A stretch of 64,000 nt of DNA from Eledone cirrhosa (lineage: Eukaryota). The notes beneath the pieces are model-generated. The model saw nothing but the letters and a program-made list of their open reading frames with translations. It was not told where the DNA came from and did not search any database. Each line of letters starts with the position of its first letter. Position 1 is the stretch's first letter. Positions 1-64,000 of the stretch are shown one piece after another. The position numbers were made by a program, and so were the translations under genes. The stretch lies in the NCBI GenBank assembly GCA_964016885.1, contig OZ024742.1, positions 46,872,001-46,936,000 of the forward strand, written 5' to 3'.

Positions 1-38
1 TTCTCAATAGCATAAAAACAGTTAACGAAACATTATTC

Positions 39-227
39 GGTGGATTGGCAGTATCAGTAGAGGGTCGGACGCCATGCTTTCCAGCATAGTTACGTCCCTT
101 TACGATCTGAGTTCAAATCCCGCCGAGGTTGACTTTGCCTTTCATCCTTACGGGGTCGATAAAATAAAGTACCAGTAATGCACTGGGTAATTGCTGGCCT
201 TGTGCCTAAAGTAGAAACAATTATTAA
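39..227 (+). mobile_element. tRNA-derived SINE (octopus-type)
   Basis: A-box-like TGGCAGTATCAG and B-box GAGTTCAAATCC; body GACTTTGCCTTTCATCC..GGGGTCGATAAAATAAAGTACCAG; near-identical copy at 27865-28046. Confidence 0.85.
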
Positions 228-374
228 GAAAATGAAATATTGTATTATTAAAACCTTAGGTGCTTTATGATAAATTAATATCTTATATACATAATCACAC
301 TTGCACTTACGCACATATGTACATATATACCTGCATTCATATCTAAATACATAGGTACATTTCAGAAACTACGC

Positions 375-497
375 AGTGGATTTGTAGAATCGTTAGAGCG
401 TCGGACAAAATGCTTTGCATTAATTGTTCCGCTTCTTTACATTCGACTTTTCCGTACCTTCATATTTCAGGCCTTGTGCCTAAATTAGAAATCATTA
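375..497 (+). mobile_element. degraded, internally deleted SINE
   Basis: Shares the head (GTAGAATCGTTAGAGCGTCGGACAAAATGCTTTG) and tail (GGCCTTGTGCCTAAATTAGAAA) of 39-227. Confidence 0.65.
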
Positions 498-1442
498 ATT
501 TAGTCAAAAATGGAAGAGCAGAGCAATACTAGAGGTAAAACATTGCTGTCAATAGTTAAAAGTAATATCTATATATTAAACTTGTCTATAATGATGGCCA
601 TTAGTAAAACAAGTCAACATTTTTGTTAATTATCTTCGCACAATAAGCTGTGATAATCGTCTCATAAATGCGTGAAATGTTGATAAATGGAAAACATTTT
701 TCATTTTCTGTATTCCGGTTTTTATATAGAATATTTTTGAATTTTCATTGTTTAATAAACAAAGATAATTGCAAAGAGTAAGGTGTCCATATTTTATGTA
801 CTTTGACGGAATTACGTATAATAAAGTAATCAAAATAAATATTTTATATTAGTTATGTATATATTAAATCAAACAGAGACAATTTTACGTAAACCTAGAC
901 AGTATATGTCCAGGTGTTGATGAAAGTATGAACGTTTTAATCATTAAATGAAAACAAAATGGACATTTAGAAATTATGAAATAAATAAGATGAAAATGAG
1001 GATATAAATCGATAAAACTGAATTAAAAGGTAATAATTATACGTATATTAAACAGAGATATAATTAACTTATCGAGACCGCAACATGGCTAAGTGGTTAT
1101 AATGTTCAGTTTGCAATCTCAAAGATTAAAGTAGTCACACTGCTTGAGTCGAGTTTTGTGACAGGAAATATGCAGAATCTCAGCCGGTGGCCAGCACATG
1201 TAATTCACCAATATTTTGCTGATGATGTTTGATGATTCGGTTATGGGTAACCGTGTCACTGATTTAGAAGTTAATTTAAGGTGCAGGTACTTCGGTTAAC
1301 CGAACAACTGAATATCCAACATTAAAACAATGGCAATTCATTACTTATTTGAGTAAATATCAATTAATCATGAGAAAATTGTTTGAGAAAATAATTGTCT
1401 TATGATGAATTGATATTTACTCAAACACACAGACACACACGT

Positions 1443-1594
1443 GGGAGAGAGAGAGGGAGATAGAGGGGGCGTGGGAGAGAAGGGAAATGAGAGAGAAGGA
1501 GAGAGAGGGAGAGAGAGGGAGAGAGAGGGAGAGAGAGGGAGAGAGGGAGAGAGAGAAGGGGCGTGAGAGAGATAGAGAGAGAGAGAAAGGGCGT

Positions 1595-1637
<43 letters not shown>

Positions 1638-1690
1638 TGTGTATGTGTGTGTTGTGTGTGTGTGTGTGTGTGTGTGAGTGTGTGTGTTTG
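1443..1690. repeat. compound (GA)n/(GT)n microsatellite
   Basis: Directly visible; explains the RERE/SLSL/THTH pseudo-ORFs. Confidence 0.95.
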
Positions 1691-1802
1691 TGTATTGAAA
1701 CAAAGAGATATCGCTATCTCTGTTTGTGTAATTATAAATAGTATTAAATAGAAAATATTCATTAAATATAAAAAGAAGGGGACGTGTAACATATATCAAT
1801 GT

Positions 1803-2010
1803 TTTCTAATTTAGTCATAATCCTAGCAAATTATGGAGGCGATTGTGTCGATTATATCGACCTCGGTACTTCACCGGTAGAAAACTTTATAAATCCTAGA
1901 AGGATAAAAGGCAAATGTAAGCTTGTTTGGATTTAATCTCAGAACGGAAGAGACGTAGCTAAATGTTGCAAAACATTCTATCCGACCTTCTAATGATTCT
2001 GCCAAATCAA
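1803..2010 (-). mobile_element. degraded SINE
   Basis: Reverse complement carries TTGGCAGAATCATTAG..TTCTGAGATTAAATCC..TTTGCCTTTTATCCTT, as in the 39-227 family. Confidence 0.7.
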
Positions 2011-2486
2011 TGAGAAATGAGTTGTATATTCTAATTTATGCTGAATAACAGTATGTGATAACATGTTTGTAATGCTTCAGGCTGTTTGTGAAGCATTTCA
2101 AATGCTCCAGTGTATTAACATAGAATGTATTCAATGGAGTAAAAGAATTAATAAACATCATTACTAAAATGTATTTTCGTAGACATCTTTCGATCTTCTA
2201 ATAAAACGGATTTGAAAAATGAATTTATTTGGAAATAATGATTTCTAATTTATACAGAAAGCAAGCAATTTGTGAGTTGTGTATATAACTCAGCTAAAAT
2301 GTATATATACGCACACTCACTCTCATCCCCAACACAAACATAGAAACATGTGTACTTTAAGCATAACAATATGTGAAATATAAACACCCACACACCTACA
2401 GCATATCGCTATTTATATCGAATACAAATCTGAACCTGTATAATAGCGAGGATTTATTCTATTTATCAGTATATTTGCACTCCAAG

Positions 2487-2630
2487 CAGTGAATTTGCTT
2501 AGCCCTTAGAACGTTGAATAGAATGCATTGTGATATTCATTCCGGCTCTGAAATCCCGACGAGATCAACTTTGCGTTACATCCATTTGAGCTCGGTAAAC
2601 AGAGTAACGGTCTACTCCTGGGGTCGATTC
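2487..2630 (+). mobile_element. highly degraded SINE
   Basis: CTCTGAAATCCCGACGAGATCAACTTTGCGTTACATCC..CTGGGGTCGAT resembles the SINE body. Confidence 0.45.
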
Positions 2631-2874
2631 CGCATATCTATCTTCTTCTCACTTCATCTCTATCACACTTTATCTTTCCGGGCAATGGTCACAACTAGAG
2701 TTTCTCACTACATATTCAATAGAAGTTACATACATATTTACACTTCTGTTTGATCCCCATGTGCTTGAACTTCACTCGTTCTCTCACTCATTCTAATACC
2801 AAGCCAGACTTCCACAACCTGCAGGCTTATGTCATCGTTGACCCTACTATTATATCTCTTGCACTATTAAGATA

Positions 2875-3850
2875 CCAGGGTCAGCTGAAAAACTCATAGG
2901 CTGACCAAGATATTCTCATGGAATGTGACCAAATGAGGTTTATTTTTCAGTATAGTTTCCCTTGCGGTCCACACACTTTTTCCATCGGTGATGCGGTGCT
3001 AGGATCCCATTGATGAAGAAGCCTTCAACCTATTGGTCAAAAGAATCATCAACGGCAGTAATGACGTCATCATCACTGCGATACAGGGTTCTCAGTCAAG
3101 TGTTGTTTCATGTCGGTGAACAGATGAAAATCAGGTTTTGGCCAAATCAGGAGAATAGGGAAAGTGATCAACCATTTCAAAGCTCCATTCCAAGGTATTG
3201 TCTGCTGGAGCATTGTCCTGATGAAACAAGACACCAGAGGTCAGTTTTCCTGGGCGGTTAGTCTTTATAGCCTTTCATAACTGCCTCAGTATGTAGGCGC
3301 AGTACTCTCTGTTGATGGTATGGCCCTTTTGAAGATAGTCAACAAACACCCAGCCTTTTGCATCCCCCAAAACCGAGGTCATCACCTTCCCTGAAGATGA
3401 AACGACCTTAGCCTACATTCGAGCATGTGTTTCAACGGCATGGCTTCTCTTTTTATCTCTGGCTCAAACTGATGAACGCAACACTCATCTTGTTTTAGGA
3501 GACCTTCAAGGAAACCAACTGAATCTGCCTCAAACAATATCAGATTTTCCCATGTTGTGATCAGCCTGATGCGCTTTTGATTAGGTGTCAGTAAATGTGG
3601 CACCCACTGAGCAGAAGCATTCGGCATGCCAAGTTCATTGTGCAGAATATCCTCAACTCTCTCAGGGGATATGATGAGAGCATTGGCTATCTGATTTAAA
3701 GTGAATCGCCTATCATCCATCACTATGTCGTGAACACGAAAAATATTTTCCTTGGTAGTGGCAGTTGTAGGACGTCCAGGTCTTGGGCCATCTTTAAGAA
3801 TCTCCTATCCTTTCCTAAATTCAGCTGCCCACCTTTGCACTATTGATTCC
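2875..3850 (-). mobile_element. mariner DNA transposon remnant
   Basis: ORF 3382-3723(-) has DRRFTL..IA..L.IS..ILH.ELGM and WVPHLL mariner motifs; TA followed by TIR-like CCAGGGTCAGCTGAAAA at 2873. Confidence 0.85.
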
Positions 3851-4482
3851 AGCTTAAACCCTACATTCTCCAATGTTTTAACCTTCAATCCCTTCATTGT
3901 CTCTGCTACGGTTCTTTGTGCCTGCTTGTAACGCAAGTGCAAGAAGAAGGGCTCATTTTCAAGTCAAGCTTTGTAGGCCTCCTTTGCTCAGATTGCATCT
4001 TTGGCCTCATGATTGAATCGCGGTGCCATCCCACATCAAGCCTCTTTCGCCCGCAGCGATTATTATCAACAAAATCAATAACATTACTATCATCTAATTA
4101 ATAGATCAATTAATAAAAAAAAAAAAACACATTGATATATACATATATCAATGTGTGTTTTTTTTTTAATAGGAAATAAAGGAAATAAATAAAGTCCGTG
4201 AGAGAACGTTGTTGACAGGTATATCGATCTACTGAAGATCTACAATTCAAACAGACAAGCAAGACCATGAACATACCCACAAAACTATTGGTAAAACCTC
4301 GTTAGTTTGAGTATATACAATGCTGTTACAGTTAGATAAATATGCACATATTCCAACAGTCAGTTGCACAGCATCTCCTGAGTAAGGAATGGTTCATCAG
4401 TGTGCTTGTCCATTAAGAACACATAGATTTTACGAAATCACAATACCACTCGATACTTTGGGCATTTATAACATCGTGCTAT

Positions 4483-4971
<489 letters not shown>

Positions 4972-5057
4972 AATATACTCCAAATATTTGTCGAGTGCTT
5001 TTATATCAGTTATAAATATTTACTAGTTGTAACCCAACAATTTAAATATAACTTTCC

Positions 5058-5089
<32 letters not shown>

Positions 5090-5161
5090 GTATATATATA
5101 TATACTTGTGTGTGTGTATATATATATATAGAGAGAGAGAGACAGATATATATAGATATAT

Positions 5162-5202
<41 letters not shown>

Positions 5203-5815
5203 TGTATGTATGTAATTGTCTATAGTTTTGTGTGTATGTTTATGGACTTGCTTGTCAGTAGATCGATATACCTGTCAACAAGGTTCTCTCACGGGCTTTA
5301 TTTCTTTCATTTATTTCCTATTAAATGTTAAGCATGTAATTATTGGCTGTCCTCTTTAATTAATTGAATTCAGTAATACAAATAATGTCGATTTTATATT
5401 AAAAAAAAAGTACTTTGATTAGATTTAATTTTATTACAGACATGTGTTCAATATATGATCAATAAACTTGGACTTGATACACGTTGAGGGTATTGATTCG
5501 AAACCGAAATGACATCCGATTCACCTCAAACCATTCCTTAAACACGTAGAATGAGTTAACTTATTAATAGTCTGTTTAGCTACTTTCCTTAGTCTTTTAT
5601 TTTTAAATAAATGTTTCCAAAGTACTTTACTACATTTTTTTCCTTCAGTTAGTACAAAAAAAGTAGAATGCTCCGAGGTGAAAACATTTTCCCATTCTTT
5701 TTTATTGATCTTCTCTAATTAGTAAATTCATTTCCCCTAGATAAATCTACCCAAATTATCCAGACGTTCACGCAGTCAACCACACCTACACCCACAAATA
5801 CACACACACACTCCT

Positions 5816-6061
<246 letters not shown>

Positions 6062-6979
6062 CGTTTCTGAATTTGTTTAGCAAGATTCTTTATCTGAAAT
6101 CGTGTGTTGAAACCGATATTGTTATACTTTGGGAGGGTCATGTTGCCAATAAGAAACACACGCACCAGTTGCTTTCACTTCAATTTAAAATATATTTATA
6201 AATTTATAAATTTACAAATCTACAAACTTATAAATTTCTGGTTGGTTGGTTAGTTCCACAACCAGATAGTTGTTTATATATAGTCATATAGTCCTTTCGT
6301 CACACACTCTGTGACCTCTTCAGTGACTGGGGATTCCTTTCTTTGTTTCTGTGCCTTTCCTTTCTTCTGTCCTACGCCATTTTGTTTCTGTGTGTGTGTT
6401 GTGCGCTCAGTATGCGCATGCGCCACATCCGGGTGTCTGTGTGTGTTTGTGTTCATTTATCTATTTGTTTATTTATTTACATGTTGTTGGTTGGTTGTTT
6501 GTTCTATGTGTGTGTGTGTGTTTTCATTTTGTCCTTAATTGTAAGTTGTGATGTTGCTGTTCCACTCATATTTTCTATTTAATTTTGGTTGTAATTCTTT
6601 TATGCTTACTGCCTCTGTAATTTGCCTAAACATTGCATCTTTTCTGTCTGTGGATTCTATTTTTATTTCTATGTTCTCTAATTTACCCGTCTGTTCTATC
6701 TTAGCATGTTGGTAGAGTACAGATGATTCTTTATTATCTTGAAGGTCTCGCCAGTGTTCATTTATCCGTTCCCCTATACTACGAGCTGTCTCACCTATGT
6801 ACACTATATTTTTGTTTCTACATTGTCCTTCAGTACATCTTATGCTATACACTACATTTCTAGTTTTACAGTTAATATGGGGGCTTATTTTACAGGTTAT
6901 ACATTTCTTATCTATACATGAGGGTCTTTGGAACGGGTATGTCTTGCTAATAAGTGTTTTTACGGAAAGACCAGGTACC

Positions 6980-7411
6980 TCCGTAAAAACACTTATTAGC
7001 AAGACATACCCGTTCCAAAGACCCACATGTATAGACAAGAAATGTATAACCTGTAAAATAAGCCCCCATATTAACTGTAAAACTAGAAATGTAGTGTATA
7101 GCATAAGATGTACTGAAGGACAATGTAGAAACAAAAATATAGTGTACATAGGTGAGACAGCTCGTAGTATAGGGGAACGGATAAATGAACACTGGCGAGA
7201 CCTTCAAGATAATAAAGAATCATCTGTACTCTACCAACATGCTAAGATAGAACACAAGGGTAAATTAGAGAACATAGAAATAAAAATAGAATCCACACAC
7301 AGAAAAGATGCAATGTTTAGGAAAATTACAGAGGCAGTAAGCATAAAAGAATTAAAACCAAAATTAAATAGAAAATATGAGTGGAACAGCAACATCACAA
7401 CTTACAATTAA
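6980..7411 (+). pseudogene. PLE GIY-YIG endonuclease C-terminal fragment (mirror 6535-6966, minus)
   Basis: CIDKKCITC..C.TRNVVYSIRC..C..VYIGETARSIGERINEH..EAVSIKELKPKLN: GIY-YIG with Zn-linker cysteines; no RT present. Confidence 0.9.
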
Positions 7412-7615
7412 GGACAAAATGAAAACACACACACACATAGAACAAACAACCAACCAACAACATGTAAATAAATAAACAAATAAATAAATGAACAGAAACA
7501 CACACAGACACCCGGATGTGGTGCATGCGCAAACTGAGCACACAACACACACAGAGAAACAAAATGGCGTAGGACAGAAGAAAGGAAAGGCACAGAAACA
7601 AAGGAAGGAATCCCC

Positions 7616-7660
7616 AGTCACTGAAGAGGTCACAGAGTGTGTGACGAAAGGACTATGACT
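7616..7660 (+). ncRNA. minimal hammerhead H2 (mirror 6282-6328, minus, with extra TA after the cleavage site)
   Basis: AGTCA-CTGAAGA-G-GTCACA gagtg TGTGAC-GAAA-GGAC-TA-TGACT. Confidence 0.85.
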
Positions 7661-7786
7661 ATATATAAACAACTATCTGGTTGTGGAACTAACCAACCAA
7701 CCAGAAATTTATAAGTTTGTAGATTTGTAAATTTATAAATTTATAAATATATAATAAATTTATAAATTTATAAATATATACTTATA

Positions 7787-7871
<85 letters not shown>

Positions 7872-8369
7872 ATATATACTACACACACACACACAAATAT
7901 ATATATATATATAGTTGTGTATAGTGGTAGCTATGGTGCTTCCGTAGGCGGTATGCCAAAATTAGCACTCGATATTCATCAGAGTAGAGTGTAGATATTA
8001 TAAAGAAAACGAAAAATCAGTGATGCATCTGGACTTAATTTATTTCGTGTTACAAATGTTTCGCCGACATGTAGCTCGAGTCATGGTCCTTGTATGGATC
8101 TCACTGATTTTCCTTCTGCGGGTTCTTTTAGACACGGGTGTTACGTCCGGAGCAAATTTTATCACTGGGGTGTTATCATCAAAAAACACCCTCAAAAAAC
8201 CCTATTTCCACTCTTGTCATGACATTGGCTGTTTTTACTCCACGTCATCACAAGTTCTGGTCATTATCTGCTGCCACACGGTTCAGCAACCATTTTCCGT
8301 CCGACACATTTCAATGGAGTCATGCTTGGTTCAGTACTTCACACGTCTGCTCACACGTCAGAGTAAGCA

Positions 8370-9900
8370 CCCACACATACAAAGATACATACATAAAAGC
8401 AAACACACATGCAGACACATACCAGTCTATGCATACACATACGTACGCCTACATGCGCAGACCCCCCCCCACACATACATCGAAGTATATATACTCACAC
8501 ACCGGCTCTCCCTCACCTACACGGACCCATTTACACCGACTTGTTGGTACATACCGCCACGAGCCTTCTGACGGCTGTTTACTTCTCGCTCTGTATCAAT
8601 TGGCATAAGCATATCCTATTCAAACATACACATATATACACATACATACGCGCGCACATATACATACGCCCAAACTTCTATACATTTAAATATATATATC
8701 TATATATATATACACACTCATACACACACATATATACATACACGCATACATACACATACATACATATATACACACATGTGTATACACACATATATATATA
8801 TATATATATACACATACACATACATACACACACATATATATATAAATGTATACTCACACATGTCGACACATACATACAGATACACACACGTACATACACA
8901 TTACCTACAAACGTACATACACACACATATATATATATATTTATATACATATATATACTTATATACACACAAAAGAAAAGAGACAACTTAACATGCGTAC
9001 GCACATCCACACATACATACAAATACCCACGCATATGCCGATGTACATGCATCTACACATGCATACGCATACGTGTTACCACATGCATACATCTGCACGC
9101 ATGCATATCTGCCTACACACACATGTGCTAACACATATACATATATAAACACACCTGTAAGTGAACAGTTAAAAATACATTATGCAATAAAAACATAAAA
9201 TAACGGTAAATTACCGTAACATAAAAAATATACAAGTAATATAATATACAATATGATAAATATATATATCGCCCTATTATACATATATACACACATATAT
9301 ATAGACATATATATACACATATACACACACACATACACACACACACACGTACACGGACTCATACATACATATGCGGATATATACGGATATATATAGAGGA
9401 TATGTGATAAAATAGTACAAGAATAATAATAATAAAAAAAATAATAGTAATAATAAAAATCATAGATAGTCCATATATAATCATCCGCACACATTCCGAT
9501 GAGATGCACATAAACACATGCATATAAGCATACCTATATATATATATATACTATACATACACACACAAAAATATATATATATATGTATATATATATAAGT
9601 GTATATATATATACGTATATATATTTATACGTATATACTATATATATATATAAGTTTATATATATATTTCGTTTCTGAATTTGTTTAGCAAGATTCTTTA
9701 TCTGAAATCGTGTGTTGAAACCGATATTGTTATACTTTGGGAGGGTCATGTTGCCAATAAGAAACACACGCACCAGTTGCTTTCACTTCAATTTATTATA
9801 ATAAATTTATAATAAATATATATATATATATATATATGTGTACGTGTGTGTATGTGTGTGTGTGTATGTGTGTGTGTGTATGTGTGTGTGTGTGTGTACG
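8370..9900. repeat. degenerate (CA)/(TA)/(CATA) low-complexity tract
   Basis: Directly visible; source of His/Thr/Tyr/Ile pseudo-ORFs. Confidence 0.85.
9667..9795 (-). repeat. second copy of the PLE tail at 6059-6187
   Basis: Identical ~129 bp TTTCGTTTCTGAATTTG..CACTTCAATTTA, again abutting (TA)n. Confidence 0.9.
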
Positions 9901-10479
9901 TTTTATCAACCTGTGTATGCAATATTTATAAACAATAAACAAATGAGAACATTTAGTCAAACATTTTAATTAAGGGCGTTAATTAGCGATGTAAATTATT
10001 TAACAGTGTTGTTTGAGACATTGCAAAAGCAAATTACTTAATGAGATATTGGCTACCTATTTCATATATTGTAATCGAGGTAAAAATTATTCTATTCCTT
10101 CAGAAAAGTATGAATTCTAGTAATAACCTTTTTCTAACATTGACAGAAGTCAGCAACTTATGGGAATGGAAAGTTGCTTATATCACTTGTTTAATAAAAT
10201 CGATTCCTCCTTTTCTGTAAACCATGAATAGAGTGTGTCAGCTAACCGGTTCTCGCCCTCCTGGCGGTAATAATAGAGTTTACTGTTCATAAATCTTGTT
10301 TCTTAATTCTTCACGTTTTCGTAGTTATGTTTAAAATTAAGAATTTAAATGTTGTGGTTTAATGCTCTTGTGTTATATGTAAATTAAAAAACTGTATAAA
10401 TCTTAGCAGTAGTCACGAGATAGGAATTGGTCTTTGATAGGTATTTTAACATAAATGTCCAGCAGAATATTTCTGTACC

Positions 10480-10790
10480 TAAATAATTAACGTGGATTAT
10501 ACATGTATTTGCTAATAAACATTTCTCCTTCTTATTCTTTGTTGTGCTATAACGTCATCTACAAAGTTACAAATTTGGAAAATTCTGCTCTTGGATAAAT
10601 TTACTTTGCGGCCTCTCTTGACATGCCCCCTCAGTTCAATCCTAGTATTTGTATCTCTGATATTTTGCCAGTGGCTAGTCACTCGCTTCCGTAAGCTGTT
10701 CTCTGTTACTCTGATATAATTTAGCCTACATGTACAACATTCTAGAGCATAGACAAAATTGCCACACAAACATGTGAAACTGTTTGTGTG
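10480..10790 (-). pseudogene. decayed PLE GIY-YIG endonuclease fragment
   Basis: FVYALECCTCRLNYIRVTENSLRKRVTSHWQNI resembles the VY..C..C...YIG.T...L..R...H motif. Confidence 0.7.
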
Positions 10791-11399
10791 GCAAAGCGTA
10801 CGAATTTGTCCATCTTCATTTGTCTAGTTCTCATTTAGGTCTTCGGCATTTTGTTACACGTAGAATTACATAGTAGAATTACTGCACTTGTGAGCAGTCA
10901 CTTTCGTACTTTTTGTTTGTTGTTTGCTCTTTATAATTAATAAACAAGGATTTATAATATTAACAAACTTTATTCAATATTAATTAATTTTGTAAACCGT
11001 GAATGATAAACTATGTAAATTATTAAATAAAAAATAAATGAAAGATAAAGAAATCACTATTTAATGTTACATTTTCTATATTATCTACGTCGTGTGGACG
11101 AACTTCACATATTCCAAATATATATATATATATATATATATATAATTCAAGGAGACAACAAACAGAGGTACAAAACTTCCAGTGACATGTACATGCACTT
11201 AAGTTTCGTTCGGTTATACACCCCAACTCATACATAATTAACTGATATAAATAATTATATGAAAGTCTGAATGAGTTAGGGGTGAATAACCCAACGAAAT
11301 TTTAGTGCTTGGAAAGGTCACTGTTGTGTCTAATTATACTTAACTCGTCCTATAGACTGAGTACGCTCACCCTTTGATATTTATACTAAATTTGTACTC

Positions 11400-11725
11400 A
11401 GAGGTCAAATCCTATGTAGGTATGGTGGAGGGCCGGTTAAAGAACACTTCCTGAATCATCTGGCGACATTCAGACACCCGGACAAACGACCTTCCACGAA
11501 ATTCGCAAGCCACATATGGTCCCTCAAGAACGCAGGCGTGGATTACTCCATACAATGGAATGTTATAACCAAGTCTAAGACATAAGGAAATGGTTTTCCG
11601 TCTTGAGGGCTGTGCATTGAAGAAAGAATCAATATCCTGATGATTTGTGTAATAACGCTTGTCTAAACACAAGGTCCCAACTCTACTCACGTTGTCCCCA
11701 CGTTTCGAAACATCTTTATGTAATT
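11400..11725 (+). pseudogene. decayed Naiad-type PLE GIY-YIG fragment
   Basis: Manual translation with frameshifts and stops: KSYVGM..KEHFLNHLATFRHPDKRPSTKFASHIWSLKNAGVDYSIQW..LCIEERINIL..CLNTRSQLYSRCPH; homologous to the C-terminus of ORF 44559-45989. Confidence 0.75.
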
Positions 11726-12125
11726 TTAAATCCCCAGACAAATTTTCAGACGTAACACCTCTAGACCGAATATCATGAATAATCTATTGTATTCTGATCT
11801 TTCGCAGTTGGCACCCCGTATCGATCTAACGCGAGTTGTTCCCCTATGAGAAGAACTTTCTCTACGCAGGTCTATTCGATTCGTGTAATCGTTTTCCTTA
11901 TCCGTATTATCGCATTTAAACCAAGCTAATGATCCGTCTGAGATGAAACCAATTTTTCCCGGAAAGGTGAATTAACTGTTTTGGAACTACTACCAAAATT
12001 GTCCCATGGACTGAGTGGTCTACTACTGCGGATATAATCCACTAGTGTTCTACCAATATATATATATATATATAACTGCTCTGTAGAACAACTGATGTTA
12101 TTACATTGAGCTATTTATCTTACTG

Positions 12126-12232
12126 GTAATAAGGTAGTAATAAATTACTGACCTTCACTCTTTAGGGTTTAAAATATATATAACTATAAAAGGTTTTAAT
12201 AAATACATAACCATAAATAGTATCCTTAATAT

Positions 12233-12325
<93 letters not shown>

Positions 12326-13898
12326 TAAAACATGTCTATAAAATCACAAGATAAAATATATACCATTTCCTCTGGAATTAGCATAATTAACTATATAAAA
12401 AATCGAATAGACCAGGCTATAAGAATGAGGCTTCTATGAAGAAATCTCCAACAAAAAACCGAAACTAGCCCTTCGCGTCGGCCGCAACGGAATATTTATC
12501 GAATATTTCGACAGCGTAATCGTCCATATACAGTCAATTAAACAGAATTAGGTGTAAAATAAACTAGGAGAAAATAGAATACATTTAAATACCTCTACCA
12601 TGGTTTCGTCCGCATTTTGAGATTTCCAATAATTATGTAATAATTATGTCACTCGAGCACCGGATTCATCAGGAAGTTTGCTCTGATCTAGACACTAAAA
12701 TTTTCCAAAGTGATCGCGCCAAGAATTCATTCAAAATGGCTATGAATCGTGACGTAGTCGCGGTCAGGTTGGAAGAGGTGTGGTAGTTGCTTACGGCTGG
12801 TGGCTTTTTTGCTAGAAAGCACAGCACAATACAGCTAAATTTGTATCTCAACCTAATGGGAGATTATTCCATATGAAAGTTTACATATATATATATACAT
12901 ATATATACATATATATAAATATACGTGTTTTGCAACTGGTCATATTGTGGCTCAATGAAAATTTAAATGTATTCTATTTAAATGTATTCTATTTTCTCCT
13001 AGTTTATTTTACACCTAATTCTGTTTAATTGACTGTATATGGGCGATTACGCTGTCGAAATATTCGATAAATATTCCGTTGCGGCCGACGCGAAGGGCTA
13101 GTTTCGGTTATTTGTTGGAGATTTATTCATAGAAGCCTCATTCTTATAGCCTGGTCTATTCGATTTTTTATATAGTTAATTATGCTAATTGGGAGAGGAA
13201 ATGGTATATATTTTATCTTGTGATTTTATAGACATATATTAGGATATATAGCTCTGATTATTTAATTTATAAAATTTTCATTGAGCCACAATGTGACCCG
13301 TTGAAAAACACGTATATGTATATATATGTATATATATATGTAAACTTTCATATGGAATAATCTCCCATTAGGTTGAGATACAAATTTGGCTGTATTGTGC
13401 TGTGCTTTCTAGCAAAATAGCCACCAGCCGTAAGCAACTATCACACCTCTTCCAACCTGACCGCGACTACGTCACGATTCATAGCCATTTTGAATGAATT
13501 CTTGGCGCGATCACTTTGGAAAATTTTAGTGTCTAGATTAGAGCAAACTTCCTGATGAATCCGGTGCTCGAGTGACATAATTATTACATAATTATTGGAA
13601 ATCTCAAAATGCGGACGAAACCATGGTAGAGGTATTTAAATGTATTCTATTTTCTCCTAGTTTATTTTACACCTAATTCTGTTTAATTGACTGTATATGG
13701 ACGATTACGCTGTCGAAATATTCGATAAATATTCCGTTGCGGCCGACGCGAAGGGCTAGTTTCGGTTATTTGTTGGAGATTTCTTCATAGAAGCCTCATT
13801 CTTATAGCCTGGTCTATGCGATCTTTTATATAGTTAATTATGCTAATTGCAGAGGAAATGGTATATATTTTATCTTGTGATTTTATAGACATGTTTTA

Positions 13899-13967
<69 letters not shown>

Positions 13968-14074
13968 ATATTAAGAATACTATTTATGGTTATGTATTTA
14001 TTAAAACCTTTTATAGTTATATATATTTTAAACCCTAAAGAGTGAAGGTCAGTAATTTATTACTACCTTATTAC
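12126..14074 (+). mobile_element. ORF-less hammerhead element R1 (retrozyme-like / non-autonomous PLE): inverted arm plus 658-nt-period partial tandem
   Basis: 12126-12964 is the reverse complement of ~13272-14074; 12975-13250 repeats directly at 13633-13908; no meaningful ORF. Confidence 0.85.
13547..13633 (+). ncRNA. hammerhead H3 with long stem II (mirror 12591-12677, minus)
   Basis: ACTTC-CTGATGA-aTCCG..(long insert)..CGGAc-GAAA-CCATGG-TA-GAGGT. Confidence 0.85.
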
Positions 14075-14312
14075 TCAGGAATTAACGAAAATCAACGTCC
14101 GATATGTGTGGCAAGCGCTCGATGATTCATGTGAATCAGAGCTACAACATACGTTAAGGGCCAAACACACTGAGATGATGGTTAAACAGATCATCCGCAC
14201 AGCCAAAACAAACGACCAAGTAATTCGTGTCAAACAATAAAAATATGTGTTGATAATTTACCCGGACCCTGGACTGATGGTAAAATACACACATATATAT
14301 ATATATATTAGG

Positions 14313-14364
<52 letters not shown>

Positions 14365-15528
14365 TATAGGGAGTGTAACTTGGAGTTATTGCAGGTTGGA
14401 TCACCCGGGTGAGCACTCGATGTTTAGGTTCACTTCTGTGTTGAGGTGTAGAGCTATACAGAGTGTAAGGATAACAAGGACTATTGGTTACTCCTTCATT
14501 ATATTTATTGGTAGGTGACGCGCGTTTCGCCACTGATCAGCTCAAGGTTCGATCTGTATCGATCTTACCCGACTCAATAATCGACAGCTCGACGAACCCT
14601 TTAAAATGCTATAAGAAAATGAATACATGCTATGTGGTAAAGTCAGAAGTTCATAAGTTTGACAATATAAGTTGTTTTGATTGGTGGAAAAGATCATAGG
14701 GATGTATTCGCCTGTAGTGTATGTGGGGGTGGATGTGATGATAAGATGGTGGTGACGGTCGCTGACTGGGATGGGCTGTGGTGCGGGGGTTATGGAGAAT
14801 CGGTAGTCAGGTTGGCGTATATTTGTTGCTGGTTATTGTGTGTGGTGTGGGTGTGGTGTTATTGTATATGGTAATGGCGTTTGTGGTGGTGTGGTGGTTG
14901 TGTTGGTGGTGTCAAGTCCATAGGGAGATACATACCTAGAAATTTCTTAGTCTGACAAATACGTTGTATACATATACATGCGCATATATACTGACATATA
15001 TACATACACACTTATATAGACACACACACGCCCACATACATCCACACATACATACATCTATATGCATATACACACACACACATACATATGCATGTGCACG
15101 TGTGGATATATAGAGAGAGGGGGAGTATCGGTGGGGGTGGTGTAGAACAAAGATAGAGGGGGGGGGGGGTGAGAGCCAATGGAGATGGTGTTGTACATAT
15201 AGACATACACATACATACACACATACATACACACATACACATATATATACATATATATGTATACATATATATATATACATATATATATATACATATATAT
15301 ATAGAGAGATTACAATAATCAAAGTTCAGTTTAAGTCATTTATTTGCTTACAATTGTTTCCTCCAAACCGAGGTTTGGATTCTTCGGAGCAACTATTTAC
15401 TGATCTATAACATACTTGACCTCCTTTTCAACCCAAGAGACACATAAAACATATGCGCATATTGATCAACAGTGGGGTGACACTCATCAAATGATATAGC
15501 ATGGCAATTTACATGTAAAGGTTACAGG

Positions 15529-15642
15529 ATAAAAATAAAAATAAAAATAAAAATAAAAATAAAAATAAAAATAAAAATAAAAATAAAAATAAAAATAAAA
15601 ATAAAAATAAAAATAAAAATAAAAATAAAAATAAAAATAAAA
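15529..15642. repeat. (TAAAAA)n hexanucleotide microsatellite
   Basis: Directly visible. Confidence 0.95.
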
Positions 15643-16272
15643 GCAAGAATGAAAATAAAGATAAACATGAAGCGTTGGCAGTCTATGAAGATAAAGCAAG
15701 AGGAAAGCTTAGAGTAGTCAGTGCATGAAACAATCTCACGTGTAGCATGCACGCGTGTCTTATTTATACATGATTAGATTGCGTCAGAATGATATTTGCA
15801 GGGTCAGGCAGTTGAAGCAGGCAATCGATCTTATTATGTGGGCTGAATTATTAAGTCATTTATTCTCATACATCTGTATAATATACAGTCTCGGATGCAG
15901 GGAAACACCAAAATATCAGAAACTTTCAACATACTATAAACCTTATTGTATCGTAGGCAAAGCCGTACCACTGTCTTCGCTCACACCACCACTCACATAA
16001 TCCACGAGACGCAATATATAGAACACGTGTCTATCGTATAATTCGCGATGGTTCAGCATATAATCAAGTTATAAACCGTATCCAGTCGGTTCTTAATTAA
16101 TAGATCATGCTGTCCAGATTCCGGAAGTGTCTGAATGACTAAGGGGAATTAATGCGTAAGGGGAGGTAACTAGCTAGTTATCTTAGTTAAATTACTATCA
16201 TAAACTACATTAATGGTGATTCAAATACGTGCCTATCATATGAAGTTATAAATAATTTCTAGAGTATGTTTC

Positions 16273-16316
<44 letters not shown>

Positions 16317-16320
<4 letters not shown>

Positions 16321-16957
16321 GAAATAAAATAACAGGAGGCTGGACTGGTGTAAATCCTTGAAAGGTTTATTATACTATGATCATTTCAATGACCGGGTTC
16401 CATATGAATCCGGTGATATCATCAGGTATTGGAATATAGGCATGATATCATCAGGCATTTTCTAGCATGAATGTAGTATGACCCTTACACTACACTTCTT
16501 TCTCCCTCTCTTTCTTTCTTCCCCTTCTTCTTTGACGGAATGGTGGTAGTGCATTATAAGCCTTCGCCCCCTCACCAGATATTCATTAGTAGATTCAGTT
16601 GCCAACACTTTGAGGGTGAATGGCCGAGAAGCTAGTTGGTCAGTCGTCCTCTATGTCTCTGTCTCTGATTTTTCGGACCCATGGTTTTTTACATATTCCT
16701 TTGTTATATTCCAATACATGATGATATCACCGGATTCATATGGAACCCGGTCATTGAAATGATCATAGTATAATATACCTTTCAAGGATTTACACCAGTT
16801 CAGCCTCCTGTTATTTTATTTCATTTCAAATTAACTCCGTATTCGCACCACCAACTACACAAACGAAGATGGGTGAACTGCACTGCGTTGAGTACTCTTC
16901 ATAATATTACACCAGGATTGACCAGTTCTATCCAGTGGTGAACTAACAAACCTAAAG

Positions 16958-16960
<3 letters not shown>
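16317..16960 (+). mobile_element. non-coding PLE pLTR fragment with inverted 5' copy (16317-16438 vs ~16705-16826)
   Basis: About 120 bp inverted repeat carrying a hammerhead; bounded by (TA)n on both sides. Confidence 0.8.
16372..16429 (-). ncRNA. hammerhead H4 (plus copy 16714-16771 has core C->A)
   Basis: Minus strand: ATAC-CTGATGA-tatcACCGG..CCGGTcatt-GAAA-TGATCA-TA-GTAT-AATAAA. Confidence 0.8.
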
Positions 16961-17026
<66 letters not shown>

Positions 17027-17173
17027 CGTATTTAAGAAAGCCACAACAATGCAAAGGGAAATCTCGAGGTAGGAAGTGAAATATAGATAGGAAAAACAGG
17101 TGAAAGTGAAAATTGAGAGAGACAAAGATGAAAACAAAACAAAGGTAGAAGGGTTACCGTAGTAGAGATTTAA

Positions 17174-17209
17174 TCCCAATATTTCGGGCTCACGCCCATC
17201 AACGGGGGA
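17174..17209 (-). ncRNA. degenerate hammerhead H5
   Basis: Minus strand: TCCC-CCGTTGA-T-GGGC gtga GCCC-GAAA-TA-TT-GGGA; two core mismatches to CTGANGA. Confidence 0.5.
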
Positions 17210-17813
17210 AAAGTTCCAAAAGGGGGGAAACAGGCCAAGCGGAGAAAGTTGTGATGTCGTTAAGACAGGAATGCCGTTATGGGGAGAAAAATATTTAAAA
17301 TTTAAACGAGGGAAAGAATGCGCGTGCGCGTGATAGGCTGTGGCAAAAGCTACTGACCAAATGGGTTAAATCAAGAGGGTGCGTTAGCGTGTGAAAGCCG
17401 TAAGATATGTGTATGTAAATATATATGTGTGTGTAACTGTGTGTGTATAAGTGTAAGTGTGTATATGTGTGAGTGTGTGTGTGTGTCAAAGATAGTGGGC
17501 TGTAGAAGTTGGAAATCAAAGGGTGTGAAAGGTGGTAGGTTGTAAAATATGTGTGCGTGTATAAATATAGATGTGTGTGTGTAAGCGTATGGGTATACAT
17601 GTGTGTGTAACTGTGTGTGTATATGTGTGAGTGCGTTTGTGTGTGAAAGATAGTGGGCTGTAGAAGCTGGAAATCAAAGGGTGTGAAAGGTGGTAGGTTG
17701 TAAAAACATGTGTGCGTGTATAAATATAGATGTGTGTGTGTATGCGTATGGGTATGCATATACGTGCGTGTGTGTGAAGATAGCAGGCCGTAGGCTGTGA
17801 ATGGTCATTATGG

Positions 17814-20436
17814 TTAAGTTAGCCATGTCAGCTCATTTCTCTCAGCCCGGTTGTTAAGTGGGGGTCTGAGGTTCTTAATAACAAGTGCTTCCTTTATCCT
17901 TAAGGATCCGATGCTGCGTTCAGTCGCTAGGACTGTGACCAAGGGTCTACCCTGTGGGTTTCCGCATTTAAGGATATGTTTACGGAAGGAAGATGCGTTG
18001 GTGTTGATATGTTCCTTGATACGAACATGTAGGGGTCGGATGGTGCTACCTATGTAAAACTTGTTACATTTATCGCATTGAATCTTATATACGACATAGG
18101 TGCGTAGGCAATCTGCCCCCCGTATCGGGCAGTTGCTAAGGGAACACGTCCCATCTGCCTCGTAGGGTTTGTTGGAGAGGCATCTTCGCAGTGAAGGTCC
18201 TGTGTGGGCCAAATGTATGTCAAGTTCCTCCGTCCGTATGGCCCTGCGGATGGCGTTCGTGGTATATTCACTCAGGCGGGGGATTTTAAAGAAGCACCTG
18301 CTAATATTAAGTTTTCTAGTGGGTGTCAGTCTACTGGGTCTGGGGTCTCCAATTCCGTTAATCAGTCGCTTGGGATAACCATTAGATTTGAGTAGATTAC
18401 GGAATTGCGTGGTATGGGTGAGACCACCCATCTGGTCGCTGCATCTGTTAGTGATCCGTGTCAGTTCATTTAGGACATAGCCTCTCTTAGCGTTGTTGGG
18501 GAGGGCTGAGTTATAATGCACAAATAAGTCCTTGCACGCTGCTTTGCGGTAGAAGGTGGTGTTTATGTCTCCTTCTTCCGAGATGTTGATACGGAAGTCG
18601 AGGAGGGCGAGTGACCCGTCTTCTCCTGGGTGTTCGATGGTGAAATCGATGTGCTGGTCAGTATCGTTGAAGATTTGGTGAATTTCATTCGCCATCTCCC
18701 GGGAAGAAGTAAGTATCAGGATATTATCAACGTATCTGGAGTAGAAGGCGACGGCGTTGGGTTGGCAGGTATTGAGTGCCTTGCGTTCCAGGTGGTCCAT
18801 GTACGAGATCGCAAGTATGCCGGACAGACTAGAGCCCATAGGTAGCCCAGAGATTTGTTTGTACGTGTGGCCGAGGAAATTGAAGAGTGCATTATCCACA
18901 ACGAAGGAGAGGAGTTGGTGGATGTCCGTGTGTGTGAGTCCGAAGCAGTGTAAGTTAGATGCTCGGACTCGTTCGGTCAACAGGTCGACAGCTGGGGATG
19001 CTGGTACGGAGGTATAAAGGGCGACCACATCAAGACTGAAGGCATAACCGTTGTCCTTTCTGGTGTTGGGCGCCAGATGGTGTAGTCGCTCCAAGACTTC
19101 GTTTGAGCTGCAGACGTGGGCTGGTAGTGTGTGTAGAATAGGTTTCAGTAGTGTGGAGAGCAGCCACGATATTTTGTAGAGTGGGCCCTCCACGCTAGAG
19201 ACAATGGGCCTGATTTTCAAATCGGGTCCTTGTTTATGTGTTTTGACCAGGTGGTAGAAGGTGGGTAATTTGCTGTTTCGAGTCATTATGTTGTTTTTTA
19301 CCTTCTTTGGCAGTTTTCGTTGGACACAGATGTTAGTCCATATGGTGTTAATGCCTTCCTCGATTAGAGTCGAGGAGGTCCCTGTGACTTTCGAGTAGAG
19401 GCTGTGGTCATTAAGATGTTGGAGAGCTAAGTTGTTGTAGGTCTCTCTCGAGATGACACAGAATTCTTTCCCCTTGTCAGAGGGAAGGTACACAAGGTTC
19501 CTGGATCTTAGGTTGGTGAGAGTATTAAATTGTGCATTGGTGAGGTTGCGTTTATTGTGTGTGTGTGTGTGTTGGGAAAGGATGTTAGAGATAGAATGTT
19601 TCAACCTGAGTAGTTTAGTGTCAAGTTCGTGGTTGGTGGGTGGGGGGTGGAGTGGGTTGTCGAGGTGATACGTGGGGAGTGTGGGGTGGGTTGTGGGGTT
19701 GTAATCGATCTCGGTGTTGTTTTGGATGGCGGTTAGCCATTTCAGTTGATAAGCTGTCCGACAGAAGTTGGTTTCGATGTCGAGTTTCAGTCTATCATCG
19801 AGACGCTGTGTAATGATGAACTCGGGTCCGAGGCGCAGAAGTTCGAGTTCGTCGTTGGTGAGGGTACCGGTTAAGTCGGTAACGAGGTGTGAAGCATCGT
19901 TGGTAGGTAGATCGATGTTGGGGGGTGTAGCGGAGGGTGTTGTATAGCTGTTGCCCCTGGTGTGGTTGTAGTCGGTCCGTCTGTGGGAGCGGATGTTGTC
20001 AATGTAGTATTTGTTTACAGTCCATTCGTATTTCCGTATAAGGCGCTGTTTATCAAATTTGACTCTGGTGTGGTAACACTGATCTATAGCTTTGCGTATA
20101 TCCTGGACTTGGTGGTCAGGGGTGAGGGTTGGAGCTATACGATCTAAGTGCTCAGAAAGCGTTTGTATATGGAGTCGCAGTTGGTGGTGGTTGTGTCGTA
20201 GTATTTTCTTGATAAACGTGCGTTGAATGTGGCGGATGGTGTTTTCGAAGGATGGTGATCGTAAACATTCGGGTAGATGTATATTCCTGATGGTGGTTGG
20301 AATGATGTTGTTCTTTAGGCAGCGTTTTAAGAAGGTAATTTGGCAACCGAGTTTGGCACGATTCTCCGATAGTCTGAATAGGTCCCTTATGGGTGCAAAC
20401 AAGTCCTGGCTCAGGTGTAATGATAAGAGGGACACC

Positions 20437-20441
<5 letters not shown>
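17814..20441 (-). CDS. PLE reverse transcriptase + GIY-YIG endonuclease (~875 aa; catalytic motif reads YVDN)
   Basis: [64 protein letters not shown]. The first 36 aa of the track ORF are microsatellite. Confidence 0.9.
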
Positions 20442-20515
<74 letters not shown>

Positions 20516-21398
20516 GTACATATATATAAATATACACACAGACACGCACACTTGCGTTGGTTCGAGAGGGAGGGTATGTGTTGGTGATGTTAATGAAGTT
20601 AATGATTGTTGATGTATGGAGTTGTACCTTGTGGTGGCGGTGGTGGAGTTGTGAGCGACAAAAATATACAGGTTCGAATAATACGATGGGTTACTCCTGT
20701 AGGCTGTACAACCACAGCAGACACTGCAGTGCCATCAGCAGCTGACACAAAACTTTCCAGGTACAGATCCATGGTCTTTTGCGACTGACAGATACCAATA
20801 TTAATAACAACAACAACAATAATAATAATGATTTTTTCTGATTTAGGCACTAGGCCAACAATGTTTTGGGAAAGGGAAAGTCAATTAAATCGACATTACT
20901 AGTACTTTATTTTATGGATATATAGATGTCTTGTATATTGGATGGAATAATTTACTGATTATTGATTATTTGATCGGTTAATTAGTTAACAACAATTGAC
21001 ACACTTACGAAAGCTTGAATATTAGCTTGGTAATCATCAATTTAATTGTGGTGCTTATCATGTTTTCTTCTAAGCCTGAAACAACTGTTTGTGTACGATG
21101 CTGAACAGGGTATTGCTAATATTAAGGACGTAATGTACTGTTGTTCTAGCAAATTATATACTGTTCATGTTTTCTCTTAGTTGTACCAATAACGATATTT
21201 ATGTGTACCCCCTGCTTCGGATATTTTTAGCGCCTTTGCATTGAGGGTTATAGTTCGGCAAATTGGTGTACAGAAGAAAGCAGTTTGTACACCTGTATTC
21301 TGTTTGTTATGAATACAATATATATATTAATAAAGAGAGAGTGATATATATATATATGTGTGTGTGTATATATATATATTTAATATAGAAATGGCTTC

Positions 21399-21482
21399 TA
21401 CAGGACTAGAACTGTTTCATTCGGAAGACATCATCCGGAAAGTGGGCTGATGTCTTCCGAATGAAACAGTTCTAGTCCTGTA
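21399..21482. repeat. hairpin with 35-bp perfect arms and 14-nt spacer, between (TA)-rich tracts
   Basis: TACAGGACTAGAACTGTTTCATTCGGAAGACATCA and its exact reverse complement. Confidence 0.9.
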
Positions 21483-22479
21483 AATATTTATACTTTGTTA
21501 TATATTGAGTACCTTACTTACTGTGGTTACCCTCGATTGAACCCGGAATATATATATATATATGAGAGTGTGTGTGAATATATTCATCTTATTATATCAT
21601 ATCACTATTGTAAATGCTTTACTTATACGTTCAATGACAGACATTATGTCTAATCATTAAACCATTCCAATGAAATACTTAAATATGTTCCGTCTCAATT
21701 CACATTAATAAACATTCGTCCCTCATTAGTAACTTTAATTCCTGTAATGGCTTTGACAACTACACTTTAATGACTATAGTAATTTAGTATTCTATGTGCT
21801 AAAGAAAATTAACATTAAGTATATTTTGCAAAAAAGAAATTTCTTGCCAAACATCATTTATGTTATTGCCATTTCTCGAAATTAAATTATACCAATTTTG
21901 TCTTTGATTTCCTTCCAATTATTTGCCGTTCTATAAAGATGAGCAGCAAAATAGAACTTGTACTTTAAAAACGTTAGTTCTGTTTATATTTTCTGAATGC
22001 GAATACTCTCATGATAAAGTTAGTACATCACAACATCTATGATTTGAATTTTCACATTCTTCACATATCAGGAGTCAAAAGTCTTTTCGGATTTTCAATG
22101 ATGATCTTAGGCAACTTGTATTTTTATGTCATATCACTAATTTGATACAACTCATGCTATAGTTAATCAATTTTAAAATTTATTTATTTATTTATTTATT
22201 TTCATGTATTCTGTGAGCAGGTGGAATACATAGATGTTTATTTTAAAAATATAATTTAGTAAGAAAAGAAATGGGGAAACAAAAGAAAAGAAAGAGTAGG
22301 GAAATATAGAGAAAAATGGAGCGAAAGATAGAAGAAAAAGAGCGGGAAGGAGATGGCAAGAGCTCTGGTGTCGCAGAAGAGAGATGAGGGGTGATGGGGG
22401 AGGGTGATTGGGCTTTAGGCCTAGGTCGCTACTTTCGAATATAACATATAAACATTTATTGTATATTATTTATTTCACA

Positions 22480-22739
22480 GCTTTGATAAAATTGCAATAA
22501 GAATAATTTTATGCTACCTGTGCAAAAAAGACTGAGTGCAAGGGAAATGGAAAAGGAAATTAATGACGTGGAAGGTCCAGGAACGTCAACGAACGTTTAA
22601 CGCAAAAGTGGGCCAGACGTTTCAAAGAAGTTGACACCAGCCTCGAAGACAAACCAAGTTCAGAGAGACCTTCTGTTGTGGAAGATGAAGCCTTGCTTGA
22701 AATGGTTGAATAACAACTAAGCACAAGCACTCATACATC
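22480..22739 (+). mobile_element. mariner transposase N-terminal (HTH) remnant
   Basis: Manual translation W.RRFKEVDTSLEDKPSSERPSVVEDEALLEMVE resembles the mariner LED.PRSGRP motif. Confidence 0.7.
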
Positions 22740-23399
22740 CAGTGGCGGACTGGCAAGGTCATCATCTTTCCTGATAGCGAATGGGCCCATTTAGTTATTT
22801 GTAGGGCAAAATAGGAAAATAAATATTATTAAAAGTAGTGTCTGACAAATATAGAATAAACGAAGCCAGTATGGAAATATATTATATAGATATTTAATTA
22901 AATCCATAAAGCAGGAAAGACGATAAAGGTTTCAGAGATGAATTCTTAGAATATGGGTATAAAAAAACTGGTAGTTTATTTTGTCAACCCCGGAACGATA
23001 CTAGGGGGACCCGAGCAAAATTTGAAGTGGAGGATCTAATAAATTATGTAATGTGATGCTGAGAGGATATTGCGGTGGTGATGGATTTTCAGTATTTCCG
23101 TTATTAGAAACTAGGCTTATTTACTTTAGCCATTGTATTTCGATTATCTATGAAAAGAATGTTCGCTATATTACGTGCAGTGGCGGTAGAGAAAAGTATA
23201 TATTTTGATTTTCTTCTAGTTACTAAAAGCGATATTGTGAGACTTCGAGAGGATTTCAAGGAAACTGGCTTCCAGTTGCAAAGTAAGGCTAAAATCCAAG
23301 GAGGAAGAAGATGATGTATATGCATATTCGCGTATATTTCTACAATACTCACGAACGTATCTATGAATATATGTGTAGGCATGTCAGTCCGTCTTCCTT

Positions 23400-23400
<1 letters not shown>
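22740..23400. mobile_element. non-coding repeat with hAT-like terminus, ending at (CTAT)n
   Basis: Starts CAGTGGCGGACTGGCA; degenerate inverse TGTCAGTCCGTC near 23382; homologous to 31165-31480. Confidence 0.45.

Positions 23401-23474
<74 letters not shown>
23401..23474. repeat. (CTAT)n microsatellite 5' of Tx1 copy 1
   Basis: Directly visible. Confidence 0.95.
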
Positions 23475-23479
23475 CTCTT

Positions 23480-26400
23480 TCTGTCTGACGTGTGGAACAT
23501 CGCCGGTAAGCTTTTTTGTTAATTTCTATGCAAAAAACCGAACTAATTGTTTGAAAAAACATAACACTTTGTAGATTAACCCCCAAGTTGAATTGACAGC
23601 TGGGTGGTAATCCCATTTTTCGCCCCTGTAGGGGCGAAAATTTTATTTTAAAAATTTGTTTTAAAATATCAGATGTTACAAACTAAATAACTTGAGCAAC
23701 ACAAGAACGCTGGAGAACGTTAATAGAGAAAAGAGAGAGAAAGAGGCAGATATTAACGTTATATCTGCTTCTGCTACTATGGACGTCGCCATAGATACAA
23801 GTGTCAACAAAGAAAAAATATATTAACACTTGAAAATTTTAAAATGTCTACCGTCGAAGCGGAGAAAAATAACAATAACACACAGGAAAACACAGGAATT
23901 AAACCCATTAACATACATACACATGAAAAAGACATCAACAACTCTACAGATACATCTACACAAAGTTTCACCTCAACAAGGAACTGAGATTTCCAACAAC
24001 GATAACAACAACATCAACAGCAACACCACACAAAAAAAGAAAATGCCTTTCGCTGAAACGGTGAACAAAAAACAAGATTTTATAAATCTTGATATCTCCA
24101 ACGCAAGAGATATGCTCCAGCAAAGGAGAAAATTTGTAACTTTCGAAGAAAGAGGTGGGTTTAGAATTAACTCACCCATTGAAATAAAGGAAGACACAAT
24201 CCGTAGATCAGTCACTTTTAGGACTGTGTCAAATTCGACAAGAAAGCCGACATTTGCTAATCAAGCAGATATAGAAGATACTTTCAAGGAAATTCTAGCA
24301 AATGTCGATTTTCTCCAGCGAGGAAAACAGTACGGAAGTGTTGCCGTACTGTTTAAAAGCCAGGCACTCGCCCCAAAAATCTCTGTGACACCAATGGTGT
24401 CAAAAGCATACACCTTTTTCCCTACACACATGGGGAAAAGGACACAAAAAATAAAAATAAAAAACATGCCTCCAAACATTAACATCTGGTGTATCTTGGC
24501 TGGCTTCGTAGAGCCAGAAACTGATATGATACTCTCAATACGAAAATCTATTAGGCAAAGGTGGGCGGGCACAGATTTGGAGATTCTGTTGAAAATGAAA
24601 CCGGAGAGAATCTCAAAAATACCCGAAAGAGTCGTTATTGATAATAACAACAAAATAAACATTTCGGTAGAAGGACAAACATTTCATTGCTTTCGCTGTG
24701 GTAGCACAGCTCACCTAAAAGCCTCTTGTCCACAAACACACAACAACATCATAAAAAAAACTCTATTACCATCACCAAAACAACCACCACCACCACCACA
24801 AGTACAACGACAGACGAAACGAGCAACCACACCAAAACAAACAGACACTCAACCAACAGCAACAGAAAAAAACAGAGACAACACCCCTGAAGAAAACAGC
24901 CCCACTCCATCCCACTCCATCAAACACTACCACAAACACACATACCGAAACACCACCACCACACAACATACCCTTACCCCACACACCTGACGATTATTCA
25001 TCGACGGATGAAGCTGCTTCTCCTTCTTTAAGTGAAGAAGAGGGAGAACCACGGAAATCTAAAAAGCAAAAAAAGAGACACCACAAACCCCCCCAAAACT
25101 CCAATCACCAACACCAACACACAACCACAGACACAAACAACAACACAAACAACACCACAGTCAAACATCCCCCTATCAGCAAAACCAGCACCAACACCAC
25201 CCCAAACACAAGCACCCACCATAAAAAGAAAACTCCTGGACGAACAACAAACTGAAACAACACAACAAAAACGCAAACAACAATACGCATACATCAACAC
25301 AAACAACAAGAGTTTGATGGAGGTCATCTCCCAAAACTCCAAGGTGGAGACGGAGGGCAAAACTTTTGTCAAGGCAGAATCCTCTCCACACCTTAAACTT
25401 ATAAGGGTTTCTATGGAAACCTATAAAGACCTAAAAAATGAATTTTCACAGGACGTGGGCCACAAACCCATCAACCGCGTCCTGTTAAAATGTTTCCCCA
25501 CCCCACCCAACACCCAAATGGAGATTGAATAACCCGATCTCCAGGAAACGAAAAGGTAAGTGCATATTTCGTCCTTTTTCTCCAACTTTTCTTCACCAAC
25601 ATGGCTAGTTTACGAGTTGGAATCGTGAATGTGCGTGGCCTAGGGATGCTCTGGAAACAGGGCCAACTTTTAAACGACCTTAGGTCACACAGTATGGATG
25701 TGATAGCCATCACCGAGTCCAGGATACACAAAAGGCAGCAACTAACCCCCATCTTCGACGACTTTGAGATCTACACATCTCTCTGTCAGCCAGGAGGTGG
25801 AGGTGGAGTGGCTATCATGTTTCGGAAGAACCTGGATGTCGGAGTACAGCAAGTACACTTGGACCCGGAGGGTAGACTGGTAGTCCTAGACGTGAACAGT
25901 ATCGGAGGTGGAGCCTTCAGACTGGTTGCCGTTTATGCCCCGACCGGGCAATCGCAAGCACGGCCAGACTTATTTAAGCGTCTAGAATCTTTTCTGGGAA
26001 CGGCTCGCTCCTTACTTTTAGTGGGGGACTGGAATGGTATGCTAGATGCACGATGGGACTATGTGGGAGCATGTCCCACTAGAGCGGGGTACAACAGCCT
26101 CAAAACTTTAATCGGCCAATTCTAACTGGCCGATAGGTATCGACTGGATTTCCCGACTGCACCACAGTGGACGTGGGCAAACCGCAGTGGGACATCTAGA
26201 TCGTATTTAGATATGTTCTTCATTAGAGAAAGGGACAAGGAGATGTTAAGCTGTCCACGAATGCACATGGTTGCCTATTCAGATCACAAGTTAGTCGTCT
26301 GCTTAGTCAACCGTGATAGAATACATAGACAGGGTCCCGGATACTGGAAGCTGAACGTGTCGTAAACGGCACCTAAAGCTTAAAGTGAACGGATAAGTAG

Positions 26401-26893
26401 ACTAGTCAAATAACAGTTAACGGGAGCCATCGTCAACAATAGATGGTGGTACTCTCTCAAGAAAGCAATTAGAATAGAATCGATAGGGTATAGCAGAGAG
26501 TTAGCCTTAGAGAAAAACAGAATAGAAAGAGAACTAGTAGCCAAGGTAGAGGAGGCACTTAGAAGTGGCAACGCGGCTAGAGTGTTAGCGTCGAGAACGG
26601 CACTGGACCAGTTCTTCGATGCGAAACACGAAGGCTGCGTGGTCAGAAGCAAAACACGTGCTCTAGAAAACGAAGGAGCGAAAGCTGTCAGCTGGGCTCG
26701 AGTGGCGGAGGCAAAAAGTGGCAACAAGTCCACGATTCGGTCTTTGAAAGACCAAAACAGACGCGTGCTACTTGACCCCAAGCAAATGTGCGCGACCTTT
26801 CAGCGACTGTTTGAGCAGAATGACAGTGAGCCGAACGGGGTAATGTACTTTAGTTCATACCTCGACGGCCTGCCGCGTCTCTCGACGCATTAG
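23480..26893 (+). mobile_element. L1-Tx1 non-LTR retrotransposon copy 1 (3'-truncated, decayed)
   Basis: ORF1 with CCHC knuckle CFRCGSTAHLKASC; ORF2 from ATG 25601 with APE endonuclease motifs NVRGL, GDWN, YLD, SDHK and GYWKLN; multiple stops. Confidence 0.9.
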
Positions 26894-27864
26894 CTAATAC
26901 AACATCCTTGGCTGAAACAATTAATAATTATAGAAAAAAGAATATCGATTACAACCTGACCTGGAGTGTGCTCAAAAGGGCCACCCCTTATCAAAATAAC
27001 AGATATGAGTGTCGATTATACTCCCAGGAACTTTTTGAAATAATGAAATCTAAGGATATCCTATTAAATAAGCGACAAGAATTATTTATATCTTGAAATC
27101 ATAGAAATACTTTCAAATATTATAAACCTAATTAATTACACTTATATTTTACATATTATTATAATTAGTTTTTTTAATTTAATTAACCTATAATTAGTAC
27201 TTTACTACAGAGAACTTCATAATTTTATTTCCCTCTTACAGCTCTCTTTTCCTAAAATTAATACCTAAAAGTATACATATAAATTAATTTAATTTCCTGT
27301 TATGAATCTAGATTCCTTGTAGCCTATGTAAGATTGGTATTTCTCACTACTACATTTATCCCAAAATTTTATTTTCCTTCGTTTTTAAAAACATTCTTTA
27401 ATAACATCTAATTCTTATTTATCACATCCATATGCATTAATATAAATTTATCCCTATAAGTATACCTATCAATTAATTTAATTTCTTGTTATAGATCCAA
27501 ATTCCTTGTGTTTTAAATAAGATTGGTATTTCTCACTAACACCTTTACCCTAAAATTTTTATTCTCCTTCGGTTTTAACATTAACATTATTCTTTAATAA
27601 CATCAAATTTTCGTCTACCTTTCACCGCCTTGACCTATTTTCATCCCCAAAGTATTCTTTTCATTCTAAAAATTCTTTCCATTCAAAACTTAAGTCTGCA
27701 TTCCTCTACCCCTAAATTAAATTTCTACTACTACTATTCTATAAACTTGACCTCTTACTACTTTTCTATTGGTCAATTCAAAACCTGTTCCCAAACAGAC
27801 CTATTATATTAAATCTTTGTTGTTTTTTTTTCAATAAACAAATATCATTATTTCTGAAGACAGC

Positions 27865-28046
27865 GGTGGATTGGCAGTATCGGTAGAGAGTTGGACACCA
27901 TGCTTTGAAGCATAGAGTTACGTCCCTTTATGATCTGAGTTCAAATCCCGCCGAGGTTAACTTTGCCTTTCATCCTTACGGGGTCGATAAAATAAAATAC
28001 CAGTAATGTACTGGTTATTGCTGGCCTTCTGCCTAAAATAGAAACA
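27865..28046 (+). mobile_element. SINE with 18-bp target-site duplication
   Basis: Near-identical to 39-227; ATTATTTCTGAAGACAGC at 27847-27864 and 28047-28064. Confidence 0.92.
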
Positions 28047-28181
28047 ATTATTTCTGAAGACAGCATATATACGTGAAGGTATGTACATTTCCTCTTATAG
28101 TTTGTAAAATTTTTACATAGATCTATATGAATGTACATACCAACACACATATATATCCTAGAAACGATTGTAAAATGATGA
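28047..28181 (+). ncRNA. hammerhead H6 with ~100-nt stem II
   Basis: (TC)ATTATTT-CTGAAGA-..GGTATGTACATT..AATGTACATACC..-GAAA-CGATTG-TA-AAATGATGA. Confidence 0.75.
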
Positions 28182-28386
28182 ATTTTTTAATATAAGGAAC
28201 TTGTTCTTTGTTTTTATTCATTGTTTTTACTAATTTATCTTGACTCTGTTTTCCTGTGATTCTCATCGAAAATTTTTTGAATGCATCTTCTCTTTTCACG
28301 ATATTTCGATTACGTTGAGTTCTTCATACGGATTGGACACTACCGTATATTTTGGTGGATTTATCTACATACTATATATATATATA

Positions 28387-29410
28387 GAGAGAGAATTAGT
28401 ACATCTACCAACATATGTGTACAGATGTACACCCATGCTAGCAAATATATAAGTTATGTCTTAGTACCTATGTGGTTCTATGCAGGTGAATGCAGAACAA
28501 TTATATGAAAGACGTAAAATAAGAAAATTAAAAAAAATTAAAAATCAACTTACTTACTAACATTTTCACTCCAACTAATTAGTTTCTGTAATGGGATAAA
28601 TATAGTTACATAATATATATAACTATAGAGAATTAATTACGTCATCAGGGAGTCTATTCTCAGCTAAGTTCCCAGGCAATGCGCGGACACTAGGAACCCA
28701 TATAAAAATAATAATTCAGTAGATGGAATGAAGCTAGCGAGGACTAGATTCCGGAGCACTGAAAAAATTTCACTGCCTCTGGTCAGTGGCAGATTCTAAA
28801 GAATCAATCACGTGACACCGAGGTTAATCAGTTAGGAGCGGGGTGGTATTATGACAAGAGCCTACTACTGCCATGAAACAGCAGTAATTTTGGCAAGTTT
28901 TGCTCAACAAATAATTTGGAGATAAATATAGAGAATTAGTAGTACATCTACCAGCATATGTGTACAGATGTACACTCATGCTAGCAAATATATAAGTTAT
29001 GTCTTAGTACCTATGCGGTTCTATGCAGGTGAATGCAGAACAATTATATGAAAGACGTAAAATAAGAAAATTTAAAAAAATTAAAAATCAACTTACTTAC
29101 TAAAATTTTTACTCCAACTAATTAGTTTCTGTAATGGGATAAATATAGTTACATAATATATATAACTATAGAGAATTCATTACGTCATCAGGGAGTCTAT
29201 TCTCAGCTAAGTTCCCAGGCAATGCGCGGACACTAGGAACCCATATAAAAATAATAATGCAGAATAGAGTCCCTGATGACGTAATGAATTCTCTATAGTT
29301 ATATATATTATGTAACTATATTTATCCCATTACAGAAACTAATTAGTTGGAGTGAACATTTTAGTAAGTAAGTTGATTTTTAATTTTTTTAAATTTTCTT
29401 ATTTTACGTC

Positions 29411-29415
<5 letters not shown>
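28387..29415 (-). mobile_element. ORF-less hammerhead element R2: 543-nt-period partial tandem plus inverted copy
   Basis: ~28390-28715 repeats at ~28930-29258; 29261-29415 is an inverted copy; (TA)n at both ends; no ORF inside the monomer. Confidence 0.88.
28568..28653 (-). ncRNA. hammerhead H7 (also 29111-29196 minus and 29268-29353 plus)
   Basis: ACTCC-CTGATGA-cGTAAT..ATTACa-GAAA-CTAATTAG-TT-GGAGT (GUU cleavage triplet). Confidence 0.8.
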
Positions 29416-29505
<90 letters not shown>

Positions 29506-29506
29506 T

Positions 29507-29559
<53 letters not shown>

Positions 29560-29563
29560 TATA

Positions 29564-31158
29564 AAGTAGCGCTCAAAATAAGAGAACCATAAATTAACTT
29601 TTCATTATCTTTCATATTTAACATTTTTCCTTTGAAAAAATATTTGAAAGAATACTTGTAATATATATATATATCTCTTGTGCTAAAATATTTTCTTAAT
29701 AATAAAGGATATAAACAAGATTTTAATGATATACCTTTAATTAAAAAAGAATACAATGATGAAAATAAGAGAACTCTCTGGTGATGTTTTATATATTAGT
29801 GTAATTACTTGGATTTTTTAGAAATATCTGGCAAGACTTGTCAACAGGGTCATGTTACGAGTATATTCAATTTTTCAACTCTCGTAAGATGTCGATCCAT
29901 TCCAAGGTAAAGGAAGCCCACTGATGTAAAGTCGTTCAGATGAAGAGTTTGGACTCCTTCTCTCTCGGCCATTAGAAGTGAAGTGAGCCATTCTAAAAGT
30001 GTGATAACGAGGATTTTGAAATTGCATAATGAAACCAACTCATTCACGTCTACGAAGAAGGCTAGCCGTCCACGTAAAACAAGTCAACGAGTGGACCTCA
30101 TGATCCAAAGAATCGATATGGGGAACGCTTCGACACTGCATCTGGAATATCTCGTCAAATCAGCGCTAATTTCGGATGAAAAGTGTCTCGGTGTAGTGTC
30201 TCGTCGTCTGGCAGCCATTGGATTGATCAAAGCTCTTATCAGCAATAAAAATAAAATTGCTAGACTTGCCTTCGCTGACAAGCACATTGTGTCAAGTGAG
30301 AGAAACTGGTCCAAAGTTCATTTTAGTGATAATATCAAGTTTAATTTGATTGGTTCAGATGGTAACCAATACGTAAGAATTGAAGCTGGGAAATACTTCT
30401 TTCAAAGTGTCAAAAAGTCTGTAAAATTTGGAGGAGGTAGTGTCATGATTTGGGGAATGTCCCAGCAGCCGCAGTGGGACCTCTCATATGCTTAAATGGT
30501 ACTGTAATGCTAATGTGTACTAGAAACTCCTTCAGCAACATGCCATTCCCTCTTTACGGGCTTCTCCCAATAAACCAGCCATTTTTATGCAAGATAATGT
30601 GCCACACTGCAAAACGAATGAGAGAATTTCTCAAAGATCAGAAAATAGAAGTTTGGAAATGGTCAGCCCGGAGTTCTGATTTGAATCGAATCAAGAACCT
30701 TTGGAAGATCATTGGGGACAAAATCATGGTGAAAAGGCCAGCTACAACCACTGAATTATGGAAGAAACTGGAGGAAGAGTGGGATAAAATCACTCCAAAA
30801 CTGTGCAATATGATGGTCACTTCATGTGGATGCAGATGTGCTGAAGTCATCTAAAGTAAGGGACTCTACACTTCCAGTTAATGCCTGAGAATGCATAAAC
30901 ACTAGTTTGTAGAGTAAATTTCATCTTTAATTGTGCTTTCGTAAAGATTATGCTTCTCTTCTCTTATTTTGATCACTGTATTTTTTCAAAATTAAAGGTA
31001 TTTGATTAATATCTTCTGTATACCTTTGATTATTGAGAAAATATTTTAGCGCATGACATATATGTACTAGAATATTCTTTCAAACTTTAAAGGAAAAATT
31101 TTGTCAAATAAGAAAAATGATGAACTAATTTATCGTTCTCATATTTTGATAGCTACTG
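29564..31158 (+). mobile_element. Tc1-family DNA transposon (IR/DR-type, decayed)
   Basis: TA-(A)AGTAGC.CTCAAAATAAGAGAAC / GTTCTCATATTTTGATAGCTACTG-TA; ~220 bp TIRs with inner direct repeats; transposase WSKVHFSD, VKFGGGSVMIWG, SSDLNRIKNLW. Confidence 0.92.
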
Positions 31159-31164
31159 TACATA

Positions 31165-31480
31165 AATAGTTGTCTCTAGGGAAAAATATGAAAATAAATA
31201 ATATTAAAAGTCGTGTCTGACAAATGATATAATAAACGAAGCCGGTATGGAAGGATATTATGTAGATATGTGGTAGAGGTACGTAACAATTTCGATTTTC
31301 TTCTAGTTACTAAAAGTGATGTTGTCAGATTTCGAGACGTTTTCAAGGAAGCTGGCTTCCAGCTGTAAAGTCAGGCTAAAATGCAGGTGGGAAGGAGATC
31401 ATGTATATGTATATTCATTTATATTTGTATAACACTCACGAGCTGATCTAGGAATCCCTGTGTAGGTATGTCAGTCTCTT
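31165..31480. repeat. second copy of the repeat at 22790-23400, again ending at a CT/(CTAT)n tract
   Basis: Shared blocks GTGTCTGACAAAT..AAACGAAGCC.GTATGGAA and TTTTCTTCTAGTTACTAAAAG..CTGGCTTCCAG.TG.AAAGT.AGGCTAAAAT. Confidence 0.8.
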
Positions 31481-31505
31481 TCTTTCTCTCTTTCTCTCTC
31501 TCTCT

Positions 31506-31621
<116 letters not shown>

Positions 31622-34600
31622 TGGGATGGACACACGCGTGTAACTTGCTGAGTAAGTTTTGCTTAAATTTCTATAGAAATTCTTGACTGTAAACTTTAAT
31701 TTTTGTACCATTTTGTAGAGGGACTGCCAGGTCAAACTTTGATCTGGTCAGTCTCTCAAAATATTCTACGCCTTTAGGCGAAATAGTTACCAAAAGTTTT
31801 TTTGAAAAGTTAACATTTTTTGTAAAATGGCTGAAGCTTCTTCACCAAAATTCGAAGAAGGAAAGGGTAAGATAAGCTTACAGCTACCCCCTGCCACTGT
31901 CACAGTAGCAGAGGTCAAAAACAAAGGTCAGCCAGAGGAAGGATTTTCTCCACCTGCTGACAAACAACTTGACGTTGCCATGCCAACAAACCAAAGAACC
32001 AGCGCCACCAGCAACAACAACAACAACAACAATGCTACGGACGAAAACAACACCAATAACAATAACAACAACAACAAGACCAATAACTGTGATAACAACA
32101 ACAATGATAACAACAACACCGCCAACTACAACAGCAACACAAACAAGGAAAAGTCTCCTTCGCCCAGACGGCAAGGAAAACCCTCGACTATCTGCCAGTA
32201 GATATAACCAAAGCGAAGGAGCTAAACTAAAAGGCCAGAGACTCCTAAACACTGTCATGTTTAGGACAATCTCAAATAAAAGGAAAAAGCCAGCTCAACC
32301 ATCACAGAGTGAGATAGAGCTGGTTTTAAAAGACGTCATGAAAGACATCACATTCATTCAGAAGGATAGACTCTACGGGAGTCTATCCATTCTCATGAAG
32401 GACAGGGACACAGCAGTGAAACTGTCCATCAAACCAATTACATCCACCGCATACATTTTCTACCCTACGTACATGGGTAGGACACAAAAAATAAAAATCC
32501 ACACCATCCTGCTGATTATGGACATATGATGGGTTTTGACAGGTTTCCTGAACCTGGACGTTGACACGCTGGTGTCCATGGGAAATGCATCGGGTGACGC
32601 GTTCAGTGGAACGAGCCTCGAACTTGTAGTTCAAATGAGGCCCGAAAGGATCGCCCAGATCCCTGAACGCGTCATACTGGATGATCAAACTTTCATCAAC
32701 ATTACCGTTGAGGGTAGGCGGCCCTCGGGTTACCTCTGTGGAACCAGAGGTCACCTGAGAGCTGTCTCTCCCCAACTTAATAAGAAAACCCCAATCCTGC
32801 CTACACCACCAACAACTGCACAACCAACACAATCACCACAACTACCACTACAAAAACAACAACCACAGCTCAAACCAAAACAAAACAATGTCCAACCCAT
32901 CCCCCCACTAAAAAAAAAAACAATTTCCAAAACACCCGCACCGCAACAAAACCCGAAAATATACCCCTCTCCTCCACCGCGGAAGATGACCCTAGTTCGT
33001 CGTCAGACGAGGAGGAGCACTTCCACACAATTAAAAGAAAAAAAAGAAAACACACCTCAGACACACAAATGAAAGCAACCCTCCCCAAAATATAACACTG
33101 ACACCAACACAAAGAGCACACAACAACAGCATACAAAAAACACCACACACAAACAAAAACATGCATACACATACATAAACACAAGAAACAAAAAACTGTT
33201 AAACATTGTGTACAACAACAATTTAATAAAAACCCAAGGGCTTAACTTCACCCAGGCAGGGGATTTCCCCCACCTCAAAATGATTAAGGCCCCAGAGGAC
33301 ACTTATAAAACTCTAAAAGACAACTTTAAAGAGGATGTGCCCCCCCCCCCCCCCCCTGCGTCGGGCCCATTAACCGCGTCCTCCTAAAAAACTACCCCAC
33401 CCACTCCCCAAACACCCACACAACTCCAAACACCCCAACCACACAACACACTGATGCCGCTACACTTCCACAAACCACCACCCCACCCAACAACCAATCC
33501 CCCACCCTCATGGAAATTGTGCAGCCCGATACCCGGGACGCAGAGAGGTAAGTGTCTTTTCTCTTCACCACCAACATGGCTATGCTAAGAGTAGGCTGTC
33601 TAAATGCGCGTGGCCTGGGCTCAACTTGGAAGCAAGCAATGCTTCTAAATGACCTCAGGTCACAACGTATAGATGTGATGGTTATTTGCGAGGCTGAGAT
33701 GCACGCATCTCTCTGTCAGCCCGGAGGTGGGGGTGGGGTGGTCGTTCTGCTGCAAAAACATCTGGGTCTCGCAACACAGACGGTATATTTGGACCCGGAG
33801 GGTCGACTAGTGGTTCTGGACCTTGGCAGTGGTGAAGACGGAGCGTTTTGGTTGGTGGCCGCCTACGGACCTTTCGGGTCACCGCGGCCGGACTTCTTCC
33901 ATCGTCTGGAGACTTTTTTAGGGACGTCCCGCTCCTTGCTATTAGTGGGGGACTGGAATGGTATCCTAGATGCACGCTGGGACTACGTAGGGGCCTATCC
34001 CGATAGACAGGGGTGTAGTAGACTCAAAGGGTTAATCGGTCGATTTGACCTGTCCGATAGATATCGACTAGATTTTCCGACTGCGCCAACCTGGACTTAG
34101 GCAAATCTTAGCGGATCATTTAGGTCGTACCTAGATAGGTTCTTAGTTAGAAATAAGGATAAGGACTTTTTAAGTTGTTCAAAAATAAGCATGGTTGGCT
34201 ATTCAGACCACAAGTTAGTGAGCTGCATGGTCAACCTTGACAGAACGCATAGACAGGGAGCCGGTTACTGGAAGCTCAACTTCTCCTTACCGGCAAGTAA
34301 GGCTTACAGGGACCGGATTAGCACTTTAGTTAAGGAGCGGTTGACGGGCGCCATCGTCAACAGCAGGTGGTGGGGATCTCTCAAAAGAGAGATTAGAGTA
34401 GTCTCTATAGAATTTAGTAGGGAGTTAGCCTCAAATAGAAATAGGAAGGAAAGGGAGCTGGTAGATAGTGTAGAAGAGGCAATTAGAAGCGGCGACGTGA
34501 CCAGAGTGCTAGCGTCGAGAACGGCTCTGGGCCAGTTCTTCGACGCGAAACACGAAGGTTGCATCGTCCGAAGCAAAATACGTGCTCTGGGAAATGAGGG

Positions 34601-36795
34601 GACCAAAGCTGTTAGCTGGGCCCGCGTGACAGAAGCCAAAAGAGGGAGCAGATCCACTATCCGGTCTTTGCGAGACCAGGATGGACGGGTGATCCTTGAA
34701 CCTAAGCAGATGTGCGAGGCGTTTCAAAAGCACTTTGCCGGATTGTTCGGAAGGGGCGGGAAGCCGGTTGGGGATGTGGACTTCGCTCCATACCTCGACA
34801 GCCTGCCGCGTCTCTCGGACATGGAGGCGAAGTCCTGCGACGAGCCGATTTCAGCCGCTGAGATAGAGGAGGTGCTGAGCCAATGCGGCAAACGCAAATC
34901 CCCAGGTCTCGATGGTCTTCCATACGAACTGTATCTAGCTATGCCGGACTTGTTCCCCGATCTCCTCGAGGCGGTCTACTGCAACTGGCAACAGAACAGG
35001 AGAATTCCCTGTGCTGTGACCAAGGGCGTAGTCACGCTAGTGAGGAAGGACGAGAACAAGGGGGACGATATAAATAATTTCAGGCCCATAACTCTGCTAA
35101 ATACAGAGTTACAGATTTTGGCCAAGGTGCTAGCATAGAGGTTGGCGCTTGTCGTGGGCAACCTGGTGGGAGATGCGCAGACATGTGCTATTCCGTCCAG
35201 GTCCATCCACGACAACCTCCACCTCATGCGATACATCATAGAGAGGGTTGGGAACGAACCCGGCTTTGGTGGGGCCCTGATGAACTTGGATCAATCTAAG
35301 GCGTTCGATAGGGTCGACCATGGTTACCTGGATCTGGTGCTAGCGGCGGCAGGCTTCGGACCCGTTTTCAGGGGCTGGATCAATGCCATGCACAGCAGCC
35401 GCATCTGCTCTAGGGTCAAGGTGAATGGCTACCTCTCGGAGCCGTTCGAAATCGCGCGGTCCATCCGACAAGGCTGCTTTCTCTCCTCCCTTCTGTATGT
35501 AATGACTCTAGAGCCACTGCTGCGGAAGTTGGAGTTGTTGCAGGGCATCCCGTTGGAACCGGGATTGCGGAAAGCGGTATCGGCCTACGCCGACGACGTA
35601 ACAGTAATGGTGTCGACGGCCTCGGAAATCGGGGCGATCGGCACTTTACTGGAGGAGTACGAAAGGTTTACAGGGGCTAAGCTGAACCGGGACAAGTCGA
35701 TCGGTCTGCAACTCGGCACGTGGAGGAGCAGATCGATGCCCTCCGATGACGTCGTCGGGCGCTGGACGGAGGGCCCGGTGAACTTGCTCGGGGTCTGGTT
35801 CGGACCAGACCTCCAGGTGGAGCAGAACAGGGGTGAGGTAACAAACAGGGTGTTTGCACAGACCCAGAAGTGGGCCGAGTGCAAACTGTCCCTGAAAGGT
35901 CGGGCGGAGGTGACGAACACTTATATAGCGTCCGTCATCTACTACCGCCTGACCGTTGTGCCTTGCCCAAGGGAAACGCTCGCCAAAATGGAGCGCGCAC
36001 TCTTCCAATCCTTTGGAAGAAGCGGGCTCCTATGGTCCATCTGCTGTCAACACCCTTCGAAAGGAGGGCTAGGGATGCTGTGGCTAATGATACGTAAACA
36101 CGCATTAAGGCTACGAAACCTCCAGGTATTCCGCACCGGTCAACCGGTGTGGGCCCCGTTTGTGAGGCGAGTCTTTCCCAGACTCGTCTCACTCACCGAG
36201 CTGCAATCCTGGGTCAAGCAAAGACCGAGAAAACTGGGCGCCTGGCACACCGAGTCTATTGTAACGATCAAGCCACCCCCCTTTTCAAAAACGAAGGAGA
36301 GGCGGTGTTTCTGTGCGTAATAGCCATGGCGAAAGAGGTTGTATGGTGGACGCGTCTGAAAGGACTGAGGTCAGACACCTTTCTCTCTGGCCAATAACTG
36401 GTCCGTTTCTTCCGATATCATTTCGGAAGAAGGATCAGGATGGAGAGAGAGGTGCTGCACCCCAGCCGTTTTTATGAAAGATGGGTGAAAGTGGCGAGAA
36501 TGGCCCGTATGAATGGGCATTCACTCTACATCAGACTATAGGTGAGGAAGATGAAAGACCAAGCGAGCACCCCCTCTCTGTGCTCCTGAGGAGAAGGGTT
36601 GCACACTTTTTTTCGGGGGTGTGTGCGACCCCCCAAGGCGCCTCCCCCCTATTGAGGATTTTGTTTTATTTTATTTTATTTTTATACTTTTATATCTTGT
36701 TATTGCCTCCTCCATATTGAGGACGCCTTTGCATGTAAACTCCCCCTTTGTACTTGTCTCACTTTTGATGCTCTGGTGGCAAATAAAAAGAAAGT
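31622..36795 (+). mobile_element. L1-Tx1 copy 2 (both ends present, frameshifted, internal deletions)
   Basis: ORF1 from 31827; ORF2 ATG 33576 with APE, KSPGLDG, FRPITLLN, LDQSKAFDRV, RQGC.LS, AYADD; AATAAA then (CTAT)n. Confidence 0.93.
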
Positions 36796-37022
36796 TATCT
36801 ATCTATCTATCTATCTATCTTGATAGAGTAAGACACGCTTCACATCGGCTCCGCTATTCCATCGGGATTTACCTTTACTATTGTAAGTACCGGATAAATT
36901 TTTCAGTGCAACACATTTGGAACACTAACCCCTGTTATTTAGGGAAACATTTTTGCATTTACCCCCTTTTTAGGGGGTAAAATAAATATCTAATTTTGCC
37001 GAAAAATTTCGTTCTTGGCAGC

Positions 37023-38810
37023 ATGGCGGAAAAGATGGCAGACATGTCTGCCATTAGCTCTGCCACGCCCCCCAAGTCTGAAGAACAAAAAATAATTACA
37101 ACAAAATTAGACAACGAAACAAACAAAGAAAATGAAAAAACAAATGTTAAGGAAAATGAGCAAACGGAAAACAAACAAACAGAAAATAATACAAATAACA
37201 ACAGGGCAACTTTCGCCCAGAAAACAAAACAATCCATTACATACACACCTATTGACCTAACGGCCGCCAGAGAAAAACTGGCCGAAGCAAAGAAACACAT
37301 TGTTTTGGGGGAAAACGGAATGTTTTCCATTAACTCCCCCCCAGAATTCAAGAAAGCGAGAACAGAGAACACAGTTCTCTTCAGAACAATCCTAAACCAA
37401 ACAAGAAAGCCAGCACAGCCCAGCCAAATGGAGATAGAGTTGGTACTAAAAGACTATATGAAGAATATTCTCTTCATACGAAAGGACCGACTCTATGGCA
37501 GCATTTCGGTCCTAACAAAAGACAAGGAAACGGCGGAGAAGCTTTCCATAAGCCCACTCTCATCGACAACATACAGCTTCTATCCCTCCTACATGGGTAG
37601 AAGAACACAGAGAGTAAAAATACAAACAATGCTGCCCACAGTGGACTTCTGGTGGGCTATTGCTGGCTTCATAGACATGGGCGAGGACACAGTGCTGTCA
37701 ATGGGGAAGGCATCCGGAGATGCGTTCCTGGGAATGGGCCTCGACCTACTAGTCCAAATGAGGCCCGAAAGAATAGCACAAATCCCGGATCGCATCTGGC
37801 TGGATGAGCTCACCCCAATAGATATAATTGTAGAGGGGAGAAGACCAGCATGCTATTTATGCACGGAAAGGGGACACATTAAGGCTAACTGCCCGAAACG
37901 TATCCCCCAAAAAGGACTATTGCCCACACCCATCACAAACAGTACACCAACACCACCCACCTCCAAAAATACACTAATACCACACACAGCAAACAAAATA
38001 CAAACACCACCAAGCACAACACAAACATCACCACCACCAGCACCAACACAAACACCACCACCACCATTACCAACCACAAGCACGACACAAACAGCACCAC
38101 CACCACCACAAAACGCATTCCAAACAAATAATAAAAAAAACAGCAACAAATCTACCCCTCCCGCAAAAAAACAACAACCAGACACGACGTCCCTCCCACC
38201 TAGCGCTGAAGAGTTTCCCCCAACTTCTGAAGAAGAAGGAGGAGAAGCCTTCAGACAAGTTAAAAGAAAAAAAAGAAAGCACACACCCAGCACACCACAA
38301 ATAACCCACACACAAACACCAACTCCAATAAAAAACACCCCACCCTCAACAAACAAAAATAAATCTGCGCCTCCCCTCTCCGAAACATTGACAGCATCAC
38401 AAAAAAAGACATTGCAATACACATATATAAATAAAGAAAACAAAAAACTGTTTAAATTAATAAACAATAGCCCTTTGGTGCAAACCGAAGGGCCAAACTT
38501 TATCTCAACAGAGAACTTCACCCATTTAAAAATGATAAAGGTCCCTCTGGACCTTTATCGTTCCTTAAAAGAACAATTTAGACAGGACGTGAGCCCCCCC
38601 TGTTTAAAACCGTTAAATCGCGTCCTCTTGAAAGATTTCCCCATAACCTCCCCTCTACCTGACACAACTCCAAACACCCCAACCCCACCACACTTGGGCA
38701 CCCCCACACCACCACAAAACATCCCTCCACCCAACACACCTGACGCCATAGAAATTACACAGCCCGGAGAGGTAGGTGCTTTTCTTTCTTCACTTTCAAC
38801 ACCAAAATAG
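37023..38810 (+). CDS. Tx1 ORF1 protein (gag-like, CCHC zinc knuckle, Pro/Thr-rich linker), ~595 aa
   Basis: CYLCTERGHIKANC; homologous to ORF1 of copies 1 and 2; uninterrupted frame. Confidence 0.8.
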   Translation: MAEKMADMSAISSATPPKSEEQKIITTKLDNETNKENEKTNVKENEQTENKQTENNTNNNRATFAQKTKQSITYTPIDLTAAREKLAEAKKHIVLGENGMFSINSPPEFKKARTENTVLFRTILNQTRKPAQPSQMEIELVLKDYMKNILFIRKDRLYGSISVLTKDKETAEKLSISPLSSTTYSFYPSYMGRRTQRVKIQTMLPTVDFWWAIAGFIDMGEDTVLSMGKASGDAFLGMGLDLLVQMRPERIAQIPDRIWLDELTPIDIIVEGRRPACYLCTERGHIKANCPKRIPQKGLLPTPITNSTPTPPTSKNTLIPHTANKIQTPPSTTQTSPPPAPTQTPPPPLPTTSTTQTAPPPPQNAFQTNNKKNSNKSTPPAKKQQPDTTSLPPSAEEFPPTSEEEGGEAFRQVKRKKRKHTPSTPQITHTQTPTPIKNTPPSTNKNKSAPPLSETLTASQKKTLQYTYINKENKKLFKLINNSPLVQTEGPNFISTENFTHLKMIKVPLDLYRSLKEQFRQDVSPPCLKPLNRVLLKDFPITSPLPDTTPNTPTPPHLGTPTPPQNIPPPNTPDAIEITQPGEVGAFLSSLSTPK

Positions 38811-41800
38811 ATCAATTGAGAGTTGGCTGTTTGAACGCGCGTGGCCTGGGCTCAGCTTGAAAGCAAGCAAAGCTACTAAGTGACCTCAGGTCACGAAGTA
38901 TAGATGTGATGGTTGTTTGCGAGAGTCGGATCAGCAGCGTGCGACAGCTGGCTCCCGCCTTCGATGACTTTGAGATGCACGCATCTCTCTGTCAACCCGG
39001 AGGCGGGGGGGGGGGGAGTTGCTGTACTGTTGGATAAACGTCTGGCTCTCGACGTACAGATTGTTCACTCGGACCCGGGGGGTCGATTACTGGTGCTGGA
39101 CGTCGGAGGCGGTGAAGGCGAGTCTTTCAGACTGGTCGGTCTTTATGCCCCCTTCGGGGCTGAAAGAGCCGACTTCTTCCAGCGACTGGAGACTTTTCTA
39201 GGAACGTCGCGTTCCCTGCTTTTAGAGGGGGACTGGAATGGAATCCTGGATGCGCGTTGGGACTATGCAGGGGCATGTCCCGATAGAGGGGAGTGTAGCA
39301 GCCTCAAGGGGTTACTCGATCGATTCGACCTGGTCGATAGATTTCGACTAGATTGTCCAACTGCGCCAACCTGGACCTGGGCAAACCGCAGTGGACAATC
39401 TAGATCGTACCTAGATAGGTTTTTGGTTAGGAGTAAGGATACTTAGTTGTCCAGAATTGATCATGGTTGGCTATTCAGATCACAAATTAGTGACCTGCGT
39501 GGTCAACCTTGATAGAACGCATAGACAGGGTCCCGGTTACTGGAAGATGAACTTGTCCTTGCCGGCAAAGAAAAAGATTATAGGAACCGGATTAGTAGCT
39601 TAGTTAAGATGCGGTTGACGGGAGCGATCGTCAACAGTAGGTGGTGGGTATCTCTAAAGAGAGAGATTAGAGTAAGTTCGATAGGTTACAGGACCTAGCG
39701 GCGAATAGAAATAGGAAGGAAAGGGAGTTAACAGATAAACTAGAAGAGGCGATTAGGAGCGGAGACGTAGCCAGAGTGTTAGCGGCGAGAACGGCGTTGA
39801 GCCAGTTCTTTGACGCGAAGCACGAAGGCTGCGTTGTCCGAAGTAAAATACGTGCTTTAGGAAACGAGGGGACCAAAGCTGTTAACTGGGCCCGCGTGAC
39901 AGAAGCCAAGAGTGGGATTAAATCCACCATTCGGTCTTTGCGAGACCAGGATGGACGGGTGATCCTTGAACCTGAGCGGATGTGCGAGGCCTTTCAAAGG
40001 CACTTTGCTCGACTGTTCGGAGGGGGTGGGGGGGCCGGACGGGGATGTGGACGTCGGTCCATACCTCGACGGTCTACCGCGTCTTTCGAGCGGCGAAGCG
40101 GAGTGCTGCGAAAGGCCAATCACAGCCACTGAAATCGGGGAAGCGCTCAGCCAATGCAGCAGACGCAAATCTCCGGGTCTCGATGGTCTACCATACGAAC
40201 TTTATTTAGCTATGCCGGTCTTGTTCTCCGAAATCCTCGAGGCTGTCTATTGCAACTGGCAACAGAACGGGAGAATTCCCTGTTCTGTGACCAAGGGCGT
40301 GGTCACGCTAGTGAGGAAGGACGAGAGCAAGGGGGACGACTTAAGTAACTTTAGGCCCATAACTCTGCTGAATGCAGAGTTTCAGATTTTGGCCAATGTG
40401 TTGGCGAAGAGGTTGGCGCTTGTGGTGGGTGGTTTGGTGGGAGACGCGCAGACATGCGCTATCCCGTCCAGGTCCATTCACGACAACCTCCACCTCATGC
40501 GATACATCATAGAGAGGGTTGGCAACGAACCCGGCTTTGGTGGGGCCCTGATCAACTTGGATCAATCTAAGGCGTTCGATAGGGTCGACCATGGTTACCT
40601 GGATGCGGTGCTAGCGGCGGCGGGCTTCGGACCCGTTTGCAAGGGCTGGATTTCTGCCATGCACAGTGGCAACATCTACTCTAGGATTAAAGTAAACGGC
40701 TACCTCTCGGAGCCGTTTCAAATCACCCGGTCCATCAGACAGGGGTGACCCTCTCCTCCCTTCTGTACGTATTGACTCTCGAGCCACTGCTGCGGAAGTT
40801 GGAGTTGCTGCGGGGCATACCCCTGGAACCGGGATTGCACAAAGCGGTCTCGGCCTATGCCGACGACGTAACAGTAATGGTGGCGGACGCCTCGGAAATC
40901 GGGGCGATCGCCACCCTACTGGAGGAATACGAAAGGCTGACGGGGGCTAGGCTGAACCGGGACAAGTCAGTCGGTTTGCAACTCGGAACGTGGAGGGGCA
41001 AACCGATGCCGTTAGACGGTGTCGTCGGGCGGTGGACGGAGGGCCCGGTGAAGCTGCTCGGGGTCTGGTTCGGACGGACCTCCAGGTGGAGAAGAATTGG
41101 GGCGAGGTGACGAGCAGGGTGTTTGCGCTGACCCAGAAGTGGGCCAAGTGCAAACTATCACTGAAAGGTCGGGCGGAGGTGACGAACGCTTACATAGCGT
41201 CCGTCATCTGCTACCGCCTGACCGTCGTGCCTTGCCCCAAGGAAAAGATCACCATCATGGAACGCATGCTCTTCCAGTTCCTCTGGAAGAAGCGGCCTCC
41301 CATGGTGAGGAGATCCATCTGCTGCCAGCACCCTTCGAAAGGAGGGCTGGGTATGCCGTGGCTGTTGATGCGTAGGCACGCAATGAGGCTACGGCATCTA
41401 CAGGTATTCCTCACCGGTCAGCCGGTGTGGGCCCCGTTTCTGAGGCGAGCCTTCCCACAGCTCGTCTCGCTCACCGAGCTGCAATCCTGGGTGAAGCAAA
41501 GACCGAGAAAACTGGGCAACTGGCACACCGAGTGTGCCCAGGCACTCACGGCTATCTGGCAAGCGGACCCGACTGTCAGTGGAGAATCCACCTCGACATT
41601 CTATAGAGGGCTGGTGGCTAGCAGGGGCGACGACACCCTTGGAGAGTCGCTAGGCATGGAGGAGGACGAACTGGCCAGCCTGTTCGGTAGAACTTTCGGC
41701 CCGGGACCCATGGACAACTTCCAGAGGTCCCTAGCCTGGCAGTGTTACCGGGGGGCTCTGCCCGTTCGAGAAAAGCTCTACAGACACGGGCGCCCGGGCA

Positions 41801-42237
41801 GGGATCCAGCGAAAAAGATCTGTCCCAGATGCGTGCGCGACGAGGAAACCGTTGCGCATGCACTGGTACACTGCCCGGGCGTTGCCGATCTGTGGGGCTA
41901 CGTCGAACGACTGCTGTCGCGTGTGGCGCCGATTCGATTAACCGCCGAGTCTGTGGTGAACATCAAGCCGCCGCCTCCCTTCAGAAAGGAAGCAGAGGCG
42001 GTCTTTCTGTGCGTAATAGCCATGATGAAAGAGGTTGTGTGGTGGACGCGCCTGAAAGGTCTGAGGTCGGGTGACTTTCTCTCCGGCCATCACCTGGTTT
42101 ACTTCTTCCGATACCACTTCGGAAGAAGGATCAGGATGGAGAGAGAAGTGCTTGGCCCCAGACAGTTTTATGAAAGGTGGGTGAAAGAAGCGAGAATGGC
42201 TCGTGTAAATGAGCCTTCTCTCTACATTGTTCTGTAG
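38808..42237 (+). pseudogene. Tx1 ORF2 (APE endonuclease, RT, Zn finger), disrupted
   Basis: Start mutated to ATA; several stops and frameshifts; motifs GDWN, SYLDRF, AYADD. Confidence 0.88.
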
Positions 42238-42466
42238 GTGAAGAAGTGAAGAGGAAAGGGGGAGCGCCTCCTCTCTGGGCTTCCCCCGCGAAAAGGGTTG
42301 CACACTTTTCGGGGGTATGTGCAATCCCGAACACGCCCCTCCCTTTTGAGGACTTTTTATTATTATATTATTATTGTTATTCCTTTTTCTTTACTCGATT
42401 TATGTAAACTCCCCCACTGTGTATTTGTCCCCTTCTTTTGTGCCCTCGTGGCAAATAAATAGAAAT

Positions 42467-42467
42467 G

Positions 42468-42530
<63 letters not shown>
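42467..42530. repeat. (CTAT)n microsatellite 3' of Tx1 copy 3 (shorter tract at 36796-36819 separates copies 2 and 3)
   Basis: Directly visible. Confidence 0.95.
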
Positions 42531-43170
42531 TTAAAGCTGACCTTTGTCAGCCACTCTCCAGCTATCTATCTAATGCTGTATATGGCTATGGTGCGGCCAC
42601 ACTTAGAATTTGCATCACCAGTCTGGAACCCCTATCTTGCTCAGAACATTGACCGCCTGGAAACTGTTTAGAAACGTGCAACGAAGCGAATACCCTCTAT
42701 CAGGCATCTACCATACTCTGAACGCCTTGCTTCTCTGGGCATGGATACATTGAAGCTCTGACGTCTGGGAACTGACTCGGGAAATACCCACACAATTATT
42801 AACCATATTGCCAACAACAACCCTGAGCACCTTTTTGATTTGCATGTGTCTACAAAGTCTGAAAACAGCACAGCTCCCATGACTTTCGGAAACATCTTTT
42901 CACACTCAGAGTCGCTGAAGCATGAAACAAACTACCTTTATTAGTTGTTAGCTGTCGAGACACTGTATCCTTTAAAACTTCCATGCTTCCCGAGATTCGC
43001 CAACACTACACCTGATGTCTCCCCTCCATACACACGCACACATGTATTTCATGACTCGTACACTGTTCATTTTCCTGACATTTGTACATTGCCCTATGTA
43101 CTATACATGCACCTTTGATGAGTTGTAGTGCACCTCAGCACTGTACACAATAATTTCATTATTATCATTT
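42531..43170 (+). mobile_element. CR1-clade LINE 3' fragment
   Basis: LYMAMVRPHLEFASPVWNPYLAQNIDRLETV*KRATKRIPSIRHLPYSERLASLG; 3'UTR ending in an (ATT)-like tail. Confidence 0.85.
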
Positions 43171-43235
43171 TATATATATATAAAATTAGAATTTTATTTC
43201 TCGCCCTTGCACAGCTGATACACAAATTTAAGTAT

Positions 43236-43281
<46 letters not shown>

Positions 43282-43401
43282 ACACCCACACACACACACA
43301 CACACACACATGCACACACACACACACTATGATTTTGGCTTACCTTATTCCTATATGTATGTTTTTGAATGTCAGTTAGATTCAAACTTACAATGATTGG
43401 C

Positions 43402-43439
<38 letters not shown>

Positions 43440-43448
<9 letters not shown>

Positions 43449-46142
43449 AGATCAAAAGATGGTTAAAGGAGTTCCATATATTTTATTATGCGCATTTCAA
43501 AAACAAACATCATCAAGCAATAATATTTGTGTTTTCATCAGATAAAACAGGAGAACATGATATGAAGGCTAAAAAAAACACTTGTTGATAGTGCAGTTTT
43601 AAATCAACATATGAAAAGTGGTTTTAGATTGATGTGTGATATTGGGAAAAATATTTTATTTAGAGAGGGGGAGGGGGAAGATGAAAAGGGAAGGAGATGA
43701 GAGGGAGAGATGGGTGATAGAGAGAAAGAGATAGTTTTTATAACTGAGAGGAGATATAATTTTTACATAGAGGGGTTGAAAACCGTTGGAAGATACTGTA
43801 TAAATTAAAAATTTTGAAAATTAACGAAGGGTGGATATGTGCGAGGAAAAAATATTTTATTTAGGGAGGGGGGGGGAAAGGATGAACAAAAGGGGGGAGG
43901 AGATGAGAGTGAAGGTGGAGAGGGAAAGATGGGTGATAGAGAGAAAGAGATAGTTTTTATAACTGAGAAAAAGATATATTGTTTTAATATAGAGAGGTTG
44001 GGAACCGTTGGAAGATAATGTATAAATTAAAGGAATTTGAAAATTAACGAAGGGAAATTATGTATGAAGATGGAGAGAAAAAAATAATAATTGTGGGTGA
44101 ATATTCTAACGTCAAAAGAAGAAATGTATGTATTGTGGCAATTTCAAAATTAGCGAAGAGAAAAGTTGTTAAGGTTTGTGTGTAGAAGGATTTGAGAAAA
44201 TTAATGTGAAGTTAAAGTTTGTATATTGAATTGATATGTATTAATAATGAGTTCGTTGATGGGGAGAAAAAAAAAAAAAAAAAAAATAAATAAATAAATA
44301 AATAATGATAAATTAAGGATGAAATTGAGATTAAAAAGATTTATGATAGAGAGAAAAAATAATAATGATTGCGGATGAATATTCAAAATGTCAAAAACAA
44401 ATTTTATTATTTTACGAGAAGATAGAATGAGGGTAATGAGTAAACGAGTATTATAGAGTGTATAATGCCCTTTAAAGTAAGGTAGATGGGTATATTTTAA
44501 AGAGGTGTATGTATATGTGCCTTTGAGAAAAGATTCTAAATTGATAAAGAATTGAATATTAACTGTATACTTTGTGAAAAGTTCTATGGAATTTATGCAG
44601 GCAGATAGAAAACAAATCTGAGCGTCTATTTATTATAGATTCTAGGTTAGAGATAATGTTAAATTTTTCATTTAGGCAGAGATTACAGATTTTAGATAGA
44701 GAGCTGTTCAAGTATGAGGATGCAGAAGAAATCTTTTTCCAAAAGATGTTATATTTAATGTTTTTGTCTTTTAAGGACCATATGAGTTCTGAGAGAGCAG
44801 TGTTAGTTCTTTTAAGTTTGTATTTGAAAGATGAATGATGATTATAGAGACGAGCTTTAAAAGAGGTGGAAGTGGAGCCAAAATAGGTGAAGGAATTGGT
44901 GCTAGTTATAATTTTACATTCATAAATTAAGTTTTTATCGAGGCAATGGTTGTTGAGAGGACATTTATTTTTAATGCGGCAGTTGCAATTAGAGAGATTA
45001 TTAATGAGTGATCTAGTGTTATCTATAGAAGGAATTGGATTGGAGAAGTTGTTTGCGATAGGAATAATAGGAATAATAGTTTCTTGATTTAGAGTTGGAT
45101 TATGAACATTTAGCGAAGTTGTGTTTGACGTTGTATTTGGGTTTACAGAAGTTAGCCTAGGGTTTACAATGACGTCGGGAGTACTATTACTGTTATTATG
45201 AAATTCAATATTGGAAGGAAGAGATTTAGTATTTAATATTTTGTTGTTGTGTTTAGAGATGATGTTGGAAATATTGGAGGATGTAGAATACGAAAATTTG
45301 ATGGTGTGTTTGTTAAATATTTTACTATAGATATGTGAGGGAGGGAAGCATTTATTTAAGGCACTAAAAAATAATTTAGAAATATTGTTATTAATACAGA
45401 TGGAGAAAGGAGCATTATACCAGATTATGTTTTTGTATCTAGGTCTTTTATTAAAATTATTGGAATGGTCATGATTAATTATTCTACTGTAAGTTTTCCT
45501 AGAATTTGTTTCTTTATTATATTTGATTTTATCTGGATAGCCGGCTTTAGAAAGTGCGTTATTATAGTAATTGGCGTTAGCATCAAAGATGTTTTTATTA
45601 GAAGATATGTTAGATATTCTATTTCCAATATTATTAACTATAGCATTCTTGATATTGGTAGGATGGTTAGATTTAAAGTTAACATAATTAAGATTCTCAT
45701 TGTTTTTATGGTAAGGGTAATATAGGCCAGTGTCAAGATTAAGAGATACATCCAAGAAATTAGCTAGTTTGATACTATTATCAAATTCAATTTTTAGGTT
45801 ATGTTGGTTAAAGAGATTACGTATATTGTTCTTAATAATATTAAGTTTAACTATATTGCAATTTAGGATAGTAAAGAGTCCATCGTCACGATAAATTCCA
45901 CCGCGAAGTTGAGGAATTTTCCGACTCAAAGAGTTCAAAATGAAGATACCAATTAAATCAGTCAATTGGGGTGAATCGGATGCTCCCATTGTGATGTCGA
46001 AGTTGTTAGAGGTATCGGCTCTGGTCCAATATTCGTTGTTGAACTCTAGGATGGTTTTACGTGCGGTGAGGATGATGTGAAGTTCATCTGTGGTGATGTC
46101 AGAATATTGCTTTATTGTACTACAATAAAACTCACCTCCTAC

Positions 46143-46143
<1 letters not shown>
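43440..46143 (-). mobile_element. Naiad-type PLE copy A (5'-truncated)
   Basis: Reverse-complement near-copy of copy B; 38-bp inverted tail piece at 46106-46143 equals 50061-50098. Confidence 0.92.
44559..46107 (-). pseudogene. PLE RT (partial) + GIY-YIG, open frame but 5'-truncated
   Basis: FDITMGASD, YRDDGL, NFLDV.L.L, SNHP, WYNAPFS, CNCRIKNKCPL, IYEC..TYFGST, CNLCLNEK, ICLH. Confidence 0.9.
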
Positions 46144-46213
<70 letters not shown>

Positions 46214-46221
<8 letters not shown>

Positions 46222-47019
46222 AGATCAAAAGATGGTTAAAGGAGTTCCATATATTTTATTATGCGCATTTCAAAAACAAACATCATTATGCAATAATATT
46301 TGTGTTTTCATCAGATAAAACAGGAGAACATGATATGAAGGCTAAAAAACACTTGTGGATAGTGCAGTTTTAAATCAACATATGAAAAGTGGTTTTAGAT
46401 TGATGTGTGATATTGGGAAAAATATTTTATTTAGAGAGGGGGGGGGAGGATGAAAAGGGAAGGAGATGAGAGGAAGAGATGGGTGATAGAGAGAAAGAGA
46501 TAGTTTTTATAACTGAGAGGAGATATATTTTTTACATAGAGAGGTTGAAAACCGTTGGAAGATACTGTATAAATTAAAAATTTTGAAAATGAACGAAGGG
46601 AGGATATGTGCGAGGAAAAAATATTTTATTTAGGGAGGGGGGGGGGATGAAAAAAAGGGGGAGGAGATGAGAGTGAAGGTGGAGAGGGAGAGATGGGTGA
46701 TAGAGAGAAAGAGATAGTTTTTATAACTGAGAAAAAGATATATTGTTTTAATATAGAGAGGTTGGGTACCGTTGGAAGATAATGTATAAATTAAAGGAAT
46801 TTGAAAATTAACGAAGGGAAATTATGTATGAAGATAGAGAGAAAAAAATAATAATTGTGGGTGAATATTCTAACGTCAAAAAAAGAAATGTATGTATTGT
46901 GGCAATTTCAAAATTAACGAAGAGAAAAATTATTAAGGTTTGTGTGTAGAAGGATTTGAGAAAAATAATGTGAAGTTAAAGTTTGTATATTGGTTGAATT
47001 GATAATATATGCGAATAAA
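46214..47019 (-). repeat. inverted pLTR/3'UTR copy preceding copy B
   Basis: Reverse complement of ~49205-50010. Confidence 0.9.
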
Positions 47020-50000
47020 AAAAGACCGAACCATTCCTCCCAAGAACTCCGAGGATAAATCTCAAGCATCACAAAAACAATTTTCGCACTGAACTACCTG
47101 TTAGATTAATCACCCCCTCTAAATCTGATCTGGGGGTTGTTAGTAAAGCCATCTTGGATAGGATTATCCCACAGGTTAGTTCTAATTGCTCTTCTTTGAA
47201 CCTAAATTTATGGTTTGGTACTTCTGAAGTGATTGGCTGGTTCAACAAATTGGATAATAAAAACAAACTAAAATTTATTCAATTTGATATTGCCAGCTAC
47301 TATTCCTCCATTTCGCCTTCACTTCTCAATAATGCTCTATCTTTCGCACTTAAATATTCTGACATCACCACAGATGAACTTCACATCATCCTCACCGCAC
47401 GTAAAACCATCCTAGAGTTCAACAACGAATATTGGACTAGAGCCGATACCTCTAACAACTTCGACATCACAATGGGAGCATCCGATTCATCCCAATTGAC
47501 TGGTTTAATTGGTATCTTCATTTTGAACTCTTTGAGTCGGAAAATTCCTCAACTTCGCGGTGGAATTTATCGTGACGATGGACTCTTTACTATCCTAAAT
47601 TGCAATATAGTTAAACTTAATATTATTAAGAACAATATACGTAATCTCTTTAACCAACATAACCTAAAAATTGAATTTGATAATAGTATCAAACTAGCTA
47701 ATTTCTTGGATGTATCTCTTAATCTTGACACTGGCCTATATTACCCTTACCATAAAAACAATGAGAACCTTAATTATGTTAACTTTAAATCTAACCATCC
47801 TACCAATATCAAGAATGCTATAGTTAATAATATTGGAAATAGAATATCTAACATATCTTCTAATAAAAACATCTTTGATGCTAACGCCAATTACTATAAT
47901 AACGCACTTTCTAAAGCCGGCTATCCAGATAAAATCAAATATAATAAAGAAACAAATTCTAGAAAAACTTACAGTAGAATAATTAATCATGACCATTCCA
48001 ATAATTTTAATAAAAGACCTAGATACAAAAACATAATCTAGTATAATGCTCCTTTCTCCATCTCTATTAATAACAATATTCCTAAATTATTTTTTAGTGC
48101 CTTAAATAAATGCTTCCCTCCCTCACATATCTATAGTAAAATATTTAACAAACACACCATCAAATTTACGTATTCTACATCCTCCAATATTTCCAACATC
48201 ATCTCTAAACACAACAATAAAATACTAAATACTAAATCTCTTCCTTCCAATATTGAATTTCATAATAACAGTAATAGTACTCCCGACGTCATTGTAAACC
48301 CTAGGCTAACTTCTGTAAACCCAAATACAACGTCAAACACAACTTCGCTAAATGTTCATAATCCAACTCTAAATCAAGAAACTATTATTCCTATTATTCC
48401 TATCGCAAACAACTTCTCCAATCCAATTCCTTCTATAGATAACACTAGATCACTCATTAATAATCTCTCCAATTGCAACTGCCGCATTAAAAATAAATGT
48501 CCTCTCAACAACCATTGTCTCGATAAAAACTTAATTTATGAATGTAAAATTATAACTAGCACCAATTCCTTCACCTATTTCGGCTCCACTTCCACCTCTT
48601 TTAAAGCTCGTCTCTATAATCATCATTCATCTTTCAAATACAAACTTAAAAGAACTAACACTGCTCTCTCAGAACTCATATGGTCCTTAAAAGACAAAAA
48701 CATTAAATATACCATCTTTTGGAAGAAGATTTCTTCTGCATCCTCATACTTGAACAGCTCTCTATCTAAAATCTGTAATCTCTGCCTAAATGAAAAATTT
48801 ACCATTATCTCTAACCTAGATTCTATAATAAATAGACGCACAGATTTGTTTTCTATCTGCCTGCATAAATTCCATAGAACTTTTCACAAAGTATACAGTT
48901 AATATTCAATTCTTTATCAATTTAGAATCTTTTCTCAAAGGCACATATACATACACCTCTTTAAAATATACCCATCTACCTTACTTTAAAGGGCATTATA
49001 CACTCTATAATACTCGTTTACTCATTACCCTCATTCTATCTTCTCCTTGTAAAATCATAACATTTGTTTTGACATTAGAATATTCATCCGCAATCATTAT
49101 TATTTTTTCTCTCTATCATAAATCTTTTTAATCTCAATTTCATCCTTAATTTATTATTATTTTTTTCTCCCCATCAACGAACTCATTATTAATACATATT
49201 AACTCTTTATTCGCATATATTATCAATTCAATCAATATACAAACTTTAACTTCACATTATTTTTCTCAAATCCTTCTACACACAAACCTTAATAATTTTT
49301 CTCTTCGTTAATTTTGAAATTGCCACAATACATACATTTCTTTTTTTGACGTTAGAATATTCACCCACAATTATTATTTTTTTCTCTCTATCTTCATACA
49401 TAATTTCCCTTCGTTAATTTTCAAATTCCTTTAATTTATACATTATCTTCCAACGGTTCCCAACCTCTCTATATTAAAACAATATATCTTTTTCTCAGTT
49501 ATAAAAACTATCTCTTTCTCTCTATCACCCATCTCTCCCTCTCCACCTTCACTCTCATCTCCTCCCCCTTTTTTTCATCCTTCCCCCCCCTCCCTAAATA
49601 AAATATTTTTTCCTCGCACATATCCTCCCTTCTTTAATTTTCAAAATTTTTAATTTATACAGTATCTTCCAACGGTTTTCAACCTCTCTATGTAAAAAAT
49701 ATATCTCCTCTCAGTTATAAAAACTATCTCTTTCTCTCTATCACCCATCTCTCCCTCTCATCTCCTTCCCGTTTCATCCCCCCCCCCTCTCTAAATAAAA
49801 TATTTTTCCCAATATCACACATCAATCTAAAACCACTTTTCATATGTTGATTTAAAACTGCACTATCCACAAATGTTTTTTAGCCTTCATATCATGTTCT
49901 CCTGTTTTATCTGATGAAAACACAAATATTATTGCATGATGATGTTTGTTTTTGAAATGCGCATAATAAAATATATGGAACTCCTTTAACCATCTTTTGA

Positions 50001-50095
50001 TCTTATATTATGCATACTCAAGTCCTACAAATTGTAGAGTGCTTCTTATCCGATATCTGCATTGCTTTATTGTACTACAATAAAACTCACCTCCT

Positions 50096-50098
<3 letters not shown>
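47020..50098 (+). mobile_element. Naiad-type PLE copy B (5'-truncated; ORF to 48902 with TGG->TAG at 48039)
   Basis: HKNNF..RLITPSKSD, QFDIASYYSSI, YRDD, GIY-YIG; 3'UTR with internal duplication and hammerhead; ends at (TA)n. Confidence 0.92.
49905..49971 (+). ncRNA. hammerhead H8 (also 43481-43547 and 46254-46320, both minus)
   Basis: TTTTAT-CTGATGA-AAAcACAAATATT..GATGTTTGTtTTT-GAAA-TGCGCA-TA-ATAAAA. Confidence 0.88.
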
Positions 50099-50171
<73 letters not shown>

Positions 50172-50873
50172 TGTCTGCCAGGAGATGAAGGTGGCCCACC
50201 TACATATAGTATGCTATCATTTAATTTTTATAATGATTATATAACATTTTCGAAAAAACATAAGTGGAAACAAAACAGTTGGATCAAATTTTTGCGGAAA
50301 AAAATCTTACCGTCTCCAATAAAAAATATTATGTATTTTGCGAAATCCAGAGACTTTCAATAATGACCAGAACTCGACCCTAAATATTACTAATAGCTCT
50401 AGTAAAGCCATGAACGACACCACATCTTTTTAACTTTGAGTTTGAAAGTAGGTTTATAATTATCAATTTTCATTAAGCTTTCGTAGCTGTCTCTGGGGCC
50501 TAGTTGGAGGAATCATAGACAGTGGTGATCCTGGTCTGAAGTTTGATCCTAGTCTGTAGTTCGATCCTGGTCGGGAGTAGGGCTCCCGGTAAACATTTTC
50601 AGGTTTTTTCTATTGGCTGTAAAATAAAAAAACTGAAGGAAGTTACCTGTACCTCTTGACAAGGATTGACCCCAAGGCCAGGATCTCCACCGTCTCTAGA
50701 TTCAAACTTACAATGATTGGCATTATATATACATATATACAATGGCGGACTAGGTCTAACAATAATGGTTGCCAGATGAAGGGAGCCCACCTACATATAG
50801 AATGCTATCATTTAATTTTTATAATGAATAAATAACATTTTCAAAAAATACATAAGAGGAAACAAAACTGCAA

Positions 50874-51527
50874 TCGGTCATGGCACTAGAAGATGTAAAT
50901 ATTTAAATCGTATTTTAATTTATTTGAAAGATTATTTAATCTTTACTTGTTCCGCTCATATTTACAGTTCTGGTATCTCAAATTAGTACCATAGAACAAC
51001 CACTATTATAGACACCATATATATTTCCGTGGTTGCCTAGCACCTACTGGGATATCTATATCATTTATCTAATTCTCCTTAATGTAGAGAAAAAAATGCT
51101 GTATCATGCTGCTATTTCTAGCAGCATGAAATATCAGCGAGTCTATAATTCCCGCTTTTTCTAACGCTCCAATAAGTGTGTGGGTCATTTTAACGGCTTG
51201 ATTCATTCACTGGGCAGAAGGTGATTCATCTACATCTATACGGAGTTATGTCTAGTAGATTTGGAAAAGCTATCTGAAGAGCTATATCTTTCCGTTGGAA
51301 ATTCTCTGAATTTCCAATCTTTTGATAAGTGAAACCGTCGGTCATGGCACTAGAAGAGGAAAATATTTAAATCGTATTTTAATTTATTTGAAAGATTATT
51401 TAATGTTTACTTGTTCCGCTCTTATTTACAGTTCTGGTATCTCAAATTAGTACCATAGAACAACCACTATTATAGACACCATATATATTTCCGTGGGTGC
51501 CTAGCACCCACTGGGATATCTATATCA

Positions 51528-51532
<5 letters not shown>
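50874..51532 (+). mobile_element. ORF-less hammerhead element R3: 464-nt-period partial tandem
   Basis: 50874-51068 repeats at 51338-51532; the repeat starts inside hammerhead stem III; ends at (TA)n; no ORF. Confidence 0.88.
51269..51348 (+). ncRNA. hammerhead H9
   Basis: GCTAT-CTGAAGA-GCT..TTGGAAATT ctctg AATTTCCAA..AGT-GAAA-CCG t CGG-TC-ATGGC (GUC triplet). Confidence 0.88.
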
Positions 51533-52891
<1,359 letters not shown>

Positions 52892-53004
52892 ATGTAGAAG
52901 AAGCACTGCTCGCCTCGGATGCTGTAGCCGTGGCTCTAGCTTCCATTGTCAATAGCGATCATCATGTTTATACACACACGCACATATATACATGTAAAAG
53001 TTTA

Positions 53005-53770
53005 TCTGTATATATATAAAATTAAGTATGTGTGTCTGTGTGTCTGTGTATTGCCTATAGGGGCCTACATCTTACGACCGATTTTCATGAAACTTTACAG
53101 ACTCATAGATTAGTCATCCGGGAGTGTTTTCCATATATCAGCGAATCCTTTTGGTCACCTTTTTTTAGGTATCGAAAAATAAGAATTTTTGCTCTAGCTC
53201 CCACATTTTGCCACCGATTTCGTTCAAATTTTAAAGCGAAATAGAATTTATCATCGCACATCCTGTAATGGCTTTATACTTTGCATTTTCTTGTTCACAA
53301 ACCGCGTGACAGCCGCTTAAATATTCAAAAATACCACTTTTAGACTCAAATTTTCACTTTTTAGCTCTAGCCTCTACATTAATCAACCTACTTTGTTCAA
53401 ATTTTACACTACGCTAGATATGATAATTTCACGTCTTAAAGTCGCTTTATATTTTGAACTTTTTGTTCAGGAACGGCGTGGTAGCCGCTTAAATATTCGA
53501 AAATACCACCTTTTTGCTAAAATTTCTGCTTTTTCGGCTCTAGCTCCCACATTTTTTAACCGATTTCCTTCAAATTCGAAACTCCCTCCCCCAGAATGCC
53601 CCTTCGTCAGTCACCCGCGTTTCTCAGTGATAGAGGTCATCACCACCCTCCCCCTCATGGCCTGTGTGTGGCCATAGATGAGTCATCGAGAAGCAGTCGC
53701 TAAGATCAACACCTTTTCATCAAAGCAGATATTATTTTACCTACCCAGGCAACGCTGGGTACTGCTGGTA

Positions 53771-53771
<1 letters not shown>
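53005..53771 (+). mobile_element. non-autonomous Helitron
   Basis: 5' A|TCTGTATATATATAAA plus GT-rich stretch; 3' hairpin ACCCAGGCAACGCTGGGT then GTAG|T (CTAG variant); internal repeats. Confidence 0.75.
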
Positions 53772-53808
<37 letters not shown>

Positions 53809-54249
53809 AGTGTGAAAGCCGAAGCTTATTACTGCTATTTGGTGGACGTATATATTTCACAAGATCTTTTTTAGTGAAGAAGTTAAGAAAGTCTTAATAT
53901 AATAATCCTTATTATCTACTTTAAGATTTTACTGTCAATTGCATACTCAGAAATAGAAAGGATTTAAAAAAAGGTTATTTATTCAATATAAAAATTCAAT
54001 GATAGTATTGTAGTTGTGCATGGGGCTCCTTTTTCCCCTCCTGGAAACCAATATTTTTAAATGTAGTCCGCCAATGCATTCATTGTCGGCCGTTCTTAGA
54101 CCGCCATAAAGCAGCATCAATGGACATCTCCATAAGCTCGGCCTTGTGAATGACACCGTTGAGTAGTTTCTCATGAACTCACTAATGTCCGGGCTCAACG
54201 ACGTGTGTAGATTTGCAAACAACCACTGGCGAATCCTCGAAATGCCTGG

Positions 54250-54850
54250 GTGTGGGGGCGTTGAATTGTAACTCGGGATGAGAAATGAATCTATGTGTTT
54301 TTATAATCCCCATAAGAGAATCAGTGGCTTCGTTCCGGCCAGACTTCAGAACCGGTTGTTAAACAAGGACATTTTGAACAGAAGGCATGTGTATTTGGTG
54401 GAATTTAGAAGGGATGTTGCACTTTAAGCTTGTCTTAGATGGTGATTCTGTTAATCCTAACGTTTATTCTCAACAGCTGCAGCGAGTATATAATAATGTG
54501 AAAGCTCACTACACGGTATTATTCGCTCGAAGACGTGCTCTTCTGCAGCATATCAATGTCTCATCAGATACTGCCGATGTGAACAAGCGTACACTTGAGA
54601 AACGTGAGGGGCTGGAATTGCTGACTCACCCTCCGAACAGATCAGACCTTGCACCATCAAACTTTCCGAACCCTGGCTCATTTCCTGCACGGATGGAAGT
54701 CTACGAATATGGATGTAATTTAAAACTGGTGCCTAGAGATTTTCGCATCTAAACCAGCCAAATATATATATGCGTGGAATTCAGCTTCTGACACAACCAT
54801 AGCAACAGATAATAAAATATGGTGACATATATTTTGATGAATAAACACTT
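54250..54850 (+). mobile_element. mariner transposase catalytic-domain remnant
   Basis: CIWWNLEGMLHF..VYSQQL..LLQH..LLTHPPNRSDLAPSN (YSPDLAPSD-like). Confidence 0.85.
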
Positions 54851-55188
54851 CTCGTATATAATGGTTTGAACCTTTAATTAAAGCTTGAAAACTGATTTAT
54901 CAAGATTTAAACAGATTTATTTGAACAGAAAAACTCTCGTCTAAACTTGTAGTCAGAGAGTTAACACTGGCATCTAGCATTTCTAGCTTCATTTGCAATA
55001 CACTACAACAAGGGTAAGTTTAATTACTGAAGACTTGGGTTAAGTAATCCTAAAGTATATAGTTTGGTGAAATTTTGTGTTCATTAATACCTAAACCAAA
55101 TATTATATATATATATATATAGTAATAATAATAGATTTGAAGACTAAAGTCCAAAGAGGGCTCGATAAGGATAAATATATAGCAAATG

Positions 55189-55271
55189 TTTATTAAAATA
55201 ACAGATTAAAGTTTAAGCAAAGAATCACTGCAGCGATTCTTTGCTTAAACTTTAATCTGTTATTTTCATAA

Positions 55272-55272
<1 letters not shown>
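55189..55272. repeat. 84-bp near-perfect palindrome centred on CTGCAG
   Basis: AAAATAACAGATTAAAGTTTAAGCAAAGAATC and its reverse complement; two mismatches. Confidence 0.9.
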
Positions 55273-55308
<36 letters not shown>

Positions 55309-56814
55309 GAGAGAGAGAGAGAAACTGATAGCTAATAGATATACAGGAGAGCTGGTTGCGGAGTTTGGTAAATCAATGTGCTAATATGAGTAAAATATAT
55401 TTGCATACATTATTTGGCAGATGGAATATGCAAGTGTTTGAAGAAGTCTTAAGTTGTTCTTCATGGTGATGATTCTGTCCTCGCATATTAACCTATTTTT
55501 CTCACCTATTTTTAGTCGATTGTCTTCAGTTGTTTTCTTTAACCATAATAAATACATTATATACGTATGCTGAGAATTTCTAGATGGTGTTGTTCTTGTT
55601 GTATCCCGAAAGACAATATCGATTGAGCAGAAAGGTTTTCCAGTCGAGGCCGAAATTAATTCTTCGACGATGTTTGTACTCGACTTCACTATCTATTGTA
55701 TTTTCAAAACGGGAAATTTGGTTTCCTTTTCTAGCATATCACCTTATCACATAGAGGTTCTCACTTGCAATAAGATAAATAATCAACAAATCAGTAACTA
55801 ATATTTTTTTATTTTTTCACCACCTTCGTAATTGTTATTTGACATGATAAACCAAAACTGTATTTCAAACTTTCTTTAAACCTCTAAAATACTTCTCCCT
55901 GGAAATGAATGTAATTGTATTTGATAATAACTGACACGAAACAATACATGGAAATCAGGAAATAGCAAATATAACCACAACACACAATGAAGTTCGAAAT
56001 ATCTTTATCTCTATTTGAATCTGTTGTTTTATTTCTTTGCTTTCATTTCCCCAGAAAAGACAAGAAATGACACATTTTACAATCTTTCTTATCATAGGTG
56101 ATAAATTGATTTGGGATTTTAAAACAAATTTCAAAAGAAATTCACAAGATTCTATTAAGTTTTATCTTGTCTTTATATTTCATTTTGTTTCCATATATTA
56201 TAATCATTCAGGTTCCAGTAACAGTGAACTCGTGTGAAAAGAAAAACAAGCATTTCTGTAGAAAAATTACATTGAAAATATATTATTTTCTTTTTAATTG
56301 ATTTTCAACTACTGTTAATTACATTTCTAGATGATGCTACATGCTTAAATCGATTTCAATAGATATCTCAAAATCAGTTATAGAATTTGCTGCAAACATG
56401 AAGTGAAGCCTGTTCATGCAGGAATTAAAAGCATGATACTAGTCTCCCTAGCAATTCATTTCACCTATCTACTTGCTACTATCTTTGGAAACAGAACTAT
56501 TGTACAGATTCAATTGTAGATTAACTTTGACGACAGATTTAATAGTGAACAAATTATATATACACACATATGTATAGATGAGTTTGAGTGTAAATGTGTA
56601 GTTTAGTTGTTGATATACTGAGAGTGTATTCAACATAGTTCTGAAGGCTCTGGTTGGTTTTACTTTAAGTCTAGTGTGGCGTCTGGTGAGTAAGACTGAA
56701 TCTAGGTTTACAAATTACGTTTGCGTGGTTTCCTGGCTAGTGTCGATAGGGTGTCACTTTTAAATCTGCGTTTATGTTAGGACAATTAACAGTATATATA
56801 TATATATATATAAT

Positions 56815-59800
56815 TACTACTCCTCTATCTCGCCCATAGTCCTGAACAAGGCACTCATATTCGCGATGAATAGGACAGACCTAACGCGCGACGAGGTCCG
56901 AATCATACACGCCGCCAGAAAGACACTGATCTGATTCGGTCGGGACATATGGACCCGGAGTGACTGGCCAAATAATTTTGATATTACAATGGGCTCCAGT
57001 AACTCCGCACAGCTAACGGACTTGGTTGGGATATACATACTCTACGAGATCAAGAGCGGAATACCCAAACTGGGTGATGGACTGTACCGAGACGATGCAC
57101 TCTTCACCGTCGTGGACTACAACACCACAATGGTCGCAAATATGAAGAGGAGAATTAGACACTTCTTTACCAAGATAGGACTTAAAGTAGAGATGGAACC
57201 CAATAGAAAAGTAGTGAATTTCCTGGACACCACTCTCAACCTCAACACCAAGCTACACCATCATATTATAAACCCAATGAGAAGCTGGTGTATATCAACG
57301 CTGGGTCCAATCACCCTAGATCTATAGTTAAGGCTGTAGTTAAGAGTGTCTCTGACAGGATCTCTAACTTGTCTGCCAATAAAGAGATCTTCAATAGCAA
57401 TGCTGATTACTATAACTCAGCGCTAGCTAAGGCGTCCCACAGCCATATGATCAGCTATAACCCTAAGGGACATGATCGAGATGACCCAAGGGTACCCCGG
57501 GCCAATACCCTCAGGGGCATGAGTCGCCCACCTAATACCTCGGTGACCAGTAGTAACACTCCCAGACCCCTATCCATCACCACCCCCGATAGAAGGTCCC
57601 GCATTCCCCACCCGTCTAATGCAACAACGCTGAAGACCACTGCTGTGCGGAGAATAGGCACCCCTGCACCGACACCACCACCCGCTGAACCCTAATTGAG
57701 CAGGGAGGCCGCACCGCGCAGGTTTATAGCCCCACAGTGGGTCCGTATAACCCTCATGATAGTGACCGCTACGCACACCTGAATGACACCAACGGAGCTC
57801 GACCTGAGCTGTGCACAACCACGCGATGGACCACGGCGGACACCCAACAACCCCGCAAGAATAGGACCAGGAAGGTCACATGGTATAACCCCCCGTACTC
57901 GGTGGGTCTACGTACAGCCTGGCTAGAACATTCTTTAGAGTACTGGATAAATGTTTCCCTAGGGCCCACAAGTACCATAACATATTCAACAGGCACACGG
58001 TGAAACTTTCCTACTCGACCACACGCTCCCTAGCCCAGCACATAGCCGGCTTAAATAGGAATAGGCTCACTGCCTCTAATACCACCGTAAACCCCGGAGC
58101 CACCCAACAGAACCAGCACGCAGGACGCACCAGACCCCGGAGTGGCCCAACTAGCACACCGGAACCGAACGACCCCATGCTGATTGCGGCGGCTACCCAG
58201 CCAACCCCGAGTGATGGTAACCACGCGGTACATGTGATGGGGCTTAAGAAATCATGCAATTGCAGAGACCCATCACTATGCCCCCTTAGTAATGAATGCA
58301 TGATGAAAAACGTATTCTACAGGTGCAAGGTCACAACCGCTAACTCGGAGCACCACTACATAGGACCCACGGCGACGTGCTTCAAAGATAGGTGGTATAA
58401 CCATCGCCATTCCTTTAACAGAATAGAAAAGATGAAATGTACGGCCCTTTCTGAATTGATCTGGAAGATCAAACTTGAAAAAAACCCGCGCTCTCTGGTC
58501 TGTTCCGTGGTTAGAAAGGTTCCCCTCGACAGAGGTGGGTCTGGTATTTGCAACCTCTGTCTTAGTGAGACACTCGAGATACTTCATGGCAGAACCAAGC
58601 TATTAAACAGAAGGACCGACTTATTCGGCGCCTGCAGACACCTAAGGACGGGAACTTTCCTCAAGCTATATGGATAAACCCCGGTTATGGCCTCCCACAA
58701 CGCCCCCCCCCCCTATGTAGGTCCCCAACACCCCGTACCAATGACCAATAGACAATAACAACCACCCATAGTTTGTGGTCCCTACCCTACGGTGGATTGT
58801 CAACCGGATCCTCTACTGGTTAGGTGTCAACAAAACCACGTTTATTGAACCTGAGGAACCCCCCACCCCGGGAGTCGCCCACACAGGAAGAACAATTATC
58901 CGAAGGTACTAACCCTATACGCATGAATGAGTGCCCACAACCGTACATTGTGTGTGTATACTGGGATTACGTGAATGCACACACTCATGTGAACGCAACG
59001 AAATACTAATACCCCAGGTTGCATTTGAAAAATGTTCGAATGTATGCTTAAGGGTATATTTGTATATGCTCTCTCGTATGAGTGCACATGTGTATATAGA
59101 CATACACGCGCATCCAGAGGTATAAAAGTGTGGGTGGGTATATATGTCTGTACTAAGGGATTCGCCTAAGCTCCAAATCCCCCAAGCTATTGCTGTGAAG
59201 ATATATATCACACTCTACTTTTGTCTAGTCTAAACAATAACTCTTCCAAACACCCACTTTACTTTTCTTTAAAAATAACACCCACCTAGTTTTATGTCTG
59301 CCATATACTTGGATTTGGCGGCCTCTGTTGTATATATATATGCACTTGTGCGTACATATATATATATATACACACCTGTATGGATTTGTGTGTGTAGATA
59401 TGTGTGTGTGTCTGAGGGGGCGGGTGTGAATGTATGTACAAGTCATCCAAAATAAGTCTTTTTATTTCTAAACTTTCTAAGTATTTGACTCTAACCATTA
59501 TTTTCAGTATTACCACCCCAGATTCCTCAATGTGTATGTGTGGATGTGTGTGTGTGTATGTGGGGGTGGGTGTGAGTGTACGTGCAAGTCAACCAACATA
59601 AGTCTTTTTATATGTAAATTTTCTAGTATTCTACTCTAACCATAATTTTCAGTAGTACCACCCCACATAAATTCCTCAATTTAAGAATGACATGTATTGA
59701 ATTTTGTGAAAATCAGTCATATGGAACTATTGTCATCTTGCCTGACAGTTTGAACTTTACAACACCACCTGCCTCTATGAGGTCAAATACCAACCCTACT

Positions 59801-60036
59801 AGCATCTACAAACTGACCAATGAGAATTAAGATTATTCTTGCTGACAACATTAAATTATTCCTAACAAGCTCATATGTCCCAATGCTCTGATACCATCAA
59901 CACCATAAACACAGAGCTGGCATATCTAAGAACTGACTAACTGCCTGATGAGGTCATAGCCATTCAATGGCTATCATCGAAATATATATAGCAGTAAATA
60001 AAGCATTATGAGTTCATGCAATTGACTTATGTTTCG

Positions 60037-60040
<4 letters not shown>
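56815..60040 (+). mobile_element. GC-rich Naiad-type PLE copy C (5'-truncated, frameshifted; coding to 58677)
   Basis: FDITMGSSNSAQ, YRDD, NFLDTTL, SNHP, WYNPPYS, CNCRDPSLCPL, YIGPT, CNLCLSE, CRH; (TA)n at both ends. Confidence 0.88.
59940..59995 (+). ncRNA. hammerhead H10
   Basis: ACTGC-CTGATGA-GGTcATAGCCAT tca ATGGCTATcATC-GAAA-TATATA-TA-GCAGT then AATAAA. Confidence 0.9.
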
Positions 60041-60092
<52 letters not shown>

Positions 60093-60199
60093 CACACACA
60101 CATATATATGTGTGTGTGTGTGTGTAAAGGGTAAACATAAATAACAACACAATCGGTTCACGGAAGAAATATATAAGTTTAACGCTTGAAATAGCAGGA

Positions 60200-60456
<257 letters not shown>

Positions 60457-60530
60457 AGACCACACATTCCCACCTTTTAGAAGACATTATAACATTCAGC
60501 TAAAAGTGTTAACATCCGGTTGACTTAAAG

Positions 60531-60872
60531 ATATTGGGAACATTTGAAATTTGAAATGTAGACGTCCCACTGTAAATAACTATAATAAAATAGTTGGTCA
60601 CTATAAATAATAGTTGAGCAAATTGTGTAAATTACTCCTGGTGAAAGAGAAATTGGACCGGGTGTTCACCGTTTAAAATCTTAAATATGGCAATTACTTC
60701 CCAGGACCCCGTAACGCAAAGGTTAACACACAAGCACCGCACAAGGTGCTTCTATCTACATTTTCCTCTGCAGAGTTACTTTACCAGATCTCAAATATTT
60801 ATAGTGATCAATTATTATTACAGTCATTTTCATTGGCACTATTACATTTCAAATTTCAAATATCCCTAATAT
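60531..60872. mobile_element. MITE-like inverted-repeat element
   Basis: GGGAACATTTGAAATTTGAAATGTA vs TACATTTCAAATTTCAAATATCCC. Confidence 0.55.
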
Positions 60873-60899
60873 AACTTCGTTATTAAGTATTCTTTCTCA

Positions 60900-61420
60900 T
60901 GACCGTCAATAATACAACTACCACTTCCTCTTAGAGCTATTAATTTTGCCAAAACGCTTACGGAGTTTAAGGATTTCGAAGACTATGCTCTTAGAATGAT
61001 GGCATTATAATTCTGTGATAAACTTTGACAACTCTATTTTGTTAAAGAAATCAAATATTACCCCCTTTGAAGTGAGCATGGGTGCCAATGATTCGGCGGA
61101 GACCTTATTGCTTTATTTTTTATTATTATCAATCAAGGATGAATTCTTCAATGTAGGTTACAGTTTTTTACCGGGATGATGGTCTTTTGACTATGAAGAA
61201 GTGCGAACTCTGAGATATTGATAGGTTTAAAAGGGAACCTATGACTTTTTGAAACGTTTTCAACCTTTCCATTCAAGTTATGCTAATCTATCTGTGGGAA
61301 ATTTCTTTGCTGTGACACTCAATATGTCGAACGGCCTACACTACTCATATACAAAGCCCAATGACACTTTAAACTACATCAGTAAATATTCTAACTATCA
61401 AACCAGCATAACTATAAATC
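60900..61420 (+). pseudogene. decayed Naiad-type PLE RT fragment
   Basis: Manual translation PFEVSMGANDSAE..GYSFYRDDGLL, then NFFAVTLN..YTKPNDTLNYISKYSNY. Confidence 0.75.
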
Positions 61421-62149
61421 TACTTTGAAATTAAGGGCCTTGACCGGGGTTTCTTCTCTAAAGAACGTCTGCTGTCCAGTTCTCCCGAGAGTTTCTTACC
61501 ACTCCTTGCATACATTTCACCGTATCTCAAGAGAACCTTTTTATGTGTTATCGTTATGTCTTTCTATATTTTTAAAGGCAATATTGGGTCTTAATGTTTT
61601 TGAAATATTTACATCTGCGTCCACGGATTGATATTTCCCAGTTTCAGAAGATCCGGTGAAAGAAGAAATTGTTTGTGAATCGTTTATCATAATTATTACC
61701 TAAATACTTATGTATTCGATATATTCTGCCAATTCGTTTCACACAAATATCTTTTTTCATGATTTAGACTGCTTTATAATTCTGTGCTAATTTATATATA
61801 TATAATGATATCGGCGTAATCGGCTCATCTTGTTTTAATAACTATAAAATATTGATTTCTTTTAAAGGCAAAATATCTCAAATTCCTGGTGGAAATTTAC
61901 ATTACTGATTATCGATTCTGAAACATTCCCAATCAACACGATTATCTATTTCTTAGTTGTATCAATGGAATTACCTGGGCTCATTAAGGAACAAACACAA
62001 ATCCTTCTAGGTGGTGCACGCTACTGATACCTGTTCCTATCTATTTTCAAATTAGCTAGTCTTTGCCTATTAGATGTTTCATTAAAGAGTAATTGCCACT
62101 GCAATCTTACTAGATAATATCAGCGGGAATAGTGGTTATTGTAAAATAA

Positions 62150-63700
62150 ATTGTTATAAAGGAAAGAGTTTCTGTTTTACCCATGTTGATACCGTGTGTC
62201 CCGTGTGCGTCTGCTTAGGGTTTGTGGCTTCGGTACATTGTCAGTTGATACTGGATTCTCTGTCTAAAGATTCTAACTCACATAGCTCCTAATTTACTAT
62301 ATTGAAATTGTAGCTTGGAATTGACAAGGCCAGCGTATTTATTCAAAATGATCTTATTTAAGAATTATTGAGATCAGTTTTTAATATGTGTATAACTCTT
62401 CTGTCGTATTATTTCTTAATTTTCCCTTTCATGTATTTGTGTTGTGTTTGAGCTTTTTCGTCTAACCCTTGCCTGGATGATTATCATCTAATTATCTATT
62501 GAACTGTCAAAATCTAGTGTAATAATCTCAGCGCTGGTTAATATATTTTAAACTGACTTTGGCATATTTGTCTAATCCCATTCTCTCCCTAACGTCTTTG
62601 CTACAACTATGAAGAACTTTTAGGTTTTCTAGTTCGGTAATGTTGTTTGTAAAGACTTTTAAGTCATCTACATGAATGAGATGAATTAAACTTTGTTTAT
62701 TGCTTATGGGGTTTCGTTGAACAGGTATCTAAATGAGGCCAGAGTAAGATAAAACAAATAGGATAATAAGATGCATTGGAGAATTCCTCTTCTTATTTTA
62801 TAAAACTGATTTAATAGTCTTTTATCATGGCAATCCAAAATATTTCTGCCGTGGTAATATTACTCTAGCAAATTCATGTGACCTATTACTATTTATATAT
62901 TTTACTCTTTCTTTAGTTTTTTTATGACGCTAATGTTTAATTAGTCATATTGAATATAATACACACAATTGTATGTCATAGTTCAGCAGTGCCGAGGCTA
63001 CATTGTTTGTGGCGTAAGTCCAGTATCCGAGAACATGGAATGTTGAAAACCTTCTGTTAGATAATTCAGGTCATACTAAGATTCTTTTTCCTTTTTTTGC
63101 AGTAATGGCCAAATTCACCAGTAGTTACTATTTCCTGCTGTACTTTCCTCTTCGGCACCATCTATTAACACATTGTATTGTTATTTTCTAGATGTGTAAC
63201 CAGTAGCTTGTATATCATTGATGTAAGAGCTCTATATGTTGTTAGTATACATGTTATAGACCTTTGTGGTAGTATGGTGGCTTTCTTTTGGCGGATTAGA
63301 ATGGTTTGGGGTTGCTCGTATGAATCCCTTTTTTCTGTTTTTTTGTTCTGAAATCCCCAGTCACTGATTAGTTGCTTACTAGTTTGCGTCAGCATCGTTT
63401 TTTTTTTCGGAGATAATTTTGTCTCAGCGGTCGTCTAATTGCTCCATGCCTGCTGAATAGCTTTAGTTTCACGGCAGCATCATTTCCTTGTTTGAAGGTT
63501 TATATTGATTGAGTTCTATGGCGAAGTTTCTACATTTTTCTTGTAATTGAGGAAAGTGTTATGTTGGATCCGGGATCTAGATCTCTTGTAACTGAATATC
63601 ACCACGTTCTGCTCTGCTTTTTACATTTCAGTTTCATAAAATTAAATTTCAATCAGCCTTGAGATTCGAGCTACTTCACTATACGCTCAAATTAACGAAC
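62150..63700 (-). mobile_element. decayed non-LTR retrotransposon RT, probably R4/Dong-like
   Basis: RSITCILTTYRALTSMIY..HLENNN, KKNLSMT, LIHLIHVDDLKVFT; a segment at 62836-62973 recurs at 63836-63972. Confidence 0.6.
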
Positions 63701-64000
63701 GTGTTGGTTATGTTGTAAATCAATAATCACACTATTCATTAATATAATTCCTGAAAATAAAAACAATATATTTCAGACAACTATCCATATTTTATATTTG
63801 TTTTCTGATTGTATAAAATTATTTTAATAGAAATTCAAATATTTCTGTCGTGGTAACTTTGTTCTAAAACATTCATCTGACCAAATGCTATTTATATATT
63901 TTCCCTGTTACTGCTTTGTTTCAGACGCAAATGTTTAATTAGTCATATTGAATATAATACAGACAATTGTATTTAGATTTAATTGAAACATACATGGTTA

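Follow-up and report, generated by a model that had tools for sequence, protein, structure and literature searches.

To our knowledge, LINEs are regarded as intronless, their RNA being the template. LINE ORF1p is made in large excess over ORF2p, and translation is the usual explanation. Splice sites in zebrafish L2 were reportedly described by Tamura in 2007. The start of Penelope from Drosophila virilis is followed, 46 bp on, by an intron of 75 bp, which is conserved in relatives of 67% identity (PMC2377424), and a 5'UTR intron is also reported for Chlamys-3_cRei (bioRxiv 10.1101/2021.04.23.441226). In Drosophila copia the entire POL region is spliced out to give a gag-only RNA (cited in PMC5580714). 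Human L1 carries splice sites within its 5'UTR, and its spliced copies (SpIREs) amount to ~2% of full-length L1s and are dead ends (PMC5860796). Retroelement splicing is thus precedented by the Penelope 5'UTR intron, the copia gag-only RNA and the L1 SpIREs, and none was found for a Tx1-type LINE. A literature search of titles and abstract openings, with Repbase reports and subscription journals outside its scope, returned no intron spanning ORF2 of a Tx1 element or other LINE, and no long-range duplex (clamp) of the kind described below. Kibi and Koshi share the Tx1-type architecture and microsatellite insertion of our copies. They target (TC)n or (TTC)n, whereas the copies here sit in (TATC)n and have a cephalopod host, and the accessible parts of their description mention no intron (PMC4494074).

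Three Tx1-type copies in TATC tracts

The window (the whole 64,000-nt stretch of Eledone cirrhosa DNA that was analysed) contains three LINE copies, c1, c2 and c3 (Table 1). A TATC tract lies at all three 5' ends and at both intact 3' ends, so that the target preference of a Tx1/L1-group LINE is seen within this window. ORF2 combines an APE endonuclease (Exo_endo_phos, 37.2 bits in c1 and 24.2 in c3; cut-off 24.5), a reverse transcriptase (RVT_1, 41.3 and 64.1 bits; cut-off 29.6) and a C-terminal zinc-binding domain (zf-RVT, 27.1 bits, slightly under the cut-off of 27.5), again as in Tx1/L1-group LINEs. The zf-CCHC match of ORF1 is below cut-off (17.3 against 20.8 bits); the CCHC motif is visible in an alignment with octopod relatives. 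The Tx1 label of the three copies comes from the initial annotation and rests on this element architecture. The copies are ~70–80% alike in a gappy alignment, and as a sample they are three decayed sequences of common ancestry.

Profile search and self-comparison found neither terminal repeats nor an integrase match, so the copies are not Ty1/Copia elements and resemble them in expression strategy alone. Penelope-like elements carry a GIY-YIG endonuclease, one ORF and pseudo-LTRs, unlike these LINEs with their APE endonuclease and two ORFs; the likeness lies only in the leader intron. An Rfam search of 22000–44000 yields seven matches with E values no higher than 5. None of them is a ribozyme family such as the HDV-like or hammerhead self-cleaving ribozymes of LINE 5' ends (undescribed ribozyme classes are possible), and none is another credible RNA family. 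Protein searches returned in turn 0 matches, 2 for ORF2, 124 for ORF1 and 3 further ones from another subgroup. A metagenome scan gave 37 distant loci of 19–41% identity. ORF ends were listed for 28 of these 37, and neither the clamp nor the donor/acceptor pair is present in L015 or in the 8 of these distant LINE loci whose ORF ends could be read. No related DNA was found in viral contigs, where all 120 pattern matches lack a tblastn or blastn match, or in prokaryote genomes.

Table 1. Positions of elements and predicted RNA features in the window
Feature	Copy	Position	Strand	Details
(TATC)n tract	c1	23402-23473	+	5' end, likely target
LINE, Tx1-type	c1	23474-26885	+	decayed, 3'-truncated within ORF2
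Predicted 5'UTR intron	c1	23506-23631	+	126 nt, CCG/GTAAGC..TGTAG/GGGC
Acceptor hairpin	c1	23617-23640	+	10 bp; A in loop, G paired (folding)
Second donor	c1	25553-25561	+	AAG/GTAAGT, spans ORF1 last codon and TAA stop; GT at 25556
(TATC)n tract	c2	31507-31610	+	5' end
LINE	c2	31611-36795	+	full span, stops in both ORFs
Predicted 5'UTR intron	c2	31652-31777	+	126 nt, TGA/GTAAGT..TTTAG/GCGA
Longer hairpin upstream of acceptor	c2	about 31718-31757	+	
Acceptor hairpin	c2	31769-31780	+	4 bp (folding)
Clamp 5' arm	c2	33532-33579	+	ORF1 end, donor 33548, spacer, ORF2 ATG 33576
Predicted ORF2-spanning intron	c2	33548-36541	+	2994 nt, GAG/GTAAGT..CTATAG/GTGA
Clamp 3' arm	c2	36536-36591	+	ORF2 stop, acceptor, 3'UTR start
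AATAAA	c2	36782-36787	+	close upstream of 3' end
(TATC)6	c2, c3	36796-36819	+	separates the two copies
LINE	c3	36820-42467	+	full span, ORF2 broken
Predicted 5'UTR intron	c3	36883-36973	+	91 nt, ATT/GTAAGT..TTTAG/GGGG
Acceptor hairpin	c3	36958-36981	+	10 bp (folding)
ORF1	c3	37023-38810	+	open
Clamp 5' arm	c3	38761-38811	+	donor GAG/GTAGGT at 38772
Predicted ORF2-spanning intron	c3	38772-42237	+	3466 nt, donor GAG/GTAGGT, ..TTGTTCTGTAG/GTGA
Clamp 3' arm	c3	42231-42281	+	
AATAAA	c3	42454-42459	+	close upstream of 3' end
(TATC)n tract	c3	42468-42527	+	3' end

A candidate leader intron

The initial annotation proposed that each copy retains a 5'UTR intron from GTAAG to TAG/G, with the acceptor in a hairpin, and that its retention separates mRNA from genomic RNA. 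Coordinates, motifs and lengths are exact, and the GT-AG pattern is present in all three copies. The ends, donor consensus and tract are those of a U2-type intron, with 6–7 of 9 U1 matches and 10–12 of 14 pyrimidines. Counting the acceptors themselves, scores as high are reached by 2 of the 105 YAGs of c1 and by 2 of the 157 YAGs of c3. The CACTAAC branch-like motif was correctly noted, in c3 only (branch A at 36929; CTAAC at 36925, 45 nt upstream of the AG), while c1 and c2 have TTGAC/TTGAT (TTGAY) 35 nt upstream of the AG. The AGs between these motifs and the acceptors lie within hairpins. Alternative acceptors are present at 23574 and 31718, 23672 and 37021. An upstream ATG within the intron is not conserved (one of three copies).

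GTAAG falls within the first 70 nt in 3.0–6.6% of dinucleotide-shuffled UTRs (5000 per UTR); with a pyrimidine-rich YAG 60–160 nt downstream this becomes 0.6–1.9%, and with the AG in a hairpin of at least 4 bp 0–0.02%, per-copy values that cannot be multiplied because the test was designed post hoc and the copies are related by descent. The UTRs were also said not to align otherwise. This is correct for c3, whose intron matches those of c1 and c2 no better than 111 and 587 of 1000 shuffles do. It does not hold for c1 and c2, which share 72 matches across their 117-nt interiors, a score reached by 0 of 1000 shuffles. These two introns are homologous, so they are not independent instances and their equal length of 126 nt is a single event. 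Copy c3 keeps donor and acceptor though its intron does not align with theirs.

All three acceptors fold into hairpins as claimed. For c1 and c3 the 10-bp stems have z scores of -4.4 and -3.2 and are equalled in stability by 0 of 200 shuffles each, whereas the c2 hairpin is merely 4 bp (z -1.95; 13 of 200). Two double-sided changes distinguish the c1 and c3 stems. A MAFFT alignment of the three sequences misplaces the loop. The acceptors are almost fully paired by prediction, and YAG occupies an equal loop position in the three differing stems. A T/C-run hairpin with a C-G closing pair partly mimics an acceptor at no cost. Leader folding energy changes from -50, -53 and -46 to -9, -8 and -19 kcal/mol upon in silico splicing, the spliced leaders being shorter too.

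The splice-signal anatomy, masking hairpin, double-sided changes and Penelope precedent thus speak for a retained intron. As in Penelope and Chlamys-3_cRei, it would be a short spliceosomal intron, tens of bases from the 5' end, kept in genomic copies and diverged relatives; splicing is proven for Penelope and predicted for the three copies here. The accessible parts of both reports mention neither a masking hairpin nor a second intron (PMC2377424; bioRxiv 10.1101/2021.04.23.441226). The proposed role does not follow, because ORF1 and ORF2 would be carried by both the spliced and the unspliced form, and the leader intron alone cannot usefully separate mRNA from genomic RNA. Such separation would most likely come from a second intron spanning ORF2, which the initial annotation overlooked.

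A second donor and a candidate acceptor at the ORF2 boundaries

All three copies have a donor, AG/GTAAGT or AG/GTAGGT, at the end of ORF1, and it stands as a conserved block within the gappy alignment. With 7–8 of 9 U1 matches, it is the top match among the 145 sense GTs of c1 and the 251 of c2, and joint best among the 258 of c3. In both complete copies the ORF2 stop reads YAG/GTGA (TAG/GTGA), which is acceptor-like. This acceptor is moderate to weak. That of c3 has 10 of 14 pyrimidines and is matched in score by 10 of 157 YAGs; that of c2 has 8 of 14 and is matched by 42 of 145. No clear branch motif was found upstream of it in c2 or c3. Joined in silico, c2 keeps its ORF1 end DAER, with TGA replacing TAA as the stop, while in c3 a stop arises three codons past the join. 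The ORF1 protein would be unchanged for c2 only, since the donor of c3 has a different phase and the 3' end of c1 is missing. Among the ORF1 matches just P0004, P0006 and P0010 are full-length and close, and two of these three end in EGKS (P0006, Argonauta) and QGK (P0010) before the stop. AG/GTAAGT would encode such ends, a weak indication from relatives known as proteins. The ORF1 proteins P0020/P0021 and P0030/69/74/75/130/131 have different C-terminal ends.

The donor and acceptor regions, 3.0–3.5 kb apart, are predicted to pair with each other (39 pairs in c2, 44 in c3), and folding of the whole span (3.1–3.6 kb) keeps 35 and 44 of these. Across the entire element, the spacer finds its top duplex partner where the 3'UTR starts (ranked first among 994 and 1087 windows), in c3 with an energy of -52.5 vs -31.5 for the next window. 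Shuffles of the short arm reach the clamp score in 1 of 5000 cases for c2 and 59 of 5000 for c3. The c3 5' arm is 14 nt shorter and its own 3' arm matches, a paired indel between subfamilies; the c2 5' arm pairs equally well with the c3 3' arm (-49.7) and its own (-49.1). On folding, the acceptor G is paired in both introns. The donor GT of c3 retains its T as an unpaired bulge, which there lies outside any ORF1 stop. The clamp alone could account for the conservation of GGTGA and AGAGG.

A three-exon model and its alternatives

We tentatively propose, at slightly below even probability, a three-exon LINE in which leader and ORF2 introns are spliced to give an ORF1-only mRNA, with RNA structure sparing an unspliced template. 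Motifs, positions, conservation and complementarity are read from the sequence, and hairpins and duplex from folding; from these we infer splicing, its damping and its purpose. The exons would be the short leader, ORF1 and the 3'UTR with its AATAAA. Removal of the 91–126 nt leader intron and the entire ORF2 would yield a copia-like ORF1-only mRNA. Predicted pairing across the splice sites would damp splicing, and the part of the RNA left unspliced would be both the message for ORF2 and the template for retrotransposition. The purpose may be ORF1p in excess of ORF2p, as in copia; a copy without the leader intron would presumably leave no further copies. A little further short of even, we consider possible a retrovirus-like two-RNA programme, with ORF2 as an intron bounded by two stops. 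The ~40-bp duplex and leader hairpin would gate splicing and so determine both the ORF1p:ORF2p ratio and which RNA is retrotransposed.

As in copia and the Arabidopsis Ty1/Copia shGAG, the polymerase region would be removed, with a stop at or near the junction, to leave a structural-protein-only mRNA (PMC5580714). Those two are LTR elements that encode gag and pol in a single frame, whereas here a two-ORF LINE has sites on two stops, joined by a predicted 39–44 bp duplex. L1 splicing is described as a harmful side effect that shifts among subfamilies; here the sites appear conserved, at ORF boundaries. The predicted junctions (31651 to 31778, 36882 to 36974 and 33547 to 36542) are not among the 15 of 305 joints listed for 31600–37300 in the contigs of three sequencing runs of one sample, possibly the source of the window itself; contigs drop rare variants. 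These contigs cover all 30 bins of the region, leader-intron bins included. One, at a depth of ~3000, spans the c3 leader starting near 36955, with differences at positions 36993 and 37011; because it reaches less than 31 nt into the intron, it is not counted as bridging the c3 acceptor.

It is unlikely, we think, that the leader intron alone is spliced, Penelope-style, for export and translation, with the ORF1-end donor as a U1 landing site without splicing and the clamp as a translation or cis-preference device over the ORF1 stop, ORF2 start context and ORF2 stop. The leader acceptors do rank near the top, above the weaker acceptor of ORF2, the clamp extends to the ORF2 ATG, and loss of the Penelope intron is reported to abolish reporter output at an unchanged RNA level (PMC2377424). 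It would then be coincidence that the two boundaries of ORF2 coincide exactly with the best donor and a YAG/G-then-stop.

Quite unlikely is the reading in which the structures are real, serving translation or RNP assembly, and the splice-like motifs are coincidences inherited from a single ancestor. Each motif is possibly a single event in these related copies, every ORF1-end donor base is under an alternative constraint (stop codon or pairing), and the window has 81 occurrences of GTAAG when both strands are counted. Against this stand four sites that mark the four functional boundaries in correct order, the retention by c3 of both leader splice sites in a non-aligning intron, and a chance of ~1 in 1000 (4^-5) for a perfect context round a given TAA.

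Improbable, too, is an element without productive splicing, whose donors bind U1 and shield A-rich ORF1 from premature polyadenylation, with the AGs as by-products of hairpin C-G closure. In its favour, Arabidopsis EVD has a premature poly(A) site that is reported to be under U1 repression (PMC5580714). Sense AATAAA is clustered in ORF1 (4, 3 and 5 in c1–c3) and is absent from ORF2 of c2 and c3, and the predicted pairing of the acceptors also fits. However, U1 protection acts mainly downstream of its site and the strongest donor lies 3' of this cluster; the common YAG loop position in different stems is left unexplained.

The c2 TAA folds into an internal loop facing ACCC, with ORF2 in frame 24 nt downstream. 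Coleoid cephalopods edit RNA heavily and the hepatitis delta amber/W site is an analogous edited stop, but presentation of the ORF1 stop by the clamp to ADAR for A-to-I readthrough into ORF2 is very improbable, as UAA would need two edits, the c1 gap is 41 nt and out of frame, and the c3 TAG is not the ORF1 stop. Conserved stop readthrough is not seen (the frames of the copies differ), nor, by eye, a canonical -1 slippery heptamer.

If the three-exon model is true, a LINE that splices out ORF2 under RNA-structure control would represent convergence on the copia solution. It would also be a compact, testable example of a retroelement shielding its unspliced RNA, and would predict a path to ORF1-only non-autonomous elements.

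LINE copies and neighbouring elements

The window is animal DNA filled with repeats and holds three LINE copies on the same strand. ORF2 shows Pfam matches to APE endonuclease, RT and zf-RVT, and ORF1 matches CCHC weakly. DNA identity in ORF2 is ~80% between copies 2 and 3 and 70–74% for copy 1. Among the best 10 ORF1-type matches (25–34% identity), six are named, and all six are from octopods (Octopus sinensis, O. vulgaris, O. bimaculoides and Argonauta hians), which points to a probable cephalopod host. We apply the Tx1 label by architecture and target preference, not by phylogeny. Upstream of copies 1 and 2, which belong to different subfamilies, stands one shared repeat (83% alike), and hence both copies lie inside the TATC tract of one repeat family. 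A candidate 3'UTR hairpin (GGGTTGCACAC...GTGTGCGACCC in copy 2, ...ATGTGCAATCC in copy 3), kept in 2/2 complete copies, is a likely ORF2p recognition stem.

Elsewhere, a minus-strand open frame that matches RT and, weakly, GIY-YIG (Pfam) is a Penelope-like element. Penelope-like copies, tandem and inverted, are 96–98% alike; there was no Pfam match in 44562-46235. Three inverted repeats are long and close to perfect, and both arms of the one at 6182-7760 encode a GIY-YIG-like fragment (by eye).

Positions of features in the window (slash, splice site)
Feature	Copy	Position	Remark
LINE	1	~23474-26885	3'-truncated; adjoins (TATC)n
LINE	2	~31611-36795	adjoins (TATC)n
LINE	3	~36820-42467	adjoins (TATC)n
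Upstream repeat	1	23185-23486	
Upstream repeat	2	31272-31571	
Candidate leader intron	1	23506-23631	126 nt
Candidate leader intron	2	31652-31777	126 nt
Candidate leader intron	3	36883-36973	91 nt
Alternative CAG acceptor	1	23672	
Alternative CAG acceptor	3	37021	
ORF1-end donor	1	25556	AAG/GTAAGT
ORF1-end donor	2	33548	GAG/GTAAGT
ORF1-end donor	3	38772	GAG/GTAGGT
ORF2-stop acceptor	2	36541	YAG/GTGA
ORF2-stop acceptor	3	42237	YAG/GTGA
Predicted ORF2-spanning intron	2	33548-36541	2994 nt
Predicted ORF2-spanning intron	3	38772-42237	3466 nt
Candidate 3'UTR hairpin	2	36596-36632	
Candidate 3'UTR hairpin	3	42296-42330	
Penelope-like frame (-)		17814-20690	958 codons
Penelope-like copies		43404-50011	by eye
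Inverted repeat		4485-5103	86%
Inverted repeat		6182-7760	97%
Inverted repeat		12126-14074	94%
Tc1-like transposase fragment		29944-30495	by eye; no Pfam match at E 0.01
CR1-like RT tail fragment		~42560-42700	by eye; just 3' of copy 3

Candidate leader intron and predicted acceptor hairpin

The coordinates, motifs and lengths that the initial annotation gave for a 5'UTR (leader) intron in each copy were exact on re-reading. Its acceptors do sit within predicted hairpins, of 10, 4 and 10 bp in copies 1, 2 and 3 (folding z −4.4, −1.95 and −3.2; wider leader regions −4.6, −5.4 and −1.9). In each predicted fold the pyrimidine tract pairs with the G of the acceptor AG or with bases after it. Two double-sided stem changes, read directly, separate copy 1 (TTTTCGCCCC/GGGGCGAAAA) from copy 3 (TTTACCCCC/GGGGGTAAA), and the core in copy 2 is two pairs shorter on both sides, a covariation basis of two or three decayed copies. 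The UTRs had been described as not otherwise aligning; the copy 3 intron indeed aligns with neither of the others, but those of copies 1 and 2 align with a score reached by 0/1000 shuffles and are thus not independent. A leader donor with a pyrimidine-rich acceptor arises in 0.6–1.9% of shuffles per copy, and together with the hairpin in at most 0.02%, both post hoc on related copies. No uATG inside the intron is conserved across the three copies. According to predicted folding, splicing would strip most of the leader structure. The alternative acceptors in copies 1 and 3 lie directly 5' of the likely ORF1 ATG, and 37011 G>T in one high-depth contig lengthens the copy 3 pyrimidine tract. We consider it somewhat more likely than not that the leader intron is spliced in RNA.

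A candidate second splice pair and a predicted long-range duplex around ORF2

Beyond what had been annotated, a second donor lies at the ORF1 end in 3/3 copies, and the ORF1 stop TAA falls inside it in copies 1 and 2. This donor is the top U1 match among sense GTs in copies 1 (n=145) and 2 (n=251), and joint top in copy 3 (n=258). Both complete copies carry a candidate acceptor, only moderately strong, at the ORF2 stop, with AATAAA downstream near the 3' end. Joining donor to acceptor in silico deletes the entire ORF2; the ORF1 end is unchanged in copy 2, and in copy 3 a new stop follows three codons later. The predicted junctions are absent among the 15 joints listed of 305 from DNA contigs aligned to the copy 2/3 region, a result that speaks neither for nor against splicing. 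Of the three full-length ORF1 proteins most closely related to these, one finishes in EGKS and one in QGK before the stop; at the protein level, both endings would fit this donor read in a different phase.

Across the entire element, the ORF1–ORF2 spacer finds its best predicted duplex partner where the 3'UTR begins (copies 2 and 3). This clamp, with 39 and 44 predicted pairs, respectively, would take in donor and acceptor as well as the end of ORF1 and the start of ORF2, and is still predicted upon full-span folding. In copy 3 the 5' arm is shorter by 14 nt, and the 3' arm of that copy fits the shorter form, so the difference from copy 2 seems to be characteristic of the subfamily rather than a product of decay. 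The copy 3 arm favours its own partner (−64 vs −43), while that of copy 2 has no such preference (−49 vs −50); specificity is thus one-sided. Since clamp and splice layout were both absent from the 8 distant LINE loci examined, the design appears lineage-limited. We estimate that the clamp is very probably a selected structure.

Comparison with known systems

The candidate leader intron resembles the genome-retained Penelope intron (75 bp, 46 bp past the start; passages of PMC2377424) and also Chlamys-3, and the predicted polymerase-spanning intron resembles that of copia (passages of PMC5580714). The Pfam domains of the three copies place them in neither family. Human L1 splices its 5'UTR as a dead-end side effect, seen in ~2% of full-length copies (PMC5860796), and the introns of TART run antisense (PMC1636488). 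In O. vulgaris, 13 L1-Tx1 families have been active recently, described in a main text with no mention of introns (PMC13282606). Neither an ORF2-spanning intron nor a clamp came up for any LINE in the titles and abstracts covered, Repbase being outside this scope.

Proposed expression mechanism

Structure-regulated retention, as initially proposed, is partly supported: it keeps its leader splice signals in predicted hairpins, loses the independence of copies 1 and 2, and is extended by the predicted ORF2-spanning intron. Our favoured reading, which we place somewhat below even, is that these elements are three-exon units with an ORF1-only spliced RNA and a structure-protected unspliced RNA. 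Splicing of the leader only, with the clamp acting in translation, is unlikely. Splice-like motifs could also be coincidental on top of a real structure, which we regard as quite unlikely. U1 binding without splicing is distinctly unlikely. In copy 2 the ORF1 stop (33549-33551) lies in a clamp internal loop opposite ACCC (36569-36572), with ADAR-like A-C mismatches, and comes with ORF2 in frame; copies 1 and 3 differ, and editing-dependent readthrough is highly improbable.

For the three-exon reading, splicing and all later steps are what we infer. Fully spliced RNA would join leader, ORF1 and 3'UTR and, with the ORF1 stop in the last exon, would yield large amounts of ORF1p. Pairing of its splice sites would protect the unspliced RNA, which would give ORF2p and would be the template copied.

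Follow-up and report, generated by a model that had tools for sequence, protein, structure and literature searches.

A 5' splice site motif, AG/GTARGT, lies at the end of ORF1 in 102 of 108 distinct junctions of a group of two-ORF LINEs, a frequency far beyond chance in a sample whose loci were picked by ORF1 or endonuclease similarity rather than at random. Three copies of these elements lie in the window, a stretch of 64,000 nucleotides from Eledone cirrhosa (contig OZ024742.1, positions 46,872,001 to 46,936,000). The donor is conserved across reading frames and families, and the sequences around the start and the end of ORF2 are complementary and co-vary between lineages. The best explanation, to which we assign a probability of about 0.4, is that ORF2 may be skipped by splicing from this donor to a flexible acceptor, gated by a predicted duplex (zipper) between the ORF2 start and the ORF2 end. 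The likeliest splice product from the conserved donor would be an ORF1-only mRNA.

Identity of the elements and their copies in the window

The elements have the features of the L1 superfamily: two ORFs, the second of which encodes an APE endonuclease, a reverse transcriptase (RT) and a C-terminal zinc-binding domain. The best PDB match of ORF2 is L1 ORF2p (E 8e-57). In an intact relative, L158 (ORF1 of 636 aa, ORF2 of 1139 aa), PF03372, PF00078 and PF13966 all score above cut-off, and a domain search assigned no Pfam family to ORF1; ORF1 of window copy 3 has a weak match to zf-CCHC (E 0.005; 17.3 bits, below the Pfam cut-off of 20.8). With two separate ORFs and an APE endonuclease rather than the gag-pol polyprotein of an LTR element, they are not members of Ty1/Copia. 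Insertion is sequence-specific: all three window copies begin after (TATC)n, lineages A and B follow (ATT)n, and lineage C ends in (ATT)n. These elements are putative members of the Tx1 group, the label given in the original prediction. Database searches returned no named Tx1 reference, and the Atlas gave generic RT names only. According to the accessible portions of two reports, Kibi, Koshi and crocodilian Tx1 are microsatellite-targeting Tx1-group LINEs (PMC4494074), and L1-Tx1 families exist in Octopus vulgaris (PMC13282606). Two ORFs, an endonuclease-RT-zinc ORF2 and microsatellite insertion are common to those LINEs and the elements described here, whose targets are (TATC)n and (ATT)n; neither an ORF1-stop donor nor an ORF2 zipper is mentioned in those portions (PMC4494074, PMC13282606).

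Direct read-out of the three window copies found the donor and acceptor motifs where the original prediction had placed them (Table 1). Lineage 3 is represented in genome G000 by 660 exact 3' ends and 569 exact ORF1 starts.

Table 1. Positions of element features in the window (a slash marks the candidate exon-intron or intron-exon boundary)
Feature	Positions	Strand	Remarks
Copy 1 (lineage 1)	23487..26885	+	5'UTR, ORF1, first 1.3 kb of ORF2; no 3' end in window
Donor-like GTAAGC, copy 1 5'UTR	23506..23511	+	
ORF1-end donor AG/GTAAGT, copy 1	25554..25561	+	Phase 2; AGG TAA in relatives; AAAAG/GTAAGT at 25556
Copy 2 (lineage 2)	31622..36795	+	Full length but decayed; ~417-nt deletion in ORF2 near 36255, between two CCGAGT repeats
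Donor-like GTAAGT, copy 2 5'UTR	31652..31657	+	
ORF1-end donor AG/GTAAGT, copy 2	33546..33553	+	Phase 2; contains ORF1 TAA; GAGAG/GTAAGT at 33548
Predicted zipper 5' strand, copy 2	33544..33602	+	Donor, pyrimidine spacer, ORF2 ATG at 33576, first codons; weak (-40.7 kcal/mol)
Predicted zipper 3' strand, copy 2	36513..36578	+	ORF2 stop and candidate acceptor TAG at 36539-36541; CTATAG/GTGAG at 36541
AATAAA, copy 2	36782..36787	+	
Copy 3 (lineage 3, young)	36821..42467	+	
Donor-like GTAAGT, copy 3 5'UTR	36883..36888	+	
ORF1, copy 3	37023..38810	+	595 aa; runs through donor
ORF1-end donor AG/GTAGGT, copy 3	38770..38777	+	Phase 0; GAGAG/GTAGGT at 38772
Predicted zipper 5' strand, copy 3	38768..38833	+	-64.9 kcal/mol; best partner in element
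ORF2, copy 3	38807..42237	+	Endonuclease, RT, zinc-binding end; broken here; starts with ATA, not ATG, overlapping ORF1 TAG
Predicted zipper 3' strand, copy 3	42206..42275	+	ORF2 stop and candidate acceptor TAG 42235-42237 (CTGTAG/GTGAA at 42237), purine tract, anti-donor 42262-42275
AATAAA, copy 3	42454..42459	+	
(TATC)n target tract	31477..31621	n/a	
Other (TATC)n tracts	23400-23486; 36796-36820; 42468-42530		

Donor, candidate acceptor and predicted duplex

The sole invariant block at the junction in a 12-row alignment is AGGTA.GT, at positions -2 to +6. Among copies with a long open ORF1, the donor occurs in phases 0, 1 and 2 (phases were taken from such copies or from protein homology, and automatic calls in the decayed L192, L194, L196, L201, L210, L216 and L222 were set aside). 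A distant family from another animal, with 41% ORF2 identity, has the donor just after the ORF1 stop in 35/35 cases, and two of three full-length ORF1 relatives, read as protein only, have a terminal G-K footprint consistent with a phase-1 donor. Judged from this conservation, the donor is a nucleotide signal under selection, independent of reading frame. The ORF1-end donor is absent from five more distant relatives (28-38% ORF2 identity) and from L286; metagenome contigs contributed four distant loci, of which the two checked have no donor motif, no related loci were found in viral contigs, an ORF1 word search gave no matches, and a search with P0005 recovered that entry alone. A donor-like site in L241/L242 was dropped because it lies on the antisense strand inside ORF2 of lineage C, and two RT matches at 30% identity, considered as distant Tx1, were judged by eye to be single-ORF elements of other LINE types.

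The extra TAA upstream of the copy 1 donor is a private mutation, as had been supposed; relatives read GAA CAA. The end of ORF1 in copy 3 had been attributed to a 14-nt deletion, but the shorter end is common to its whole lineage, in which 597 codons remain open in phase 0 through the donor and the stop lies 39 nt beyond. Excision of ORF2 as one precise intron that rebuilds an Arg-stop, the central claim of the original prediction, would hold for the lineage of copy 2 and, by homology, for lineage D. Elsewhere it would not: other short ends would result in lineages A, B and 3 (EVKK-stop in lineage 3), and tails of 28 to 40+ residues in lineages 1 and 2b/2c. In only five of eight lineages would the spliced frame reach a stop within four codons.

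The acceptor at the ORF2 end is much less exceptional than the donor. ORF2 ends in TAG in 151/172 cases, in TAA in 19/172 and otherwise in 2/172. Lineage C, which is abundant, has an intact ORF2 and keeps the donor, terminates ORF2 with TAA, so that the proposed doubling of the stop codon as acceptor fails there, and 5/45 counted ORF2 ends of the distant family (overlapping loci, not de-duplicated) read TTCG instead of TTAG. The conservation of both sites that had been anticipated thus extends to the donor, whereas a stop-codon AG is not present in every donor-keeping lineage. By a home-made score, the stop AG ranks 1-11 among 246-285 AGs in 10/11 rows, and first in lineage 3. Pairing with the ORF2 start region accounts at least as well as a splice-site role for the pyrimidine tract, for the GT/G that follows the stop and for the purine tract, and most of the acceptor-like letters appear to belong to the co-varying predicted duplex.

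In the predicted duplex one strand comprises the donor, the spacer and the start of ORF2, and it is paired with the end of ORF2 and the 3'UTR. The ORF2 stop region is the best partner in 12/15 copies, and the zipper is not the best window in copy 2, L194 and L172. Spacer lengths co-vary (Spearman 0.93, 12 related rows), a copy's own partner beats swapped ones (8 and 27 of 20000 permutations), and whole-length folds contain the duplex in both lineages folded. The donor is retained also where part of it stays unpaired in the zipper, positions +2 and +3 pairing in just 6/12 rows.

Proposed gated skipping of ORF2 and its alternatives

The 5' splice site at the ORF1 stop and the predicted duplex likely form a gate together. 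U1 snRNP would bind the donor while the RNA is still being transcribed; once synthesis has reached the 3' end, 3.4 kb further on, the duplex would close over the spacer, the ORF2 start codon and the ORF2 stop, and in several lineages over the donor as well. For transcripts committed before closure, the acceptor would be an AG that coincides with the ORF2 end or lies shortly beyond it. It need not be the stop codon: it could be TAG in most lineages here, AAG 7 nt further in lineage C and a 3'UTR AG in the distant family. Most full-length RNA would stay unspliced and a minority would be spliced to ORF1-only mRNA, with ORF1p little changed because the donor sits in or directly after the ORF1 stop; spliced RNA would make no ORF2p and would rarely be copied back. 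Donor conservation, zipper co-variation, the rank of the stop AG, the early stop in five of eight lineages, locus L184 and the precedents of EVD and DHBV count in favour of gated skipping. Against it count the zero spliced retrocopies in any lineage tested, the TAA of lineage C, the TTCG variants, the long tails in lineages 1 and 2b/2c, the donor-like sites in the 5'UTR and after the ORF2 stop, which fit no ORF2-skipping role, and the three copies whose zipper is not the best window.

Spliced retrocopies were sought with exact-match patterns, by which old decayed spliced copies could be missed: none was found against 660 unspliced ends in lineage 3, against 2759 and 1427 in further lineages tested, or in lineages A and C (no totals counted). 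Joins of the ORF1 end to the 3'UTR numbered 0 against 720, and 5'UTR-donor spliced copies 0 against 569. ORF1-only non-autonomous copies, known elsewhere as HAL1, had been suggested as a by-product of splicing; they were sought in five lineages and none was found, and exact-match patterns detected no SpIRE-like or HAL1-like genomic copies with a splice junction. Four sequencing runs of unknown kind gave no joint of ORF1 end to 3'UTR among the 15 of 138 and 15 of 33 joints listed, which is uninformative either way. In L184 an acceptor-like satellite unit follows one ORF1 end, with the junction precisely at the donor; joining of DNA through a 2-nt microhomology would account for this arrangement equally well. 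L182, L183, L280-L285, L333 and L334, considered as spliced copies, proved to be small indels, point changes or unrelated matches. A splice product of the 5'UTR donor could move in cis.

A close rival, with a substantial though minority share of the probability, is that U1 binds without splicing: the donor would be a docking site that guards the long internal-promoter transcript from early termination or cleavage, on completion of the RNA the zipper would cover this site or move it, and the "acceptor" would be stop codon plus zipper letters. This would accommodate the second donor-like site that lineages 1, 2, 2c, 2d, 3 and A carry close to their 5' end, without a shared acceptor; the third donor-like site of the distant family, just after the ORF2 stop and too close (~33-45 nt) to the next AG; L286, which has a zipper and a 3'UTR donor without an ORF1-end donor; the loss of the stop AG in lineage C; and the lack of spliced copies of any kind in the searches above. 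Termination by Restrictor is blocked by 5' splice sites (PMC12211998), and early termination in EVD is suppressed by U1, which guards full-length RNA there (PMC5580714), as far as the accessible portions of these papers describe. The 2.1 kb upstream of the donor contain 0-7 AATAAA per copy (at least two in 10/15 copies), whereas ORF2 contains only 0-1, and there is therefore little downstream to guard. Moreover, the same EVD site does both jobs (PMC5580714, accessible portion), and the stop AG is among the better acceptors, with an in-frame stop right after it in five of eight lineages.

That the zipper is the real device, serving translation or stability, and the donor a side feature, is unlikely. 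Such a duplex could hide the ORF2 start until the ribosome ending ORF1 opens it and, by folding the 3' end beside the ORF1 stop, protect the bicistronic RNA from nonsense-mediated decay, which is suppressed by foldback in the accessible part of one report (PMC2689704). The zipper extends to more distant elements than does the ORF1-end donor (L286, -60.8 kcal/mol, 0/200 shuffles), CTGT upstream of the stop is the partner of the ORF2 start codon in 12/12 rows, and lineage 3 lacks an ATG in 42/42 junctions. However, an invariant U1 complement in three frames would be left unexplained, the partner letters vary and often mispair, and these functions are compatible with gated skipping, not exclusive of it.

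Chance and shared ancestry, by which a TAA stop would be flanked by inherited letters, form a very improbable explanation overall. All lineages in G000 descend from one ancestor, and the donor is missing from the five distant relatives and L286, but the motif persists through changes of frame, between unrelated flanks and at 41% ORF2 identity; this reading is largely refuted for the donor and fair for the acceptor. Least probable is fusion of ORF1 to ORF2 by a short intron that runs from the donor to an AG close to where ORF2 starts. Although the donor is followed by a pyrimidine tract, and AGs are present among the early codons of ORF2 and, in lineages A and 3, directly upstream of its start, the spacer is just 27-47 nt (11 nt in the distant family), the donor phase varies between lineages, and the ORF1 stop of the distant family precedes the donor, making fusion impossible there.

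Precedents and significance

Drosophila copia reportedly offers a parallel case of structural-only splicing, with a 2-kb RNA. Gated skipping of ORF2 has its nearest parallel in Arabidopsis EVD (Ty1/Copia), in which, according to the accessible text, shGAG splicing gives a structural-protein-only mRNA (PMC5580714). EVD/Copia and the present elements have in common that the structural ORF ends in a conserved U1-type donor, which is better kept than the acceptor; for the present elements the structural-only mRNA is predicted. Both EVD and Copia are LTR elements whose single ORF encodes a polyprotein. EVD combines a short intron with early termination (PMC5580714); in the present elements the entire 3.4-kb ORF2 would be the intron, with the usual 3' end retained, and splicing, demonstrated in EVD, is here predicted from sequence. 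In the pregenome of DHBV, complementary sequences near the donor and the acceptor base-pair with each other and protect RNA for reverse transcription from excess splicing (Loeb 2002, as related in the accessible part of PMC3356268). Complementary, co-varying strands are likewise predicted at the donor and acceptor here; unlike in that virus, the duplex, which is only predicted, would also hold the ORF2 start and stop codons. Human L1 SpIREs make up about 2% of full-length L1s and lack 5'UTR or ORF1 sequence that splicing has removed; as far as their report is accessible, they resemble the present elements in having splice sites in a LINE RNA, including a 5'UTR donor (PMC5860796); here, however, there are zero spliced copies and the donor of interest is at the ORF1 end.

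No L1/Tx1 report of such a design was found in the literature searched, in which most subscription articles and Repbase notes were not represented. ORF1p is required by LINEs in large excess over ORF2p, a demand for which the known answer is inefficient re-initiation at ORF2. If true, the ORF1-stop donor and long-range ORF2 clamp would be a second answer to the ORF1p:ORF2p ratio, of a kind so far shown for Copia elements and a hepadnavirus. Even without splicing, the predicted ORF2 start-to-stop duplex and the stop-codon U1 sites would be LINE signals unrecorded in the literature searched. We advance only tentatively the broader proposition that a LINE group across distant animals may treat its whole reverse-transcriptase gene as an optional, zipper-gated spliceosomal intron, setting the ORF1p:ORF2p ratio by splicing.

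The donor at the end of ORF1

The five sequence motifs named in the original prediction are all present, and the donor at the ORF1 end is real at the sequence level. Among 108 distinct junctions between ORF1 and ORF2, from lineages sampled across the genome, 102 carry AG|GTARGT (the other six have four single-base changes and two deletions), and AGGTA.GT is the sole invariant block at the junction in a 12-row alignment. ORF1 meets this donor in three frames: phase 2 in lineages 1, 2, 2c and C (Arg-stop; also in lineage D, by homology only), phase 1 in lineages A and B (Gly-Lys-stop), and phase 0 with read-through in lineage 3. The stop codon therefore does not bring the motif along as a side effect.

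In a distant family (L289-L321 and L331, host-animal arrays within a bacterial MAG record; ORF2 identity 41-44%), the ORF1 stop is followed at once by AAG|GTAAGT in 35 of 35 distinct contexts, the letters beyond being variable. The ORF1-end donor is absent from L286, a second family in the same record (40% identity), and from five relatives at 28-38% identity. Two of three full-length ORF1 relatives (25-28% identity) end in EGKS and QGK, fitting a phase-1 donor; the third ends in LGKKWKQN, which does not fit.

Lineages 1, 2, 2c, 2d, 3 and A also carry a donor-like GTAAG(T) or GTGAGT at 25-70 nt from the 5' end; no such site is apparent in the B copy inspected. A donor-like site also precedes ORF1 in L289 of the distant family. 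Copies spliced at the 5'-end donor numbered 0 versus 569 ORF1 starts in lineage 3, and none was found in lineage 2; about 2% of human L1 copies are reported to be spliced in such a manner (PMC5860796). In lineage 3, ATG is missing from the ORF2 start at 42 of 42 junctions, and an ATA in the -1 frame shares bases with the ORF1 TAG. Non-AUG re-initiation or frameshifting is likely. AUG-free initiation is known for L1 ORF2.

The LINE family and its surroundings

Each of the three two-ORF LINE copies in the window, representing lineages 1, 2 and 3, is directly preceded by a (TATC)n tract; microsatellite targeting makes membership in Tx1 plausible (comparison literature on Tx1-group and L1-Tx1 LINEs includes PMC4494074 and PMC13282606). 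An intact relative encodes an ORF1 of 636 aa and an ORF2 of 1139 aa with endonuclease, RT and zinc-binding domains, to which L1 ORF2p is nearest among solved structures. Named ORF1 relatives are from Argonauta and three Octopus species, which points to an octopod as the likely host. The family is large: an ORF2-end motif has 14,307 matches and an ORF2-start motif 2,546. Its ORF2 tree, rooted at the midpoint only to draw it, is ((A,(B,C)),(1,(D,(2d,3,2c,2/2b)))). Lineages A, B and C insert at (ATT)n, not (TATC)n, and some lineage-A copies stand head-to-tail. The young lineage 3 has 569 exact ORF1 starts versus 660 exact 3' ends, a full-length share unusually high for a LINE. In copy 2, a stretch of ~417 nt flanked by two CCGAGT repeats is missing from ORF2, which is a DNA deletion and not a splice.

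Coordinates of features in the window and at other loci (G000, the 3.0-Gb genome under study; the window is G000:C3:46872001-46936000)
Feature	Location	Strand	Remark
5'UTR donor-like GTAAG(T)	window 23506, 31652, 36883		5'UTRs otherwise dissimilar
ORF2 start, lineage 3	window 38804-38813		
ORF2 deletion, copy 2	window 36250-36255		
RT ORFs with GIY-YIG-like ends	window 17814-20690	-	Penelope-like by eye
RT ORFs with GIY-YIG-like ends	window 57889-58677 (43441-50011, an inverted pair, also holds such ORFs)	+	Penelope-like by eye
Inverted pair of RT ORFs	window 43441-46108 and 47353-50011		96% identity
Tc1/mariner-like transposase, decayed	window 29940-30890		by eye from sequence
Lineage-A array	G000:C1:423385400-423415083		period 5840 bp, copies 99% alike
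ORF1-satellite join (L184)	G000:C5:21848337-21870000		
Apparent 3'UTR intron	L286:4500-4643		~144 nt, by eye

The ORF2 stop as candidate acceptor and the predicted zipper

The acceptor is less well supported than the donor. TAG stands at 151 of 172 ORF2 ends (TAA 19, other 2). By a crude self-made acceptor score, 10 of 11 rows place the stop AG at rank 1-11 among their 246-285 AGs, the copy-2 lineage places it 28th, and it is third of 99 shared AG columns. Against it stands lineage C, which is abundant, with uninterrupted ORF2 alignments and a perfect donor, and has TAA at the ORF2 end in every copy printed, the next AG being an AAG 7 nt further. The distant family, in which a small hairpin is predicted with the ORF2 TAG as its loop, also disagrees: 5 of 45 counted ends (from overlapping loci) have TTCG and continue to a stop inside another donor 13-15 nt downstream. 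In the L315-L319 variant the ORF2 stop is shifted into the 3'UTR donor (Arg-stop), a design as at the ORF1 end, and proteins P0144 and P0197 end likewise. The 3'UTR of L286 holds an apparent canonical intron (CAG|GTAAGT, then a long run of pyrimidines and TAG|G), still present in the genomic copy.

Joining donor to stop was proposed to rebuild the Arg-stop, and is predicted to do so in lineages 2 and D. The predicted ends are GW-stop in A, V-stop in B and VKK-stop in 3; ORF1 would be extended by ~28 residues in lineage 1 and, in 2b/2c, by 35-40 or more, and lineage C has no AG at the stop. A short ORF1 end results in five of eight lineages (2b/2c counted once). A stop codon serving as fixed acceptor and rebuilding Arg-stop, as first proposed, is unlikely.

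Most acceptor-like letters have a second explanation, because a predicted long-range RNA duplex, the zipper, pairs the start codon, spacer and early codons of ORF2 with its stop region: the start codon faces the CTGT ahead of the stop, the pyrimidine spacer a purine tract, and early codons the "polypyrimidine tract". In 12 of 15 copies the 5' strand, taken from the donor through 27 nt beyond the start codon, pairs best with the ORF2 stop (exceptions: window copy 2, L194 and L172); its duplex with the stop region has predicted energies of -39 to -65 kcal/mol versus element means of -26 to -35. Nine of 12 rows outdid at least 299 of 300 shuffles; the remaining three belong to the lineage-2 group. 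Own partners outdid swapped ones (8 of 20000 permutations with 12 rows, 27 of 20000 with 7 lineages; non-coding strands only), and donor-to-ATG length follows the length from the stop to the anti-donor, the 3'UTR strand facing the donor (Spearman 0.93; 12 rows, not independent). Whole-length folds keep 44 zipper pairs in lineage 3 and 26 in lineage C. The 3'UTR is predicted to leave hardly any of the donor uncovered in lineages 1, B, C and 3; in the lineage-2 group and A, donor positions +2 to +4 are mostly unpaired in the prediction, yet unchanged. With duplex windows set only after inspecting the sequences, a start-to-end duplex is predicted more weakly in four copies of the distant family (0-8 of 200 shuffles) and strongly in L286 (0 of 200), which lacks an ORF1-end donor. 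The zipper as a whole is a prediction.

Search for spliced copies and possible mechanisms

Exact-match patterns for spliced copies accepted any neighbour except the unspliced one. At the acceptor there were 0 spliced versus 660 unspliced copies in lineage 3, and none versus 2759 in lineage 2, where one match is a 3-nt deletion. At the donor there was none versus 1427 in lineage 2, where one match is a 2-nt insertion, and two matches versus 720 in lineage 1. Lineage A gave 0 matches and lineage C five, all unspliced (no total counted in either). The proposed genome search for junctions thus yielded no ORF1-to-3'UTR spliced copy in lineages 1, 2, 3, A and C, which removes the suggested ORF1-only non-autonomous copies. 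In one lineage-1 match, L184, an ORF1 fragment breaks off exactly at the donor and runs into >21 kb of a 21-nt satellite, in register directly after the unit's pyrimidine-rich TAG; this single case is suggestive of a splice-like product but may equally be a microhomology join. Since an ORF1-only RNA needs copying in trans, which L1 is reported to disfavour (PMC5860796), the lack of spliced copies is moderate evidence.

The leading reading, with a probability of roughly 0.4, is that the zipper gates the skipping of ORF2 and that the acceptor is flexible. U1 would occupy the donor early; formation of the 3' end would then allow the duplex to close, so that most RNA stays whole, and splicing would turn a minority into an ORF1-only mRNA. 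A donor in or directly after the ORF1 stop fits ORF2 skipping, but the spacer would also be the earliest non-coding position open to such a signal. Nearly as likely, U1 may bind the donor without splicing: further donors stand near the 5' end and behind ORF2, lineage C has TAA, and spliced copies are missing; 5' splice sites are reported to block Restrictor termination (PMC12211998). The zipper may also act in translation or against NMD, which foldback is reported to suppress (PMC2689704), and such a role can hold beside either ORF2 skipping or U1 binding.

For ORF2 skipping, a duplex keeping most RNA whole is reported in duck hepatitis B virus (cited in PMC3356268), and EVD makes a spliced mRNA of the structural ORF only (PMC5580714), the counterpart here being a proposal. 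The literature search found no report of this design for L1/Tx1. Drosophila copia and HAL1 are further systems for comparison. At the level of sequence the variant is real, while its working by splicing is a proposal.
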